A stretch of 48,894 bases of DNA from a virus (taxonomy: Duplodnaviria > Caudoviricetes). Numbering within the stretch: position 1 is the first letter of the stretch; every line of letters begins with the position of its first letter. Positions 1 to 48,894 of this stretch are shown in pieces. Made by a program: the position numbers and the translations under genes. The notes beneath the pieces were generated by a model. It was not told the DNA's origin, searched no databases, and saw only the letters and a program-made list of their open reading frames with translations. The stretch lies in the IMG/VR virus record IMGVR_UViG_3300046060_000025, positions 1 through 48,894 of that record. One strand, 5' to 3'.

Positions 1-83
1 GGACGGCCGAGGAGATCCGAGCAGCGTCCACTGTCGCGGCACTCCGCCAGATTCATGGTTCAGGCGCAGATGACGGACGACGA
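1..83. other. Probable assembly tip / fold-back chimera outside the circular genome
   Basis: 57-85 is the reverse complement of 48831-48859, giving a 20-bp-arm hairpin (57-76/84-103). 1-56 matches nothing else I noticed and holds the only GATC I found (14-17). Confidence 0.7.
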
Positions 84-138
84 CCGTCATCTGCGCCTGA
101 ACCTGCCAGTCGTGGACGGGCTTGAGGCCGCGGTAGTC
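84..138 (+). repeat. 55-bp terminal direct repeat, left copy (circular overlap)
   Basis: Identical to 48840-48894; the base before it differs (a vs t). 55 is a common de Bruijn k-mer size. Confidence 0.95.
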
Positions 139-537
139 TGCGTGGCGCTCGTGGTCGATGTAGTTGTCCTCGAGGACGTTCACGACCATCCCGGCGAGCT
201 GCGCGTAGCCGTCGTCGAAGCGCTCCATGAAGGCCTCCTTGCCCTGAATCTTCGAGGAGTTGTGGTGCTGGACCTCGTGGGAGACGGTATCGACCAGGAG
301 GCGGAGCGCGTGGGCGCCGGTCGCGCCGTAGACCTCGTACGGCGTGTCCGGGTTGACGCGGACGACCGGCGTGCCGTCCGGGTCCTCGTCCGCGTAGGCG
401 GTCTTACCGGTGTATTCGACCGTGACCGGGCCGTCGTCACCGGTGTAGTAGTTCTGTGCGAGGCTGGTGAGGAGCCGCTTCAATGCCTCGGAGCGGTCAA
501 GTGCGTCGACGGGCGTTGTGTCGAGCGTTTCGTTCAT
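84..537 (-). CDS. N-terminal part of a 356-aa HExxH metallopeptidase-like (CobT-N/vWA-associated) protein; continues across the circular join into 48839..48223
   Basis: Hand translation from ATG 537: MNETLDTTPVDAL...DTVSHEVQHHNSS...GMVVNVLEDNYIDHER...VQAQMTDDDRRPP, in frame with ORF 48223..48846. Absent from the ORF track because the frame runs off the window end. Conserved promoter directly upstream. Confidence 0.85.
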
Positions 538-592
538 CGTGGTCACCTGCTACACCCTCCAGTACGCACCGGCTACCTAAAAAGGTTTCCCT
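538..592 (-). promoter_or_regulatory. Conserved viral promoter/leader, copy 1
   Basis: GGAAACCTTTTTA-N24-GTAGCAGGTGACCACG-ATG; 543-588 is identical to 48089-48134 (46 bp). Confidence 0.85.
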
Positions 593-786
593 GGTGGTAA
601 TCTCCGGGGCTAATACCGCTAACGCAGTCGCCAGCGGTGAAAACGGGGCGTAGAACATCCGCCGAGCCGGCCGGTCGCCCCCGTGGTCGTAACCGAGGGG
701 GGGTATTACCCCATCAACGACCCGGCTACGCGGCCGTATTTCGTAAATAACCGTCGTATACACGGCTCAATCAGGGGGTAAGCGTG

Positions 787-820
787 CCGACTATCTACTT
801 CCTAGGAAGTAGATAGTCGG
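787..820. repeat. Perfect 34-bp palindrome in the divergent intergenic region
   Basis: CCGACTATCTACTTCCT|AGGAAGTAGATAGTCGG. Confidence 0.95.
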
Positions 821-1020
821 AACGGAGCACTGCGCGAGAGGCGGCGGGATAATATTAGGCGAATACCCTTGCCGCATAAGCAGCCCGAAGAATCCGTGGA
901 CTACTCGTAGCGCCGCGTTACCCCTATCCGAGCCGGGAATTAGTTTAGGGAAAACTACTTAGTGCCCGCCTGTGAAACGGTGGGTACCGCGGCGCACACA
1001 CCAACCGCCGCGGACGACCG

Positions 1021-2169
1021 ATGACACAACCGATGGACGCCTATACCTTCGCCGGGGTCGGAGGCGTATCCGGAGACGTCGCATACAGCGACTACCTCCG
1101 CACGCTCTACGGCGCCGAGAAGGCCGACACGGAGACGATGAAGGACACCGTGACCGTCCTTCAGGACGAGTATAGCATCGAGGCCCGGGCCGTCGCGTAC
1201 GACGACCCGACCGCGGCGGCCGACTGGACGCCGGCGCCGGACCACCAGGCGAACGTTAACCCGGCGACCGGCCGGCTCTGGTACATCCCGACGCGAGCGT
1301 ACACGCCGGTCACGCCGATGGACAAGTACGGACCGCTCCTCGCCCGGCTCCGCTCCCGCGACTACCACGAGGCGGTCAACGGCCAGTTCCGGCTGTACCG
1401 GGACGGCGGCGAGGTCCACGCCGACGTCTGGGTCCCGGACCTCCGCGCCGGGGACGACGACCAGCTCGTCCTCGGCCTCCAGACCGGCCACGACTACTTC
1501 GGCGGTAAGAGCCTCTACGCGGGCATCATCGCGTACGATACCGAGGCCGACCGCGTCATGCGCGGCCTCTCGGCGCAGCGGACCCGCCGGCACGTCGGGG
1601 CCGCCGGCGCGGCCGTCGCGGACTGGTGGGATACGGCCCTCAACCAGGCCGCGGCCGCCTGCGACACCCTCGCGGACGTCATCTACGACGCCCAGCAGTA
1701 CCATATCGACTTCGCCGAGGCACCGCTCACACCGGAGACGTACCTTACCCACGCCTTCGACGGGACGGCGTACCTCGCGGCGAACGACGGCGACGGGGAC
1801 GGGCGGACGGGCGGCGCGACGGCGTACCTCCCGGACGATACGACCTACTCCGCCTGGGAGTTATACGCCGCGATGGCGAGCGCCCTCACCCACGACTTCC
1901 ACGGAAAGGATGACAGCACGGCCATCCGGCGCTACGTGAAGCGGGCGAACAAGCAGTTGTTCGCGCCGGCGCGGATGGAGGACGACGTCCTCGACGCCCT
2001 CGCCGCGGACCTCCGCGGCCAGGAGGATTTAGACGGTGAGGCGGCCCTGGCGGCCATCGAGGACCGGCAGGCGGCACTCGGCGACGCCGTCGCACAGGCA
2101 CGGGATGACAAAGCGCGCCTCAAAACGCTAGTCCGGGAGGCCGAGCGCGCCGAGGAGGGGACGGCCTAA
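1021..2169 (+). CDS. Hypothetical protein, possibly DUF932-like
   Basis: 382-aa acidic ORF, first gene of the rightward operon. The Y-x-PV...GGEVHAD...LGLQTGHDYFG..SL...RRHVG layout recalls DUF932 (weak recognition). Confidence 0.6.
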   Translation: MTQPMDAYTFAGVGGVSGDVAYSDYLRTLYGAEKADTETMKDTVTVLQDEYSIEARAVAYDDPTAAADWTPAPDHQANVNPATGRLWYIPTRAYTPVTPMDKYGPLLARLRSRDYHEAVNGQFRLYRDGGEVHADVWVPDLRAGDDDQLVLGLQTGHDYFGGKSLYAGIIAYDTEADRVMRGLSAQRTRRHVGAAGAAVADWWDTALNQAAAACDTLADVIYDAQQYHIDFAEAPLTPETYLTHAFDGTAYLAANDGDGDGRTGGATAYLPDDTTYSAWELYAAMASALTHDFHGKDDSTAIRRYVKRANKQLFAPARMEDDVLDALAADLRGQEDLDGEAALAAIEDRQAALGDAVAQARDDKARLKTLVREAERAEEGTA

Positions 2170-2765
2170 TGGGGCACCGAGCCTCCGTCGCCTACCTGCG
2201 CGAGGACGGGACGGTCCAGGCGCACTACTCCCACTGGGGCGCGCTGGACCTCCGGCTCGCGTTCGGCGAGACGCCACTCTCCGCGGACCGGCCCTTCGGG
2301 TCCGATGACCCGACGCCCGAGTTCGCCGAGGCGCTATTCGACGCGCTCGCGGCGGGCGCCGAGGGGAGCGAGATGGCAGTCGCGTCCGGCGAGTCCGACG
2401 CTGAGGACGTCTCTACGAAGCCGTACTGGGAGGGCGAGGCCCTCTCGGCGTGGGCGGCACAGGACGGTATCGACTACCTGCACCACGAGGCGGCCTACGT
2501 CGTGGATACGCGACAGGACGAGTGGACGGTCCGGCCGTTCGATACCGTCTGGTGGGATGGCCCCGACCGGGGCGGCGACTACGGGACGCTCGTCGAGTGC
2601 GTTCACCCGGACGAGTGGGGCGACTACTCCGGCCTCCCCTACGGTGACGACTGGGCGGACTGCTCAAGCTTTGCGGCGTTCGTGGACCAGCTACGCGAGA
2701 CGCTGGCGAACCCGGGCCGGATTCCGGCGTTCGCTCCCGGCGGTACGGAGGGCGATGATGGCTGA
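2169..2765 (+). CDS. Conserved haloarchaeal hypothetical protein (DUF6735-like)
   Basis: N-terminus MGHRASVAY...HYSHWGA; TAATG coupling to the upstream gene. Confidence 0.65.
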   Translation: MGHRASVAYLREDGTVQAHYSHWGALDLRLAFGETPLSADRPFGSDDPTPEFAEALFDALAAGAEGSEMAVASGESDAEDVSTKPYWEGEALSAWAAQDGIDYLHHEAAYVVDTRQDEWTVRPFDTVWWDGPDRGGDYGTLVECVHPDEWGDYSGLPYGDDWADCSSFAAFVDQLRETLANPGRIPAFAPGGTEGDDG

Positions 2766-2988
2766 CGGGGCGGTCCTCTACGTCAACGACCCGCCGGACG
2801 GGATGAAGGCGCACCTGTTCCGCGAGGCGGCCGTCCGCGGCGTCACGCTCCACGCGGAGACGGCCGACGAACCCGCCACGTCCGTCTGCGGGACCGTCCG
2901 CTCCTACGGGCCGTTCGAGGCGGCGGACGTGGCCGCGGCGGACGTCTGCGGTAACTGCCTCAATAAGACGGAGGCCGGTGATGGGTAA
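2758..2988 (+). CDS. Small Cys/His (Zn-binding) hypothetical protein
   Basis: MADGAVLYV...KAHL...VCG...CGNC; the acidic C-terminal part of ORF 2305..2988, overlapping both neighbours. Confidence 0.65.
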   Translation: MADGAVLYVNDPPDGMKAHLFREAAVRGVTLHAETADEPATSVCGTVRSYGPFEAADVAAADVCGNCLNKTEAGDG

Positions 2989-3544
2989 GATACCGCCGGG
3001 GCTGGACTGGCCGGTGTGGGCGGAGCCGACACCGGACCGGGAGCGTGAGCGGGGGACGAAGTTCGATACCGGCCAGCCGCAGACCGAACGGCAGTTGCAG
3101 ACGGAAATGGACCGGATGGAGGTTTCGACCTACCACCTCGGGAAATCGACGGGCAGCGGCGGCTGGCCGGGCGTCGTCGCGCGCTGGCGGAAGCACGGCC
3201 AGGAGTACGCCGTCTGTTGCGACAAGTACCGGGCGCGTAGCGACAACCTCCGGGCCATCTACCTGTGGGTCCGGGAGACGCGGCTGGCGGGCGACCGCCC
3301 CGTCCGGACGGGGCAGGACCAGCTCGCGGCCGCGGCGCTCCCCGGGGAGACGGCCACGGCGGTCGGCGCGCGCGACGACGACCGGGAGCCGCACGAGGTC
3401 CTGGAGGTCGCCCCCGACGCCAGCGAGCCGGTCGTGACGGCGGCCTACCGGCAGAAGGCAAAGGACGCCCACGGCGATGCGGGCGGGTCGACGGCGGAGA
3501 TGAAGCGGTTAAACGCGGCGAAGGAGGCACTCTTGGATGAGTAA
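2981..3544 (+). CDS. Protein with a C-terminal J-domain (DnaJ-like), HPD changed to HGD
   Basis: PHEVLEVAPDASEPVVTAAYRQKAKDAHGDAGGSTAEMKRLNAAKEAL; the N-terminal PGVVARW...CCDKY...NLRAI segment is typical of viral J-domain proteins. Confidence 0.8.
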   Translation: MGKIPPGLDWPVWAEPTPDRERERGTKFDTGQPQTERQLQTEMDRMEVSTYHLGKSTGSGGWPGVVARWRKHGQEYAVCCDKYRARSDNLRAIYLWVRETRLAGDRPVRTGQDQLAAAALPGETATAVGARDDDREPHEVLEVAPDASEPVVTAAYRQKAKDAHGDAGGSTAEMKRLNAAKEALLDE

Positions 3545-3767
3545 CAGTCACTCGCAGGATAGTACCGAGCAGATTCGGGTCGCGGTCCCGACGGCCGATT
3601 CACACGGGGAGTGCTACCACGCTCCCGGCGGGCCGTGCGGGAGCCATCGGCTCCGGAACGTCGAAATGACGGTCGCGGCCCTCCGGGACGCCGGGCTATA
3701 CCCATGCATGAACTGCGTGAAGAAACACGGCTTACCGGCTCGGGACCGGGAGGGCAACGATGAGTGA
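3537..3767 (+). CDS. Small Zn-finger-like protein
   Basis: CYH...C...PCMNC; overlaps both neighbours. Confidence 0.65.
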   Translation: MSNSHSQDSTEQIRVAVPTADSHGECYHAPGGPCGSHRLRNVEMTVAALRDAGLYPCMNCVKKHGLPARDREGNDE

Positions 3768-3960
3768 GACGGGCGACTACCTCAGGCGGGCCGCGGACCT
3801 CGTAGACGAGGCGCGCATCGAGCTGGAACTGGCCCACGCGGCCGCGGCCGACGGCGAAGTCATCGAGATGGTCGAGCAGGCCGGCGAGGTCGCGGGGAAC
3901 CTGGAGACGACGCTCCAGCAGGTCGCCGAGAAGGCGGACCGGGAGGACGCGGATGAGTGA
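3760..3960 (+). CDS. Small helical hypothetical protein
   Basis: 66 aa, acidic, coupled to neighbours. Confidence 0.7.
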   Translation: MSETGDYLRRAADLVDEARIELELAHAAAADGEVIEMVEQAGEVAGNLETTLQQVAEKADREDADE

Positions 3961-4738
3961 CTACTACCCGGACCACGACGATAGCGTCCCGGCGCAGATT
4001 CTGCAAGCGCTGGCCGAACACCGGGAGGGCGCACCGTATACGGCCGCGGAGTTAGCCGGCCTTATCGAGGACGGCGAGCAGCCGGAGCGGGAGGTCACGA
4101 AGCTAGCGGCCTACCTGTATCAGAAACACGCCGTCGACCGACGGAAACGGGACGAGCCGATGAACCCCTACGAGTATTGGCTCGCTGGCCGCGGCCGGTA
4201 TATTGCCCAGCAGGAAGGGTGGCTACCGGCGCAGGACGATACCGGACTGCCGGACCCGGCCGCCCTCGCGGTCCAGGTCGGGACCGCCGAGGACGTCGAG
4301 GAGCCGGTCGTGGAGGACCTGGGGGGGTTGAACGCGGCGCTAGCCGGCATCGCCGACACACTCAGCCAGCACGACGACCTCCTGGAGACGTTAAAGGGCG
4401 ACGCGGTCATGGATGAGGAGTTAGCCCAGCTCCGCGAGGACGTGAACGACCAGCTCCGTAACTCCGTGCAGCGCGAGGTGCTGGAGGACGTCGAGGCGCT
4501 ACGGGAGCAGGTACACGCCCTCGGGGAAACCGTCCAGCAGCAGACGAACGGTGAGGCCGACGCCTACGCCCGCCCCATCCGCGAGTTACGCCGGCTGGAG
4601 GACGAGGGCTATCACGTTCACGAGGTCGAACGGAACGAGTCCTTCGCCGGCCGGGTCGTGGAGGTCCGAGTCCGGGCGGAGAAGGAAGGCGAGAAGGACC
4701 GCCGTATCGAGGAGCAGGAGGGCGCGGCCGATGGGTGA
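3953..4738 (+). CDS. Putative winged-helix plus coiled-coil protein
   Basis: N-terminal QILQAL..YTAAELA..LAAYLYQKHAVDRRKR..YEYWL, followed by a heptad-rich region. Confidence 0.65.
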   Translation: MSDYYPDHDDSVPAQILQALAEHREGAPYTAAELAGLIEDGEQPEREVTKLAAYLYQKHAVDRRKRDEPMNPYEYWLAGRGRYIAQQEGWLPAQDDTGLPDPAALAVQVGTAEDVEEPVVEDLGGLNAALAGIADTLSQHDDLLETLKGDAVMDEELAQLREDVNDQLRNSVQREVLEDVEALREQVHALGETVQQQTNGEADAYARPIRELRRLEDEGYHVHEVERNESFAGRVVEVRVRAEKEGEKDRRIEEQEGAADG

Positions 4739-5078
4739 CGGGGAGGACGTTACCCCCGGCGACCTCGCGGCGGACCGGGAGGACGACGGCACGCTCGTCG
4801 TGGTCGCGGCGACCGGCCGGGAGGCAGCCCACCATACGGTCGCCGCCGCCGGGGAGACGGTCGCGGCGCTCAACCCTACGTACCCCGCGGACTCGCCGGT
4901 CCTGTGCTGCGTCTACCGGACGCAGCTCGACGAGGTATTCGGCAGCCGGTGGCAGGACTGGCCACCGACGTACCTCGCGTACACCTGCGGTGACCGCGGC
5001 GTCCCGACCTACTCGTTCCCCCGGGCACGACTCGCCCAGCAGGCGCCGGGCGAGGACGACCGCGAGACGGCGGAGTAA
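4731..5078 (+). CDS. Hypothetical haloarchaeal protein
   Basis: ATG 4731 in ORF 4551..5078: PGDLAADRE...TVAALNPTYPAD...YSFPRARL. Confidence 0.7.
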   Translation: MGDGEDVTPGDLAADREDDGTLVVVAATGREAAHHTVAAAGETVAALNPTYPADSPVLCCVYRTQLDEVFGSRWQDWPPTYLAYTCGDRGVPTYSFPRARLAQQAPGEDDRETAE

Positions 5079-5097
5079 CGCCGCGCCTCAATATACG

Positions 5098-5415
5098 ATG
5101 AGCAAAACTACCGAGCGGACGACCGACGAACAGCCCACGACCGACATCGAGCCGGCCTGCCGCACGAGCCTCACGAGTACCGACTCCGAGTGGCACACGA
5201 AGGACGCCGCGGTCTATCCGCCCGGCTATCCCCGCCTCTGTGCGTCCCCGGACTGCTTCGGGCCGGCGTACGAGGCCCACGAGCAGGACGACGAGGGGAA
5301 ACTCCCGGGGTTCGACCACACGGACGCGGTAGACGTGTTCGTGCGCTCGACGCTATCGACCAGTACCAGCCTGCGGTTCCACCGCCCGGCCCCGGAGGTG
5401 GGTAACGGTGATTGA
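5098..5415 (+). CDS. Hypothetical protein
   Basis: ATG 5098 (MSKTTERTT...), acidic, CxxxxC. Confidence 0.6.
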   Translation: MSKTTERTTDEQPTTDIEPACRTSLTSTDSEWHTKDAAVYPPGYPRLCASPDCFGPAYEAHEQDDEGKLPGFDHTDAVDVFVRSTLSTSTSLRFHRPAPEVGNGD

Positions 5416-5674
5416 GTTACTTCAGGTAGTGACCGCCGCTCTAGGCGGAGCGGCGTTCGCCTCGGCGTTCTGGGCGTGGCGGCTATCGCCACCGTCCTCG
5501 CAGGTCGAGATAATGCAGGAGAACGTGGCGCTGACTATCCTCGCCAGCGAGGCGCTCTCGCGCCTCGATGAGGCCGAACGGCGCGGCCTTCGTACGGACG
5601 TGAACGAGGCGATGGTGGCGGCGTTCGGCGAGGATGCAGCCGTCGAGATTGAGCGAAGCCATGCCGACGCTTAG
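5408..5674 (+). CDS. Small membrane-anchored protein
   Basis: Hydrophobic N-terminal segment LLQVVTAALGGAAFASAFWAW. Confidence 0.65.
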   Translation: MIELLQVVTAALGGAAFASAFWAWRLSPPSSQVEIMQENVALTILASEALSRLDEAERRGLRTDVNEAMVAAFGEDAAVEIERSHADA

Positions 5675-5987
5675 ACCACTCCCCCCTATGCACCACCATA
5701 CCGAGTTCGATAGTCCGGCGGGCGCACTCGGCACGCTCCAGGCCGGCGAGTACGTGCGGTCGGACGTCGAGCCCGAGGACGCCGGCGTCCCGTGGATGGG
5801 TCGGCCGGTCCACCTCCACGGCGGCGACGTCTACTGCGATGCGTGCCGGGACCTCATCGACCCACGGACGCAGTTCACGACCGCCTGGGTGAACGTCCTG
5901 GCGCGGCAGAAAAAGGAGTACGGCGGGACGTGGTGTGAGGCCTGTTTCACCGCGGATGCGCACCTAAAAGAGGTGAGTGGAAGATGA
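5661..5987 (+). CDS. Zn-ribbon hypothetical protein
   Basis: CDAC...CEAC. Confidence 0.65.
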   Translation: MPTLRPLPPMHHHTEFDSPAGALGTLQAGEYVRSDVEPEDAGVPWMGRPVHLHGGDVYCDACRDLIDPRTQFTTAWVNVLARQKKEYGGTWCEACFTADAHLKEVSGR

Positions 5988-6406
5988 ACAAAAAAGAGGC
6001 GCAACGTATAGCAGATGAATTGAGTAAACTCGGGGCAGATGGACCTAACGACCACAGTTCACCGGGGTTTTACGATATATCCCCTGTGCGGAATGAGCGG
6101 GACCTAATAGGGCGCGAGGGGGCACACGTCTGGTGGCACGTCGAGGTGCAGTTATACGTGAGGTATTTAGATACGCCGAGACGTTGGCGAGACGAAATTA
6201 AGTGGAACCTACGGATTCCATTCCAGCTCATGGATTATGCCGTCCGCGCTGGCCTATCTGTTCAGGTTAGTAATATGAAAAATTCGGGAGAACGGGCCGT
6301 AGTAGAGCTGAATGATAGAGACGTAAAGGACGACCGAAAGAGGGTGGACGCTGTATCATATACTGCTAGATGGGTGGATACGGGAGGCAGCCCCGATGGT
6401 CCGTGA
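5984..6406 (+). CDS. Hypothetical protein, atypically AT-rich gene
   Basis: 140 aa; ATGA overlap; many A/T-ending codons. Confidence 0.7.
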   Translation: MNKKEAQRIADELSKLGADGPNDHSSPGFYDISPVRNERDLIGREGAHVWWHVEVQLYVRYLDTPRRWRDEIKWNLRIPFQLMDYAVRAGLSVQVSNMKNSGERAVVELNDRDVKDDRKRVDAVSYTARWVDTGGSPDGP

Positions 6407-6542
6407 CGCCCGGTACGTCTGCCCGGACCCACACTGCGGCGGGACGCTCCGCTCGACGGGCGAAAAGCGTCGGCGGTACGGCGGCCACCACGTCTCCATC
6501 TTCGTCTGTGGCGAGTGCGGCCGGGAGGTCGAGCGCGGATGA
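6396..6542 (+). CDS. 48-aa Zn-finger microprotein (missing from ORF track)
   Basis: MVRDARYVCPDPHCGGTLRSTGEKRRRYGGHHVSIFVCGECGREVERG*; its stop overlaps the next ATG (ATGA). Confidence 0.7.
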   Translation: MVRDARYVCPDPHCGGTLRSTGEKRRRYGGHHVSIFVCGECGREVERG

Positions 6543-6994
6543 CGGTGGATTTAACGGACTTCGGCGGTGGCGTCACACCGCCGGACGAACCACACATCCA
6601 GAAGCGGCAGAAGGTGCCGCACACCGTCGGCGAGAAACGTATCATCGCCGGGTGGGTTGGCCCCTGCCCCGAGCGCGACTGTCGGGCCTACGTCTCCGAA
6701 CGCGATAGCCACAAACACCGTATCCGTGCGCTGGACGCCTACGGCATCTCCACGGCCGTCCTCCGCCGCCTCCGCGAGTGGGGCGTCGGCCGGGTATTCG
6801 TCCTGGAGGATAGCCGCCGGGTCTACGAGTTCACGATGGCGGCCTGGACGGACGCGCCGGCGGTGCCGGACGAGTACCTCCTGCGGGCGGACGACCCACA
6901 GCGGTACATCGAGCGCTCGGCGGCCGGTTATACGTGGCAGCACGACGACGACTTCTACCTTCCCCGGGACGTAGACCTGGACATGGGAGACTGA
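6539..6994 (+). CDS. Hypothetical protein
   Basis: ATG 6539 (MTVDLTDFGGG...), coupled to the upstream gene. Confidence 0.7.
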   Translation: MTVDLTDFGGGVTPPDEPHIQKRQKVPHTVGEKRIIAGWVGPCPERDCRAYVSERDSHKHRIRALDAYGISTAVLRRLREWGVGRVFVLEDSRRVYEFTMAAWTDAPAVPDEYLLRADDPQRYIERSAAGYTWQHDDDFYLPRDVDLDMGD

Positions 6995-6996
6995 CC

Positions 6997-7659
6997 GTGG
7001 ACGATAGTGAACTGCGCGAGGCGCTGGACGGACTGTTCGACGTTCCGTACGAGATGGACGTCCTCCATACCGAGCGGCACGCGGCAGCGACGGCGGACGC
7101 CGTAGACACCGACCATGAAACGACCCTGAAGGTGACGGCCTACCCGGAGGCAACCACCGGCGCGCGAGCGGAGTTCGAGGCGGTCGCGGACGCCCTCGAC
7201 GGCCTCCGACTCCGGGAGTTCGGGACGCGGGAGTACCTCGGCGACGAAAAGGAGGCACACGGGACCTTCGTCCTCCAGGGAGCCGAACCCTGGCCGGACG
7301 GCGACCCACCCAGCGATACCACAGCGGCCGCTGAGCGCGCCGTAGCGGGCGAGGAGCCGGAGGGCCGGCGTAGGGGGCAGGGAGCCGTCGAAACCGGACA
7401 CGAGGCCACACGCCGGCTCTACAGGGAGGACGCCCCCGAGGCCACCACACACGTCCTGCGGGTCGGCGGGGGCGGGGCGGCCTGCGGGCACGAGCATGGC
7501 GGGACCGCGGTCGCGGCCATCGCCGAGCGGTACGAGAGCCTGCGTGAGTTCCTCTCGGACGACCGATGCTGCCGGGCGTGTGGCGCCATCCTCATCCGCC
7601 AGTTGAATCTGCCGCCCGGCCGGGTGCCGGGGCGGTTCCGGGAGGCCGCCGATGGGTGA
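6997..7659 (+). CDS. Hypothetical protein with a C-terminal Cys/His motif
   Basis: Probable GTG start; acidic; TH...ACG...CCRAC. Confidence 0.65.
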   Translation: MDDSELREALDGLFDVPYEMDVLHTERHAAATADAVDTDHETTLKVTAYPEATTGARAEFEAVADALDGLRLREFGTREYLGDEKEAHGTFVLQGAEPWPDGDPPSDTTAAAERAVAGEEPEGRRRGQGAVETGHEATRRLYREDAPEATTHVLRVGGGGAACGHEHGGTAVAAIAERYESLREFLSDDRCCRACGAILIRQLNLPPGRVPGRFREAADG

Positions 7660-8062
7660 CGCGACCGAGCGGGAGTTAGTCGAGCGGCTGGAGGCCGAGG
7701 GCTACGCCGCGATGCGGGCGCCCTCCTCGGGGAGCGCCACGACGCGGGACCTCCCGGACGTCCTCGCCGGCCAGCCGGCGCCGGGCGGCGACCGGCCGCG
7801 CTCCCGCGCCCTCGTGTTCGAGGAGAAGACGAGTTCAGGCGACCCTATCTACGTCAAGAAAGCCGAGGCCGACGCCCTCATCCGGTTCGCCGAGGCTTTC
7901 GGCGCCCGTCCCTACATCGCCGTCCGGTGGAAGGCTAACTCGTTCCGTGACACGACCATCTACGTCAGCCATCCACACGAGATGTGGGAGACGGAGCAGT
8001 TCTGGCGGGCGAAACGCGAGGACTGCGTGGACGGGTGGGCCGCCCTGCCGGCCGTCCTCTAG
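7652..8062 (+). CDS. hjc: Archaeal Holliday junction resolvase
   Basis: G..ERELV..LE..GYAAMRAPSSGS...PDVLAG...FEEK (PD-(D/E)xK), LIRFAEAFGARPYIAVRW. Confidence 0.9.
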   Translation: MGDATERELVERLEAEGYAAMRAPSSGSATTRDLPDVLAGQPAPGGDRPRSRALVFEEKTSSGDPIYVKKAEADALIRFAEAFGARPYIAVRWKANSFRDTTIYVSHPHEMWETEQFWRAKREDCVDGWAALPAVL

Positions 8063-8520
8063 TCGTCGTCCGCACCCCCGCCGGCCTGCGTGCCGCTCTC
8101 CGAACTCCAGGGACCGTCGGGGTCGCCCTGGCCGCCGCCGCGGTAGAAACCGGCCGGCGGTGGCGGCACGTCGTCCACGTCCTCGACGGTTCGGGGCATC
8201 CGCACGTCGTCGTGTTCCTCGGCCATGACCTCCAGGACCGCGTTCATCTTCTGGTCCAGCTTGTAGAGCTGGACGTGGGTCTGCCGGGTGTGCTGTTTCT
8301 GCCGGTCCGACAGTTCATCGAGCCGCTTCTGCGTGGTCTGGACGAACCCGTAATCCGTGTCGTCCCCGCGCGCCCCGAACAGCCGTTGTCTGAGGCCGTT
8401 GACGCGGCCGCGGTTCTGGAGTATCATCGTCCCGTAGGCGGTGAGGACGACGAGGACGATGCTCCCGAGCGTACCGATGATTTGCCAGGCCTCAACGACG
8501 GGCTGGACGGACTGGAGCAA
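8059..8520 (-). CDS. Single-TM coiled-coil protein, last gene of the late operon (holin-like candidate)
   Basis: TM WQIIGTLGSIVLVVLTAYGTMIL followed by a helical segment. Confidence 0.7.
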   Translation of the reverse strand: MLQSVQPVVEAWQIIGTLGSIVLVVLTAYGTMILQNRGRVNGLRQRLFGARGDDTDYGFVQTTQKRLDELSDRQKQHTRQTHVQLYKLDQKMNAVLEVMAEEHDDVRMPRTVEDVDDVPPPPAGFYRGGGQGDPDGPWSSESGTQAGGGADDD

Positions 8521-9420
8521 CTATCCGCCCTCCGGCGGTTGGACCTTCGGCTGTGAGAGGTTCGGATGGAACTCGTAGACGTACCGCGTCCTCGTCACAT
8601 TATCGTAGCCGGCGTTCATCGGCGTCGTCCTATCCTCCCCCCACTTCACGACCTCGTTCCCCACCCGGTCCAGATGCTCGTAGCCCAGGCAATGCCCGAT
8701 TTCGTGGAGTATTGTGGTGATGCCGGCCGTCGGGCCCGAGAAATCGCCGGTCCCCCCGACGTTCCGAATCGGGTCGCTCGGGTCGCGGCCCCACCCCTCG
8801 AAGAACCCCGGTTGCACCCAGCAGCCATAGCCGACGCCCGCGCCGTACACCGAGCCGTAGGCCTTCAGCGCGACGTTCGCATCCTTCGCCATCTCGTCGT
8901 TCGACCAGTACCAGGACCCGAACTCGTCGTAATCCATCCCCGCCGGAATCGGGTCGGAATGGACCACGACGTCGGCGTCGTATCCCTCGGACGTGAACGA
9001 GGCCAACAGCGCGTATTCTACGAACTTCCGCGCTTGATGGCACGCCCGCTCGACCCACGGCTCCTCCTCAGGCCAGTACAGGCGGATTTCGATGGTGTTT
9101 TTGGGGTCGTCCGGTGGGTCGGGCCACGGAGTCGCGTCGGACACCCCGATGAACGGCGGCCACGCTACGTTCGACGTCTCCTCGCTACTCCGGTTCACGT
9201 CCGCGTCCGGTTCTTCGTTCTCCGTGTCGGTATCGCGTGGGTCCTCGTCCGGCGTCTTAACGACCTGCGTGTCCGCGCCACCGCGCTCCTCGCCCGAGTC
9301 GTCTGTCGGGGGGTCAGGCCCGGCGTCGGTGTCGTTCTGTTGGCTGGCCTCCCGCTGGTCGGGTTCGGTGGTGGTGCGTGTGAGGAGCGAGCGGAGGACA
9401 CGGACGAGTCGTTGAATCAT
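8521..9420 (-). CDS. Metzincin-type zinc metalloprotease
   Basis: HEIGHCLGYEH (HExxHxxGxxH) with a downstream TPM Met-turn; long acidic N-terminal linker. Confidence 0.85.
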   Translation of the reverse strand: MIQRLVRVLRSLLTRTTTEPDQREASQQNDTDAGPDPPTDDSGEERGGADTQVVKTPDEDPRDTDTENEEPDADVNRSSEETSNVAWPPFIGVSDATPWPDPPDDPKNTIEIRLYWPEEEPWVERACHQARKFVEYALLASFTSEGYDADVVVHSDPIPAGMDYDEFGSWYWSNDEMAKDANVALKAYGSVYGAGVGYGCWVQPGFFEGWGRDPSDPIRNVGGTGDFSGPTAGITTILHEIGHCLGYEHLDRVGNEVVKWGEDRTTPMNAGYDNVTRTRYVYEFHPNLSQPKVQPPEGG

Positions 9421-9463
9421 CTATACGCCTGGTTTGCCCCCTGTCTCCTACTACCTTTCGCCG

Positions 9464-10246
9464 TTACTCCGTTCCGGTAAACCCGCCCGACCCGGACGCG
9501 ACGGCGGACCCTGCCCGGTACAGCGTCCAGTCAAACTCCCCAGCAACGAAGTCCACATTATCCCACTCCATTACATACCACACTCCGATATCCGCGACGT
9601 GTCCCGTATCTATACCCGCCGTAGACCCGCTATTCGTCTGTATAGCGACGGGGTCACCCGGAATCGCCTCTCGTTGTGGAACGACTTGAAAGACAGTGTC
9701 CCCGCTAGAGTCTCCAAACCCCGCGAACGTGTCACCGACAGCTTCCTGTTCTATATAAAACGCTACGCGATAGGGGCCGGCGGAAACTGTCGCACTTATT
9801 GGTTCGCCCTCCGCGTCGAGGTCCCGGTACCACGTCGTCGAGGTCCCCGTAAACTGTACCTCCATGCGGGCGGACTCCGACCCCTCGTTCGCGTGTTTAG
9901 AAGATTGGGAGATAGTAGTATCCGTCGCGGTTGTTACCTTGTTCCACGAGGAAAACGGGGTTGTCCGCTCGAAACTCTCATCTACCTTTACGTCGCCGTC
10001 CTCCAGTATCTCGTAGTCGTCATAATGGATTAGTTTCTCGCCACCCCCCGCATCAGCGTCATGTCTGAGGTTTAGCGTCTCTATCGGATAGAGATTCGAC
10101 CCGATACCGGTCCCCGACTCGAATACGTAGGAGGACTTACCGTCGTTCGGAACAGGGTCCCCAGAGTGAAACACATAGTCCGTCTCCCCATGTTGCCCGA
10201 CGTCTAACGGGTCGCCCGACAGAAACACGTAGTCACTCTCAGCCAT
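9464..10246 (-). CDS. Putative tail tip/adhesin protein
   Basis: Beta-rich; three N-terminal YVFxSG repeats; follows the LamG protein; lower GC. Confidence 0.65.
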   Translation of the reverse strand: MAESDYVFLSGDPLDVGQHGETDYVFHSGDPVPNDGKSSYVFESGTGIGSNLYPIETLNLRHDADAGGGEKLIHYDDYEILEDGDVKVDESFERTTPFSSWNKVTTATDTTISQSSKHANEGSESARMEVQFTGTSTTWYRDLDAEGEPISATVSAGPYRVAFYIEQEAVGDTFAGFGDSSGDTVFQVVPQREAIPGDPVAIQTNSGSTAGIDTGHVADIGVWYVMEWDNVDFVAGEFDWTLYRAGSAVASGSGGFTGTE

Positions 10247-10248
10247 AG

Positions 10249-11346
10249 TTACGTCGATAACGTGATGGCGTTCACGGTCGGCGCCGTGGTCGTATCCGTC
10301 GTCGAGAGTTTCGGTTTCACTCGAAAGTCCGTGTGGCTATTACTCCAGGTGAGGGAGTAGGAGGCGGACCCGCCGAGTGATTGGGAAACGGTTTCCTCGC
10401 TGGCGGTCGCCGGGGACCCAATCACGTCCAGGGTAATAGACTGGCCGTTGAGCGAGTAGACTAAGTCCTGTAGGTCCGGCTTCACGGCAGTTGAGAAGGA
10501 CTTACTGGCAGTGGTCAGGTTCCCGCCCGAGCCGGTATCATACAGCGCCTGAACCTCGCTCGATGACAGCACTCGGTCGTAGAACCGGAGTTGAGCGATT
10601 TCTCCAGGGAAGCTCCCGTCCGAACGTTGGCCGTATTTCCCGACGTCGAAGTCGGCAGTCACTGTGTTGTCGAGTGCGTCACCGTCGGAGTCGGTGTTTT
10701 GGGCGGGTGTCCCGTTTACGAATATTTGTTGCCCGTTCGAGGTACTGCTGGTAACCGCGACGTGTATCCAACTGTTAGTCCAGGCCGTATCCCAGCCGGT
10801 CGTAAGCCGACCCCCGCCGTTGAGGTCGCCCCAGTCCCAAAACAGGGTGTCGTAGCTGTCCCAGGGTGCGTGAACGTTGATTCGGTTCCCCGAGCCGGAT
10901 TTCCAGAACACTACCGACCGATGGTTGGTGTCGTTTCCATCCACCTGCTGCCACCAGGAGAAGGTGATTCCGTCCGTGGGGAGCCATGAACCGGTGCTGG
11001 ATATTCGGGCGTAGTCGTCCGCCCCGTCCCAGGTTGCGGCCGGCTGGCCGAACGGGCCAGTGGTGTTATTGAGCGCGACTCCAGAGACCGAGAGGTCGTG
11101 CGCGTTGGCCTGTTCTACGAAGGTAGTCCCGCTGGTCTCTGTGAGCGGCCAGAAGGCCAGGAGGCTGGTCCCGCCCCGGTCGACGCTCGGGTACCCAAGC
11201 TCGATACGGTTTGCCTGCCGGCCGAGGTAGCCTTCGTGAACAACCCCGGCGTCACTGACCGCGTTATCCCAGTCCGTGGCCGTCTCCCACGTAATTGTTT
11301 GCGAGAACAACACATTGGCGATATCCCCGAGCGACTCTATCCCCAT
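10249..11346 (-). CDS. LamG/concanavalin-like lectin domain virion protein (putative receptor binding)
   Basis: LLAFWPL.E..G...ITFSWW...WIHVAVT...IFVNG...FPGEIAQLRFYDRVLSSSEVQALY. Confidence 0.85.
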   Translation of the reverse strand: MGIESLGDIANVLFSQTITWETATDWDNAVSDAGVVHEGYLGRQANRIELGYPSVDRGGTSLLAFWPLTETSGTTFVEQANAHDLSVSGVALNNTTGPFGQPAATWDGADDYARISSTGSWLPTDGITFSWWQQVDGNDTNHRSVVFWKSGSGNRINVHAPWDSYDTLFWDWGDLNGGGRLTTGWDTAWTNSWIHVAVTSSTSNGQQIFVNGTPAQNTDSDGDALDNTVTADFDVGKYGQRSDGSFPGEIAQLRFYDRVLSSSEVQALYDTGSGGNLTTASKSFSTAVKPDLQDLVYSLNGQSITLDVIGSPATASEETVSQSLGGSASYSLTWSNSHTDFRVKPKLSTTDTTTAPTVNAITLST

Positions 11347-12854
11347 CAGATGACCTCTCCGATGCCGCCGGCGGCAATGTCCTGCGACGACCCGGACCCG
11401 GCGTTGAAGTTGCCGTTGTCTACACCGATGGCGACCGTTTGGGCGGCTCCGGTGGTGTTCGCGTACGAGCCGAGCGGCTCCCCCGTCTCGTCGTCGTACA
11501 CCGTGGAGCCGTCACCCGAGATGAGCGTGGTTTGGCTCGTCCCGGTCCCGTCGCCTGCTAAGGTAGCGATGGTGAGGTCGCAGCCAGAGGGTGCGGGCTG
11601 GCCGTCCGCGAGTGTGAGGTACGCCTGCGTGACCTCAATCGTCCCGCCGTCCAGCACCTCGGTTAGGTAAACGGTCCCGAAGTTCCCCGCAGCCACACTC
11701 CCGCTGTCGTCCGCCACGATGGTTTCGTTCGTGACGCCGGACCCGGACCCGCCGCCGCCCGAGGTGTACCATTGACCGCTGCCGGCGTCCCCGACGACGA
11801 CGGTGGCGCCATAGTCCGAACCGACCGTCGTGGTGGCCCCACCGTCGATTCCCTCCCCGCCCTCGGTATCGACGGTGATGGCGTTCGAGGCGGCAGCGCC
11901 CCCGATATCCACGACGGTGACGACGTTCCCGGTCGCTAAATCGGCGCTGGCGAGCGTGATGGTCACGGCCCCGCCGGTGGTGTCTACGAGGAGGACTTCT
12001 TCGCCGCTCGTGGTCGTGTTCGTAGAGACGGACGCAGTTGCTCGTTCGTCGTCGAGTTTCCCACGAGCGATGGTAGTGGTGCCGGAGATATCGGCGTCGA
12101 GGATGGTGCCGTCCGTTATCTCGCTGCTCGTAATCGTATCGACCGAGATGGTGGCGCTCCCCCCGAGGCCGATGGCCGCGTTCGTGGTCGTGAGGCCGGT
12201 GCCGGCGTTCGCGGTGATGGTATCGTTTGCGAGGTCGCCGTTTTGGAACGGGTAGCCGTTGACGTTCGCGATGCTCGCCGGAGCGTAGGGGCTGGCGAGG
12301 TCGCCGATAGCGAGCGGGTACGCGCTGATTTGGGCGGCCTCCTGGAGGTCGTCCAGCGCGGCGTCGACGTTCGAGACGCCGTAGGTCCCCGTGCTGTCAT
12401 CGTAGTGGACTTCCTCGGCCTCGTTACTGAATTGGGCGCGCCAGTTGAGGACGTCGCTATCGGGGACGTCGGTGGCGTTCTGCGGGACGTAGACGAACGC
12501 GAGCGGCTCCTGGTCGCCGGTCACGTCCGGCGGCTCGGGGTCGGCCTGGGCGGTGCCCTCGGTGACGCCGGAGGCGGCGGTGCCGGTGTCGAACCAGACG
12601 GTGTCCCAGCGGTCGTGGCTCCCGTCGCCGGCCGTGAGGGTGTGGGTGTCGGCGGTGCCGAGGGTGTATTCGGAGTCGCTGGCGAAGTAGGTCCCGGCGG
12701 CGACCTGTATCTCCATCGCGTTCTGGGTGGCGGTAACCTCGAAGTCGCCGGTGGCGACGATGCCGTTGCCGGCGAGGGACTCCGTTACTGACCGCCACAT
12801 GGTTTCGAACAGCGGCTGGCCCTGGGGCCATTCGTAGGCGTCGGCGGTCGGCAT
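11346..12854 (-). CDS. Tail fibre protein
   Basis: 502 aa, T/G/D/A-rich; N-terminal MEIQVAAG...RWDTV...PLAFVYVP; LVDTTGGAVTITL...VVDIGG..SNAITV fibre segment. Confidence 0.8.
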   Translation of the reverse strand: MPTADAYEWPQGQPLFETMWRSVTESLAGNGIVATGDFEVTATQNAMEIQVAAGTYFASDSEYTLGTADTHTLTAGDGSHDRWDTVWFDTGTAASGVTEGTAQADPEPPDVTGDQEPLAFVYVPQNATDVPDSDVLNWRAQFSNEAEEVHYDDSTGTYGVSNVDAALDDLQEAAQISAYPLAIGDLASPYAPASIANVNGYPFQNGDLANDTITANAGTGLTTTNAAIGLGGSATISVDTITSSEITDGTILDADISGTTTIARGKLDDERATASVSTNTTTSGEEVLLVDTTGGAVTITLASADLATGNVVTVVDIGGAAASNAITVDTEGGEGIDGGATTTVGSDYGATVVVGDAGSGQWYTSGGGGSGSGVTNETIVADDSGSVAAGNFGTVYLTEVLDGGTIEVTQAYLTLADGQPAPSGCDLTIATLAGDGTGTSQTTLISGDGSTVYDDETGEPLGSYANTTGAAQTVAIGVDNGNFNAGSGSSQDIAAGGIGEVI

Positions 12855-13083
12855 TCGCCGGACGGACGAGGCGGAGCGCCTTAGTCATGCCGCCGTGCGG
12901 AGTGCGCGCCGTATAGACGAGTCGGAGCAGGCCGGAGCCGGTCGTTCACAACGCGGTAGTTGGGTGCTGGCCGGGTGGGTAGCCGGTCTGCCCGTGTATC
13001 CGGCCGGCCGCTGAAATCCCGATAGTGGTCGGAGCGGGGCGGAGGTGACTCAGAACATCTGAATAGGCAGTAGTTTTCATCAG

Positions 13084-13136
13084 GGAAACCTTTATACTCA
13101 TCGGGTGCGTCTACCCGGACGTAGCAGGGAACCACG
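13084..13136 (+). promoter_or_regulatory. Conserved viral promoter/leader, copy 5
   Basis: GGAAACCTTTATA-N24-GTAGCAGGGAACCACG-ATG(13137). Confidence 0.85.
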
Positions 13137-13721
13137 ATGGCCGGACTGAACCACACCACGACGCACGCACAGACTAAAACCGAGGCGGACGACGGGCGCC
13201 GGGACGCCTTCACGACGTGCCTTAACTGCTCTACGGAGACGACCGAGACGTTCTGTGAGCGTTGCGCCCCGGAAACGGACAGGGATGGGGCGGACGGTCA
13301 GCCCGCAGACGAGCAGGCGGCGGATACGTACACGGTAGAGGTCTATCAGCCCCGGGACCTCAGCCAGTACCTTACGGCGGGCGGGACGGAACCGAAGCCC
13401 GGCTTTAGGACCATCTGCCACGACCTCCGCGACCTGGCGGCACTCGGCGGCTTCTTTATCGACGAGAAGGACCTGGACCACAGCGACTTCACGCGCCTCT
13501 ACTCCCTGGCGGGCGGCGACACGATAGCGGCCGCGGACGAGGAGGCGGCGCTCCAGAAGACGTTCGAGCAGTGGAATAACGGCTCCGGGCGGGAGTCCGC
13601 GGCGTTCCGGCAGGCGAACCAGGAACACCGCGCCGCCTCCGTCTCCGCCGGGGACATCATCCGGGTAGACGGCACGACGTACTTCTACGCCACGTTCGGG
13701 TGGACGGAGGTCACCCTATGA
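13137..13721 (+). CDS. YodL-like domain protein with an N-terminal Zn ribbon
   Basis: CLNC..FCERC; C-terminal LQKTFEQWNN...ASVSAGDIIRVDGTTYF...FGW matches the YodL-type S-x-S-x-x-D motif. Confidence 0.7.
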   Translation: MAGLNHTTTHAQTKTEADDGRRDAFTTCLNCSTETTETFCERCAPETDRDGADGQPADEQAADTYTVEVYQPRDLSQYLTAGGTEPKPGFRTICHDLRDLAALGGFFIDEKDLDHSDFTRLYSLAGGDTIAAADEEAALQKTFEQWNNGSGRESAAFRQANQEHRAASVSAGDIIRVDGTTYFYATFGWTEVTL

Positions 13722-14002
13722 CGGACCTCCGCGGCGCCGAGGGCCACATCATCGAGGCGGACTGCCGTATCTTTCACCGCTCCGGCCTCGACGGGACCTG
13801 TCACGTCGAGGAGGGCGTTCAGTTCATCCTCGACGAGTGCCCGCCGGAGCGCCTTCACCGGGACGAGGTGGTCCTCCTCCTGACGCAGGCGGAACGGGAG
13901 CGGCTCGCGGACACTCACGCACACCGCCTCGACGGGCTTACCGTTCCGGCGGATGGCCCGACCGCGCACCGGCAGATAGTCGACCTGGAGGTCCACCGAT
14001 GA
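13718..14002 (+). CDS. Hypothetical protein
   Basis: ATGA overlaps on both sides. Confidence 0.7.
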   Translation: MTDLRGAEGHIIEADCRIFHRSGLDGTCHVEEGVQFILDECPPERLHRDEVVLLLTQAERERLADTHAHRLDGLTVPADGPTAHRQIVDLEVHR

Positions 14003-14541
14003 CGCGGATGTGGATGCTCCACCCCCGCGTCCTCTGCCGTGACCACCTCCTCGGCGAGCATACGGAGCTGCATCAGGTCGCGGGGACGCTATCGAATCAC
14101 GAGCATGGCGAGGCCATCGTCCGGGGGCACGCCGAGCGGGGGCAGGTCGAGACGGCCCGCCTCTCGGAGCGCCATGAGGCGCTAGCGGCGGAGCTGGAGC
14201 GGCGGGGCTACACGCACGACAGCCCGCTCGCCTACGAGGACGAGGTGGACGTGGGCACGGTGGACCCGGCGGAGAGCATCGCCGACCTCCGGGACCGGTG
14301 CGCCGACTGCGCCGCGCGGATAACGGCGGCTCAACAACTGCGTGGTGACGCGCCGCACGGTCTGGAGGGTGAGACGGACGAGTGGGACCCGGAACCGGCG
14401 CAGCTACGTGGGGGGGAGACGGCGGACCGGAGCAGTCACGCGCAGCGTAATTTGGAGCAGATACGGGAGGGCGTCGAGGACGGGACGCTGGACGAGGACG
14501 CCTACGAGCAGGCGAAACGGAGGGCCGACGGCGGTGGCTGA
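13999..14541 (+). CDS. Pyrimidine dimer DNA glycosylase / T4 endonuclease V-like protein
   Basis: ATG 13999: MTRMWMLHPRVLCRDHLLGEHTELH...RHEALAAELERRGYTH (compare T4 DenV MTRIN...QHLMAEYREL). Confidence 0.75.
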   Translation: MTRMWMLHPRVLCRDHLLGEHTELHQVAGTLSNHEHGEAIVRGHAERGQVETARLSERHEALAAELERRGYTHDSPLAYEDEVDVGTVDPAESIADLRDRCADCAARITAAQQLRGDAPHGLEGETDEWDPEPAQLRGGETADRSSHAQRNLEQIREGVEDGTLDEDAYEQAKRRADGGG

Positions 14542-14869
14542 GGTCGGCTTCACGCCCAGCGACCTCCCGGCCGATACCGCGACGGTTGTGCGGATGGGCG
14601 ACTCGGAGCCGCGGGCCGTCGGCGTCGTCCTCGGCCCCCGGGAGCTAGAGAGCCTGCGCGGCCGGACCGAAATCGGGTGGGAGCAGGACGGCCGACACAC
14701 CACCGTTCGGAAGCTGAACAACCGCGGTATCCTGGTCTCCACGCCGCAGGCCACGACCATCGAGGTCCACCTGGACGCCGCCTCGCTCGCCGCGCTCCGG
14801 GAGCAGGGCGCCGTCTCCTGGCAGGCCGGTGAGGGGCCGTCTGTGACGGTCGTTGGGCGGGATGGGTAA
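14534..14869 (+). CDS. Hypothetical protein
   Basis: GTG 14534 overlaps the previous stop; internally duplicated (L..LR...V.WQ twice). Confidence 0.6.
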   Translation: MAEVGFTPSDLPADTATVVRMGDSEPRAVGVVLGPRELESLRGRTEIGWEQDGRHTTVRKLNNRGILVSTPQATTIEVHLDAASLAALREQGAVSWQAGEGPSVTVVGRDG

Positions 14870-15009
14870 CGCCACGGGCGGGTAAACCGAGCGGCATAGC
14901 GGGCGTTCTCCGCCCGTAGCGCGGACGCCTGCGTAGGCGGGCGGCCGCCGTTCCGGCTCCCGGCCGGCGGACCCGAACGTACTCCCGTGTGAGACCCGTA
15001 CCCGTAGCA

Positions 15010-15216
15010 ATGGGTAGTCTCCTCGCTCGCTCCCTCATGGGCGGCCTCATCGTCGGTCTCATCGCCGTTGCCCTCGCTCCATTGATAGTCACCTGGCCGC
15101 CGACCATCGTGACCGTCCTGTTCTCGGCGGCGTTACTCGTCGCCGCCGTCCTAATGGCGGCCTACTCGATTCTCGCCTGGAACGTCACCATGTCCGTCGA
15201 TTCGGAACGGTTCTGA
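15010..15216 (+). CDS. Small two-TM membrane protein
   Basis: Two hydrophobic segments in 68 aa. Confidence 0.65.
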   Translation: MGSLLARSLMGGLIVGLIAVALAPLIVTWPPTIVTVLFSAALLVAAVLMAAYSILAWNVTMSVDSERF

Positions 15217-15289
15217 CCCTCGACTGGACCGGCTCACGTGGACGTTACCCCCGGAGGTACCGTCGGGGAAACCGGGTCGCACGCGACCG

Positions 15290-16282
15290 CTACGTTATCT
15301 TGAACCCGATTGAGGTCGTGAACCGGACCGTGTCGTCCTTCTCGAACGGGTCCATGGTAGTCCGCCAGACGAGCCGCCCGTCGTTGTCGAACACGCCGAC
15401 CTCCGTGTAGTCGTATGGCTGGCCGGACGGCTCGGTCTCGAACTGCGGCGCGGTGACGGTGACGACCTCCAGCGCGGTCCGCCGCTCACACGTCGTCCGG
15501 TAGACCTCGGTATCGAGCGCCGTATCGGTCTTCATCGGGTCGGTCGTCCCCGTTCCCCAAGCGATTTCGTCCAGCCCGACCGTGACGGACGGGAGCTGGA
15601 GTGACGTGGCGACGGCCGTCTCCCCCCCTTCCGTCACGACGCTGGCGCCGTTGCCGCCGCCGTCAATGGTGGCCGTCAGGTCCACGCGGACCTCCTCGGA
15701 CGGCCCGACCGGGACGGCGGCCGTCGTGACCCGGCCCATCAGCCGGCCGGTCGTGTCGAACAGGCCGACCTCCACCGGGTCCAGGCCACTCTCGCCGTGA
15801 CCCGCGAACAGGAAGTTGCTCCGGAAGCGAACGGCGTTGTGCGCCTCCGTCGACCGGACGCCGTAGGCGGGCGCGCGGCCCGTCTCCGCGCCGAGCGCCG
15901 TGTCGTCGGGCGAGGCGCCGGTACTGTCCGTCCCGACCGCTATCGCGTCCCCGGCGCCCGGCTCCCCGGCGAGGCTGTCCCGGACGGCGTTCCGGCCGTC
16001 CCGCGTCCAGTCCGCGGAGGCTTCCGCGTCCGTCTGGAGCGTCCAGTCGCCGCGCACGTCGCCCGCCACACCCCGGCCGGAGCCGTGGGTCGCGTCGGGG
16101 TGGCCGGAGATGAGCGAGTCGTCGAGCGGCCGGGTGTAGACCGCGACTTCGACGTCGACCCGGACCTCGTTACGCCCGAACGTGAGGTTCTCGTCCCGCC
16201 GGTCCGGCACGAACACGAACCGGCCGTCGATACGCTCGACGTCCCGGCGGTTTGCGGCGACCTGGTCCTGGATTCGGGGCAT
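15290..16282 (-). CDS. Tail tip/baseplate protein
   Basis: Two copies of the IAxG(T)...DTAL..E..R...EVG(L/V)FD..GRL module typical of tail-fibre/baseplate N-termini. Confidence 0.75.
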   Translation of the reverse strand: MPRIQDQVAANRRDVERIDGRFVFVPDRRDENLTFGRNEVRVDVEVAVYTRPLDDSLISGHPDATHGSGRGVAGDVRGDWTLQTDAEASADWTRDGRNAVRDSLAGEPGAGDAIAVGTDSTGASPDDTALGAETGRAPAYGVRSTEAHNAVRFRSNFLFAGHGESGLDPVEVGLFDTTGRLMGRVTTAAVPVGPSEEVRVDLTATIDGGGNGASVVTEGGETAVATSLQLPSVTVGLDEIAWGTGTTDPMKTDTALDTEVYRTTCERRTALEVVTVTAPQFETEPSGQPYDYTEVGVFDNDGRLVWRTTMDPFEKDDTVRFTTSIGFKIT

Positions 16283-16285
16283 GGA

Positions 16286-17065
16286 TTACTGGAGGTTCGA
16301 CGACTTCCAGCACGCCGTCGCCGTGCCGGTATCCCCGATGGCGTAGTCGTAGCACACGTACTTTTGCTTCGTGACCGTGAACGAGACCGTCCGGGTTCCG
16401 TTCGCGCTCAACGTGATAGTGCTAGCGCTGAGTACCGAGCCGTCCTCGAGTAACGGCACCTCGGCCTCTACCTGGAACCCGTTCGGGTTCGTGACGTCCG
16501 CCGAGAACGTGATAGACTCGCCGACGTTCACCACGTTATCCGCGTCATCGGTCGATAGGTTCGCATACGTTACCGGGTCCTGGGAGCCGCGAACCGGGTC
16601 CTGACTACTGAACTCGATACGGGACCCGAACACCTCAGTCGTCCCGGCCGGGACGTCCACGCCCGAGTAGGAGACGCCGGCGGATTCGTGAATCCGAATC
16701 CCCGCCGCCGGCTGCCCGCTTTCCGTCTCGCTGTCCGCCGAGAACGTGCTGGCGCTGTCGAACTGCGACTGTAACTCCGCGTACGAGTCGTACCCCCCGA
16801 CGCTACTCTGCACGTCGTTGTAATCACTGAACTCGTTCTGTAGCCGGGCGATGAAGGCGTCGGCGTCGTCGCTACTCCACCCGTGGGTGTTCACTAGCTC
16901 CGATTTCAACGCCGAATAGGAGTCCGTCTGGTTCCGCACGAGGTCCTGAAACGCCGCCCAGTCCCCGACCGTCTCCTGGAGCTGGCTCGTGTCCGCGGCC
17001 AGGTCGTTGACCTTCGCCGCGTTCGTCTTAATCCCGAGCCAGACCAGCTTCTCCTCGGCCTCCAT
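16286..17065 (-). CDS. Virion protein with a C-terminal Ig/CARDB-like domain
   Basis: VNVGESITFSADVTNP...VPLLEDG...ITLSANGTRTVSFTVT. Confidence 0.7.
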   Translation of the reverse strand: MEAEEKLVWLGIKTNAAKVNDLAADTSQLQETVGDWAAFQDLVRNQTDSYSALKSELVNTHGWSSDDADAFIARLQNEFSDYNDVQSSVGGYDSYAELQSQFDSASTFSADSETESGQPAAGIRIHESAGVSYSGVDVPAGTTEVFGSRIEFSSQDPVRGSQDPVTYANLSTDDADNVVNVGESITFSADVTNPNGFQVEAEVPLLEDGSVLSASTITLSANGTRTVSFTVTKQKYVCYDYAIGDTGTATACWKSSNLQ

Positions 17066-18513
17066 CAGGCGTCACCCGTATAGCCCGTATAGTGCAGCTT
17101 CACGTACGACCGGTCCACGACTTCCGTTTTCGAGACGTTGTAGATGTCCTCCACGTTCTCCGGACTCCACTGCACCCGCATCGCCTCCCCGATGTTCACG
17201 TCGGCGTAGCTGATGTCGGCCACCTCGAACATAATCGCGGTGTCGTGCCAGGCGTTCTCGGCCAGAAACTCCCGGGCGCGGGTATCGGCCTCCGCCTGCG
17301 TCTGAATCTCCCGGTCCACGAGCTGTTCCTCCCGCTCACTAATCCCGTAAAACTCGATGGAGGCGTTATCGGCGGCCGTGACCTGGATATCGCCCGAGCC
17401 CTGCACGACGACCTTGTTGACGATACGGTCGTAGTCCCGGTCGAACTCGTAGTCCGTCACGGGCGAGCTGTCGGTGATAGATTCGGCGGCGGTCCGGCCG
17501 CCGGCCGGCTCGTAGTGGAGGTCGTCGTTGCCGTCCACCCACGAGTCGTAGCCGTCCTCCTCGCCCAGGGTGGCGAGCATCTGCATGACGTCCTCGTCGA
17601 ACCGCCGCGTGATGACGGTCCCCGTATTCTGCACGTTATTGACCGTGACCTCGGGGACCCGCGGTTGTGTGACGAACGGGAGCGTCTGCGCCATGTCTAT
17701 CCCGACCGCGCGGGGTTCGGGGAGCGCGCCCTTCAGCCGGAAGCGGTACTCCAGCGTTCCGTTCGAGTCGTTTGCGCTGCCGATGGTCGCCGTGGCGGCG
17801 GCGTCCTCGGCGGCGAAGGTATACTCCCGGAAGTTCGTGTCGAGCCGCTCCGGCGTCCAGATGTAGTTGTTCCCGGCGTTATCCCGGAGGTCGACCTCGC
17901 AGGCGATTTGGTCGCCCCGGTTGTTCACGAGCATCCGGGTGGTCAGCCGGATGATTTGGCCGTCGCCCGGGATGGCGTCGTCCGGGACTGCGTCGTAGGA
18001 CACCGTATAGTCGCCGGACGTCCCGCCGGCCCAGCCGGCGAACACGACGTTACTTCCGTACTCCTGGACGCGCTTGTCGTCCGAGTCCAGCAGCTCGAAC
18101 TCCGGCGTGTCCGATGACCAGTCCGAGAGGCCGCTGGCCCGGTGGATAAACTCGGGCGACCGAACCTTCGACTCGTTCCGCACCGCCTGCTGGATAATCT
18201 CCCCGGTGTCCATCCGGTAGAACGGCCGGTGGACCTGGATATACCGGAGGACGACCCGGTTGTCCGCGATGGTGAACGTGAGTTGCTCGGCGGTCGCCCC
18301 ACTCGTCGGGGCCTTCGTGACCTTCCCGTCGAACTCCGTGACACCGTTCCGCGTGACCACGGCGTCGTCACCCGACGAGACGGTCCGGTTCGCGGCCGTG
18401 TTCCCGGCCTCGACCTTGCAGGTCCCGAGGCGACTCTCGTCACCCGACACCGGCTCGACCGCGCTCACCGCCTCCAGGGCCGTCCCGTCGACGGTCACGG
18501 TCCAACTTGCCAT
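17065..18513 (-). CDS. Baseplate hub/Tal-like tail protein
   Basis: Follows TMP and the Dit-like gene; W.D.NDDLHYEP, IVNKVVVQG, SIEFYGISERE, V.IGEAMRV; central insertion domain. Confidence 0.75.
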   Translation of the reverse strand: MASWTVTVDGTALEAVSAVEPVSGDESRLGTCKVEAGNTAANRTVSSGDDAVVTRNGVTEFDGKVTKAPTSGATAEQLTFTIADNRVVLRYIQVHRPFYRMDTGEIIQQAVRNESKVRSPEFIHRASGLSDWSSDTPEFELLDSDDKRVQEYGSNVVFAGWAGGTSGDYTVSYDAVPDDAIPGDGQIIRLTTRMLVNNRGDQIACEVDLRDNAGNNYIWTPERLDTNFREYTFAAEDAAATATIGSANDSNGTLEYRFRLKGALPEPRAVGIDMAQTLPFVTQPRVPEVTVNNVQNTGTVITRRFDEDVMQMLATLGEEDGYDSWVDGNDDLHYEPAGGRTAAESITDSSPVTDYEFDRDYDRIVNKVVVQGSGDIQVTAADNASIEFYGISEREEQLVDREIQTQAEADTRAREFLAENAWHDTAIMFEVADISYADVNIGEAMRVQWSPENVEDIYNVSKTEVVDRSYVKLHYTGYTGDA

Positions 18514-18519
18514 CCCGTC

Positions 18520-18978
18520 TTACCCCGTGTAGACGTCGTAGTGCGTCCACTCGATAGTAAACGTGTAGTCCCGCGGCTTGTCGGCGCTCCGGTCCTCCGT
18601 CACGGCGACCTCGGTCAGGAGGCCGTCGATGCCGCCGCGGAGCGTCGCGCCCCGGTCGTAGCGCATCACGTTCAGCCCGTCCTGGACGGTCGGCTGCCAC
18701 TCCTTCGCCGCCCGCTGTAACTCCTCGGCCATCCCGAGGTCGTCGTCGCTGTACGTCCCCGCGTTCGGGTAGTCGGCGGCGTCCACGTCCTTGATGACGC
18801 CGTTGAGTTCGTACGTCTCCTTCGACAACACCGGGTCGCCGCCGGACAGGGAGGCCGCGCCGCCGAGGAGCGCCTTCGTCACGACGCCCATGCTCACGGT
18901 CGACTTGACGTCCGTCGCCTTGAGCGTGAACGTCTCCGACCCGTCGTTCTTGACGAGCGTGAGGCCGGTCGTGGTCAT
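18520..18978 (-). CDS. Distal tail (Dit-like) protein
   Basis: 152 aa directly after TMP; beta-rich. Confidence 0.6.
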   Translation of the reverse strand: MTTTGLTLVKNDGSETFTLKATDVKSTVSMGVVTKALLGGAASLSGGDPVLSKETYELNGVIKDVDAADYPNAGTYSDDDLGMAEELQRAAKEWQPTVQDGLNVMRYDRGATLRGGIDGLLTEVAVTEDRSADKPRDYTFTIEWTHYDVYTG

Positions 18979-18981
18979 GTG

Positions 18982-20277
18982 CTATTTCGTCACCTGCGCC
19001 TCGATTTCGTCCCCGAACTGGTCGGCGATGCGGTCCGCCAGGTCCTGCCGGTCCGAGCGGCTCATGTTCGAGAGGTCCATCGACTGGTCGCCGATTTCGA
19101 CGGAGACGTCCTGGTTCACCGTCTGCGCCGTCCGCTCGACCTGCGGTCCCTGACTCGGCCGGGTCAGCTCCGAGACGCCGCCGCCGCCCGCCCCGGCCGT
19201 CGCGCGGTCACCACCGATGGTATCCGCGGAGAACCGCTCGAGTTGCGCCTGGCCGGTCGCGCTGATTTGTGCTAACTCCTGCCGGCCCTTGTCCCGCACA
19301 CCCTGAATCCGGCTCTGGAGGGACTCGTTCGCCACCTGCCCGGCGTCGGCCGCCAGTTGCGGCGCGGCCATGTCGACCCGCCCGACCGTGCCGATATCGA
19401 CCGTCGGGACCCTGTTCGCCTTCTCGATGAGGCTGTTGAGCGCCCCGATAGCGGCGTTCACGGCCCCCTGTATTCCGTCCGTAATGGACTGGTTGATGTC
19501 GTTAATGATACCGACGGTCCAGCCGGCGAGGGCGTTCCAGCCGGCGCGCCAGGCGTAGTCAATCGCCGCTATCGTCGCCCGGACGCCGGTCTTGATGGAG
19601 ACGCCGAACGCCTTGAGTCCGGCCTGGACGCGGGCCGCGAACCGCGCGGCGGCCTTGGTCCACTCGACGCTCGTGTTCACGAACTTCTGCTTGGCGCCCG
19701 CGAAGTCCCCGGTGAGGGCTGAGAACGCCGCGCTGAGGTAGCCGACCAGCGGCCCGCCGATAAGGAACGCCATGTCGGCGAACGCTGCGCTCATCGTGGC
19801 GGCCTCCGCTTCCGCGACGGGCGTGACGTTCGTCAGGCCCAGGAGTTCGCTCCCCAGGAGTCCGACCGCTGCGACGGCCGTGAGGACGGCCGCCGCGAGG
19901 ACGACCGGCGCGGTGAGGACCGAGGAGAGCGCGGCGACCGAGAGCGCGTAGGCCTTCGTCGCCCCGGCCGCGAGTGTCGCCGCGACCGCGTAGGCCTTCG
20001 TCGCGGCCGTCGCCGCCGCCTGGACCGGTGTGAAGAAGAACAGCGAGGACGTGAGGAGGCCCATCGTGCCCTTGAGGCGGCCGGCCTTCCCGCGCGACCG
20101 CTCCATGCTGTCGCCGGACGCCTTTGCGGATTTCGACGTGTCGTTCATGGCGTCGTTCGCCCGGTCCGCGGAGGCCGCCGTCTCGTCCAGCCCCTCCTGG
20201 AGGTCGTTTGCCTTCCCCGCGGCCGCCTCGGCCTGCCGGATTTCGGCTGACCACCAGATACTCCCGATACTCGGCAT
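18982..20277 (-). CDS. Tape measure protein
   Basis: 431 aa, Ala-rich helical with hydrophobic segments; follows the tail chaperones. Confidence 0.85.
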   Translation of the reverse strand: MPSIGSIWWSAEIRQAEAAAGKANDLQEGLDETAASADRANDAMNDTSKSAKASGDSMERSRGKAGRLKGTMGLLTSSLFFFTPVQAAATAATKAYAVAATLAAGATKAYALSVAALSSVLTAPVVLAAAVLTAVAAVGLLGSELLGLTNVTPVAEAEAATMSAAFADMAFLIGGPLVGYLSAAFSALTGDFAGAKQKFVNTSVEWTKAAARFAARVQAGLKAFGVSIKTGVRATIAAIDYAWRAGWNALAGWTVGIINDINQSITDGIQGAVNAAIGALNSLIEKANRVPTVDIGTVGRVDMAAPQLAADAGQVANESLQSRIQGVRDKGRQELAQISATGQAQLERFSADTIGGDRATAGAGGGGVSELTRPSQGPQVERTAQTVNQDVSVEIGDQSMDLSNMSRSDRQDLADRIADQFGDEIEAQVTK

Positions 20278-20759
20278 TACAGGTCCTCCTGCCGGCGGGC
20301 TTTCCGCGCCTGCGCTTCCGCGTCCTCGTTCTTCATCCGTTCGTGTTCATCGTGCTGGACGAGGCGAGATAATACTTCCTCCGCATCCATCCCGGCCCGG
20401 TGGACGGTCGTCGTGACCTCACGCGGCCCGGTCCGTACGGCTCCCGCGGCGTAACACAGGACGATGCCGGCGAGTGCGAGGACCACCCCGGCCACAGCGC
20501 CCGTGTACGCCGCGTACAGGAGGATGAGTACGAGGCTGATGCCTACCCCTCGGCGGACGCGCGGCTCCACACAGCGGCCGGCAGCGGCCGCTATGGGGTG
20601 TGGCGGGTAGACGGCCGTGTGCGTCTCCTCGTAGCCCCGGATGGCGTCGAGGCCGTAGCCGGCGTCCTTCACGAGGACTAGCTCGACGGCCGCCGGGACG
20701 TGCTGGAGGACGGCCGGGTCCTCGACCGTACTCCGCCGGACCGCCTGTCTCAGTTTTCC
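20277..20759 (-). CDS. -1 frameshift extension of the tail assembly chaperone (gpGT-like)
   Basis: -1 frame relative to 20750..21202, opening at GGAAAAC (20759-20753); no convincing start of its own; ends at the TMP start. Confidence 0.7.
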   Translation of the reverse strand, partial: GKLRQAVRRSTVEDPAVLQHVPAAVELVLVKDAGYGLDAIRGYEETHTAVYPPHPIAAAAGRCVEPRVRRGVGISLVLILLYAAYTGAVAGVVLALAGIVLCYAAGAVRTGPREVTTTVHRAGMDAEEVLSRLVQHDEHERMKNEDAEAQARKARRQEDL

Positions 20760-21202
20760 TCGCGCTGGTCCTCCAGGTCCTCGACCGGCTCCGGCAGGTG
20801 GCGCTCGAGCTGGGAGCCGAGTCGGGAGTTGAGGCCCTGGAGCCACACCCGCAGGTTGTCCGGCTCCGGCTCGACCGCGACGAGTTTCGCCATCGCTATC
20901 TCCCGGTAATACTGCGCGAAGTCCAGTTTCCCCTCCCCGTCCGGCGTCCGCGTGAGGGCGTTGCTAAACGTATCGTTCTTCTCACTCCACGACACGTCCT
21001 GGAACGTGAGCAGGTAGACGTCGCCGGTCTGTTCATCCACGATGGTCTCCTGGTAGGTGTCCGACCCCGAGACCGTACCGTCCATCGCGTCCTCGGCCAT
21101 CTGGAGGTCCGCGGGGTCGAGGTGGTCCGGCAGCCGCGCCAGGGCGGCGTCCGGAAGGTCGGTCGCGGTCGGCGTCGTCGTGTCGTGGAGCTGGTCGGCC
21201 AT
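20750..21202 (-). CDS. Tail assembly chaperone (gpG-like)
   Basis: Between tail tube and TMP; ends GAG GAA AAC TGA. Confidence 0.8.
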   Translation of the reverse strand: MADQLHDTTTPTATDLPDAALARLPDHLDPADLQMAEDAMDGTVSGSDTYQETIVDEQTGDVYLLTFQDVSWSEKNDTFSNALTRTPDGEGKLDFAQYYREIAMAKLVAVEPEPDNLRVWLQGLNSRLGSQLERHLPEPVEDLEDQREEN

Positions 21203-21206
21203 TACG

Positions 21207-22193
21207 TTACGCCAGGTAGCCCTGGCTGGAGTTACTGTCGGTTACGGTAACGGTGAGACTCTCCGGCGTCATCGTCGTCTCGACCTCGGCCTTCTCGCTA
21301 TCCGCCGGTATCGCGTGGTCACCGTCGCCGATATTGCACCCGGACGCCGTGATGTCTACGGTATCGCCGTTCGACCGGGCGAACGACATCGTGGCGTCGA
21401 ACCCGCCGGCGGTCGGGGAGAGGAGTTCGTTGTAGAGGCTCGCGTCGTTAACCGTGATGGTCGCGCTCAGCTCGTAGTCGGCGTTGCCGTAGGTGAGTTC
21501 GTACGGGTCCTTCGCGTCCCCGCTCGGGTGGTCGGCGTCCGGTGCGATGTACCGACCCTCCTGGAGGTTGTTTTCGACCGAGAGCGTGAAGTCCTGGAAG
21601 CGTGCGAAGTCCGTGCCGAACAGCGTGAGTTTGCTGTTCGCGTCCGAGAACAGCCACGGGTCCCGGTCGGCCACGCTGATGCCGGCGGTGGGGCTACTCC
21701 CCGTGGAGACGCCGAGCGCCCAGTACGTGAGCGCACAGGTCAGTTCGTCGTCGTTATTCATCGTGAGTTCGCCGCTCTCGACGGTCGCGCCGGCGAACGT
21801 GCGGACGAAGTCAGACCCGCCGCCGCGGCCGTAGTACGTGACCTCCATCGTCTGGGAGGCCGGCTTCCCGTCCTGCTTCGCGGTGAGCGTATGCGTGTTC
21901 GGCGTCGTCGTGTCGTCGAAGGACTCGTCGCCGAGCAGGTACGCGATGGGCGCCCCGTCGTATACCACGACCGGGATGTCGCCGCCCTGGTAGGTCCGCT
22001 GGCCCTGATGTTTCTGGAACGGCTCCCGGTCACCGCCGATGACGCGCGTGACCATCCAGTCCTGCTCGGGGTCCGGCGGTGTCGCTTCCTCCTTGACCTT
22101 CCCCAGGACGCGCGTCGGGGTGACGGTCGTTCCCTGCGTGGACTCATTCCCCACGACCAGAGAAGTATCCTCTCCCTTGTATGGGTCGCTCAT
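21207..22193 (-). CDS. Major tail tube protein
   Basis: 328 aa; ESTQGT..TP, YTH-like THTLT, RTFAGATVES.EL, FTLSVENNL; no sheath gene, consistent with a siphovirus. Confidence 0.85.
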   Translation of the reverse strand: MSDPYKGEDTSLVVGNESTQGTTVTPTRVLGKVKEEATPPDPEQDWMVTRVIGGDREPFQKHQGQRTYQGGDIPVVVYDGAPIAYLLGDESFDDTTTPNTHTLTAKQDGKPASQTMEVTYYGRGGGSDFVRTFAGATVESGELTMNNDDELTCALTYWALGVSTGSSPTAGISVADRDPWLFSDANSKLTLFGTDFARFQDFTLSVENNLQEGRYIAPDADHPSGDAKDPYELTYGNADYELSATITVNDASLYNELLSPTAGGFDATMSFARSNGDTVDITASGCNIGDGDHAIPADSEKAEVETTMTPESLTVTVTDSNSSQGYLA

Positions 22194-22201
22194 CCGTTAG
22201 C

Positions 22202-22516
22202 TCACTCCTCGCCCTCCGACGTAATAGTCCCATCGCCGGCCTCGTCCTCGCCGGCCTCAACGTACTCCAGGCCCGCGTAGGCCTCGGCGAGCGCCTGCTC
22301 CAGTGCCGCTGCCCGGCGGGCCTTGTGTTGTGGCGTCTCGGACGTGGCGAACTCCTCGGGGAGCCGCCCGCGCAGGCTGAACGTCTCGGCCTCGCCGTCC
22401 CCGCCGACGCGGAGGCGCCGGCGGAGGCGCCGCCGACCCTCGGTGAGCGGCCAGCCGTCGTTGTCCTCGTCGGTCGGCACGCGGTACAGTATCGTGCTGC
22501 GGGTTGCTCGGAGCAT
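22202..22516 (-). CDS. Hypothetical neck/tail protein
   Basis: ATG 22516 (MLRATRSTILY) within ORF 22202..22573; fills the gap in the late operon. Confidence 0.55.
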   Translation of the reverse strand: MLRATRSTILYRVPTDEDNDGWPLTEGRRRLRRRLRVGGDGEAETFSLRGRLPEEFATSETPQHKARRAAALEQALAEAYAGLEYVEAGEDEAGDGTITSEGEE

Positions 22517-22518
22517 GG

Positions 22519-22977
22519 TTACGTTGTACGGCTCTGCACCTCGTACCGCCACTCCATTTCCATCGCCCACCAATTGAACGCATCGTCAGGGATGGTCACG
22601 GCGTCCGTATCTACCGTATCCCAGTCGCCGGGCGTGCCGGGCGTGGCGCTGCGCTTCCGGGCCGCCTCGGCGAGGACCACTAACTCCGACCACAACTCAT
22701 CCAGGCGGGTGCGGCTCTGCGGCGTAGCGACCTCCACGAACGCCGACGCCGTGCCGCTCTTGACGTCCCGCGGGCCGTCCACCCACTCCTCGGTCCGGGT
22801 ACTCGTCTCGGAGACGAGGACGTACTCGTTCGTGTAATCGACGCCCTTCCGGTCCTGCTGGAGGTCGATGTTCGCCGGCTTCGCCGCGCCGGTGGAGTCG
22901 GTGAGACTGTCCCAGTTCGTGTCGATGAAGTCCCGCGTGAGCGTCGCCACATCCCAGTTCAGGCCGCTGATGGGCAC
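22519..22977 (-). CDS. Putative tail terminator/completion protein
   Basis: Size and position just upstream of the tail tube gene. Confidence 0.65.
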   Translation of the reverse strand: MPISGLNWDVATLTRDFIDTNWDSLTDSTGAAKPANIDLQQDRKGVDYTNEYVLVSETSTRTEEWVDGPRDVKSGTASAFVEVATPQSRTRLDELWSELVVLAEAARKRSATPGTPGDWDTVDTDAVTIPDDAFNWWAMEMEWRYEVQSRTT

Positions 22978-23522
22978 TATCCGTCACCGTCCGGGACGTC
23001 CTCGGGGTCGTCGTACCACTCGATGGACCCGCTCTGGAGTAGGTTCCCCGTGTCGGTCGCCTCCTCGCTGATGATGCGCTGGCTCTCCGCGAAGCCGACG
23101 TTCGCCAGCTCCCCGAGCAGCGCCTCTCGCGCCTCCGCGCCGCCCATGTCGCTGTCGGCGACGGTCGCGGCGACCGACGGGGCGCGGCTCTCCATCTTGG
23201 TGAGCGCGCGGTTTCCGAAGAACACGCCGTCGATACCGTTCTCGGCGATGGCGTACCGGATGATGTGGGCAACCCGCTCCGTCTCGCCGTCGCCGGCCGC
23301 CTTGAGGCCGCTATCGAGGTCGGGCCACTTGCGCTGGACCCAGTCGTGAATCGGCTCGAACGGCGGCGGTGCGCTATAGGCGGTATCGAACTCGACGTAG
23401 GTCGCGTACGACGTCGAGTAGTTGATGACCGCCGCCCCTTCCGCGGCGGCGATGACCTCGCTGGCCTCGCGGGCGTCCTCCCCGGAGCCGACGCGGGTCG
23501 TGACCTCCCCGGCCATCGTCAC
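22977..23522 (-). CDS. Neck protein (HK97 gp10-like)
   Basis: YATYVEFDT..PPFEPIHDWV...IAENG..G..F; DTGNLLQS motif (circularly permuted order). Confidence 0.65.
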   Translation of the reverse strand: MTMAGEVTTRVGSGEDAREASEVIAAAEGAAVINYSTSYATYVEFDTAYSAPPPFEPIHDWVQRKWPDLDSGLKAAGDGETERVAHIIRYAIAENGIDGVFFGNRALTKMESRAPSVAATVADSDMGGAEAREALLGELANVGFAESQRIISEEATDTGNLLQSGSIEWYDDPEDVPDGDG

Positions 23523-24277
23523 AACACCGGCCCCTGCCGGTAGCGGTCGATAACGCTAGTCGCCTCCTCGCGGAGGTTGGCGGCGGCGCTCGTCTGGTCG
23601 GGCGTGTTCTCCGGGCCGGACGCGACGACGCTCCCGTAGGCGTCCGTATCCGTGAGGTCGGCCGCCACGAGCATCCCGCAGGCGCGGCGAATGTCCCGCG
23701 GCACCTCGTCCGGGACGCTGTCGCTGTCGGCGTCGGCGCTCGTCTGCCCGTAGCGGTACGTCACCTCCACGCGCGGGTCGGGGACGGTACCCGTCCCGCG
23801 GATGGGGCCGTAGAGAAACTCGCCGGCGTCGATTTCGAGAACACCCTTCCGGCCGTCGAGATACCACGTATCGTCGCCGGTCCGGCCCGGCCCCTCGCTC
23901 GTAATATCCGACGTCGCGTCGGGCTGGATGACCGTGATGACATCCACCGTCGAGACGTTCATGTGCGGGAGGAACACCTTGCCCCAGAGCGCGGCCTGCC
24001 GGACGAGACCGTGGCGGCTGGACCGCCGCCGGCGGCGGGCGAAGGCGTCCGACGTCGTGTTGTCGAACTCGACCGTGAACGTCCGGTCCGTAACCTTGCG
24101 CTCGCGCCACGCCCGCCCCGTCTGGCGGTCGATTTGCTCGCTTACCTCGTCGAGTAGCTGCTCGACGGTCGCCTTCGTCGGGTCGGAGGTCGCGTCGAAG
24201 GACTTGTTCCGGATGTACGCCTCCACGTCGGCGGCCGTGGCGTAGCGGAGGCCGGTGTCCTGAAGTACGGAGGTCAT
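23519..24277 (-). CDS. Head-tail adaptor (gp6/gp15-like)
   Basis: YATAADV...SEQIDRQTGR...VEVTYRYG...VPRDIRRACGMLVA. Confidence 0.8.
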   Translation of the reverse strand: MTSVLQDTGLRYATAADVEAYIRNKSFDATSDPTKATVEQLLDEVSEQIDRQTGRAWRERKVTDRTFTVEFDNTTSDAFARRRRRSSRHGLVRQAALWGKVFLPHMNVSTVDVITVIQPDATSDITSEGPGRTGDDTWYLDGRKGVLEIDAGEFLYGPIRGTGTVPDPRVEVTYRYGQTSADADSDSVPDEVPRDIRRACGMLVAADLTDTDAYGSVVASGPENTPDQTSAAANLREEATSVIDRYRQGPVL

Positions 24278-24336
24278 CCGGTGGCTCTACCCGGTCCGTC
24301 TCGCCGGGCGATAATAAGGGTATCTGCGGCCGGGGG

Positions 24337-24609
24337 TTACTCGTCCGGGACGACGATGATGCACTCCACGTCGTCCGACGTGTCCCCGTTGATGGTACAC
24401 TGCGTCGTGCCCTTGCTCGTGACGAACTCCGAGCCGGTGGGGCCGGTCACGAACACGTAGGGTTCGGTGCTGAGGCCCGTGATGCCGTCCACGTCACTGA
24501 ACGTGAGCGAGGCGCTCCCGCTCGATAGCGTGACGGTCGTGCAGTAGGCCCGCCCCGAGAGGCCGGGGGAGGCCGCGCCGGACCGCGAGAGGGTGGTGTC
24601 TCCGGGCAT
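24337..24609 (-). CDS. Small virion protein (possible capsid decoration)
   Basis: 90 aa, beta-rich, immediately after the MCP. Confidence 0.6.
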   Translation of the reverse strand: MPGDTTLSRSGAASPGLSGRAYCTTVTLSSGSASLTFSDVDGITGLSTEPYVFVTGPTGSEFVTSKGTTQCTINGDTSDDVECIIVVPDE

Positions 24610-24612
24610 GGT

Positions 24613-25797
24613 TCAGGCGCAGTTGTGGTAGGCGTGCGTCCGGGTCGGGGACTCCGAGACGAAGACGCCGTAGGCGTCCACGGCGAAGTTTTCGGTCGGT
24701 GAGTCCCGGGCGAGCGGGTGCATCGTCACGTCCTGGAGCATCGCCATGTAGTGCGCGCTCGCGTCGAAGGACGTGAACAGCCGTTCGCCGCTCGTGTTCG
24801 GCGACCCGTGGGACTCCAGCACCATCGTCCCGTCTATCTTCAGGCTCTGGAAGCCGAACGACAGCTCCTCGCTCGGGCTCTCGTACCGGGTGAAGTCCTG
24901 GACGTCCTCCATCAGGTCCTGGAACGTCTTGTGGTCCGTGACGTGGACGATGTCGTCCCGACTCGCGCCCTTCCGGCGGAGGTCGCGGATGGCGTCCCGG
25001 ACGTCGCCGCGGGTGATGGTCCCGCCGGCCTTGTCGCCGGTCGTCCCGCTACTGCTGGCGTGGTCGGTGAGGCCGTCCCACCCGCCGGAGTCGTGGGCCG
25101 AGACGTCGACGTCGACGTTCCCTTTGCCCTGGATGATTTGCCGCTCCTCGTACCGGCGGATGGCGGAGACCTGCTGGTCCTCCGTGAGCGCCCGCGTCGA
25201 GCGGAGTGAGTTCGCGGCGAGCTGGACGAAGTCCGTGACCTCGTTCCGCCGGCCGTAGGCCACGACGTCGTACGAGAGCGTATTGTACGTGTCGTCGTTC
25301 TCCGGCCAGTCCGCGCCCTCGTTGTAGGTCGAGGCCGCGCCGACGTCCGTGATTTCGTCCACCTTGACGGTGTCCGCCTGGACGGCGGTCCGTGCGAGCA
25401 TATCCGCCAGCGGGAGCGACTCCTCGTCCGTGAGGAAGACGTCCGGCGTGAAGTAGATGGGGAGCGAGTAGCTCGTGCGGTCCACCGACTTCGTGACCTG
25501 CTTGGCGGCCTCCTGGAGCGGGACGCCCTGCCGGGCAAGGTCGTTGAACTCGCGGAACGCCGTCTCCCACTTGTCGAACAGCCGGTTCTTAGCCTCGATG
25601 ATTTCGTCGCGGGTGTTAAGGAAGCCCATTGGGTCCCAGTACGGGACCTGGTCGCCGGGCATCCCGCTCGCTTTCGTGGCCGTCTCCACGTAGTCGCCGA
25701 ACGACCGGCGGTGGGCGACCTGCGCCTCACGGCTGTTGATGTTCCCGCGGGTGCTTTTCACCTGGTTCGCGTCGTGGTCCTTCACGATGGATGCCAT
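24613..25797 (-). CDS. Major capsid protein (HK97 fold)
   Basis: 394 aa after the protease; EGADWP, YEERQIIQG, GWDGL, LARDSPTENFAV.AYG. Confidence 0.85.
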   Translation of the reverse strand: MASIVKDHDANQVKSTRGNINSREAQVAHRRSFGDYVETATKASGMPGDQVPYWDPMGFLNTRDEIIEAKNRLFDKWETAFREFNDLARQGVPLQEAAKQVTKSVDRTSYSLPIYFTPDVFLTDEESLPLADMLARTAVQADTVKVDEITDVGAASTYNEGADWPENDDTYNTLSYDVVAYGRRNEVTDFVQLAANSLRSTRALTEDQQVSAIRRYEERQIIQGKGNVDVDVSAHDSGGWDGLTDHASSSGTTGDKAGGTITRGDVRDAIRDLRRKGASRDDIVHVTDHKTFQDLMEDVQDFTRYESPSEELSFGFQSLKIDGTMVLESHGSPNTSGERLFTSFDASAHYMAMLQDVTMHPLARDSPTENFAVDAYGVFVSESPTRTHAYHNCA

Positions 25798-25798
25798 G

Positions 25799-27127
25799 TT
25801 ACTTCATCACCTCCGAAATCTCGTCCTCCGACCAGGCGTCAGGGTTCGCGGGCTTGCTGTCGTCGGACACCTCGTGGATGTGCTTCCGCACGACGTCCGC
25901 GCGCTCGTCGGGGTCCTCGGGAAGGTCGCCCTCGGCGTCGAGGCCGAGCATGGACTTGACCTTCGCTTCCGCGGCGTCCGCCGCGGCGTCGGTGGCCGCC
26001 GCGGTCGCGTCCTCGGCGGCCTGCTCGGCCACCTTCTCCGGGTCTACGTCCGGCGCGTCGTCCTCACCGTCGTCGTCATCGTCCTTCTCGTAGACCTCGG
26101 CCTCCAGCGCGTCGAGGCGCTCGGCGTGGTCGTTCTGGTTCTTCTCGATGGACGTGACCGTCTCGTTGACGTCATCCATCGTCTCCGCTAGTTCCTTCAG
26201 CGCCGGCGCGCCCTCGTCGGGCTCGCCGTCGCCGTCCGGTGCATCAGTCTCGGTCCCCTCGTCCGCAGGGGGTTCGTTGTTCGTCTCGCTCATGTCGTTG
26301 TCTACGTCCTTCGCCGTCGCGCGGTACTCCGCCACCGTCTCCATCCGGGAGACGTCTACGCCGCCGGTTCCGAGGAGTTCATCCACGGCGTGTTCGGTCG
26401 CCTCGCCGTAGATGGAGAACCCGCTGAGGTCGCCCTCGCGGACGCGCTTCCACGTGTCCTCGGTGAACTTCACGCCGAGCATCCACGTGCCCTCGGGGTA
26501 CTCCCGTGACTCGCTACCGTCCGGGAGCGTGAACGCGGATTCCTCCTTGAGCGTCCAGGACTCGATGGGGACGCCCTTGCCCTCGAGGAGGTTGTGGTCC
26601 GTGTCGATGTTCCGGAACTCGCTCAGGAACACGTGGGCGGCCTTCTCGATGGCGTCGGCGGGGATGACGTCGCCCTGCTTGTCCGTCTCGTTCGGGATGA
26701 GGACGGGCGCCCACGCCTTCCGCTGCTCGTCGTCGGGGTCGGCGTCGGCCTTCGGGAGCGGCGACCGGCTCTTGAACAGGATGGGGGCGCTGACACCCCA
26801 GTCCGCGCCGGTCCGGTCCGCGGTGTCCTTCGCCATCACCCACTGCGAGTCCTGCGCCGGGTCGCCGACGCCGCTGACGTGGGTGACCTGGAGGTCCGTG
26901 AGGACGGTGTCGGCCTCGGGGTCGTTCATGGCGTCCACGAGGGCCTGGACCTCGTCCTCGCCGGGCTGGTACTCCTCGACGACGGACGCCTCACTGTGTT
27001 CCTCCATCCAGCCGCAGAGCGCGTCGGGGTCGTCGACCGCCGGGTCGTCGTCGAAGTGCGCCACGCAGGCTGCGTGGTCCTCGAACGGACCGATGGGTTT
27101 GCCGACCGGCTCGCCCTGAGACGTCAC
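25799..27127 (-). CDS. XkdF-like prohead serine protease fused to an acidic scaffold
   Basis: APVLIPNETDKQGDVI...IEKAAH.F...IDTDH...IESW...PEGTWMLGVK...GDLSGFSIYG; C-terminal acidic coiled coil. Confidence 0.88.
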   Translation of the reverse strand: MTSQGEPVGKPIGPFEDHAACVAHFDDDPAVDDPDALCGWMEEHSEASVVEEYQPGEDEVQALVDAMNDPEADTVLTDLQVTHVSGVGDPAQDSQWVMAKDTADRTGADWGVSAPILFKSRSPLPKADADPDDEQRKAWAPVLIPNETDKQGDVIPADAIEKAAHVFLSEFRNIDTDHNLLEGKGVPIESWTLKEESAFTLPDGSESREYPEGTWMLGVKFTEDTWKRVREGDLSGFSIYGEATEHAVDELLGTGGVDVSRMETVAEYRATAKDVDNDMSETNNEPPADEGTETDAPDGDGEPDEGAPALKELAETMDDVNETVTSIEKNQNDHAERLDALEAEVYEKDDDDDGEDDAPDVDPEKVAEQAAEDATAAATDAAADAAEAKVKSMLGLDAEGDLPEDPDERADVVRKHIHEVSDDSKPANPDAWSEDEISEVMK

Positions 27128-27442
27128 GTCATACTCGTTCGCGCTCCGCCCTGATATATGTAGTCGAGTGTCAGTCGCTGTGCGGCCGCTAACAACTGAC
27201 AGTTGGACTGACGGTCCCTACTACTACCGGGCCGCGGGCCGCGCGCACGGCGCCGTAGCCGGCCGGCTCGCGGGACGTAGGTGGGGAGGCGAGAACGGGT
27301 AGGGAAGGCGGGGCGCGTGTGACTCGCCGCCGCCCACATCGCCGGCGTGTGGGGGCCGGGCGGGGAGGAAAGCCCCGTCCGTGCCGAGGCTGACCCGACG
27401 ATGGTCCGGCGTGGCGCCGGACGTGGTCGCGTAGGACGGCCG

Positions 27443-27468
27443 GGAAGAAAAAGTCGGGGGTCGCCGGG
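27443..27468 (-). terminator. Possible oligo-U terminator of the 27469..28299 cassette
   Basis: Minus-strand TTTTTCTT about 15 nt after the stop codon. Confidence 0.45.
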
Positions 27469-28299
27469 CTACTGCTCGAGGTCGACGGAGACGAGTTCAC
27501 CCATGAACGGGTGGTAGCCGGCGCTGTAGAGCGCGGGCGTCCCGTCGTCGTCCGTCCGGACGCGCTTCGTCTTGCCGCCCTCGTCCGTGAAGATGACGCC
27601 CGTCTCCCGCGTGCGGCGGCGGCGGGTATCCCAGGCCTCGTCCTCGCTCGGGTCGTCGCCGACCTGCGCTCGCTCGACGACGCCCTCGTACGTGTTCCGG
27701 CCGTTCCCGTTCTTCTTCGCGTAGGTCGCCCGGATGTAGTCCCCTGCCTCGGCGGCTGCGGCGAGCGCGCGGAGCTGTGCCTGCGCCGCCGTCGCCTCGT
27801 TCGCCTCGGCCTCACCGCGGGCGCGGCCCTCCCACTCGTAGCCGGCGTCCTCCGCCAGGTCGGCCAGGTCGCGGAGGTAGTCCTGGTCGAGCGTCCACGC
27901 CTCCCGGTCCTCGTCGAACGTGTAGTGCGCGCCGTCGCGGTCGCCGTCCGCGTCGTCCTCGCCCCACGGGAGCGCCTTCACGACCTCGTTCGCCGGCGTG
28001 ACGTCGTCCGGGGTATCCCACGGCGCCGGCGTCTCGACCGCGGCCTTGACGTCGCCGTAGCGGTTCTCGTAGGAGTCCGTGACCGTGAACGTGAGGTCCG
28101 GCTCGTCCGCCTCGTCCTCGTCCTGGAACCGGAACGTCTCGACCGGCTGGCCGCCGTCCGTGACCAGCTCCGGGTCCTCGTCGTCCGCGTCCGTCTCGTT
28201 CTCGCCGACCTGTGCCACGAGGTCCGTAACGGCCTCGCCGCCGAGGTCGGTCGTGTGTTCGCCCTGGAAGTCGGCTTCGGTGTTGATGTCGTCCGTCAT
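27469..28299 (-). CDS. Acidic hypothetical protein (accessory cassette among head genes)
   Basis: 276 aa, contains the haloarchaeal LVTDGG motif; preceded by the conserved promoter. Confidence 0.8.
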   Translation of the reverse strand: MTDDINTEADFQGEHTTDLGGEAVTDLVAQVGENETDADDEDPELVTDGGQPVETFRFQDEDEADEPDLTFTVTDSYENRYGDVKAAVETPAPWDTPDDVTPANEVVKALPWGEDDADGDRDGAHYTFDEDREAWTLDQDYLRDLADLAEDAGYEWEGRARGEAEANEATAAQAQLRALAAAAEAGDYIRATYAKKNGNGRNTYEGVVERAQVGDDPSEDEAWDTRRRRTRETGVIFTDEGGKTKRVRTDDDGTPALYSAGYHPFMGELVSVDLEQ

Positions 28300-28349
28300 G
28301 GTTCCCTGCTACACTCCAGTGAAAGGGCAGGAGCCATATAAAGGTTTCC
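28300..28349 (-). promoter_or_regulatory. Conserved viral promoter/leader, copy 4
   Basis: GGAAACCTTTATA-N24-GTAGCAGGGAACC-ATG. Confidence 0.85.
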
Positions 28350-28550
28350 ACGGTGGAAAGATACAGGGTAGAGCGCTTCTACCGACGGCGAACGGGCAGT
28401 ACGACCCGCTGGAAACAGCCAGCGGGCCGGGGGCGCCGCGGCTACACCGGGCCATGAACGGAGATATAGCGAGAGTACCGCGCTACAGACACCTCGTAGC
28501 GCGCGTCACCCGCCGGTCTATACGGCGCGCACCTCGGCCGCGGGCCGTCC

Positions 28551-28793
28551 TCACCCGTCTACCATGTCGTCACACCAATTATACAACGTGCCCCGGCTCA
28601 CCTTCCGCTGAATCCCGTTCGCCTCCAGCGCGTTGTTGATACGGCGGAGGACCTCGCTCCGGCTCCCGCAGTTGTCGTCTAGCTCCCGGAGGACGGCCGG
28701 GAGGCGCTGGCCGAACGCCGATTCGACCTCTCGCTGCCGTTTCGTCCGCGCACCGTCCTCGACCATCGCCTTCACTATCTCGTCGTACTCCAT
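28551..28793 (-). CDS. Small HTH DNA-binding protein
   Basis: SRSEVLRRIN...KVSRGTLYNW. Confidence 0.7.
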   Translation of the reverse strand: MEYDEIVKAMVEDGARTKRQREVESAFGQRLPAVLRELDDNCGSRSEVLRRINNALEANGIQRKVSRGTLYNWCDDMVDG

Positions 28794-28795
28794 AC

Positions 28796-30178
28796 TCAGG
28801 CACCGACCTCCTGCACCTTGAGGAGCACGTCCACGCTATCACCCGTCGCGCTCCGCGTCCGGGCGAAGATGACCGTCGGGACCTCCCGCACGACGGGGAA
28901 CCTGAGGTCGCCCGACAGGTCGCCCGTCGTCGGCTCGAACTGCCCGCCGCCCCCGACGTGGTCGCCGCGGTAGGCCATCCCCTGCGGCTTTACCTTCCCG
29001 CCGTCGTTGTCGTCCGTCCACGTCTCGACGCCGACGCGGCTGCTGGTATCCGACTTGACGTCGAACGTGACGGCCGTTTGCCGTTCGGCGATGTCGTCCG
29101 GCGCGTCCCACTCGGTCCCGCTGAGGTACTGCGGCTCGATGACGCGGCTATGCACCGCAAGCGACTCGTTCGGGGCACTAAAGGAGACGTCCTCGACGCC
29201 GACCGCCGCGCCGGAGTTGCCGGGTTTTCGCTTGAACAGCGCGACCGGATACCAGTCCTTCGGGCCGACGCCCGTCCCGTCCATCGGGAGCGAGACGTCC
29301 AAAGCGGAGGCATACGTCGGCTCCGGCGACGGGTCGACGTGGCCCTGCACGCTGAACTGCCGGCCGCCGACGCGGGCCTCGACGACCTCCTGTTTCGTGC
29401 CGTTATCAACGGAGACGTGAATCGGCCGGTTCGGCACCGTAAAGGCCGGGTCCTCCACGGGCCGGTAGAGGAACAGTGGGATGCGGCGTTGGGCCCACCG
29501 GCCGCGGATGTCCGCCACCGCGTCCAGCCACGCGAGCGTCGAGAGCGGCCCATACCAGCCGATGGTCAGACCGTAGATATAGCCCTCACCGGGCCGCCAC
29601 GCCACGCGGCTCTTACTGCCGCCGGAGAGTGGGTCCAGGCCGTACACGCGGCCCTGGAGGTCGCCGTTGCTGTCGCGCTTCTCCGTCACGTACCCCCGCT
29701 GCCAGTCGCCGGCGCCCTTGGAGACGTTCACGTCTTCCCGATTTTTGTTCTCGAACGTCACCCGCCAGTCGTCGGCCGTGATGACGTGATAGATGCCGTC
29801 ACCTTCCACGTCCATGCCGTACCCGATGCGAATTTCGCCGTTCCCACCGGTCGGCCGCCGGTCGACCCACACGCCGGCGGCGATTTCGTTGGAGACGCCG
29901 GAGCGGTAGACGCCGAGTTGGGCCGTCTCCAGGGAGGCAACACTCCCGGTCTGTGTGTCGTCGGTCGCCAGCCGGTACGTCTCCCCATCGACGCCTATCG
30001 TCCCGCCGTTTGCCCGCCGCTGGACGTTGTAGATGCCGTGGTCCTGCCGCGTCGGGAGTGTAATGTCGCCCTTGAGGTTGAACAGGCCCTGGCGGTCGGC
30101 GACCGCCAGCGCGGAGTTCGTCTGGTGGGCGCCGCGCTGGTAGTAGTCGATTTCCTCGGCGAGGTTCCCGCCCGGCAT
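28796..30178 (-). CDS. Beta-rich hypothetical protein, probably virion-associated
   Basis: Likely start ATG 30178 (MPGGNLAEEIDY), 460 aa; the upstream part of ORF 28796..30529 is a shadow of the TM gene. Confidence 0.7.
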   Translation of the reverse strand: MPGGNLAEEIDYYQRGAHQTNSALAVADRQGLFNLKGDITLPTRQDHGIYNVQRRANGGTIGVDGETYRLATDDTQTGSVASLETAQLGVYRSGVSNEIAAGVWVDRRPTGGNGEIRIGYGMDVEGDGIYHVITADDWRVTFENKNREDVNVSKGAGDWQRGYVTEKRDSNGDLQGRVYGLDPLSGGSKSRVAWRPGEGYIYGLTIGWYGPLSTLAWLDAVADIRGRWAQRRIPLFLYRPVEDPAFTVPNRPIHVSVDNGTKQEVVEARVGGRQFSVQGHVDPSPEPTYASALDVSLPMDGTGVGPKDWYPVALFKRKPGNSGAAVGVEDVSFSAPNESLAVHSRVIEPQYLSGTEWDAPDDIAERQTAVTFDVKSDTSSRVGVETWTDDNDGGKVKPQGMAYRGDHVGGGGQFEPTTGDLSGDLRFPVVREVPTVIFARTRSATGDSVDVLLKVQEVGA

Positions 30179-30516
30179 TATAGCACCACCGGCGGTGTCA
30201 GGAGGACGAGCGCCGCCGCCAGGACGTAGACGACGAGGAAGTAGTACGGCTCCCGTTTGATGACGCGCTGGGCGACGGGGGCGTCGTCCGGCGCTTTCCG
30301 GAGGCCGAACGCGAGGCCGGCGACCGCGATGGTGAACGCGGCGACCGCCTCCGTGAACCCCGCGCGGAGGCCGGCACCGGCCATGAAGCCGACGAACCCC
30401 AGCTCCATCGCGTGAATCTCGTTGTACGTAAGGTCCCGGACCCACACCCGGACCGGCCCCGGTAACCACTCGCCGTCGATATCCTCGTACGGGTAGTCCT
30501 CGCCCTTCTCGGTCAT
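30178..30516 (-). CDS. Multi-TM membrane protein
   Basis: Two to three hydrophobic segments; coupled to the portal gene. Confidence 0.75.
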   Translation of the reverse strand: MTEKGEDYPYEDIDGEWLPGPVRVWVRDLTYNEIHAMELGFVGFMAGAGLRAGFTEAVAAFTIAVAGLAFGLRKAPDDAPVAQRVIKREPYYFLVVYVLAAALVLLTPPVVL

Positions 30517-32801
30517 CAGTCGACGTCACCCCCCTGTGGCGGGGCGCGGACGAACGTGTGGCGGCAAGAGATGTGGGGGCAGTGGCGGCGGAACGAGAGG
30601 TCCGGGAAGTATTTCGCCTGCACGTCCTCCTCGATACGGACGAGGTCGGGCATCCGCACGGGCGTCCCGCCGTACTGCGGGTTCGTCCGGTCTTTTAGCT
30701 CCTCGCAGGCCTCGGTCGTCCGGCTATCGTCCGGTCCTTGCCAGTAGAACCGGGGTTCGTCCTCGACACCCGGCAGGTCCTCGTACCCCTGCTCGCGGGC
30801 CTCGTTGAGGACGCTCGCCGTCTCCGTCCGGGCGACCGTCTCCAGCTTGTCCTCCGAGACGCCCGGCCAGACGTCCTGCATATCCTCGACCACGGAGTCC
30901 AGGCTCCAGCCCTGCGGCTGCGTGAGGTTCGTCTCGAGGAGGTCCGTGAGGCGCTCGACGGTCCGGGCCGGGATGGACGCGATGTCGTCGAAGACCGCGC
31001 CGGCGTCGATGGCGTCCCCGATGCGCTCCGTAACGTACTCCGGCACCTCCTCGCTCTCGGTCCAGGCGCGCTTCTCGATGGCGTCGAGGCTCGCCGGCTG
31101 AATCTGGGATTGGAACGCCGAGAGCAGGTAGTCGTCCAGTTCGGTCGCGTCCTTCCGCCGGGCGTCGGACGACTGCGTGACGGTGTAGTTGAGTTCGCCG
31201 CAGTCCTCCAGCAGGCCACCCACTATCGAGTCGTTCACGCCGTAGACGCGGATGGTCTCCGCCGGCGTGAGGAGGTCGCCCTCGTAGTCGCCGGGGAACG
31301 CCCGGCCCGTCTCGCCGTTCTCGACAATCCCGCCGAGTGTTGCGACCGCCTCCAGAAACTCCTGCCAGTCGGCCATCCCGTCCGGCGTATCGGGGACGCC
31401 CGGCACGCCCGTCTCGCTCTGGAGGCCGACCGACTTTCGGGCCGTCGCCGTCGCGCCCGCGGCGGGACCGCTGTCCGCGGTCATGCCGAACGGGCCGCCG
31501 CCCGCCGGCTCGTCGGGGGCGTCCACCTCGCCGTCCTCGACGTCGATGCGGTCGCCGCGGAGCGTGACGGTACGACCGAGGTTGTCCCACGCCTCCGCGG
31601 CGTCCGCCAGCGTCTGTTGGAACTCGGCGTGGGTCTGTTTTTCCGCGACCGTCTGGAGGTTCTCGAACTCGAACACGAGGTCCTCGCCCAGGTCCGGCCA
31701 GACGAGCTGGCGGTTGAGCGCCTCCTGGACCTGCCGGAGCAGGACCTGGAACCCGCGCTGTTTGTACGCCTGCGTCTGAGCCTTGTTCTGCGCCCGGTTC
31801 CCCTCCTGGAAGTCGAAACCGGCGTACGGGGCGTTGACCTTGAACGTCGCGCCGAGGGACTGTATCCACATCTTGTTCCGCTCCATAAACTGCAACTCCT
31901 GGTAGCCCGGCTGGAGCGGCGTAAACTCCCAGTCACCCATGGAGACGATGGCGCGGTGGCGTTCGCCCTCCTTGAGTTGCCAGTTGTCCTTGACCTTCTC
32001 GTAGGCGTCTACCGCCATCGGCGTGTCCTCGTCCTCCCGGACGGAGACGATGCCGGGCGGCATCCCCTCCGTGAGGTCCTTCTGTTCCTTCTCGCCCAGC
32101 TCCTCGATGACCTCGATAACGTCCGCGCCCTTCTCGACGGGGCCGAAGCCGTAGACGTGGTCCTCGCGGGACGACCACTCGAACCAGACGATTTCCTCGA
32201 GGTCGAACCGCTGCTGGACGGAGCGGTTCGTGAACGACGCCTGAAGGTAGCCCTCCGTAAGGCCATGGTCGTCGACCTGCTTGAACATCCGCGCGCTATC
32301 GACGGGGATGGCCTCCCGGAGGTCGCCGCCCGTATCGTAGTGTTTCACCCACGCGCCGTCCCCGAGCTTTAGGGTGTTGCGCGCCGTCATTTCCAGCAGG
32401 TCTCGGAGGGACTTCTCCGGGTGGAGTCGCTCCATGACGCGCTCGGCGTCGGTAATAGCCGCTTCGCCGGGGTTAGCGCCCTCGTCCCGCGCCGTAATCG
32501 TCCACGGCGCGGTGGCGAGGTCCTGCGCCATCGTATCGACGTAGGCCTGGGACACCCAGTTCTCCGCCAGCTCCTTTAGGAGCAGCGGGTCGTAGGGCTT
32601 CATCACGCCCTCGCGGTTCCGGACGTTCCGACGGAGTTCGGGCGGGAGCGTCGTCCGCCGCTCGACGTCCTGCTTCCGCTGCCGTTGCTTCTTCACGGCG
32701 CCGGACGCCCGCCCGGCCGCGGACGGTTCGTGTCCCGGCGCGTACTCCCGGCCGCCCTCATCGTCACGGCCGAACCACGTGGCCGGGTTCCACGACACCA
32801 T
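30516..32801 (-). CDS. Portal protein fused to a MuF (gpF/SPP1 gp7-like) domain
   Basis: Portal motifs GDGAWVK, IPVDS, YGFGPVE, PPGIV, ELQFMERNK; C-terminal ARTETAS...FYWQGPDDSRTTEAC...PHISCRH. Confidence 0.88.
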   Translation of the reverse strand: MVSWNPATWFGRDDEGGREYAPGHEPSAAGRASGAVKKQRQRKQDVERRTTLPPELRRNVRNREGVMKPYDPLLLKELAENWVSQAYVDTMAQDLATAPWTITARDEGANPGEAAITDAERVMERLHPEKSLRDLLEMTARNTLKLGDGAWVKHYDTGGDLREAIPVDSARMFKQVDDHGLTEGYLQASFTNRSVQQRFDLEEIVWFEWSSREDHVYGFGPVEKGADVIEVIEELGEKEQKDLTEGMPPGIVSVREDEDTPMAVDAYEKVKDNWQLKEGERHRAIVSMGDWEFTPLQPGYQELQFMERNKMWIQSLGATFKVNAPYAGFDFQEGNRAQNKAQTQAYKQRGFQVLLRQVQEALNRQLVWPDLGEDLVFEFENLQTVAEKQTHAEFQQTLADAAEAWDNLGRTVTLRGDRIDVEDGEVDAPDEPAGGGPFGMTADSGPAAGATATARKSVGLQSETGVPGVPDTPDGMADWQEFLEAVATLGGIVENGETGRAFPGDYEGDLLTPAETIRVYGVNDSIVGGLLEDCGELNYTVTQSSDARRKDATELDDYLLSAFQSQIQPASLDAIEKRAWTESEEVPEYVTERIGDAIDAGAVFDDIASIPARTVERLTDLLETNLTQPQGWSLDSVVEDMQDVWPGVSEDKLETVARTETASVLNEAREQGYEDLPGVEDEPRFYWQGPDDSRTTEACEELKDRTNPQYGGTPVRMPDLVRIEEDVQAKYFPDLSFRRHCPHISCRHTFVRAPPQGGDVD

Positions 32802-32855
32802 CAGTTATCAGGTCATCCCGCCGGCGGTAGATATGCCTTTGCCTGCGGCGAGACG

Positions 32856-34517
32856 CTACGATTTACTCACCATCGGGCCGCTCGTCGTCGCCGTGTGCCG
32901 GTCCGTGTGAGCCATGTATCGCATGGCGTCCGCGGAGTGGTTGTCGTGCGTCTGCGGCTCGTCCCGGGCGTCGTCCTGCCAGACGTAGCCCCGTATCTCG
33001 CCGAGGATATCGCCGGGTTTGGACTCGGTGGCGAGGTGTGTATCCTTCCGGTGGCACCGCGCCCCGTTCACGAAATACAGGCCGGCGCGGTCGTGTTCGT
33101 CCGGCCGCAATAGCCGCTTCACCGTCTGTATCCCGTCCGCTACGTCCTTCCGCGCCGTCGTCGTCCGGAACCGTCGCCAGTCGCCGTCGTCCAGGTCGGG
33201 GTCGGCCTCGATGAGGCTACGGGCGCCCTCCAGCCAGGCGGCGCGGTCCCCGCTGTCGTGGTCGGCGTAGACGGCCCGGACGTTCGGGACCTCGTACGCG
33301 GCCATCTCGCCGAGCGCCTCGACGGCGGCGTCGTCCGGGAGCGTCCGCGTCTTCACGTACTCGCGGTACAGGACGTACCCGTACTCGTCGGTATCGGCCC
33401 ACCACTGCACGACGAGCGGGTCCGGCCGGTAGCCCCAGTCGATGCTCATGACGATGTCCATGTCCGCCGGCGGGTAGAGCCGGGCCGGGACGTAGGCCTC
33501 GGCGTCGTCGGGGTCGCCCGTCTGAACGCCGCGCTCGGCTCGCATCGCCTGAAGGTCCGTGACGGTCGAGTCCGGGATGTGCCACTCGCCCGGGAGCATA
33601 TCCACCGCGTCTAGCGGCTCCAGCGCGTGGATGGACTCGCTGAACTCGTCGTAGATGAGGCCCTCGTACCCCACCCACTCGCCGCCGATGTACCGCTCGG
33701 CGTCCGTCCCGGCAAACTGCGCCCGGAGCCGCGGCAGGTAGTCGTCCGGGTTGTGCACGTTATCCGCGGCGCTGCCCTCGTAGACCGCGCCCACGCCCTG
33801 CTCGTAGAACCGGCGGTAGAGCCAGTGGTTCGGGCCGGCGGGGTTCGTCGCGGAGAAGATTTGCCGCGTCGGGAGTTCGGGCTGCCAGGGATTATTGAGG
33901 TGCGTGAGCCGGAGTCGGCCCTGGAGCATTTCCCAGTCCTTCTCCGTCACCTCGATGCCCTCGTCCACGCCGACGAAGCCGAGGTTCATGCCGGCGATTT
34001 TCTCCGGCATCTCGCCGGGGCGGCTCCCCGTGTTCAGGCCTTCGTAGTAGAGTTCGCTCGGCGGTGTAAACTCGACGGTCCGGTCGCCGCAGTCCGGGCA
34101 GACACACCGAGAGTCGTTGCGGAGACGGTCCCGTTTGTTGAGGGGGAGGATGCGCGTGGACTGCCAGTCGCAGTCCCGGCAGTAGATGGTTGGATAGTAC
34201 GGTGACTGGACGTAGATGACGTGCCGGCCCTGGTTGTGCGCCACGATGTAGGCGTCCGGAATAACTTCCTCCAGGAGGACCGTGAGCGTCGTGTTCGTAA
34301 TCGAGGCAAAGGTCTTGCGCGTCAGGAGGCCGCGGTTCCCCGGGTAGTTCGTGAGGTTGAGGTACGCCTTCTCGCAGAGGGCGCGCGTCTTCCCGGCGCC
34401 GAACGCGCCACTTCCGAGGACCTCGTCGTGTTCATCGTAGATAAATCCCTCCTGCCAGTCGAGCGGCTTGAACGCCCAGTCCGTGACGCCGCCGCCGCCG
34501 TCCGGCGCGGCGCTCAT
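32856..34517 (-). CDS. terL: Terminase large subunit
   Basis: Walker A GAFGAGKT, Walker B VGVDE, ATNP coupling motif, RNase H-like SIDWGY and NHSADAMRY. Confidence 0.95.
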   Translation of the reverse strand: MSAAPDGGGGVTDWAFKPLDWQEGFIYDEHDEVLGSGAFGAGKTRALCEKAYLNLTNYPGNRGLLTRKTFASITNTTLTVLLEEVIPDAYIVAHNQGRHVIYVQSPYYPTIYCRDCDWQSTRILPLNKRDRLRNDSRCVCPDCGDRTVEFTPPSELYYEGLNTGSRPGEMPEKIAGMNLGFVGVDEGIEVTEKDWEMLQGRLRLTHLNNPWQPELPTRQIFSATNPAGPNHWLYRRFYEQGVGAVYEGSAADNVHNPDDYLPRLRAQFAGTDAERYIGGEWVGYEGLIYDEFSESIHALEPLDAVDMLPGEWHIPDSTVTDLQAMRAERGVQTGDPDDAEAYVPARLYPPADMDIVMSIDWGYRPDPLVVQWWADTDEYGYVLYREYVKTRTLPDDAAVEALGEMAAYEVPNVRAVYADHDSGDRAAWLEGARSLIEADPDLDDGDWRRFRTTTARKDVADGIQTVKRLLRPDEHDRAGLYFVNGARCHRKDTHLATESKPGDILGEIRGYVWQDDARDEPQTHDNHSADAMRYMAHTDRHTATTSGPMVSKS

Positions 34518-34783
34518 CCGCCGGCTCCCGTCCGGCAGTCCACGCAGACGCCGCGGACGTCCATCGCGTCCAGGAGTGTGACCTGCTCGCAGGTCCGGCA
34601 GCGTCGGGCCCGCGGCGCGTCCGGGAGGTCGTCGAGCGTCCGGTCGTCGAGGTGGCGGTCTATCGCCTCGGCGCAGTCCCCGCAGACGTACCGCCGCGTC
34701 CCGTCCGGCGCGAACACGTAGCCCGCGGCGCTCTCGCCGCAGTCGCAGGCGGTGTCGATAGCCGCGTCCAGCGTCAGGTCCAT
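34514..34783 (-). CDS. Double Zn-ribbon protein
   Basis: ATG 34783: CDCG..CGDC..CRTC..CVDC; ATGA overlap with terL. Confidence 0.7.
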   Translation of the reverse strand: MDLTLDAAIDTACDCGESAAGYVFAPDGTRRYVCGDCAEAIDRHLDDRTLDDLPDAPRARRCRTCEQVTLLDAMDVRGVCVDCRTGAGG

Positions 34784-34808
34784 GTCGTCACGAGAGGTAG
34801 GCCGTCGC

Positions 34809-35591
34809 CTAAGCGGTTTCGGCGTCCCCCGACCGCTTCCGCCGCTCGTAGAGGTCGCCGGGGTCGGCGTCGAGGTGCCGGCGGACCGCGGCGCGGACGC
34901 CCTCCCCGGATAAGCCGTAGACCTCCCCGACGACACGGGGCGCGTCCCGCTCGAGGAGGCGGCCCATCGTCCGGGCGGCGATGCGCGCCCCGCGCTGGCG
35001 TTCCTGTTCGGCATCGACGCCGACCGCCTGGGCGATGGGCCCGACGGAGTCCCGGCCGGTACAGCCGAGGCGCGGACTCATCTGGGCGCCGGAGCGCCGG
35101 TGCCAGTAGCCCTCCAGGAGTATCTCCCGCCGCTTCGCGGCGAGCCGGGCGCGGGCGTCGAGCCGCCACTGCTTCCGGCAGTCGTCCGTATGGTCGTGTT
35201 CGCCGTCGCCGATGGTCTCGCCGTGGACGCGCTGCTCCCGGACGAGGTACGCGCCGCAGGCACACCGCGTCACGGCGTCGGCGTAGAGGTAGGCGTCGTC
35301 GTTGTGCGGGTTCACCCACTTCCGGCCGTTGCCGCCGGCGGCGGGGTAGACGTCCGGCACCGGCCAGGCACCGCAGAGGACCAGCATTCCCTCGTCCACG
35401 GCCGTCGGGTGGGCCACGAACCGCTTCGGCTTGAACGTCGCCGCCGTCGCCGGGAGGTCGGCGAGGCCGGCGCGGAGGTCGCGGGTAACGGCTACCGGGT
35501 CGATGCGGGCGTCCCGGCTCTGGAGCAGGAAGTCGTGGACCTCGGGCGGCTCCGGCTCGTCCCCGCGCCGGAACTGGCGGGGGCCGGCCAC
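34809..35591 (-). CDS. Hypothetical protein with Zn-binding and HTH-like parts
   Basis: CACG...HDH..DC; C-terminal VVGEVYGLSGEGVRAAV. Confidence 0.65.
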   Translation of the reverse strand: MAGPRQFRRGDEPEPPEVHDFLLQSRDARIDPVAVTRDLRAGLADLPATAATFKPKRFVAHPTAVDEGMLVLCGAWPVPDVYPAAGGNGRKWVNPHNDDAYLYADAVTRCACGAYLVREQRVHGETIGDGEHDHTDDCRKQWRLDARARLAAKRREILLEGYWHRRSGAQMSPRLGCTGRDSVGPIAQAVGVDAEQERQRGARIAARTMGRLLERDAPRVVGEVYGLSGEGVRAAVRRHLDADPGDLYERRKRSGDAETA

Positions 35592-35999
35592 CTACACCAC
35601 CTCGCCGTCGGCCCAGACCGTCCAGCCGTCCTCGCGGAGGCCGCGGGCGACGCGCGTCTCCGCCTCGAACGGATGCTCGCGCGGCTCGACGGTCACGATT
35701 TCCCGCGGCGGAAAGACCGAGAGGAACGCCGCCTGCCGCGCGGTCCCGTTCGCGTGGTCCATCAGGCGGCCGTAGACGTCGCGGGAGGCGCCGGCGTAGG
35801 CGACGCGCTCGGCCGTTGCTATCTCCGTGAGGACGCCGGCCCCGGGCACGGCGTTGAACGCCGAACGCCAGCGCCTGTGGGCGGCCTCGGCGGAGTCAGG
35901 GACGTCGGCGCGGAGGGCGTAGACGCCCGGACCGTGGGCGGCCTCCAGCCAGCCGGCGTAGTCGAGTGCCTCGTGGACGCCGCCGGGAGTGAGGCTCAT
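35592..35999 (-). CDS. GIY-YIG-like nuclease
   Basis: GVYAL...YAGASRDVYGRLMDH...E. Confidence 0.7.
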   Translation of the reverse strand: MSLTPGGVHEALDYAGWLEAAHGPGVYALRADVPDSAEAAHRRWRSAFNAVPGAGVLTEIATAERVAYAGASRDVYGRLMDHANGTARQAAFLSVFPPREIVTVEPREHPFEAETRVARGLREDGWTVWADGEVV

Positions 36000-36211
36000 C
36001 GCCGCCTCCGCTGCCTGCCCTTGGCGACGCGCTCCCCGCCCTGACAGAGGCTCGTGATAGCCGCGTCACGCGGGTCCTCGTCCGACGTGGCCGCTACCCT
36101 CGCCCGCTCGTCGTGCCGGCGGAGACGGGCCTGTCGCCTGACGTGAGCGGCGACACGGCCGAGGGCGGCGCCGAGGGCGACGCCGGTGAGGAACAGGAGC
36201 GGCTCAATCAC
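35996..36211 (-). CDS. Small TM protein
   Basis: Hydrophobic N-terminus; ATGA overlap. Confidence 0.55.
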   Translation of the reverse strand: MIEPLLFLTGVALGAALGRVAAHVRRQARLRRHDERARVAATSDEDPRDAAITSLCQGGERVAKGRQRRRR

Positions 36212-36324
36212 CGCCAGTCACCCCCGATATATCAGAACGTAGAGGAGTAGCCGTCCGCCGGGCTTTCACCCCGGAATCGCCGGCGGGCGCGTATGTGCGG
36301 TACGGTGATATATCACCCATCCGC

Positions 36325-36861
36325 CTATTCCTCGTCGCCGTCCGTTAGCGGCACGTCCACGCCGTCCTCCAGGCCCGCCGTCTCCGGGTCCAGGCCGACC
36401 ATCTGCTCCGTCTCGACGCCCTCGAAGCGCGTCAGGTCCACGCCGACGAGCGCCTTCCGCTCCGTCGCCTCGATGGAGGCGTCCAGGTCCATCTCCATGC
36501 GGTCCGGGGCGCGCTCCTGCTGCCCCGTCTCGAACAGCCAGTCGTTCCACGACTCCAGCAGCTCCTTCGCCGCCATCCACTCGTTGTCCTCCGCCTTCGC
36601 CTTGATAGCCTTCCGGTAGACGACGCTCGTGATGAACTCGGCGTCCGACGATAGGTCCTCGCGGATATCGTCCTGGAGCGCCTGGATATCGCGCGTTACC
36701 GTACTCGAGTGAACGTCGTACCGCTCCGCGAAGTGCTTCCGGCTCACCATGTCCGGGTGGCCCGCCTCGATGATGACGTCCAGCAGCTCCGCGCGCCGTT
36801 CGTTGTACGTGTAGTCCACCGGGTCCGTATCCTCGGGTATCTCGACGTTCTTGTGGCCCAT
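36325..36861 (-). CDS. Putative terminase small subunit (HTH)
   Basis: SRKHFAERYDVHSSTVTRDI HTH, helical oligomerisation region, upstream of terL. Confidence 0.65.
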   Translation of the reverse strand: MGHKNVEIPEDTDPVDYTYNERRAELLDVIIEAGHPDMVSRKHFAERYDVHSSTVTRDIQALQDDIREDLSSDAEFITSVVYRKAIKAKAEDNEWMAAKELLESWNDWLFETGQQERAPDRMEMDLDASIEATERKALVGVDLTRFEGVETEQMVGLDPETAGLEDGVDVPLTDGDEE

Positions 36862-37041
36862 GGTTCGTGTCCTCCGCCCCGCCGCCGTCCTGCGGTTTCA
36901 CGCGGGCGCGAAGCCGATATGCGGCGGGTTGCGGTCGTCTAGATGAGGGCGGCCGCCGGCTAAAACCTTGGGACGCCGGCGGCGTGGCGGCCGGCCGGCG
37001 GGCCGGCCGGGGGAGACGCACGTCACCCGGCGGTTGCGTCC

Positions 37042-37323
37042 CTATGACTCCCCGGGTTGCGGCGTATCTATCCACTCGACGCGGGTCCGGCCGCCGTGGC
37101 CGTGGACCTCGAGGCAGTCCTCGATGCCGGCCTCGCTGTGGTAGGCGGCGAAGCCGTTCCGCTGCGTTGCGACGCCGTCGGTCCGGTCGTTCCGCCACTG
37201 GAGGTCGACGGCGCCGTCGCCCCAGCAGACGCCGTAGGCGACCGTGCCGGTGCCGGAGACGCCGGATTCGTCCTCGGTCCGGACGAGGCGGAAGCGACGC
37301 GGTCGGTCGGAGTGGTCGGGCAT
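37042..37323 (-). CDS. Conserved phage hypothetical protein
   Basis: RRF.L.R.ED.SGVSGTG.VA.GV.W.DG...HGHGG.T.VEWID, a motif I recall from bacteriophages. Confidence 0.75.
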   Translation of the reverse strand: MPDHSDRPRRFRLVRTEDESGVSGTGTVAYGVCWGDGAVDLQWRNDRTDGVATQRNGFAAYHSEAGIEDCLEVHGHGGRTRVEWIDTPQPGES

Positions 37324-37363
37324 CCCGCAGGGCTACGGGCGCGGCGGGGATAGGGGTTCGGGC

Positions 37364-38221
37364 CTACTCGTTCCGGCAGGACTCGGGGACGATTTTCGGG
37401 ACGCTGGTCCGCCAGTTCACGCGGTGGTGAATGCGGGCGTCGTTCCGGTCGACCAGCTCCTGGAGCGTCACGGACGATGGCGAGTAGAGGACCGTATACA
37501 TACTCTTGATGTACGTGCCCTCATCAAGATATTTCTCCGTCAGGCCACCATCCTTTTGCTGCGTATCGTTTTGGTCGAATGAGACGAAATTCACGGTGAG
37601 GAACACCTTCCCGAGCTGCTGGGCGCGGACGTAGGTCGTTACGTCCTCGTTCACGGCGCCGCGGAAGGCGAACGGGGCGTCCGTCCGGCAGATGAACGTG
37701 TTCATGGCCTTCCGCTTCGCCTGGACGTGCTGCGCGAGCTGCGCCTCCGCACCGCCGATGAAGTCCCCGCCCTGGGCGAAGCAGACGGTATCGAGGTCGG
37801 CGCGCTCCAGGTAGTCGATAGCGTTATCGAACGTCGCGTCGAGGTCCGGGACGTACTCCGTCCCGATGTAGTCGAAGGCCTCGTTGAAGCGGTAGCCGAA
37901 CCAGTTGTAGTCGTCGTCAAGCTGGATGAAGTAGTCGTAGCCGAGGTCCCGCGCGATGGCCCACGACTGGAAGCGGGCGTAGACGACGCCGGCCTTCCGT
38001 TCGGCGTTAATCCCCCGGTCGAACTCGGGCTGCGTCTCGCCCTTATCGACGTAATACACGTGGTCCGCGCCGTATGCGTCGGTGTACGGCTCGACGTCGT
38101 CCGGGTGGTCCACGACCATGACCCAGGGGCCGTCGTAGCCGAAGCGGTCGAGGGCGTCGAGCGTCTGCACCTCGCCGGCGCGGTCGTGCGTCAGGATGAG
38201 TGCAACGAAGTCATGCCGCAT
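37364..38221 (-). CDS. TAGT/GREB1-like glycosyltransferase (GT-A fold)
   Basis: ILTHDRA, VYAR, YFIQLDDDY (DxD), AQGGDFIGG, RKAMN, NEDV, TQ..GG.T..Y...GTY.KS, RIHH...W...PKI. Confidence 0.8.
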   Translation of the reverse strand: MRHDFVALILTHDRAGEVQTLDALDRFGYDGPWVMVVDHPDDVEPYTDAYGADHVYYVDKGETQPEFDRGINAERKAGVVYARFQSWAIARDLGYDYFIQLDDDYNWFGYRFNEAFDYIGTEYVPDLDATFDNAIDYLERADLDTVCFAQGGDFIGGAEAQLAQHVQAKRKAMNTFICRTDAPFAFRGAVNEDVTTYVRAQQLGKVFLTVNFVSFDQNDTQQKDGGLTEKYLDEGTYIKSMYTVLYSPSSVTLQELVDRNDARIHHRVNWRTSVPKIVPESCRNE

Positions 38222-39059
38222 CGCCGGTGACGCCCTCCAGTTCCGTCTCCGCGAAGTCCACGAAGCCCTGCTCGATGGCCTGGTCGACGTCCACGATAAC
38301 GAGCGTCAGGGCCTCGAACACCGCCTGGACCTCCGGTGAGGCGTGGGCGTAGTATTCCGCGATGTGCTCGTAGTCGAAGACGATGTGGCGGTGGGCCGCG
38401 AGACGGGCGAACGCCGCCACGTCCTCCGGGAGGTCGGCGTCGTCGATGACGGCTAGTAGCTCCTGGAACCGCTCGTCGTCGTACAGCGCCGTAAGGGCCG
38501 GCGGCTCGTCCTGCGTCGGCTCGTACTCGGGCGTCTCGATTTTGTCCGTGTATTTCACGTCCATCCCGCCGCCGGCGAGAAGGTCCTGGACGTCGTCCGG
38601 CGCGAGGTCCCGCTCCGCCATCTCGTCCAGGAGGCCGTCCACGTCCTCGTCACGGGCGGCCGTGAGTTCGCGGAGCGGCTCGTCCAGGCCCTCATTGACG
38701 AGCGTGTTGTACTCCTGCGCGTCCAAGAGGTCGTCGTGCGAGCCGTTGATTTTATTCAGCTCCTGCCGGATGACGCGCCGCTGGGCGTCCGTGAGGTCGT
38801 ACCGCTTGATGGGGACCTCCGAGAGCCCGATTTCCTGCGCCGCCTTCCAGCGGTGTTCACCGTCCGCAATCAGGCCATCCTCGTCCACGATGATGGCGTT
38901 TCCTATCCAGCCGCGTGTCCGAATCCGGTCGCAGAGGACGTCGAACAGGTCGTTCGGCATGGTATTCGGGTTGTCATCGTCCACCGATAGCGTTCCCGGG
39001 GCGACCGTGCCCGTCTCGATGGGCTGCGGCAGGTCGTCGAGCGTCAGGTCGTCCGTCAT
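38211..39059 (-). CDS. ParB/Srx N-terminal domain fused to a GT-associated helical domain
   Basis: ATG 39059; NPN...GW...IIVD...IADGEHRWKAA; C-terminal YTDKIETPEYEP...AAHRHIVFDYEHIAEYYAHASPEVQ...AIEQGFV. Confidence 0.85.
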   Translation of the reverse strand: MTDDLTLDDLPQPIETGTVAPGTLSVDDDNPNTMPNDLFDVLCDRIRTRGWIGNAIIVDEDGLIADGEHRWKAAQEIGLSEVPIKRYDLTDAQRRVIRQELNKINGSHDDLLDAQEYNTLVNEGLDEPLRELTAARDEDVDGLLDEMAERDLAPDDVQDLLAGGGMDVKYTDKIETPEYEPTQDEPPALTALYDDERFQELLAVIDDADLPEDVAAFARLAAHRHIVFDYEHIAEYYAHASPEVQAVFEALTLVIVDVDQAIEQGFVDFAETELEGVTGDAA

Positions 39060-39111
39060 GGGCCAGTCTACTACCGGGCTACGGCGGAGGTCGTGTTGAA
39101 GGTTCGGGGCG

Positions 39112-39903
39112 TTAGCCGTCCTTCTGCCAGGCCCGGACGATGTTACTCCAGGTCCCGTCGACCTGCGTGTAGTCCGCCCGAAGATGGTCGAGGATACGGC
39201 GTGAGACGTCCCGGCCGGTCTGGATATGGAGGGGCGTATAGACGGAGTCCGCGTCGTCCGCGAAGTCGTTAAACGTCCACTGCGTGAACAGGAGGCCGTC
39301 CGGCGCGAGGCTCGCTGTGAATGCGTCGATGACGCGCTCCGGGTCCGGGAGGTGTTCCAGCACATCAACGCAGATGATGGCGTCCCACGTCTTATCGACC
39401 TCGCGGAGGTCGAATGACGGCTCATCAATCCGAATCATCGGCGTCTCTCGTGCGCGATACGCCGCGCGGTCCTCGTAGAAGTCGGCGACGACGCCGTCGA
39501 CGTCGGCGTACCACGCCTCGTACTCATTGGAGAGGTACAGGGGGACGTCCCCGACGCCCGCGCCGTAGTCGAGGACGGAGTCTGCGCCGTACTCACGGAG
39601 CCAGCGGTGATACTGCCGTATCTCGGATACCTGCTCGACGTTCCAGAGCATGAGTTCGGGGATATACCAGTCGTTCGATTGGTAGAACTGGAAGACGTCA
39701 GCGGGCGTCTCCGGCGACGCGTCCAGCCAGGCGTCCCGCGTCTGCTCCTGCCAGTATTCTAGGTCGAGGTGTACCTCGAACGGCCGGCCGAGGCTATGCA
39801 TCTCGTCGAACTTATTACGCCTGTACTGCTCGATGCGGTTTGTGAACCCGCCGCCGAACCAGAGGTCGTGACGGATATCGGCGAGGTCGATACCATTCGT
39901 CAT
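39112..39903 (-). CDS. Class I SAM-dependent methyltransferase
   Basis: VLDYGAGVG, WDAIICVDVLEHL, LAPDGLL; no DPPY/PC DNA-MTase motif; ATG 39903 overlaps the upstream stop. Confidence 0.88.
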   Translation of the reverse strand: MTNGIDLADIRHDLWFGGGFTNRIEQYRRNKFDEMHSLGRPFEVHLDLEYWQEQTRDAWLDASPETPADVFQFYQSNDWYIPELMLWNVEQVSEIRQYHRWLREYGADSVLDYGAGVGDVPLYLSNEYEAWYADVDGVVADFYEDRAAYRARETPMIRIDEPSFDLREVDKTWDAIICVDVLEHLPDPERVIDAFTASLAPDGLLFTQWTFNDFADDADSVYTPLHIQTGRDVSRRILDHLRADYTQVDGTWSNIVRAWQKDG

Positions 39904-40673
39904 GAGCCAGTCCCCGGGCGCGCCGGTGTTAAAGGGCCGGCCCCACACGCGGAGCAGAGCGTTAGTTGCGCGTCGTCCTCACGGGCGAAATCCGCCTTCT
40001 CCCACTGGTACCCGGCCCACCGCGATTGTGCCCGCCCGGCGTCCTCGGGGACGTCGAGGTGCCGGAGCCAGTCCGCGTGGGCCGGGTAGCCGGCGGCCTC
40101 CAGGTCGAGTAACTCCATCGGGTCACCGAAGCAGCCGCAGAAGCAGTCGGCGGAGCGGCCTATCGCCTCGCTGACCGGCGAGACCGGGAGGTCGAACGTC
40201 ACCCGGTACTGCCGGACGCGGTCGTCGGTCCAGGCCGCGAGGGGTGCGCGCCAGTCCCACCGGCCGCCACTCCGTTCGCCGTCCGGCTCGACGTGTCGCA
40301 TCCGGCGGTCGCTCTCCCGCCGGCGTATCCCGGTCCAGAAGGTGCAGTCCCCGTCCGTCTCGCTCGCTATCTCGCAGAGCTGGCGGTCCTTGAGCCGCTG
40401 ATACATGAGGAAGTGGCGGGACGGGCCGGGGTAGCCGTATTCGGCCACGATGGCCGGGTACGACGCCGGCGTGGCTCGTATTTCGACCGGCCAGTCGTTC
40501 GACTCGCACCAATTCCGGACCCACGCGCCGTTCTCGTGGACCGCGCCGTCCCCGGGGCCGGTCCCGGTATCGAGATAGACGACGCGCTCCGCGGGGCCGA
40601 AGACCATCGCGGCGTGCGTGGCGGCGACCGAATCCGCGCCGCCGGAGCAGAGCGCGATATGCCGGTCAGCCAT
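39900..40673 (-). CDS. PAPS reductase/DndC-family PP-loop protein
   Basis: SGGADS PP-loop, DTG, GIRRRES..R, PLAAW, CFCGCF. Confidence 0.85.
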   Translation of the reverse strand: MADRHIALCSGGADSVAATHAAMVFGPAERVVYLDTGTGPGDGAVHENGAWVRNWCESNDWPVEIRATPASYPAIVAEYGYPGPSRHFLMYQRLKDRQLCEIASETDGDCTFWTGIRRRESDRRMRHVEPDGERSGGRWDWRAPLAAWTDDRVRQYRVTFDLPVSPVSEAIGRSADCFCGCFGDPMELLDLEAAGYPAHADWLRHLDVPEDAGRAQSRWAGYQWEKADFAREDDAQLTLCSACGAGPLTPARPGTGS

Positions 40674-40878
40674 CCAAGAGGTCGTCGCAAATCCAGTCCA
40701 TCCGGTCGATGCCGTACTCGAGTTCGAGCCGCTCGCGGACGGCTCTCGGGCCGGCGGACCCGCGCAGGAGCAGGTCTAACACGGCCTCCAGGTCCGCGAG
40801 CGTGAGCGCTCCCGTAACGTAGAATCTCTGCGCCCGGGCTATATACTCGTCCCTCACCCCCTCGGGCAGCGCCGTCAT
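40666..40878 (-). CDS. Hypothetical protein
   Basis: ATG 40878 (MTALPEGV...), coupled on both sides. Confidence 0.6.
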   Translation of the reverse strand: MTALPEGVRDEYIARAQRFYVTGALTLADLEAVLDLLLRGSAGPRAVRERLELEYGIDRMDWICDDLLDG

Positions 40879-41288
40879 GGCGGCCGCGGCCCGCCGTCGT
40901 GTCGCGCGACGTGTATCTCGCCGTCCCGGGCGTGAAGGGCGACCTGCTCCTGGCCGAGGGCGGCGGCGTCGAGCGCCTCCGGCGGGAGCGAGAGGATGCA
41001 GGAGTTGCCCTGCTGCCGGATGGTCCGGACGCCGGCGTCCTTCCACGGCTCCGGGACCGTGACGGTGAGGCGGAGCGTCCCACCGCGCGCGGCGGCGTCC
41101 ACGATGGTCGCCTGGAATCGGTCGATGCGGTCGTGGACGCCCTCGGGGACGCGGGCGCCTCGTATCTCGACGGTGACGCGCGGCGGCGTGCGGTCACCGT
41201 CGACCGCGGCCTCCCGGACGTGTGAGTGGTCCGCGGCGTCCGCCGCGAATACCTCGACGCGGGGGCGGGCTTCCTGCGTCTGTCCCAT
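40875..41288 (-). CDS. AbrB/MazE-like swapped-hairpin protein
   Basis: C-terminal RTIRQQGNSCILSLPPEALDAAAL...V.LHARDGEIHV. Confidence 0.65.
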   Translation of the reverse strand: MGQTQEARPRVEVFAADAADHSHVREAAVDGDRTPPRVTVEIRGARVPEGVHDRIDRFQATIVDAAARGGTLRLTVTVPEPWKDAGVRTIRQQGNSCILSLPPEALDAAALGQEQVALHARDGEIHVARHDGGPRPP

Positions 41289-41339
41289 GGGCGGGAATTA
41301 GTCTGTGTTAGGGATAAGCGTTCCGAGGGCGCGAGTCGG

Positions 41340-41945
41340 TTAGATAAACCGGCCGTCGTCATCGCGCTCTTTTTCCTCCGTATGAAGGGATTGATGTTCG
41401 CTCGGGTCTATCGGTTGGAGGTTCGCTTCGCGGTTATCCCACGGAATATCGTTTACGTGGTGGACGTGATTACCGACGACCGCGTCGTACCCAAACCACG
41501 CGACTGCAGCGAGCCGATGGACCCGGACTTGACGCCCGTCTGCACCGCTTATCCACCGTTCGTACCCGTCCCTGCGTGTGTAATAATAGGTATATGGGAC
41601 CCATTTTGGGTTACGGCGTCCGTTATAGTCCCGGTTATCTATTGGAGAGCGCCGCGAAATATCATATTCTTGCATTCGGCGACGTACTGTATTCGCATGA
41701 ATTCCGAGACGCTTACCTACCTCCTTTAATGTGAGTCCCTTACCGTGGTAGAGCCATCGAATTATCACGGGGTTTCCGCCCGATTTCTGCCTTGGGCCCG
41801 GCTTCCGTCGGCGGATATCGTGTTGTTGCATCCGCCTCGATATTGTTGAATTACTCACCCCGACCCGCTCCGCTATCTCCGCCTGCGTCAGGCCCTCCTC
41901 GTGGTATAGCCGCCGGAGCGTCTCGGCGTCGACGTCCGGCGTCAC
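41340..41945 (-). CDS. HNH homing-type endonuclease with two N-terminal HTHs
   Basis: LYH.EGLT..E twice; VHRLAA...HVHHVN...DNREANL...SEH..LH; AT-rich. Confidence 0.88.
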   Translation of the reverse strand: MTPDVDAETLRRLYHEEGLTQAEIAERVGVSNSTISRRMQQHDIRRRKPGPRQKSGGNPVIIRWLYHGKGLTLKEVGKRLGIHANTVRRRMQEYDISRRSPIDNRDYNGRRNPKWVPYTYYYTRRDGYERWISGADGRQVRVHRLAAVAWFGYDAVVGNHVHHVNDIPWDNREANLQPIDPSEHQSLHTEEKERDDDGRFI

Positions 41946-42391
41946 TCCTCAATCACCCGGCGGACCTCGTACACGAACTCATCCACATCCTTCCCAGCGT
42001 CGGCGGCGTACGTCCGTAGTGCCGGATTATCCGGGGCCAGCATGTTATCGACCGGCCGCGGACTCTCCACCGCCTTCTCGGCGTACTCCCGCGCTTCCTC
42101 CGTAATAGAGTCTCGCCGTTGTTGTATCCGCGTATCTATCCGCTCCAGGTCACGTTGCTTCTTCGAGAGGCGCGCCTCCAGGTCGCTTATCTCCTGTTTC
42201 AGCTCTCGGACGTCCTCCTCGACCTGTTCCCGTTCAACTAGGAGGGCGGCCTCCGCCGTATCACCGGTTGCGGCGTACCGCTGGGCGAGGTCCCGCATTA
42301 CCCCGGACAGGTTCGTATGGGACCCACCCACCCGCCGCTTCGTATCGCTATCGATACGGAAGGTTATCTTCTCGTCACCCATCCGCACCAC
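41942..42391 (-). CDS. Ribbon-helix-helix plus coiled-coil regulator
   Basis: KITFRIDSDTK...NLSGVMRDL, then heptads. Confidence 0.7.
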   Translation of the reverse strand: MVRMGDEKITFRIDSDTKRRVGGSHTNLSGVMRDLAQRYAATGDTAEAALLVEREQVEEDVRELKQEISDLEARLSKKQRDLERIDTRIQQRRDSITEEAREYAEKAVESPRPVDNMLAPDNPALRTYAADAGKDVDEFVYEVRRVIEE

Positions 42392-42403
42392 CCCGGCGGT
42401 ACG

Positions 42404-42490
42404 GGTGTAAGTCTTGTCTTAACGCTTCCACTAGGCAACGCGCCCTAGGCGCGTTGCCGTACGTGGAAGCGTATAGACTTGTCTTACACC
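42404..42490. repeat. Long imperfect inverted repeat, AT-rich flank
   Basis: GGCAACGCGCC-CTA-GGCGCGTTGCC core, plus ACGCTTCCAC/GTGGAAGCGT and GGTGTAAG/CTTACACC arms. Confidence 0.85.
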
Positions 42491-42549
42491 GTCTTACTAT
42501 TCTTACGTTCCGGGCGCTTTTGCCGCTTCTTGCTCTTTCTATCATTATT

Positions 42550-42951
42550 TTAGTATTCTCCGCTATCCCCGGCCGCTTCCGCCCCGCTATCAGGGCGTTC
42601 CGCCGGTCGTACCCGTCCGTCTACCTCGAATAGTAACCCGCGCCGCTCCGCCGCTTCGTACTCGGCCCTCGCCTCCCGCCTACTCATTCCACGACGCTCC
42701 ATCTCGCCGAGTAGGTCCCGTTCGGAAACGCCCCCTGAGGCGTCTCCGTCGGTATGTTGGTATTGACAGGCGAGAAGGATACGGCGGGCGTCCGTCCCCG
42801 GCCACGCCTCACCGGCGTCTATAGCCTGCATCAGCCGCTGATACCGGAGGTTATCGAGACGGTCCTCCAGTTCATTCTTCTCCCGCTCTAGGTCAGCTAT
42901 CGTCTCGTCCAGCCGTTCACGCCGGCCGGACTCGTGTGTATCCTCGGTCAT
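42550..42951 (-). CDS. Coiled-coil plus C-terminal winged-helix protein
   Basis: GVSERDLLGEMERRGMS...ERRGLLFEVDGRVRP resembles the archaeal MCM C-terminal wHTH. Confidence 0.6.
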   Translation of the reverse strand: MTEDTHESGRRERLDETIADLEREKNELEDRLDNLRYQRLMQAIDAGEAWPGTDARRILLACQYQHTDGDASGGVSERDLLGEMERRGMSRREARAEYEAAERRGLLFEVDGRVRPAERPDSGAEAAGDSGEY

Positions 42952-43213
42952 GGCGCTCCGACCGGGAGACTCAAGATGCCGCGGGGAGAACCCACAGGTG
43001 CGGTCCAGCGTTCCTGCGGGCCGGCCTCCCCCGGCCTCTTGGACTCCGGTCAGGAGCTACGTCTTCAGCCTCGGGCTTAGTCCTTCCCCCGTCCCGGGAC
43101 CGGGCCGTGGAGTCCCATAGCGCGCCTACGTGGCGCGTGAGCGGCGCGACGCCCCGCGGCCGGGAGAAGCGTCCGCCGCGGCGTCCAACGTCTCTCACGC
43201 CGCCTCAGGCGCC

Positions 43214-43561
43214 TCACAGGCAGCCGTCCTCGACCATCGCCGCCAGCGCCGCGTCCTGGCCCGTCAGGCCGCGGATAGCGGCCTCCGCCTCGGCCGCCGC
43301 TCTTATTTCGTCCTCATCGAGTAGGTGCTGCTTATACGCCACGAGCGCGGCGACGGCGCGGGCCGCGTCGACCTCCCGGAGCCGGACCGCCTCGTCCGCC
43401 GCCGTCTTGTCCAGCGTCGTCTCGACGCGCGCCGCCTGGTCACGCTCCGCCTCGAGGCCGCCGACCGCGAGGAAGCCCTGCGCGTGCGAGAGCGCCGCGC
43501 GAATCCGCGCTCGGTCATCCGCCGGTACGTCGTACGTCGTGACGGTCGTCGGGTCGTCCAT
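43214..43561 (-). CDS. Hypothetical protein
   Basis: 115 aa, Ala-rich, GGTGA SD-like sequence upstream. Confidence 0.6.
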   Translation of the reverse strand: MDDPTTVTTYDVPADDRARIRAALSHAQGFLAVGGLEAERDQAARVETTLDKTAADEAVRLREVDAARAVAALVAYKQHLLDEDEIRAAAEAEAAIRGLTGQDAALAAMVEDGCL

Positions 43562-43605
43562 ACCTGAGTCACCTCAATCGGTGGGCGGGGCCGTCCCGCC
43601 CGGAG

Positions 43606-43650
43606 TCTCCACCCGGGGAGTCGAACCCCGACGCGAGGGCCGCCGTGGAG
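43606..43650 (-). ncRNA. tRNA-like element (acceptor stem plus T-arm, no D or anticodon arm)
   Basis: CTCCACG-gcggccctcgcgt-CGGGG TTCGACT CCCCG-GGTGGAG-A. Confidence 0.55.
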
Positions 43651-43666
43651 GAACCGCCTCGCCGCC

Positions 43667-45040
43667 CTACTCGTAGACGACGTGGTCGCCACAACGCTCG
43701 CACTCGTGGAAGTCGAGGACGCCCGCCTCCTCGGCCGCCGCCGCCGTCTCCCGGTAGTCGCAGCCCTGGCAGGAGACGTACTCGACGTCGCCGGCCCACG
43801 CGGCCACCTCGGCCTCCCGGAACGGGCAGCCGTCGAGGTTGTCCTTGACTATCTGCTGGACCGTGTTCCGCTCCGTCTCCCGCTGGTCGTAGAGCGCCGC
43901 CACCACGTCCGTCTCGAAGGCCGTGACGACGGCGTCATCCGTCCCGGCCTGCATGAGCGCGTAGGCGCTCTGCGCCACGGAGATGAGGCTGGAGGTCGGA
44001 ATCCCGGAGCGGACCTCGCTGGTCGCGTCCGCCGCCTGCGCCCGGACCTGGTTCGCCGTCTCGACAATGAGGTCGCTAAGCCGGGCGCCGGCGGGCGTCC
44101 GCTCGGTGAGGACGTCCGCCTCCCGCTGCGGGAAGTTGACGCCCAGGTAATCGACGTTGAAGCGCCCGGCGTTGCTGAGCCGGCGCTTGACTGCGAAGTC
44201 GATATCCTGGACCCCGTGGTAGTCGCCGCTCCCCTTCGGGTTGATGGTGGAGACCACGATGAGGTTCTGCCGGACGCCCCGGACCTGCTCGCCACCGCGC
44301 TGGTCGAGCGTGACCTCGCACCGGGAGTCCAGGGCGCTCATGAGCGTGGAGTGAACCTCGGGCCGGGCGCGGTTCGCCTCGTCCACGATGAGGACCACCG
44401 GCCCCTCGCGGGACGCGAGGAGCGCCTTCGTGAGCGGGCCGTCGTTCCAGACCGTCTCGGTGCCGCCGTCGCCGCTGGAGCGGACGGTCGCCTTCCCGAG
44501 GAGGCTCGCCGGACTCATGTCGTACGTCATCTGGAGCGTGACGACGGGCCACCCGCGCTCGGCGGCGAGCCACTCCGCCAGCGTCGTCTTGCCGCAGCCG
44601 GTGGGGCCGCCGAGGAGGAAGGCCGGCTCCTGGTTCGTGGCGTGCCGGGCGTCGACCTTCGCGGTTATCTCGTCCCACTCGCCGTTACTCGGGATGTATT
44701 CGTGCGTCTCGTCCTCGCTCGGGACCATCGTGCTGAAGTCGTAGTCCCGCTCGACGGGCGGAACGCTCTCGGGGAGGTCGTTCGTCATCTCGGGGACGGC
44801 CGTCGTCGCCTCGCCGACGTCCGGGAGGTCCTGCGGCGCCGCGTCCGCCTCGTCGTCGGCCGCCTCGGGGAGGAAGTACGTGTAGGACCGGCCGTCGCGT
44901 TCCCGCTCGACCCGGCCGGCCTCCCGCAGCTTCTTGATATGGTGGCCGACCGTGTTCGGATGCTCGTCGAGGGCGTCCGCTATCTGCTGGGTGGTTGCCG
45001 CGCCGTGCGCTAGTTCGTCGATGACGTCATGCGTTTCCAT
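43667..45040 (-). CDS. MoxR/CbbQ/CobS-type AAA+ ATPase with N-terminal wHTH and C-terminal Zn ribbon
   Basis: GPTGCGKT, WNDGPL, LIVDEANRA, STINP..DYHG..IDFAVKRR; N-terminal TTQQIADALDEHPNTVGHHIKKL..GRV; CQGC..CERC. Confidence 0.92.
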   Translation of the reverse strand: METHDVIDELAHGAATTQQIADALDEHPNTVGHHIKKLREAGRVERERDGRSYTYFLPEAADDEADAAPQDLPDVGEATTAVPEMTNDLPESVPPVERDYDFSTMVPSEDETHEYIPSNGEWDEITAKVDARHATNQEPAFLLGGPTGCGKTTLAEWLAAERGWPVVTLQMTYDMSPASLLGKATVRSSGDGGTETVWNDGPLTKALLASREGPVVLIVDEANRARPEVHSTLMSALDSRCEVTLDQRGGEQVRGVRQNLIVVSTINPKGSGDYHGVQDIDFAVKRRLSNAGRFNVDYLGVNFPQREADVLTERTPAGARLSDLIVETANQVRAQAADATSEVRSGIPTSSLISVAQSAYALMQAGTDDAVVTAFETDVVAALYDQRETERNTVQQIVKDNLDGCPFREAEVAAWAGDVEYVSCQGCDYRETAAAAEEAGVLDFHECERCGDHVVYE

Positions 45041-45110
45041 CGTGGGTCACCTGCTACACCCTCCAGTACGCAGGGGTTTCCTATAAAGGTTTCCCTCCGG
45101 GAAAGTTCCG
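45041..45110 (-). promoter_or_regulatory. Conserved viral promoter/leader, copy 3
   Basis: GGAAACCTTTATA-N24-GTAGCAGGTGACCCACG-ATG; 28 bp identical to copy 1 and a 17-bp upstream block shared with copy 2. Confidence 0.85.
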
Positions 45111-45449
45111 AAGATTCGGGGACATCAGGCACCGACACGCCCGTTCGTGGTCGTTGCGTCGGGGCGAGACGCCCGGGGAGCGCCGCGGCGGCGACTGGAC
45201 CGCGCCGTGACCCGGGTCGCGCTGCTGTTGTGCGTCACTCGGACGCGGCCGCTATCTCCGGTCCGCACGGCGCGCGCTCGGCGGGTAAAAGCGGGAGGGG
45301 GATGGGGGTCGGAGCGCGGGCCGCGGCCGGAGACGGCTGCGGTCGAAGCAGGTGAACCACGACGGACAACCGATGACCCGCCGCGGCCCGCGGTGAGGCG
45401 TAGGGACCGCGCGCCTAAGAGTCCCCGGGGTCGCCGGCGGCGCCGAGGC

Positions 45450-45797
45450 TCATCCGAACGTCCCCGTCCGGTCCTCGGTCGGGTGCTGATACGCCCGCGC
45501 CGGCGGCCACACGTCCGGGAGGCGGCCCCGGCACGCCTCGCACAGCGCGTCCTCGAGACAGAAGGCGTGGAGGTCCGGCCAGTGCCCGACCTGGCTCACG
45601 CGGAGGACGTGCGGCGTGTCGCGGTCCACGCGGCCCTGGCTGTTCGCCGCGTCCAGGGCCAGCCCGCAGAGTGCCCTCCCCCCGGCCGCCTCGCTCGCCT
45701 CGTAGCGGGCCGGCGGCCCGTAGACCGCCTTGGCCGTCTCCACATCGAGCGTGAAGCCGTGATGCGGCCGACTCCAGCGGTTGATGAATAGCGTCAC
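45450..45797 (-). CDS. Cys/His hypothetical protein
   Basis: PHH...ALCG...LCEAC. Confidence 0.6.
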   Translation of the reverse strand: MTLFINRWSRPHHGFTLDVETAKAVYGPPARYEASEAAGGRALCGLALDAANSQGRVDRDTPHVLRVSQVGHWPDLHAFCLEDALCEACRGRLPDVWPPARAYQHPTEDRTGTFG

Positions 45798-45802
45798 CGT
45801 AG

Positions 45803-46090
45803 CTACCCCTGCCGGCGCGCCGATAGCGCACGGCGCGTCGACCGCCGCCGCCGGACCGCCGCCAGTTCGTCCTCGTCCGCGACGCCGAGGTACTCGAGCA
45901 GCTGCGCGCGGCAGTCGCAGTAGTTATTAAGGATATCGCTGCCGTCCTCGACCTCCCCGAACAGGCCGTACACGTCATCGACCGTCTCGGTGATAGGCGT
46001 CTGGACGTCGTGCTTGCCGCAGAAGGACTCCTCGCCGGCCTCCGGGCCGACGCAGAGCGCCGTCCCGGTCCGGTCGGCGTAGAGCATCAC
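45803..46090 (-). CDS. Small Cys-containing hypothetical protein
   Basis: C..FCGKH..YCDC; coupled to the upstream gene. Confidence 0.6.
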   Translation of the reverse strand: MMLYADRTGTALCVGPEAGEESFCGKHDVQTPITETVDDVYGLFGEVEDGSDILNNYCDCRAQLLEYLGVADEDELAAVRRRRSTRRALSARRQG

Positions 46091-46386
46091 ACCCCCTCCG
46101 GGAGGCTACGGAACCGCTCCCGGAGCGTCACGCGGTTCGTGTCGAACCAGTCCGCGACTGCCTGCTGGGTCGGGCGGCCCTCGCCGGCCGTCGCCCGCGG
46201 CCGCTGGTCCAGGTACGCCGCGTATATCGCGGCGGCGGCGACCGTCTTCGCCTTCGCGCCGCGCGTCCAGGCGTCGTCCGCCTCCGCCAGCGCCAGCGCT
46301 CGGTACACGACGTCCTCCGCGTGGTCGTCCGCCCGGTCCTGAATCAAGTCCATCGGCGTCTCGTGGTCGTGAGTCGTGTCTGTCAT
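46087..46386 (-). CDS. Single-cyclin-repeat TFB (TFIIB)-like protein
   Basis: GAKAKTVAAAAIYAAY...PTQQAVADWFDTNRVTLRERFRSL matches the TFB C-terminal repeat G+.P..AAA.LY.A...TQ..VA......T+R.R. Confidence 0.75.
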   Translation of the reverse strand: MTDTTHDHETPMDLIQDRADDHAEDVVYRALALAEADDAWTRGAKAKTVAAAAIYAAYLDQRPRATAGEGRPTQQAVADWFDTNRVTLRERFRSLPEGV

Positions 46387-46400
46387 CGTTCTCAGTCCGC

Positions 46401-46823
46401 TTACCGGCCTCCGCTACCGCCGTGATTTTCGCTCATGTGTTCACTATGTGATTCGTAAACCTAGATATTCGCCGGGCGGTTATCCCAGCGTAATCCGTTC
46501 CGGTGGTGTACCACCTGCTCCTCGCGGAGTATCCCGTACTCCGCTACGGCGAGGAGGCGGTGAACGTAGACGGTTGCTCGCCCGTCTGCGGGGTGGCTGC
46601 TATCCCACCGCTCATAGCCGTTCGGTCCGGTACGGAACGTCGCGTATTCCGTTCGGTGCGTCTCCCGCTCCGTCCTGGCGTCGATGCCCTTACGGGCCAT
46701 GAACCTCGACACGGTAGACTGGTCTACGCCGAACCGTTGCGCGATATCGGCCTGGTCTAACCTATCCTCATAGTACAACTCGGCTACCTCTGCTGGCTCA
46801 GTGAACGGGTCAGGTCCGGGCAT
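46401..46823 (-). pseudogene. HTH-HNH endonuclease with a premature TAG
   Basis: VHRLLA...VVHHRNG..WDNRPANI*VYESHSEHMSENH; the frame stays open after TAG (46461-46463) to TAA at 46401 and aligns with the paralogue's DNREANLQPIDPSEHQSLH. Confidence 0.7.
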
Positions 46824-48082
46824 TATCGGCCACCGCCGACGTTAAGTTGCGATTCATATATCCGGATGAGGCTCTCGGCAATATCGTCCTCGTCGGTGCA
46901 GACGTAGCCGCCCTCGCCGAACATCTTCTGCATGAGGCTCTCGTCCGCGCCGGGCTGGATACCCATGCCTATCACGACGTACCCATCCTGCCGGTACTCC
47001 CGTACTTCCTCCTGCGCCTCCGTCGTCGCCTGCCCGGCGTTGTAGGTCCCGTCGGCCATCATCTGCGGCTGGCCGTCCGTGATGACGACCATGAGGCGTT
47101 CGGACGCGCTGACCTCGTCGCAGTACGCCTTCGCCTGCCGCATCCCGGGCGTAATCGGGTCCTGGTAGTCCGGCCACACCGCGTCGAGGTGCCGCCAGCT
47201 AAACTCCTCGTCCGGGAGCGTAATCGGCATGAGGACCTGGTTCTCCTTGCCGCGCTTCTCCGTACTGGTCCAGGCGTTCGCCGTGAAGTCGTCGCCTATC
47301 TCCCGGCAGGCGATGGCGAGCGCGCCCAGCGCGCTCTTGGCCTCCTTGACGACGCCCTTCATGGACCCGCTCATGTCCATGGAGACGGTGACGGCGCGGT
47401 CGCCCGGCTCCGCCTTCCGCTTCCGCTCGTAGAGCCGGTCCTGCGCGCTCGTGTCGCCGGCCACGAGGTCCGCTACGGCGTCCTCGTTGAGCCGCTCGCC
47501 GTCCTCGTCCGGGACCCACCGGTCGTCGGTCTTGAACTGCCGGAACGCCTCGACGATGCGCTCCGCCTGCCCCGTCTCGTTAAGGTGGTCCCGGACGGCC
47601 TGGCTCCCGACCTCTATGTAGGCGTCGTCCTCGGGCTCGACGCGCCCGGAGTCGAGTCGCCGGTCCCGGGTCCGGCGGTCCTGCTCCAGGTCCGTGTCGG
47701 CCCGGTCCTGCTCGCGCTGGACCTGCTCGTACTGTGCCTCGAAGCCGTCCAGCTCCGTGACGTCGACCGTCTCATCCTCGTCTAGCTCCCACTCGAGTTC
47801 GGAGCGGGCGTCCTCGCTGAGGTCCTGCTCGCTCGTCTCGTAGTCGTCCGGGAGGTGTTCGTCCTCGCCGTGGTAGTCCACCTTGCTGAGGTCGGCCGTC
47901 CGTTCGCGGTCGTCGGACTCCGCGACGGCGTCCGGGGTATCGTCCCCGTCGGCGCCCCGGGCGCCGCCCTCAGGCGCGGCCTCGGTTTCGACCTCGGCGC
48001 CGGCGGCCTGTAGCTTCTCGATTTCGGCGGCGGTGAGGTCGGTTGCGATGACCTCGCCCGTCTCCGTGTTGATTGCGTCCAT
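46823..48082 (-). CDS. vWA (MIDAS) domain protein, CobT/NorD-like C-terminal part
   Basis: GERLNEDAV, VSMDMSGSM, MVVITDGQP, VIGMGI. Confidence 0.9.
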   Translation of the reverse strand: MDAINTETGEVIATDLTAAEIEKLQAAGAEVETEAAPEGGARGADGDDTPDAVAESDDRERTADLSKVDYHGEDEHLPDDYETSEQDLSEDARSELEWELDEDETVDVTELDGFEAQYEQVQREQDRADTDLEQDRRTRDRRLDSGRVEPEDDAYIEVGSQAVRDHLNETGQAERIVEAFRQFKTDDRWVPDEDGERLNEDAVADLVAGDTSAQDRLYERKRKAEPGDRAVTVSMDMSGSMKGVVKEAKSALGALAIACREIGDDFTANAWTSTEKRGKENQVLMPITLPDEEFSWRHLDAVWPDYQDPITPGMRQAKAYCDEVSASERLMVVITDGQPQMMADGTYNAGQATTEAQEEVREYRQDGYVVIGMGIQPGADESLMQKMFGEGGYVCTDEDDIAESLIRIYESQLNVGGGR

Positions 48083-48152
48083 CGTGTATCACCTGCTACA
48101 CCCTCCAGTACGCACCGGCTACCTAAAAAGGTTTTCCTCCGGGAAAGTTCCG
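48083..48152 (-). promoter_or_regulatory. Conserved viral promoter/leader, copy 2
   Basis: GAAAACCTTTTTA-N24-GTAGCAGGTGATACACG-ATG; 46 bp identical to copy 1. Confidence 0.85.
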
Positions 48153-48222
48153 GGTATCCGGTCGCCCCGAGGCCGCTCGCCCGACGTAACCGAGGATACC
48201 GCTCCGTGACCGCCGCGGCGGG

Positions 48223-48894
48223 CTATTCGACCCGGATGTGTGACGCGTCGTCCCGGCCGCCCGTCAGTTCGACAACCGCCCGCGTTCCGCCGGTACTACT
48301 GCCGCCGCCCCCCTCGCCGTCGTCCGCACCGCCGGCGCCGTCCGCGTCCCCGTCCTCACCGTCGTCTGCCTCGTCCGCGGCGCCGCTCCCGCCACCGCCG
48401 GCGGCTGCGGTCGGGTCCTCGCCCGACGTCTCGTCCGGCGCTTCGGCCTCGACCTCACCTTCGGCCTCGGCGGCCGCGGCGTCCGCGGGGTCGAAGTCCT
48501 CGTCCGCCGGCGCGTCCTCGGGGTCGAAGTGGGCGCGCTCCAGGTCCGCCATGAGGTCCTGGATGAGGTCTTCGAGCCAGTCCGGGAGGTCCGGCCGCTT
48601 CGGGATAACGTCCGTAAGGCGCTCCGTGACCTCGGCGGCGTACTCCTCGCGGCGGTCGGGGTCCGCGGCCCGCTTGACGCGCTCGCAGTATACCGCGACG
48701 TCCTGGAGCGCCTCGCGGACCGCCGGGTCGGCGTCCTGGATGCCCTTGACGCGCCCGGAGAACGCTAGCTGGATGAAGCCCTGCACCGCCTGGTCGCGGG
48801 CGTCGTCTAGCTCGCCCATCGGCGGGCGACGGTCGTCGTCCGTCATCTGCGCCTGAACCTGCCAGTCGTGGACGGGCTTGAGGCCGCGGTAGTC
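48223..48894 (-). CDS. C-terminal part of the HExxH protein (joined from 537..84)
   Basis: In frame across the 55-bp overlap; helical region followed by a D/E/G/A low-complexity tail. Confidence 0.85.
   Translation of the reverse strand, partial: DYRGLKPVHDWQVQAQMTDDDRRPPMGELDDARDQAVQGFIQLAFSGRVKGIQDADPAVREALQDVAVYCERVKRAADPDRREEYAAEVTERLTDVIPKRPDLPDWLEDLIQDLMADLERAHFDPEDAPADEDFDPADAAAAEAEGEVEAEAPDETSGEDPTAAAGGGGSGAADEADDGEDGDADGAGGADDGEGGGGSSTGGTRAVVELTGGRDDASHIRVE
48840..48894 (+). repeat. 55-bp terminal direct repeat, right copy
   Basis: Identical to 84-138. Confidence 0.95.

Follow-up and report, generated by a model that had tools for sequence, protein, structure and literature searches.

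The phage glycosyltransferases (GTs) characterised from TET gene clusters act on DNA (PMC8256090, partial text). A total of 65% of viral GT contigs have no known acceptor-making enzyme, and GTs without 5mYOX or ThyS were judged less likely to be DNA modifiers (Pyle et al., bioRxiv 2023.12.21.572611), which counts against a DNA target for the genes described here. M.phiCh1-I (phiCh1 ORF94) is a proven DNA methylase that acts on GATC, and its gene lies immediately before terS. A ParB-like protein has been found to activate a phage DNA-modifying enzyme (PMC13229309). The core set of Dnd/Ssp systems is a DndC/SspD-class enzyme with a partner ATPase and DndE or SspB (PMC12707154, partial text). In haloviruses, PAPS-like proteins are given only as possible sulfur-assimilation genes in the available text of PMC8651126, in which the word "glycosyltransferase" does not occur.

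Here we describe a locus in which a ParB-N protein and a GT are joined by a methyltransferase and a PAPS-reductase-like gene. The window is the whole 48,894-nucleotide stretch of DNA that was analysed (IMG/VR record IMGVR_UViG_3300046060_000025), from an HHTV-2-like halovirus whose record is estimated to be 92% complete. The four genes are not one conserved pathway; the conserved core consists of the ParB-N protein and the GT. Our preferred reading, held tentatively and at a little less than even confidence, is that this pair likely glycosylates the DNA of its own virus, that the inserted methyltransferase likely methylates the sugar, and that the PAPS-like gene is likely an unrelated passenger.

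Organization of the locus

Four intact open reading frames, co-oriented on the minus strand, occupy positions 37364..40673. The features of the region are as follows.

32856..34517, minus strand: TerL (terminase large subunit), context; terminase Pfams
36325..36861, minus strand: HTH protein, terS candidate by position; HTH_11 E 6e-4, PHROG of unknown function
37042..37323, minus strand: 93-aa ORF between the GT and the terS candidate; PHROG 7499
37364..38221, minus strand: TAGT-family GT-A glycosyltransferase (GT), core gene, 285 aa; PF20691, PHROG 842
38211..39059, minus strand: ParB-N fusion protein, full gene, 282 aa; PF02195, PHROG 498/620
38211..38570, minus strand: helical C-domain of the ParB-N partner, aa 164-282, unnamed family
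38571..39059, minus strand: ParB-N (ParB/Srx-fold) domain of the GT partner, aa 1-150, DGEHR motif
39093..39107, minus strand: 15-nt copy of the 3' end of the PAPS-like gene, past the stop of the methyltransferase gene; putative insertion scar
39112..39903, minus strand: class I SAM methyltransferase (MT), small-molecule type, accessory insertion, 263 aa; PF13489
39900..40673, minus strand: PP-loop ATP pyrophosphatase of a halovirus PAPS-reductase-like family, 257 aa; PF01507

An earlier, sequence-only reading had named the four domains (PAPS-like, SAM MT, ParB-N and TAGT) and noted two overlapping gene pairs. Pfam and PHROG matches bear out the assignments, and the overlaps are 4 nt (ATGA) between the PAPS-like and MT genes and 11 nt between the ParB-N and GT genes, with 52 nt separating MT from ParB-N. 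The GC3 of the four genes (0.84-0.90) is near that of the core genes (0.90-0.94). The proposed distance of about 0.5 kb to terS holds as a distance, with 502 nt from the end of the GT gene to the HTH gene and the 93-aa ORF in between; the name terS is owed to position only. This HTH protein is 41-43% identical to proteins that HHTV-2 and HCTV-2 encode at the equivalent position, and the 93-aa ORF is 77% identical to an HHTV-2 gene sited elsewhere in that region. TerL, which starts 2.85 kb downstream of the GT, is 68% identical to its HHTV-2 counterpart. Pfam scans of the 69 window ORFs found no TET/JBP, thymidylate-synthase-like, Dpd, Dnd, DNA methylase or polymerase gene, in line with the earlier statement that an acceptor-making enzyme is missing.

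The conserved core pair

The GT is a clear member of the TAGT family (PF20691, E 1.6e-30, 107 bits against a curated cut-off of 27.5; PHROG 842, E 4e-61). Its motifs LDDDY (101-105), RKAMN (170-174), NED (191-193) and RIHH (263-266) are invariant or nearly so across 31 sequences, and LDDDY, which is of DxD type, is invariant. Profile searches found no relative with a solved structure (best E 0.11), and a single-sequence AlphaFold model was left out at a pLDDT of 39.6. The ParB-N fusion protein matches PF02195 at an E of 2e-4, under the Pfam cut-off, and PHROG 498/620 at 1e-23/8e-21.

The two genes are rarely found apart. The C-domain/ParB partner is present in 100 of 102 GT loci with upstream room, and of the 75 C-domain loci with room downstream, 74 have an adjacent GT; the remaining one proved to be a pair on inspection. 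A TerL-like gene lies close downstream in 66 of 83 clusters (a rough count). The suggested packaging-linked glycosyltransferase module is supported. The pair is distributed from E. coli prophages to haloviruses. A metagenome scan with a three-sequence GT alignment gave no matches; a second scan supplied 80 of 89 loci, none from a high-GC halovirus. TET (PF12851) was found in 0 of 39 pair records, mostly fragments, by a search that matched 1 of 50 in another run. A thymidylate-synthase-type gene (PF00303) was found in 0 of 28 records, the window's own genome included, with controls positive in 10 of 14.

The pair is not new to archaeal viruses: the published genome of one of them, HHTV-2, carries it as gp21/gp22, without the MT and PAPS-like genes. 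No study of the ParB+GT pair was found in the literature searched (mainly open-access papers).

The C-domain has 14 invariant columns in 31 sequences, including Y7, P14, Y16, F54, R61, H62, A71, Y74, D94, A98, E100 and G102, and was modelled by AF2 at a pLDDT of 79. Foldseek found no match to its fold among solved structures at E<=0.001, VIA gave a best Z of 3.8 against solved domains, and the ESM Atlas returned only unnamed viral clusters, under 0.9. The modelled complex of GT and C-domain scored an ipSAE of 0.87 (best control 0.00), with a partner pLDDT of 89 and 99% contact agreement between runs; the score mark used is passed by 116 of 157 solved pairs and by 2 of 215 mismatched pairs. The GT and the C-domain of its partner are thus predicted to form a heterodimer, that is, one complex. 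In Vibrio phage pv27, L221, L225 and L328 the C-domain is encoded by a stand-alone gene.

The PAPS-like gene as a probable passenger

The PAPS-like protein matches PF01507 weakly (E 8.5e-6) and carries the motifs SGGxDS, TGIRxxES, DCxCG and LCSxC. It is 37-40% identical to proteins of HRTV-29 and HFTV1, and its profile matches Cap9 (PDB 9nto) and PAPS reductases at E 3e-7 to 2e-4. A true PAPS/APS reductase (CysH) was considered and rejected, with 27 bits against the equivalog cut-off of 154 (PRK02090) and 17.8 against 235 (TIGR02055). DndC-type phosphorothioation was also rejected: NCBIfam and PADLOC models gave no Dnd/Ssp/Pbe match at E<=0.05, and Pfam found no partner genes.

The sequence-only reading had placed all four genes in one pathway, in which the PP-loop enzyme would adenylate or thiolate DNA or the sugar and so create the missing acceptor. 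Co-orientation and ATGA coupling speak for it, as do the four invariant cysteines of the PAPS-like family (81 homologues) and the adjacent PAPS-like gene in L008. L241 has a different PAPS-domain gene immediately ahead of the pair, and L355 has one at 1.8 kb from ParB-TAGT-MT. Against this, PAPS-profile matches are present in just 5 of 199 GT loci, three of them at least 3.5 kb away, and the PAPS-like and MT families occur together in 0 of 202 GT/C-domain loci, an outcome that the sequence-only reading had itself named as refuting its proposal. HHTV-2 has no PAPS-like gene, and in L008 the gene is frameshifted by an 85-nt deletion while the ParB+GT pair is intact. Moreover, 8 of 9 viral loci of the family (HRTV-29, HFTV1 and six more) are without GT, C-domain and MT. 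Together with the missing Dnd partner and DndC match, these findings speak against both a four-gene pathway and the suggested PP-loop activation or sulfur chemistry, and we regard this alternative as highly improbable. The PAPS-like gene is likely an independent, unrelated passenger.

The methyltransferase as a probable insertion

All models that the MT (PF13489, E 5e-13) matches in Pfam, NCBIfam and the PDB are of the small-molecule class I kind, as had been proposed. A DNA methyltransferase (m6A/m4C/m5C) was rejected; PADLOC gave one weak hit, to mad2 (E 0.003). The MT gene is absent from HHTV-2 and from L008, the nearest relative, with 85-90% identical proteins. The 15-nt copy at 39093..39107 is identical to the PAPS-end sequence of L008 and differs at 3 positions from the copy upstream of MT (39926-39940); the genome has one other match to it at 3 mismatches. 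The MT gene looks like an insertion ahead of the ParB+GT pair.

The MT clade comprises 6 proteins at E<=1e-30. Among 53 long matches scanned, 20 join an MT relative to a glycan enzyme, and loci of the wider viral family have GT-B, GT2 or epimerase neighbours in 7 of 16 cases scanned. None of 80 loci collected with the MT's own profile carries this GT or the C-domain, which speaks against the preferred reading. Searches of phages, and of viral contigs with a single query, returned none, and the halovirus profile returned one locus. Another class I MT family is encoded no more than 1.5 kb from a TAGT in 35 of 48 clusters, 17 of which also have the ParB/C-domain. It is fused to the TAGT in L253 and L374, shows the order MT-ParB-TAGT in L314, L324, L334, L375 and L380, and is associated with this GT subfamily at four different points of the tree. 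Membership of the window MT in the same subfamily as the TAGT-linked MTs of L225/L253 was not upheld (the two share 18% identity, and many generic relatives score higher than the 18.7 bits obtained), and they are treated as analogues; hhalign aligns them over 152 columns with a probability of 94.9 and a shared C-terminal W-N-x-W. Since the MT family is tied to glycan enzymes and a distantly related MT family neighbours TAGTs or is fused to them, methylation of the sugar is plausible, and the MT is by analogy likely a sugar O-methyltransferase. The earlier proposal of a methylated sugar is supported by this analogy; orthology to the TAGT-linked family is doubtful.

At other loci, other sugar enzymes follow the GT, namely a radical SAM gene in 26 loci (10 of 130 clusters) and a UDP-galactopyranose mutase in 2 cases, which counts for a tailoring role of the MT.

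The pair could modify DNA with the MT being as unrelated to it as the PAPS-like gene, the site upstream of terS being an insertion hotspot. The MT is missing from both relatives and is flanked by the duplication, its closest viral relative (38%) lies in a ThyX/dNMP-kinase/UDG/PolB cluster of a record without TAGT, and the gene content upstream of terS varies among HHTV-2, HCTV-2, L008 and L134. That class I MTs have been paired with or fused to TAGTs more than once, and that the MT's own family has glycan-linked fusions, argues against this explanation, which we hold to be distinctly unlikely.

The target of the pair

Several lines of evidence point to DNA. The ParB-N domain is 57% identical over aa 11-147 to HSTV-1 gp52 and 49% to M.phiCh1-I; its identity to HHTV-2 gp21 is 35% (aa 29-90). 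ParB::DNA-methylase genes occupy the same slot in HCTV-2 and L134. The locus has the ParB-Tls-type arrangement of a ParB-N gene and a modifying enzyme just upstream of the terminase genes. Pairs with a stand-alone C-domain can also sit among replication genes (pv27, L225). DNA is suggested as the target because of this kinship to M.phiCh1-I, the shared slot, the replication siting, and the precedents of TET-cluster phage GTs (PMC8256090, partial text) and of the ParB-activated enzyme (PMC13229309). A chromosome-segregation ParB was rejected: the profile matches solved ParB/Noc proteins (E 1e-10) only at its N-terminal ~95-135 positions, and Pfam found no HTH or ParA.

The pair may instead glycosylate a protein (capsid, tail or packaging machinery), with the MT methylating a virion glycan. 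Virion glycosylation is known in mycobacteriophages, and the pair heads the morphogenesis genes. The hydroxymethyl-base enzymes are absent from the 39 and 28 records searched, the wider MT family has the glycan-enzyme neighbours described above, and in L060 an MT-family gene is two genes past the capsid gene. GREB1, a TAGT-like enzyme, is reported in the available part of its source to glycosylate a protein, which counts against the DNA model. This reading is weakened by a ParB-N domain that DNA methylases at this slot also carry, by the replication-cluster siting, and by the placement of the GT in the TAGT family and not among GT2/GT4 glycan polymerases; we consider it rather unlikely.

A third possibility is counter-defence, in which the complex would modify something of the host or a small molecule, for instance a defence protein or a nucleotide signal, and ParB-N would serve as a nucleotide sensor. 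ParB-fold domains bind varied NTPs (PMC12704722, partial text), and the enzyme to make a DNA acceptor is absent. The strong terminase linkage (66 of 83 clusters) would be left unexplained, and we give this idea very little weight.

The window genome still avoids restriction-type words, with one GATC in 48.9 kb; therefore any sugar gives no wholesale protection. GATC depletion was rejected as a clue to the target site: HCTV-2 shares it without a GT in the region read, so it is uninformative.

Proposed mechanism

In the preferred reading, glycosylation of viral DNA, the GT would be bound by the helical C-domain of its ParB-N partner. ParB-N may bring the GT to DNA or activate it there, because genes found at this genome slot elsewhere fuse the domain to DNA methylases. 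A sugar taken from a host NDP-sugar would be added to viral DNA after replication, around packaging, and the MT, inserted before the pair, would methylate it. The modification would be partial and may serve escape from host restriction. As the acceptor-making enzyme is absent, the chemistry known for TAGTs cannot operate here unchanged. The most speculative step is that the sugar may be attached directly to a position that carries no prior modification, either an exocyclic amine or a nick or DNA end that arises at packaging, because nothing makes a hydroxymethyl base.

A broader version, which we hold to be doubtful, is a widespread TET-independent viral DNA glycosylation. It would combine a heterodimer of a TAGT and an undescribed helical subunit with swappable ParB-N delivery. 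Unmodified DNA would receive the sugar directly during packaging, and exchangeable tailoring enzymes (O-methyltransferases, radical SAM, mutase) would diversify the mark.

Significance and comparison with known systems

The pair is a compact, conserved example of GTs without an acceptor-making enzyme. HHTV-2 has been isolated and its host is named, which makes the question of the substrate directly testable. The predicted subunit implies that the GT and its partner belong together for expression, and the presence or absence of the MT offers a natural comparison. If DNA is the acceptor, sugar-DNA chemistry would work without a hydroxymethyl handle and sugar hypermodification would extend to archaeal viruses; a methylated sugar would then be the first methyl-sugar DNA mark in an archaeal virus.

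The window PAPS-like protein has the PP-loop SGGxDS fold in common with DndC/SspD, the HRTV-29/HFTV1 proteins and Cap9; unlike DndC/SspD, it has no Dnd/Ssp model match and lacks the partners ATPase, DndE/SspB and cysteine desulfurase. TET/5mYOX-associated phage DNA GTs (Burke 2021, PMC8256090, partial text; Pyle, bioRxiv 2023.12.21.572611) are similar in TAGT PF20691, the DxD-type motif and the reported ParB and terminase neighbours, whereas the window has no C5-methylase/TET or hydroxymethylase and has a dedicated C-domain partner and a class I MT neighbour. ParB-dependent phage T-dioxygenases (PMC13229309) likewise have a ParB-N protein with a C-terminal domain, no HTH and an adjacent cognate enzyme, a likeness of architecture; there the partner is a dioxygenase and a stable complex was not detected.

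In ParB-Tls loci with DNA methylases (Iyer 2016, PMC4738411, citing Iyer 2013; partial text), the ParB-N gene stands just before terS as it does here. M.phiCh1-I ORF94, phiH YcdA and HSTV-1 gp52 have the same ParB-N domain (49-57%) in the same place, whereas the window cargo is a glycosyltransferase on a separate, predicted binding domain and not a fused DNA methylase. HHTV-2 (Saparoviridae) differs in lacking the MT and PAPS-like genes and in its ParB-N domain, at just 35% identity. Its gp21 (ParB-like) and gp22, the latter annotated as a beta-glucosyl-HMC-alpha-glucosyltransferase, are the same pair, 60% identical in both the GT and the C-domain, with the same order, 11-nt overlap and place before the terS candidate and terL.

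The virus and its four genes

The window record is 48.9 kb long with an estimated completeness of 92%, and its virus is related to Haloarcula virus HHTV-2 (Saparoviridae), with a TerL identity of 68% and long syntenic DNA matches. A sequence-only reading had treated four genes near the terminase as one candidate hypermodification pathway. The genes are real: ORF inspection found all four intact with the overlaps as described, their domain assignments were upheld, and their codon use resembles that of core genes. The single four-gene pathway was not supported.

39900-40673: PP-loop, PAPS-reductase-like gene, 4-nt overlap with the methyltransferase gene
39112-39903: class I SAM methyltransferase (MT) gene, 4-nt overlap with the PAPS-like gene
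38211-39059, minus strand: ParB gene (ParB-N and C-domain), 11-nt overlap with GT
37364-38221, minus strand: TAGT-family glycosyltransferase (GT) gene, 11-nt overlap with ParB

An HTH gene 502 nt downstream of GT is assigned as terS from its position only. Pfam scans of the 69 window ORFs found no TET/JBP, Dpd, Dnd or polymerase genes, which bears out the absences reported before, and no thymidylate-synthase-like or DNA methylase genes.

A conserved two-gene unit

Matches to GT were found in 34 phage records, including HHTV-2 gp22 (60%) and Escherichia coli, Lactobacillus, Vibrio, and Nocardia phages. In annotated phage regions a ParB-like gene lies immediately upstream and, in temperate phages, a terminase immediately downstream. 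The survey covered 202 loci: 43 in viral contigs, 80 of 89 in metagenomes, and 79 in prokaryote genomes, the last taken from the best 80 of 92. The C-domain was directly upstream of GT in 100 of the 102 GT-anchored loci with room; L217 and L218 are GTs truncated at the 5' end. Of 75 loci anchored on the C-domain, 74 had GT downstream, and the exception, L236, proved to be a pair when inspected. The loci are redundant: at 80% identity the 199 GT loci collapse into 130 clusters. Of the 83 clusters with enough downstream sequence, 66 have a TerL-like gene after GT, a rough count for which TerL groups were labelled from representatives. What stays constant in the partner is the C-domain rather than ParB-N, and Vibrio phage pv27, L221, L225, and L328 encode it as a gene of its own. 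It is predicted to be all-helical (pLDDT 79), and a search for matching solved structures found none. Judged by gene order, the conserved unit is the C-domain partner plus GT, and it is highly probable that this pair forms a core of which the PAPS-like gene is independent.

Complex prediction with 31-row alignments placed the C-domain on GT with an ipSAE of 0.87 (best of three controls, 0.00), a partner pLDDT of 89, and at least 99% of contacts agreeing between runs. In the benchmark, 116 of 157 solved pairs attained this mark, against 2 of 215 mismatched ones; for custom alignments these frequencies are only rough. Searches turned up no solved structure related to GT or to the C-domain. The prediction supports, but does not show, a heterodimer.

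Some loci hold two TAGT genes, as two ParB and TAGT pairs in L011 (2269-3619, 5259-6861) or as tandem GTs in L030 (500-2270) and L253 (3581-6161), which suggests disaccharides. GTs of low-GC saline-sediment contigs (L140-L143, L208) are sister to those of haloviruses (support 1.0), and the terS-like gene of L140/L142 is similar to that of haloviruses.

The PAPS-like gene

This gene belongs to a halovirus-rich PP-loop family of 81 homologues with four invariant cysteines, also found without GT in HRTV-29 and HFTV1. Of nine viral loci with a member of this family, L008 (the window's closest relative) alone has the pair, and there an 85-nt deletion breaks the PAPS frame (208 aa); the same short protein came from two sources, and assembly error is possible. 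PAPS profile matches occurred in 5 of 199 GT loci: L008, L241 (adjacent, a different 409-aa family), and three others at least 3.5 kb away. In L355 such a gene lies 1.8 kb from a ParB-TAGT-MT trio. Neighbourhood co-occurrence argues against a common pathway, and this gene is probably a passenger. The protein scored below cut-offs for CysH, and its best PDB profile matches were Cap9 and PAPS reductases, with weak E-values. It matched no Dnd/Ssp model, and the DndC/phosphorothioation identity was rejected.

The methyltransferase and other putative tailoring enzymes

MT is a class I small-molecule enzyme, as previously proposed, in a clade of six members at E<=1e-30 within a family of 317 at 1e-10. 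In L008, with proteins 85-91% identical to those of the window, the PAPS gene runs directly to ParB without MT, which HHTV-2 also lacks. After the MT stop, 15 nt of the PAPS 3' end are repeated, in a form identical to the L008 sequence; the copy upstream of MT has diverged from it. On this comparison MT appears to have been inserted. Gain seems likelier than loss, because a single crossover would not yield the L008 sequence.

GT or sugar-enzyme domains occur in 20 of 53 longer MT relatives (picked from the best 150; five families displayed), and GT or epimerase neighbours at 7 of 16 viral loci scanned. Two results speak against a fixed association of MT with GT: none of 80 loci found by the window's MT profile had this GT or C-domain, and the closest viral relative (38%) is in L052, a 51-kb IMG/VR record from which TAGT is absent. 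Its halovirus-like cluster (3061-12824) holds thymidylate kinase, UDG-like, ThyX-like, nuclease-like, and small helical protein genes, PolB with an intein, and one protein whose FAD-binding-like start was judged by eye (no Pfam match); it could be a pre-replicative base-modification pathway.

A second class I family, distantly related to MT, had 278 viral matches, of which 80 were read. Of these 80 loci, 61 had a TAGT-like gene. After clustering, the distance to it was at most 1.5 kb in 35 of 48 clusters, 17 of which also had ParB/C-domain. The MT and TAGT are fused in L253 and L374/L376. Five loci share the window's order, MT-ParB-TAGT, and the family joins the window's GT subfamily in six loci that fall at four positions of a FastTree phylogeny of 157 sequences. 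In L028/L045 an MT of a third type stands ahead of the pair. Radical SAM genes, candidate sugar-tailoring enzymes, follow GT in 26 loci (10 clusters; L023, L024, L031, L035, and 22 more, some with SPASM), and UDP-galactopyranose mutase in two. TAGT modules thus appear to recruit optional tailoring enzymes, a pattern that the window's MT fits. By analogy, there is about an even chance that MT acts on the sugar of GT.

In L302-L381, where the second family is mostly adjacent or fused to TAGTs, large T4-like genomes carry the MT/TAGT pair flanked by a gp46-like gene and peptide deformylase.

The possible acceptor of the sugar

The window's ParB-N is 57% identical to that of HSTV-1 gp52, 49% to that of phiCh1 ORF94, and 35% to that of HHTV-2 gp21. 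ORF94 lies directly before terS and is M.phiCh1-I, which is reported to methylate GATC in virus DNA at 5-50% of the sites (PMC6210493). ParB::DNA-methylase genes occupy the same region in HCTV-2 and L134, so this slot may swap DNA-modifying cargo on a common ParB-N. For ParB-Tls loci, DNA modification during packaging has been predicted (PMC4738411, PMC8256090), and a ParB-like protein is described as activating a phage T-dioxygenase (PMC13229309). DNA is favoured, and is the rather more probable acceptor, because the window's ParB-N is closer to those of HSTV-1 gp52 and the DNA methylase phiCh1 ORF94 than to that of gp21. Against this, GREB1 is described as glycosylating protein, the genome still strongly avoids GATC and several 6-mers, and Pyle et al. 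deem GT contigs without 5mYOX/ThyS (65%) less likely DNA modifiers. TET was found in none of 39 pair-bearing records, mostly fragments, and by the same search in 1 of 50 second-family records; a thymidylate-synthase homologue was found in 0 of 28, including 10 records with a completeness of 90% or more. The weights given here to the core, to DNA, and to methylation of the sugar are judgements.

Other features of the window

GATC occurs once in the record (position 14; ~160 expected), and TCGCGA, ACGCGT, GAGCTC, CAGCTG, and AGTACT are nearly absent. A 60-75-nt direct repeat in three ~90% identical copies (528-592, 45036-45110, 48073-48152) is found where genes begin, ahead of the AAA ATPase and vWA genes. 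The record end matches 84-138 exactly over 55 nt, and hairpin-like inverted repeats lie at 57-103, 783-824, and 42404-42490. A pyrimidine-dimer DNA glycosylase-like gene (PF03013; 13837-14541) lies in a plus-strand island within the tail gene block. Two HTH-HNH homing-endonuclease-like genes are present (41340-41945, 46461-46823), of which the first lies in low-GC sequence preceding the four-gene cluster. A MoxR/CobS-like AAA ATPase that carries an HTH at its N terminus, together with a split vWA partner (43667-45040, 46823-48856), is present as described for HHTV-2.

Relation to known systems

The predicted GT/C-domain complex, the recurrence of the MT-ParB-TAGT trio, and the connection through ParB-N with a proven DNA methylase are new here. 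A ParB-terminase modification cassette with a TAGT is a known kind of locus that HHTV-2 already has, from which the window differs by its added methyltransferase.
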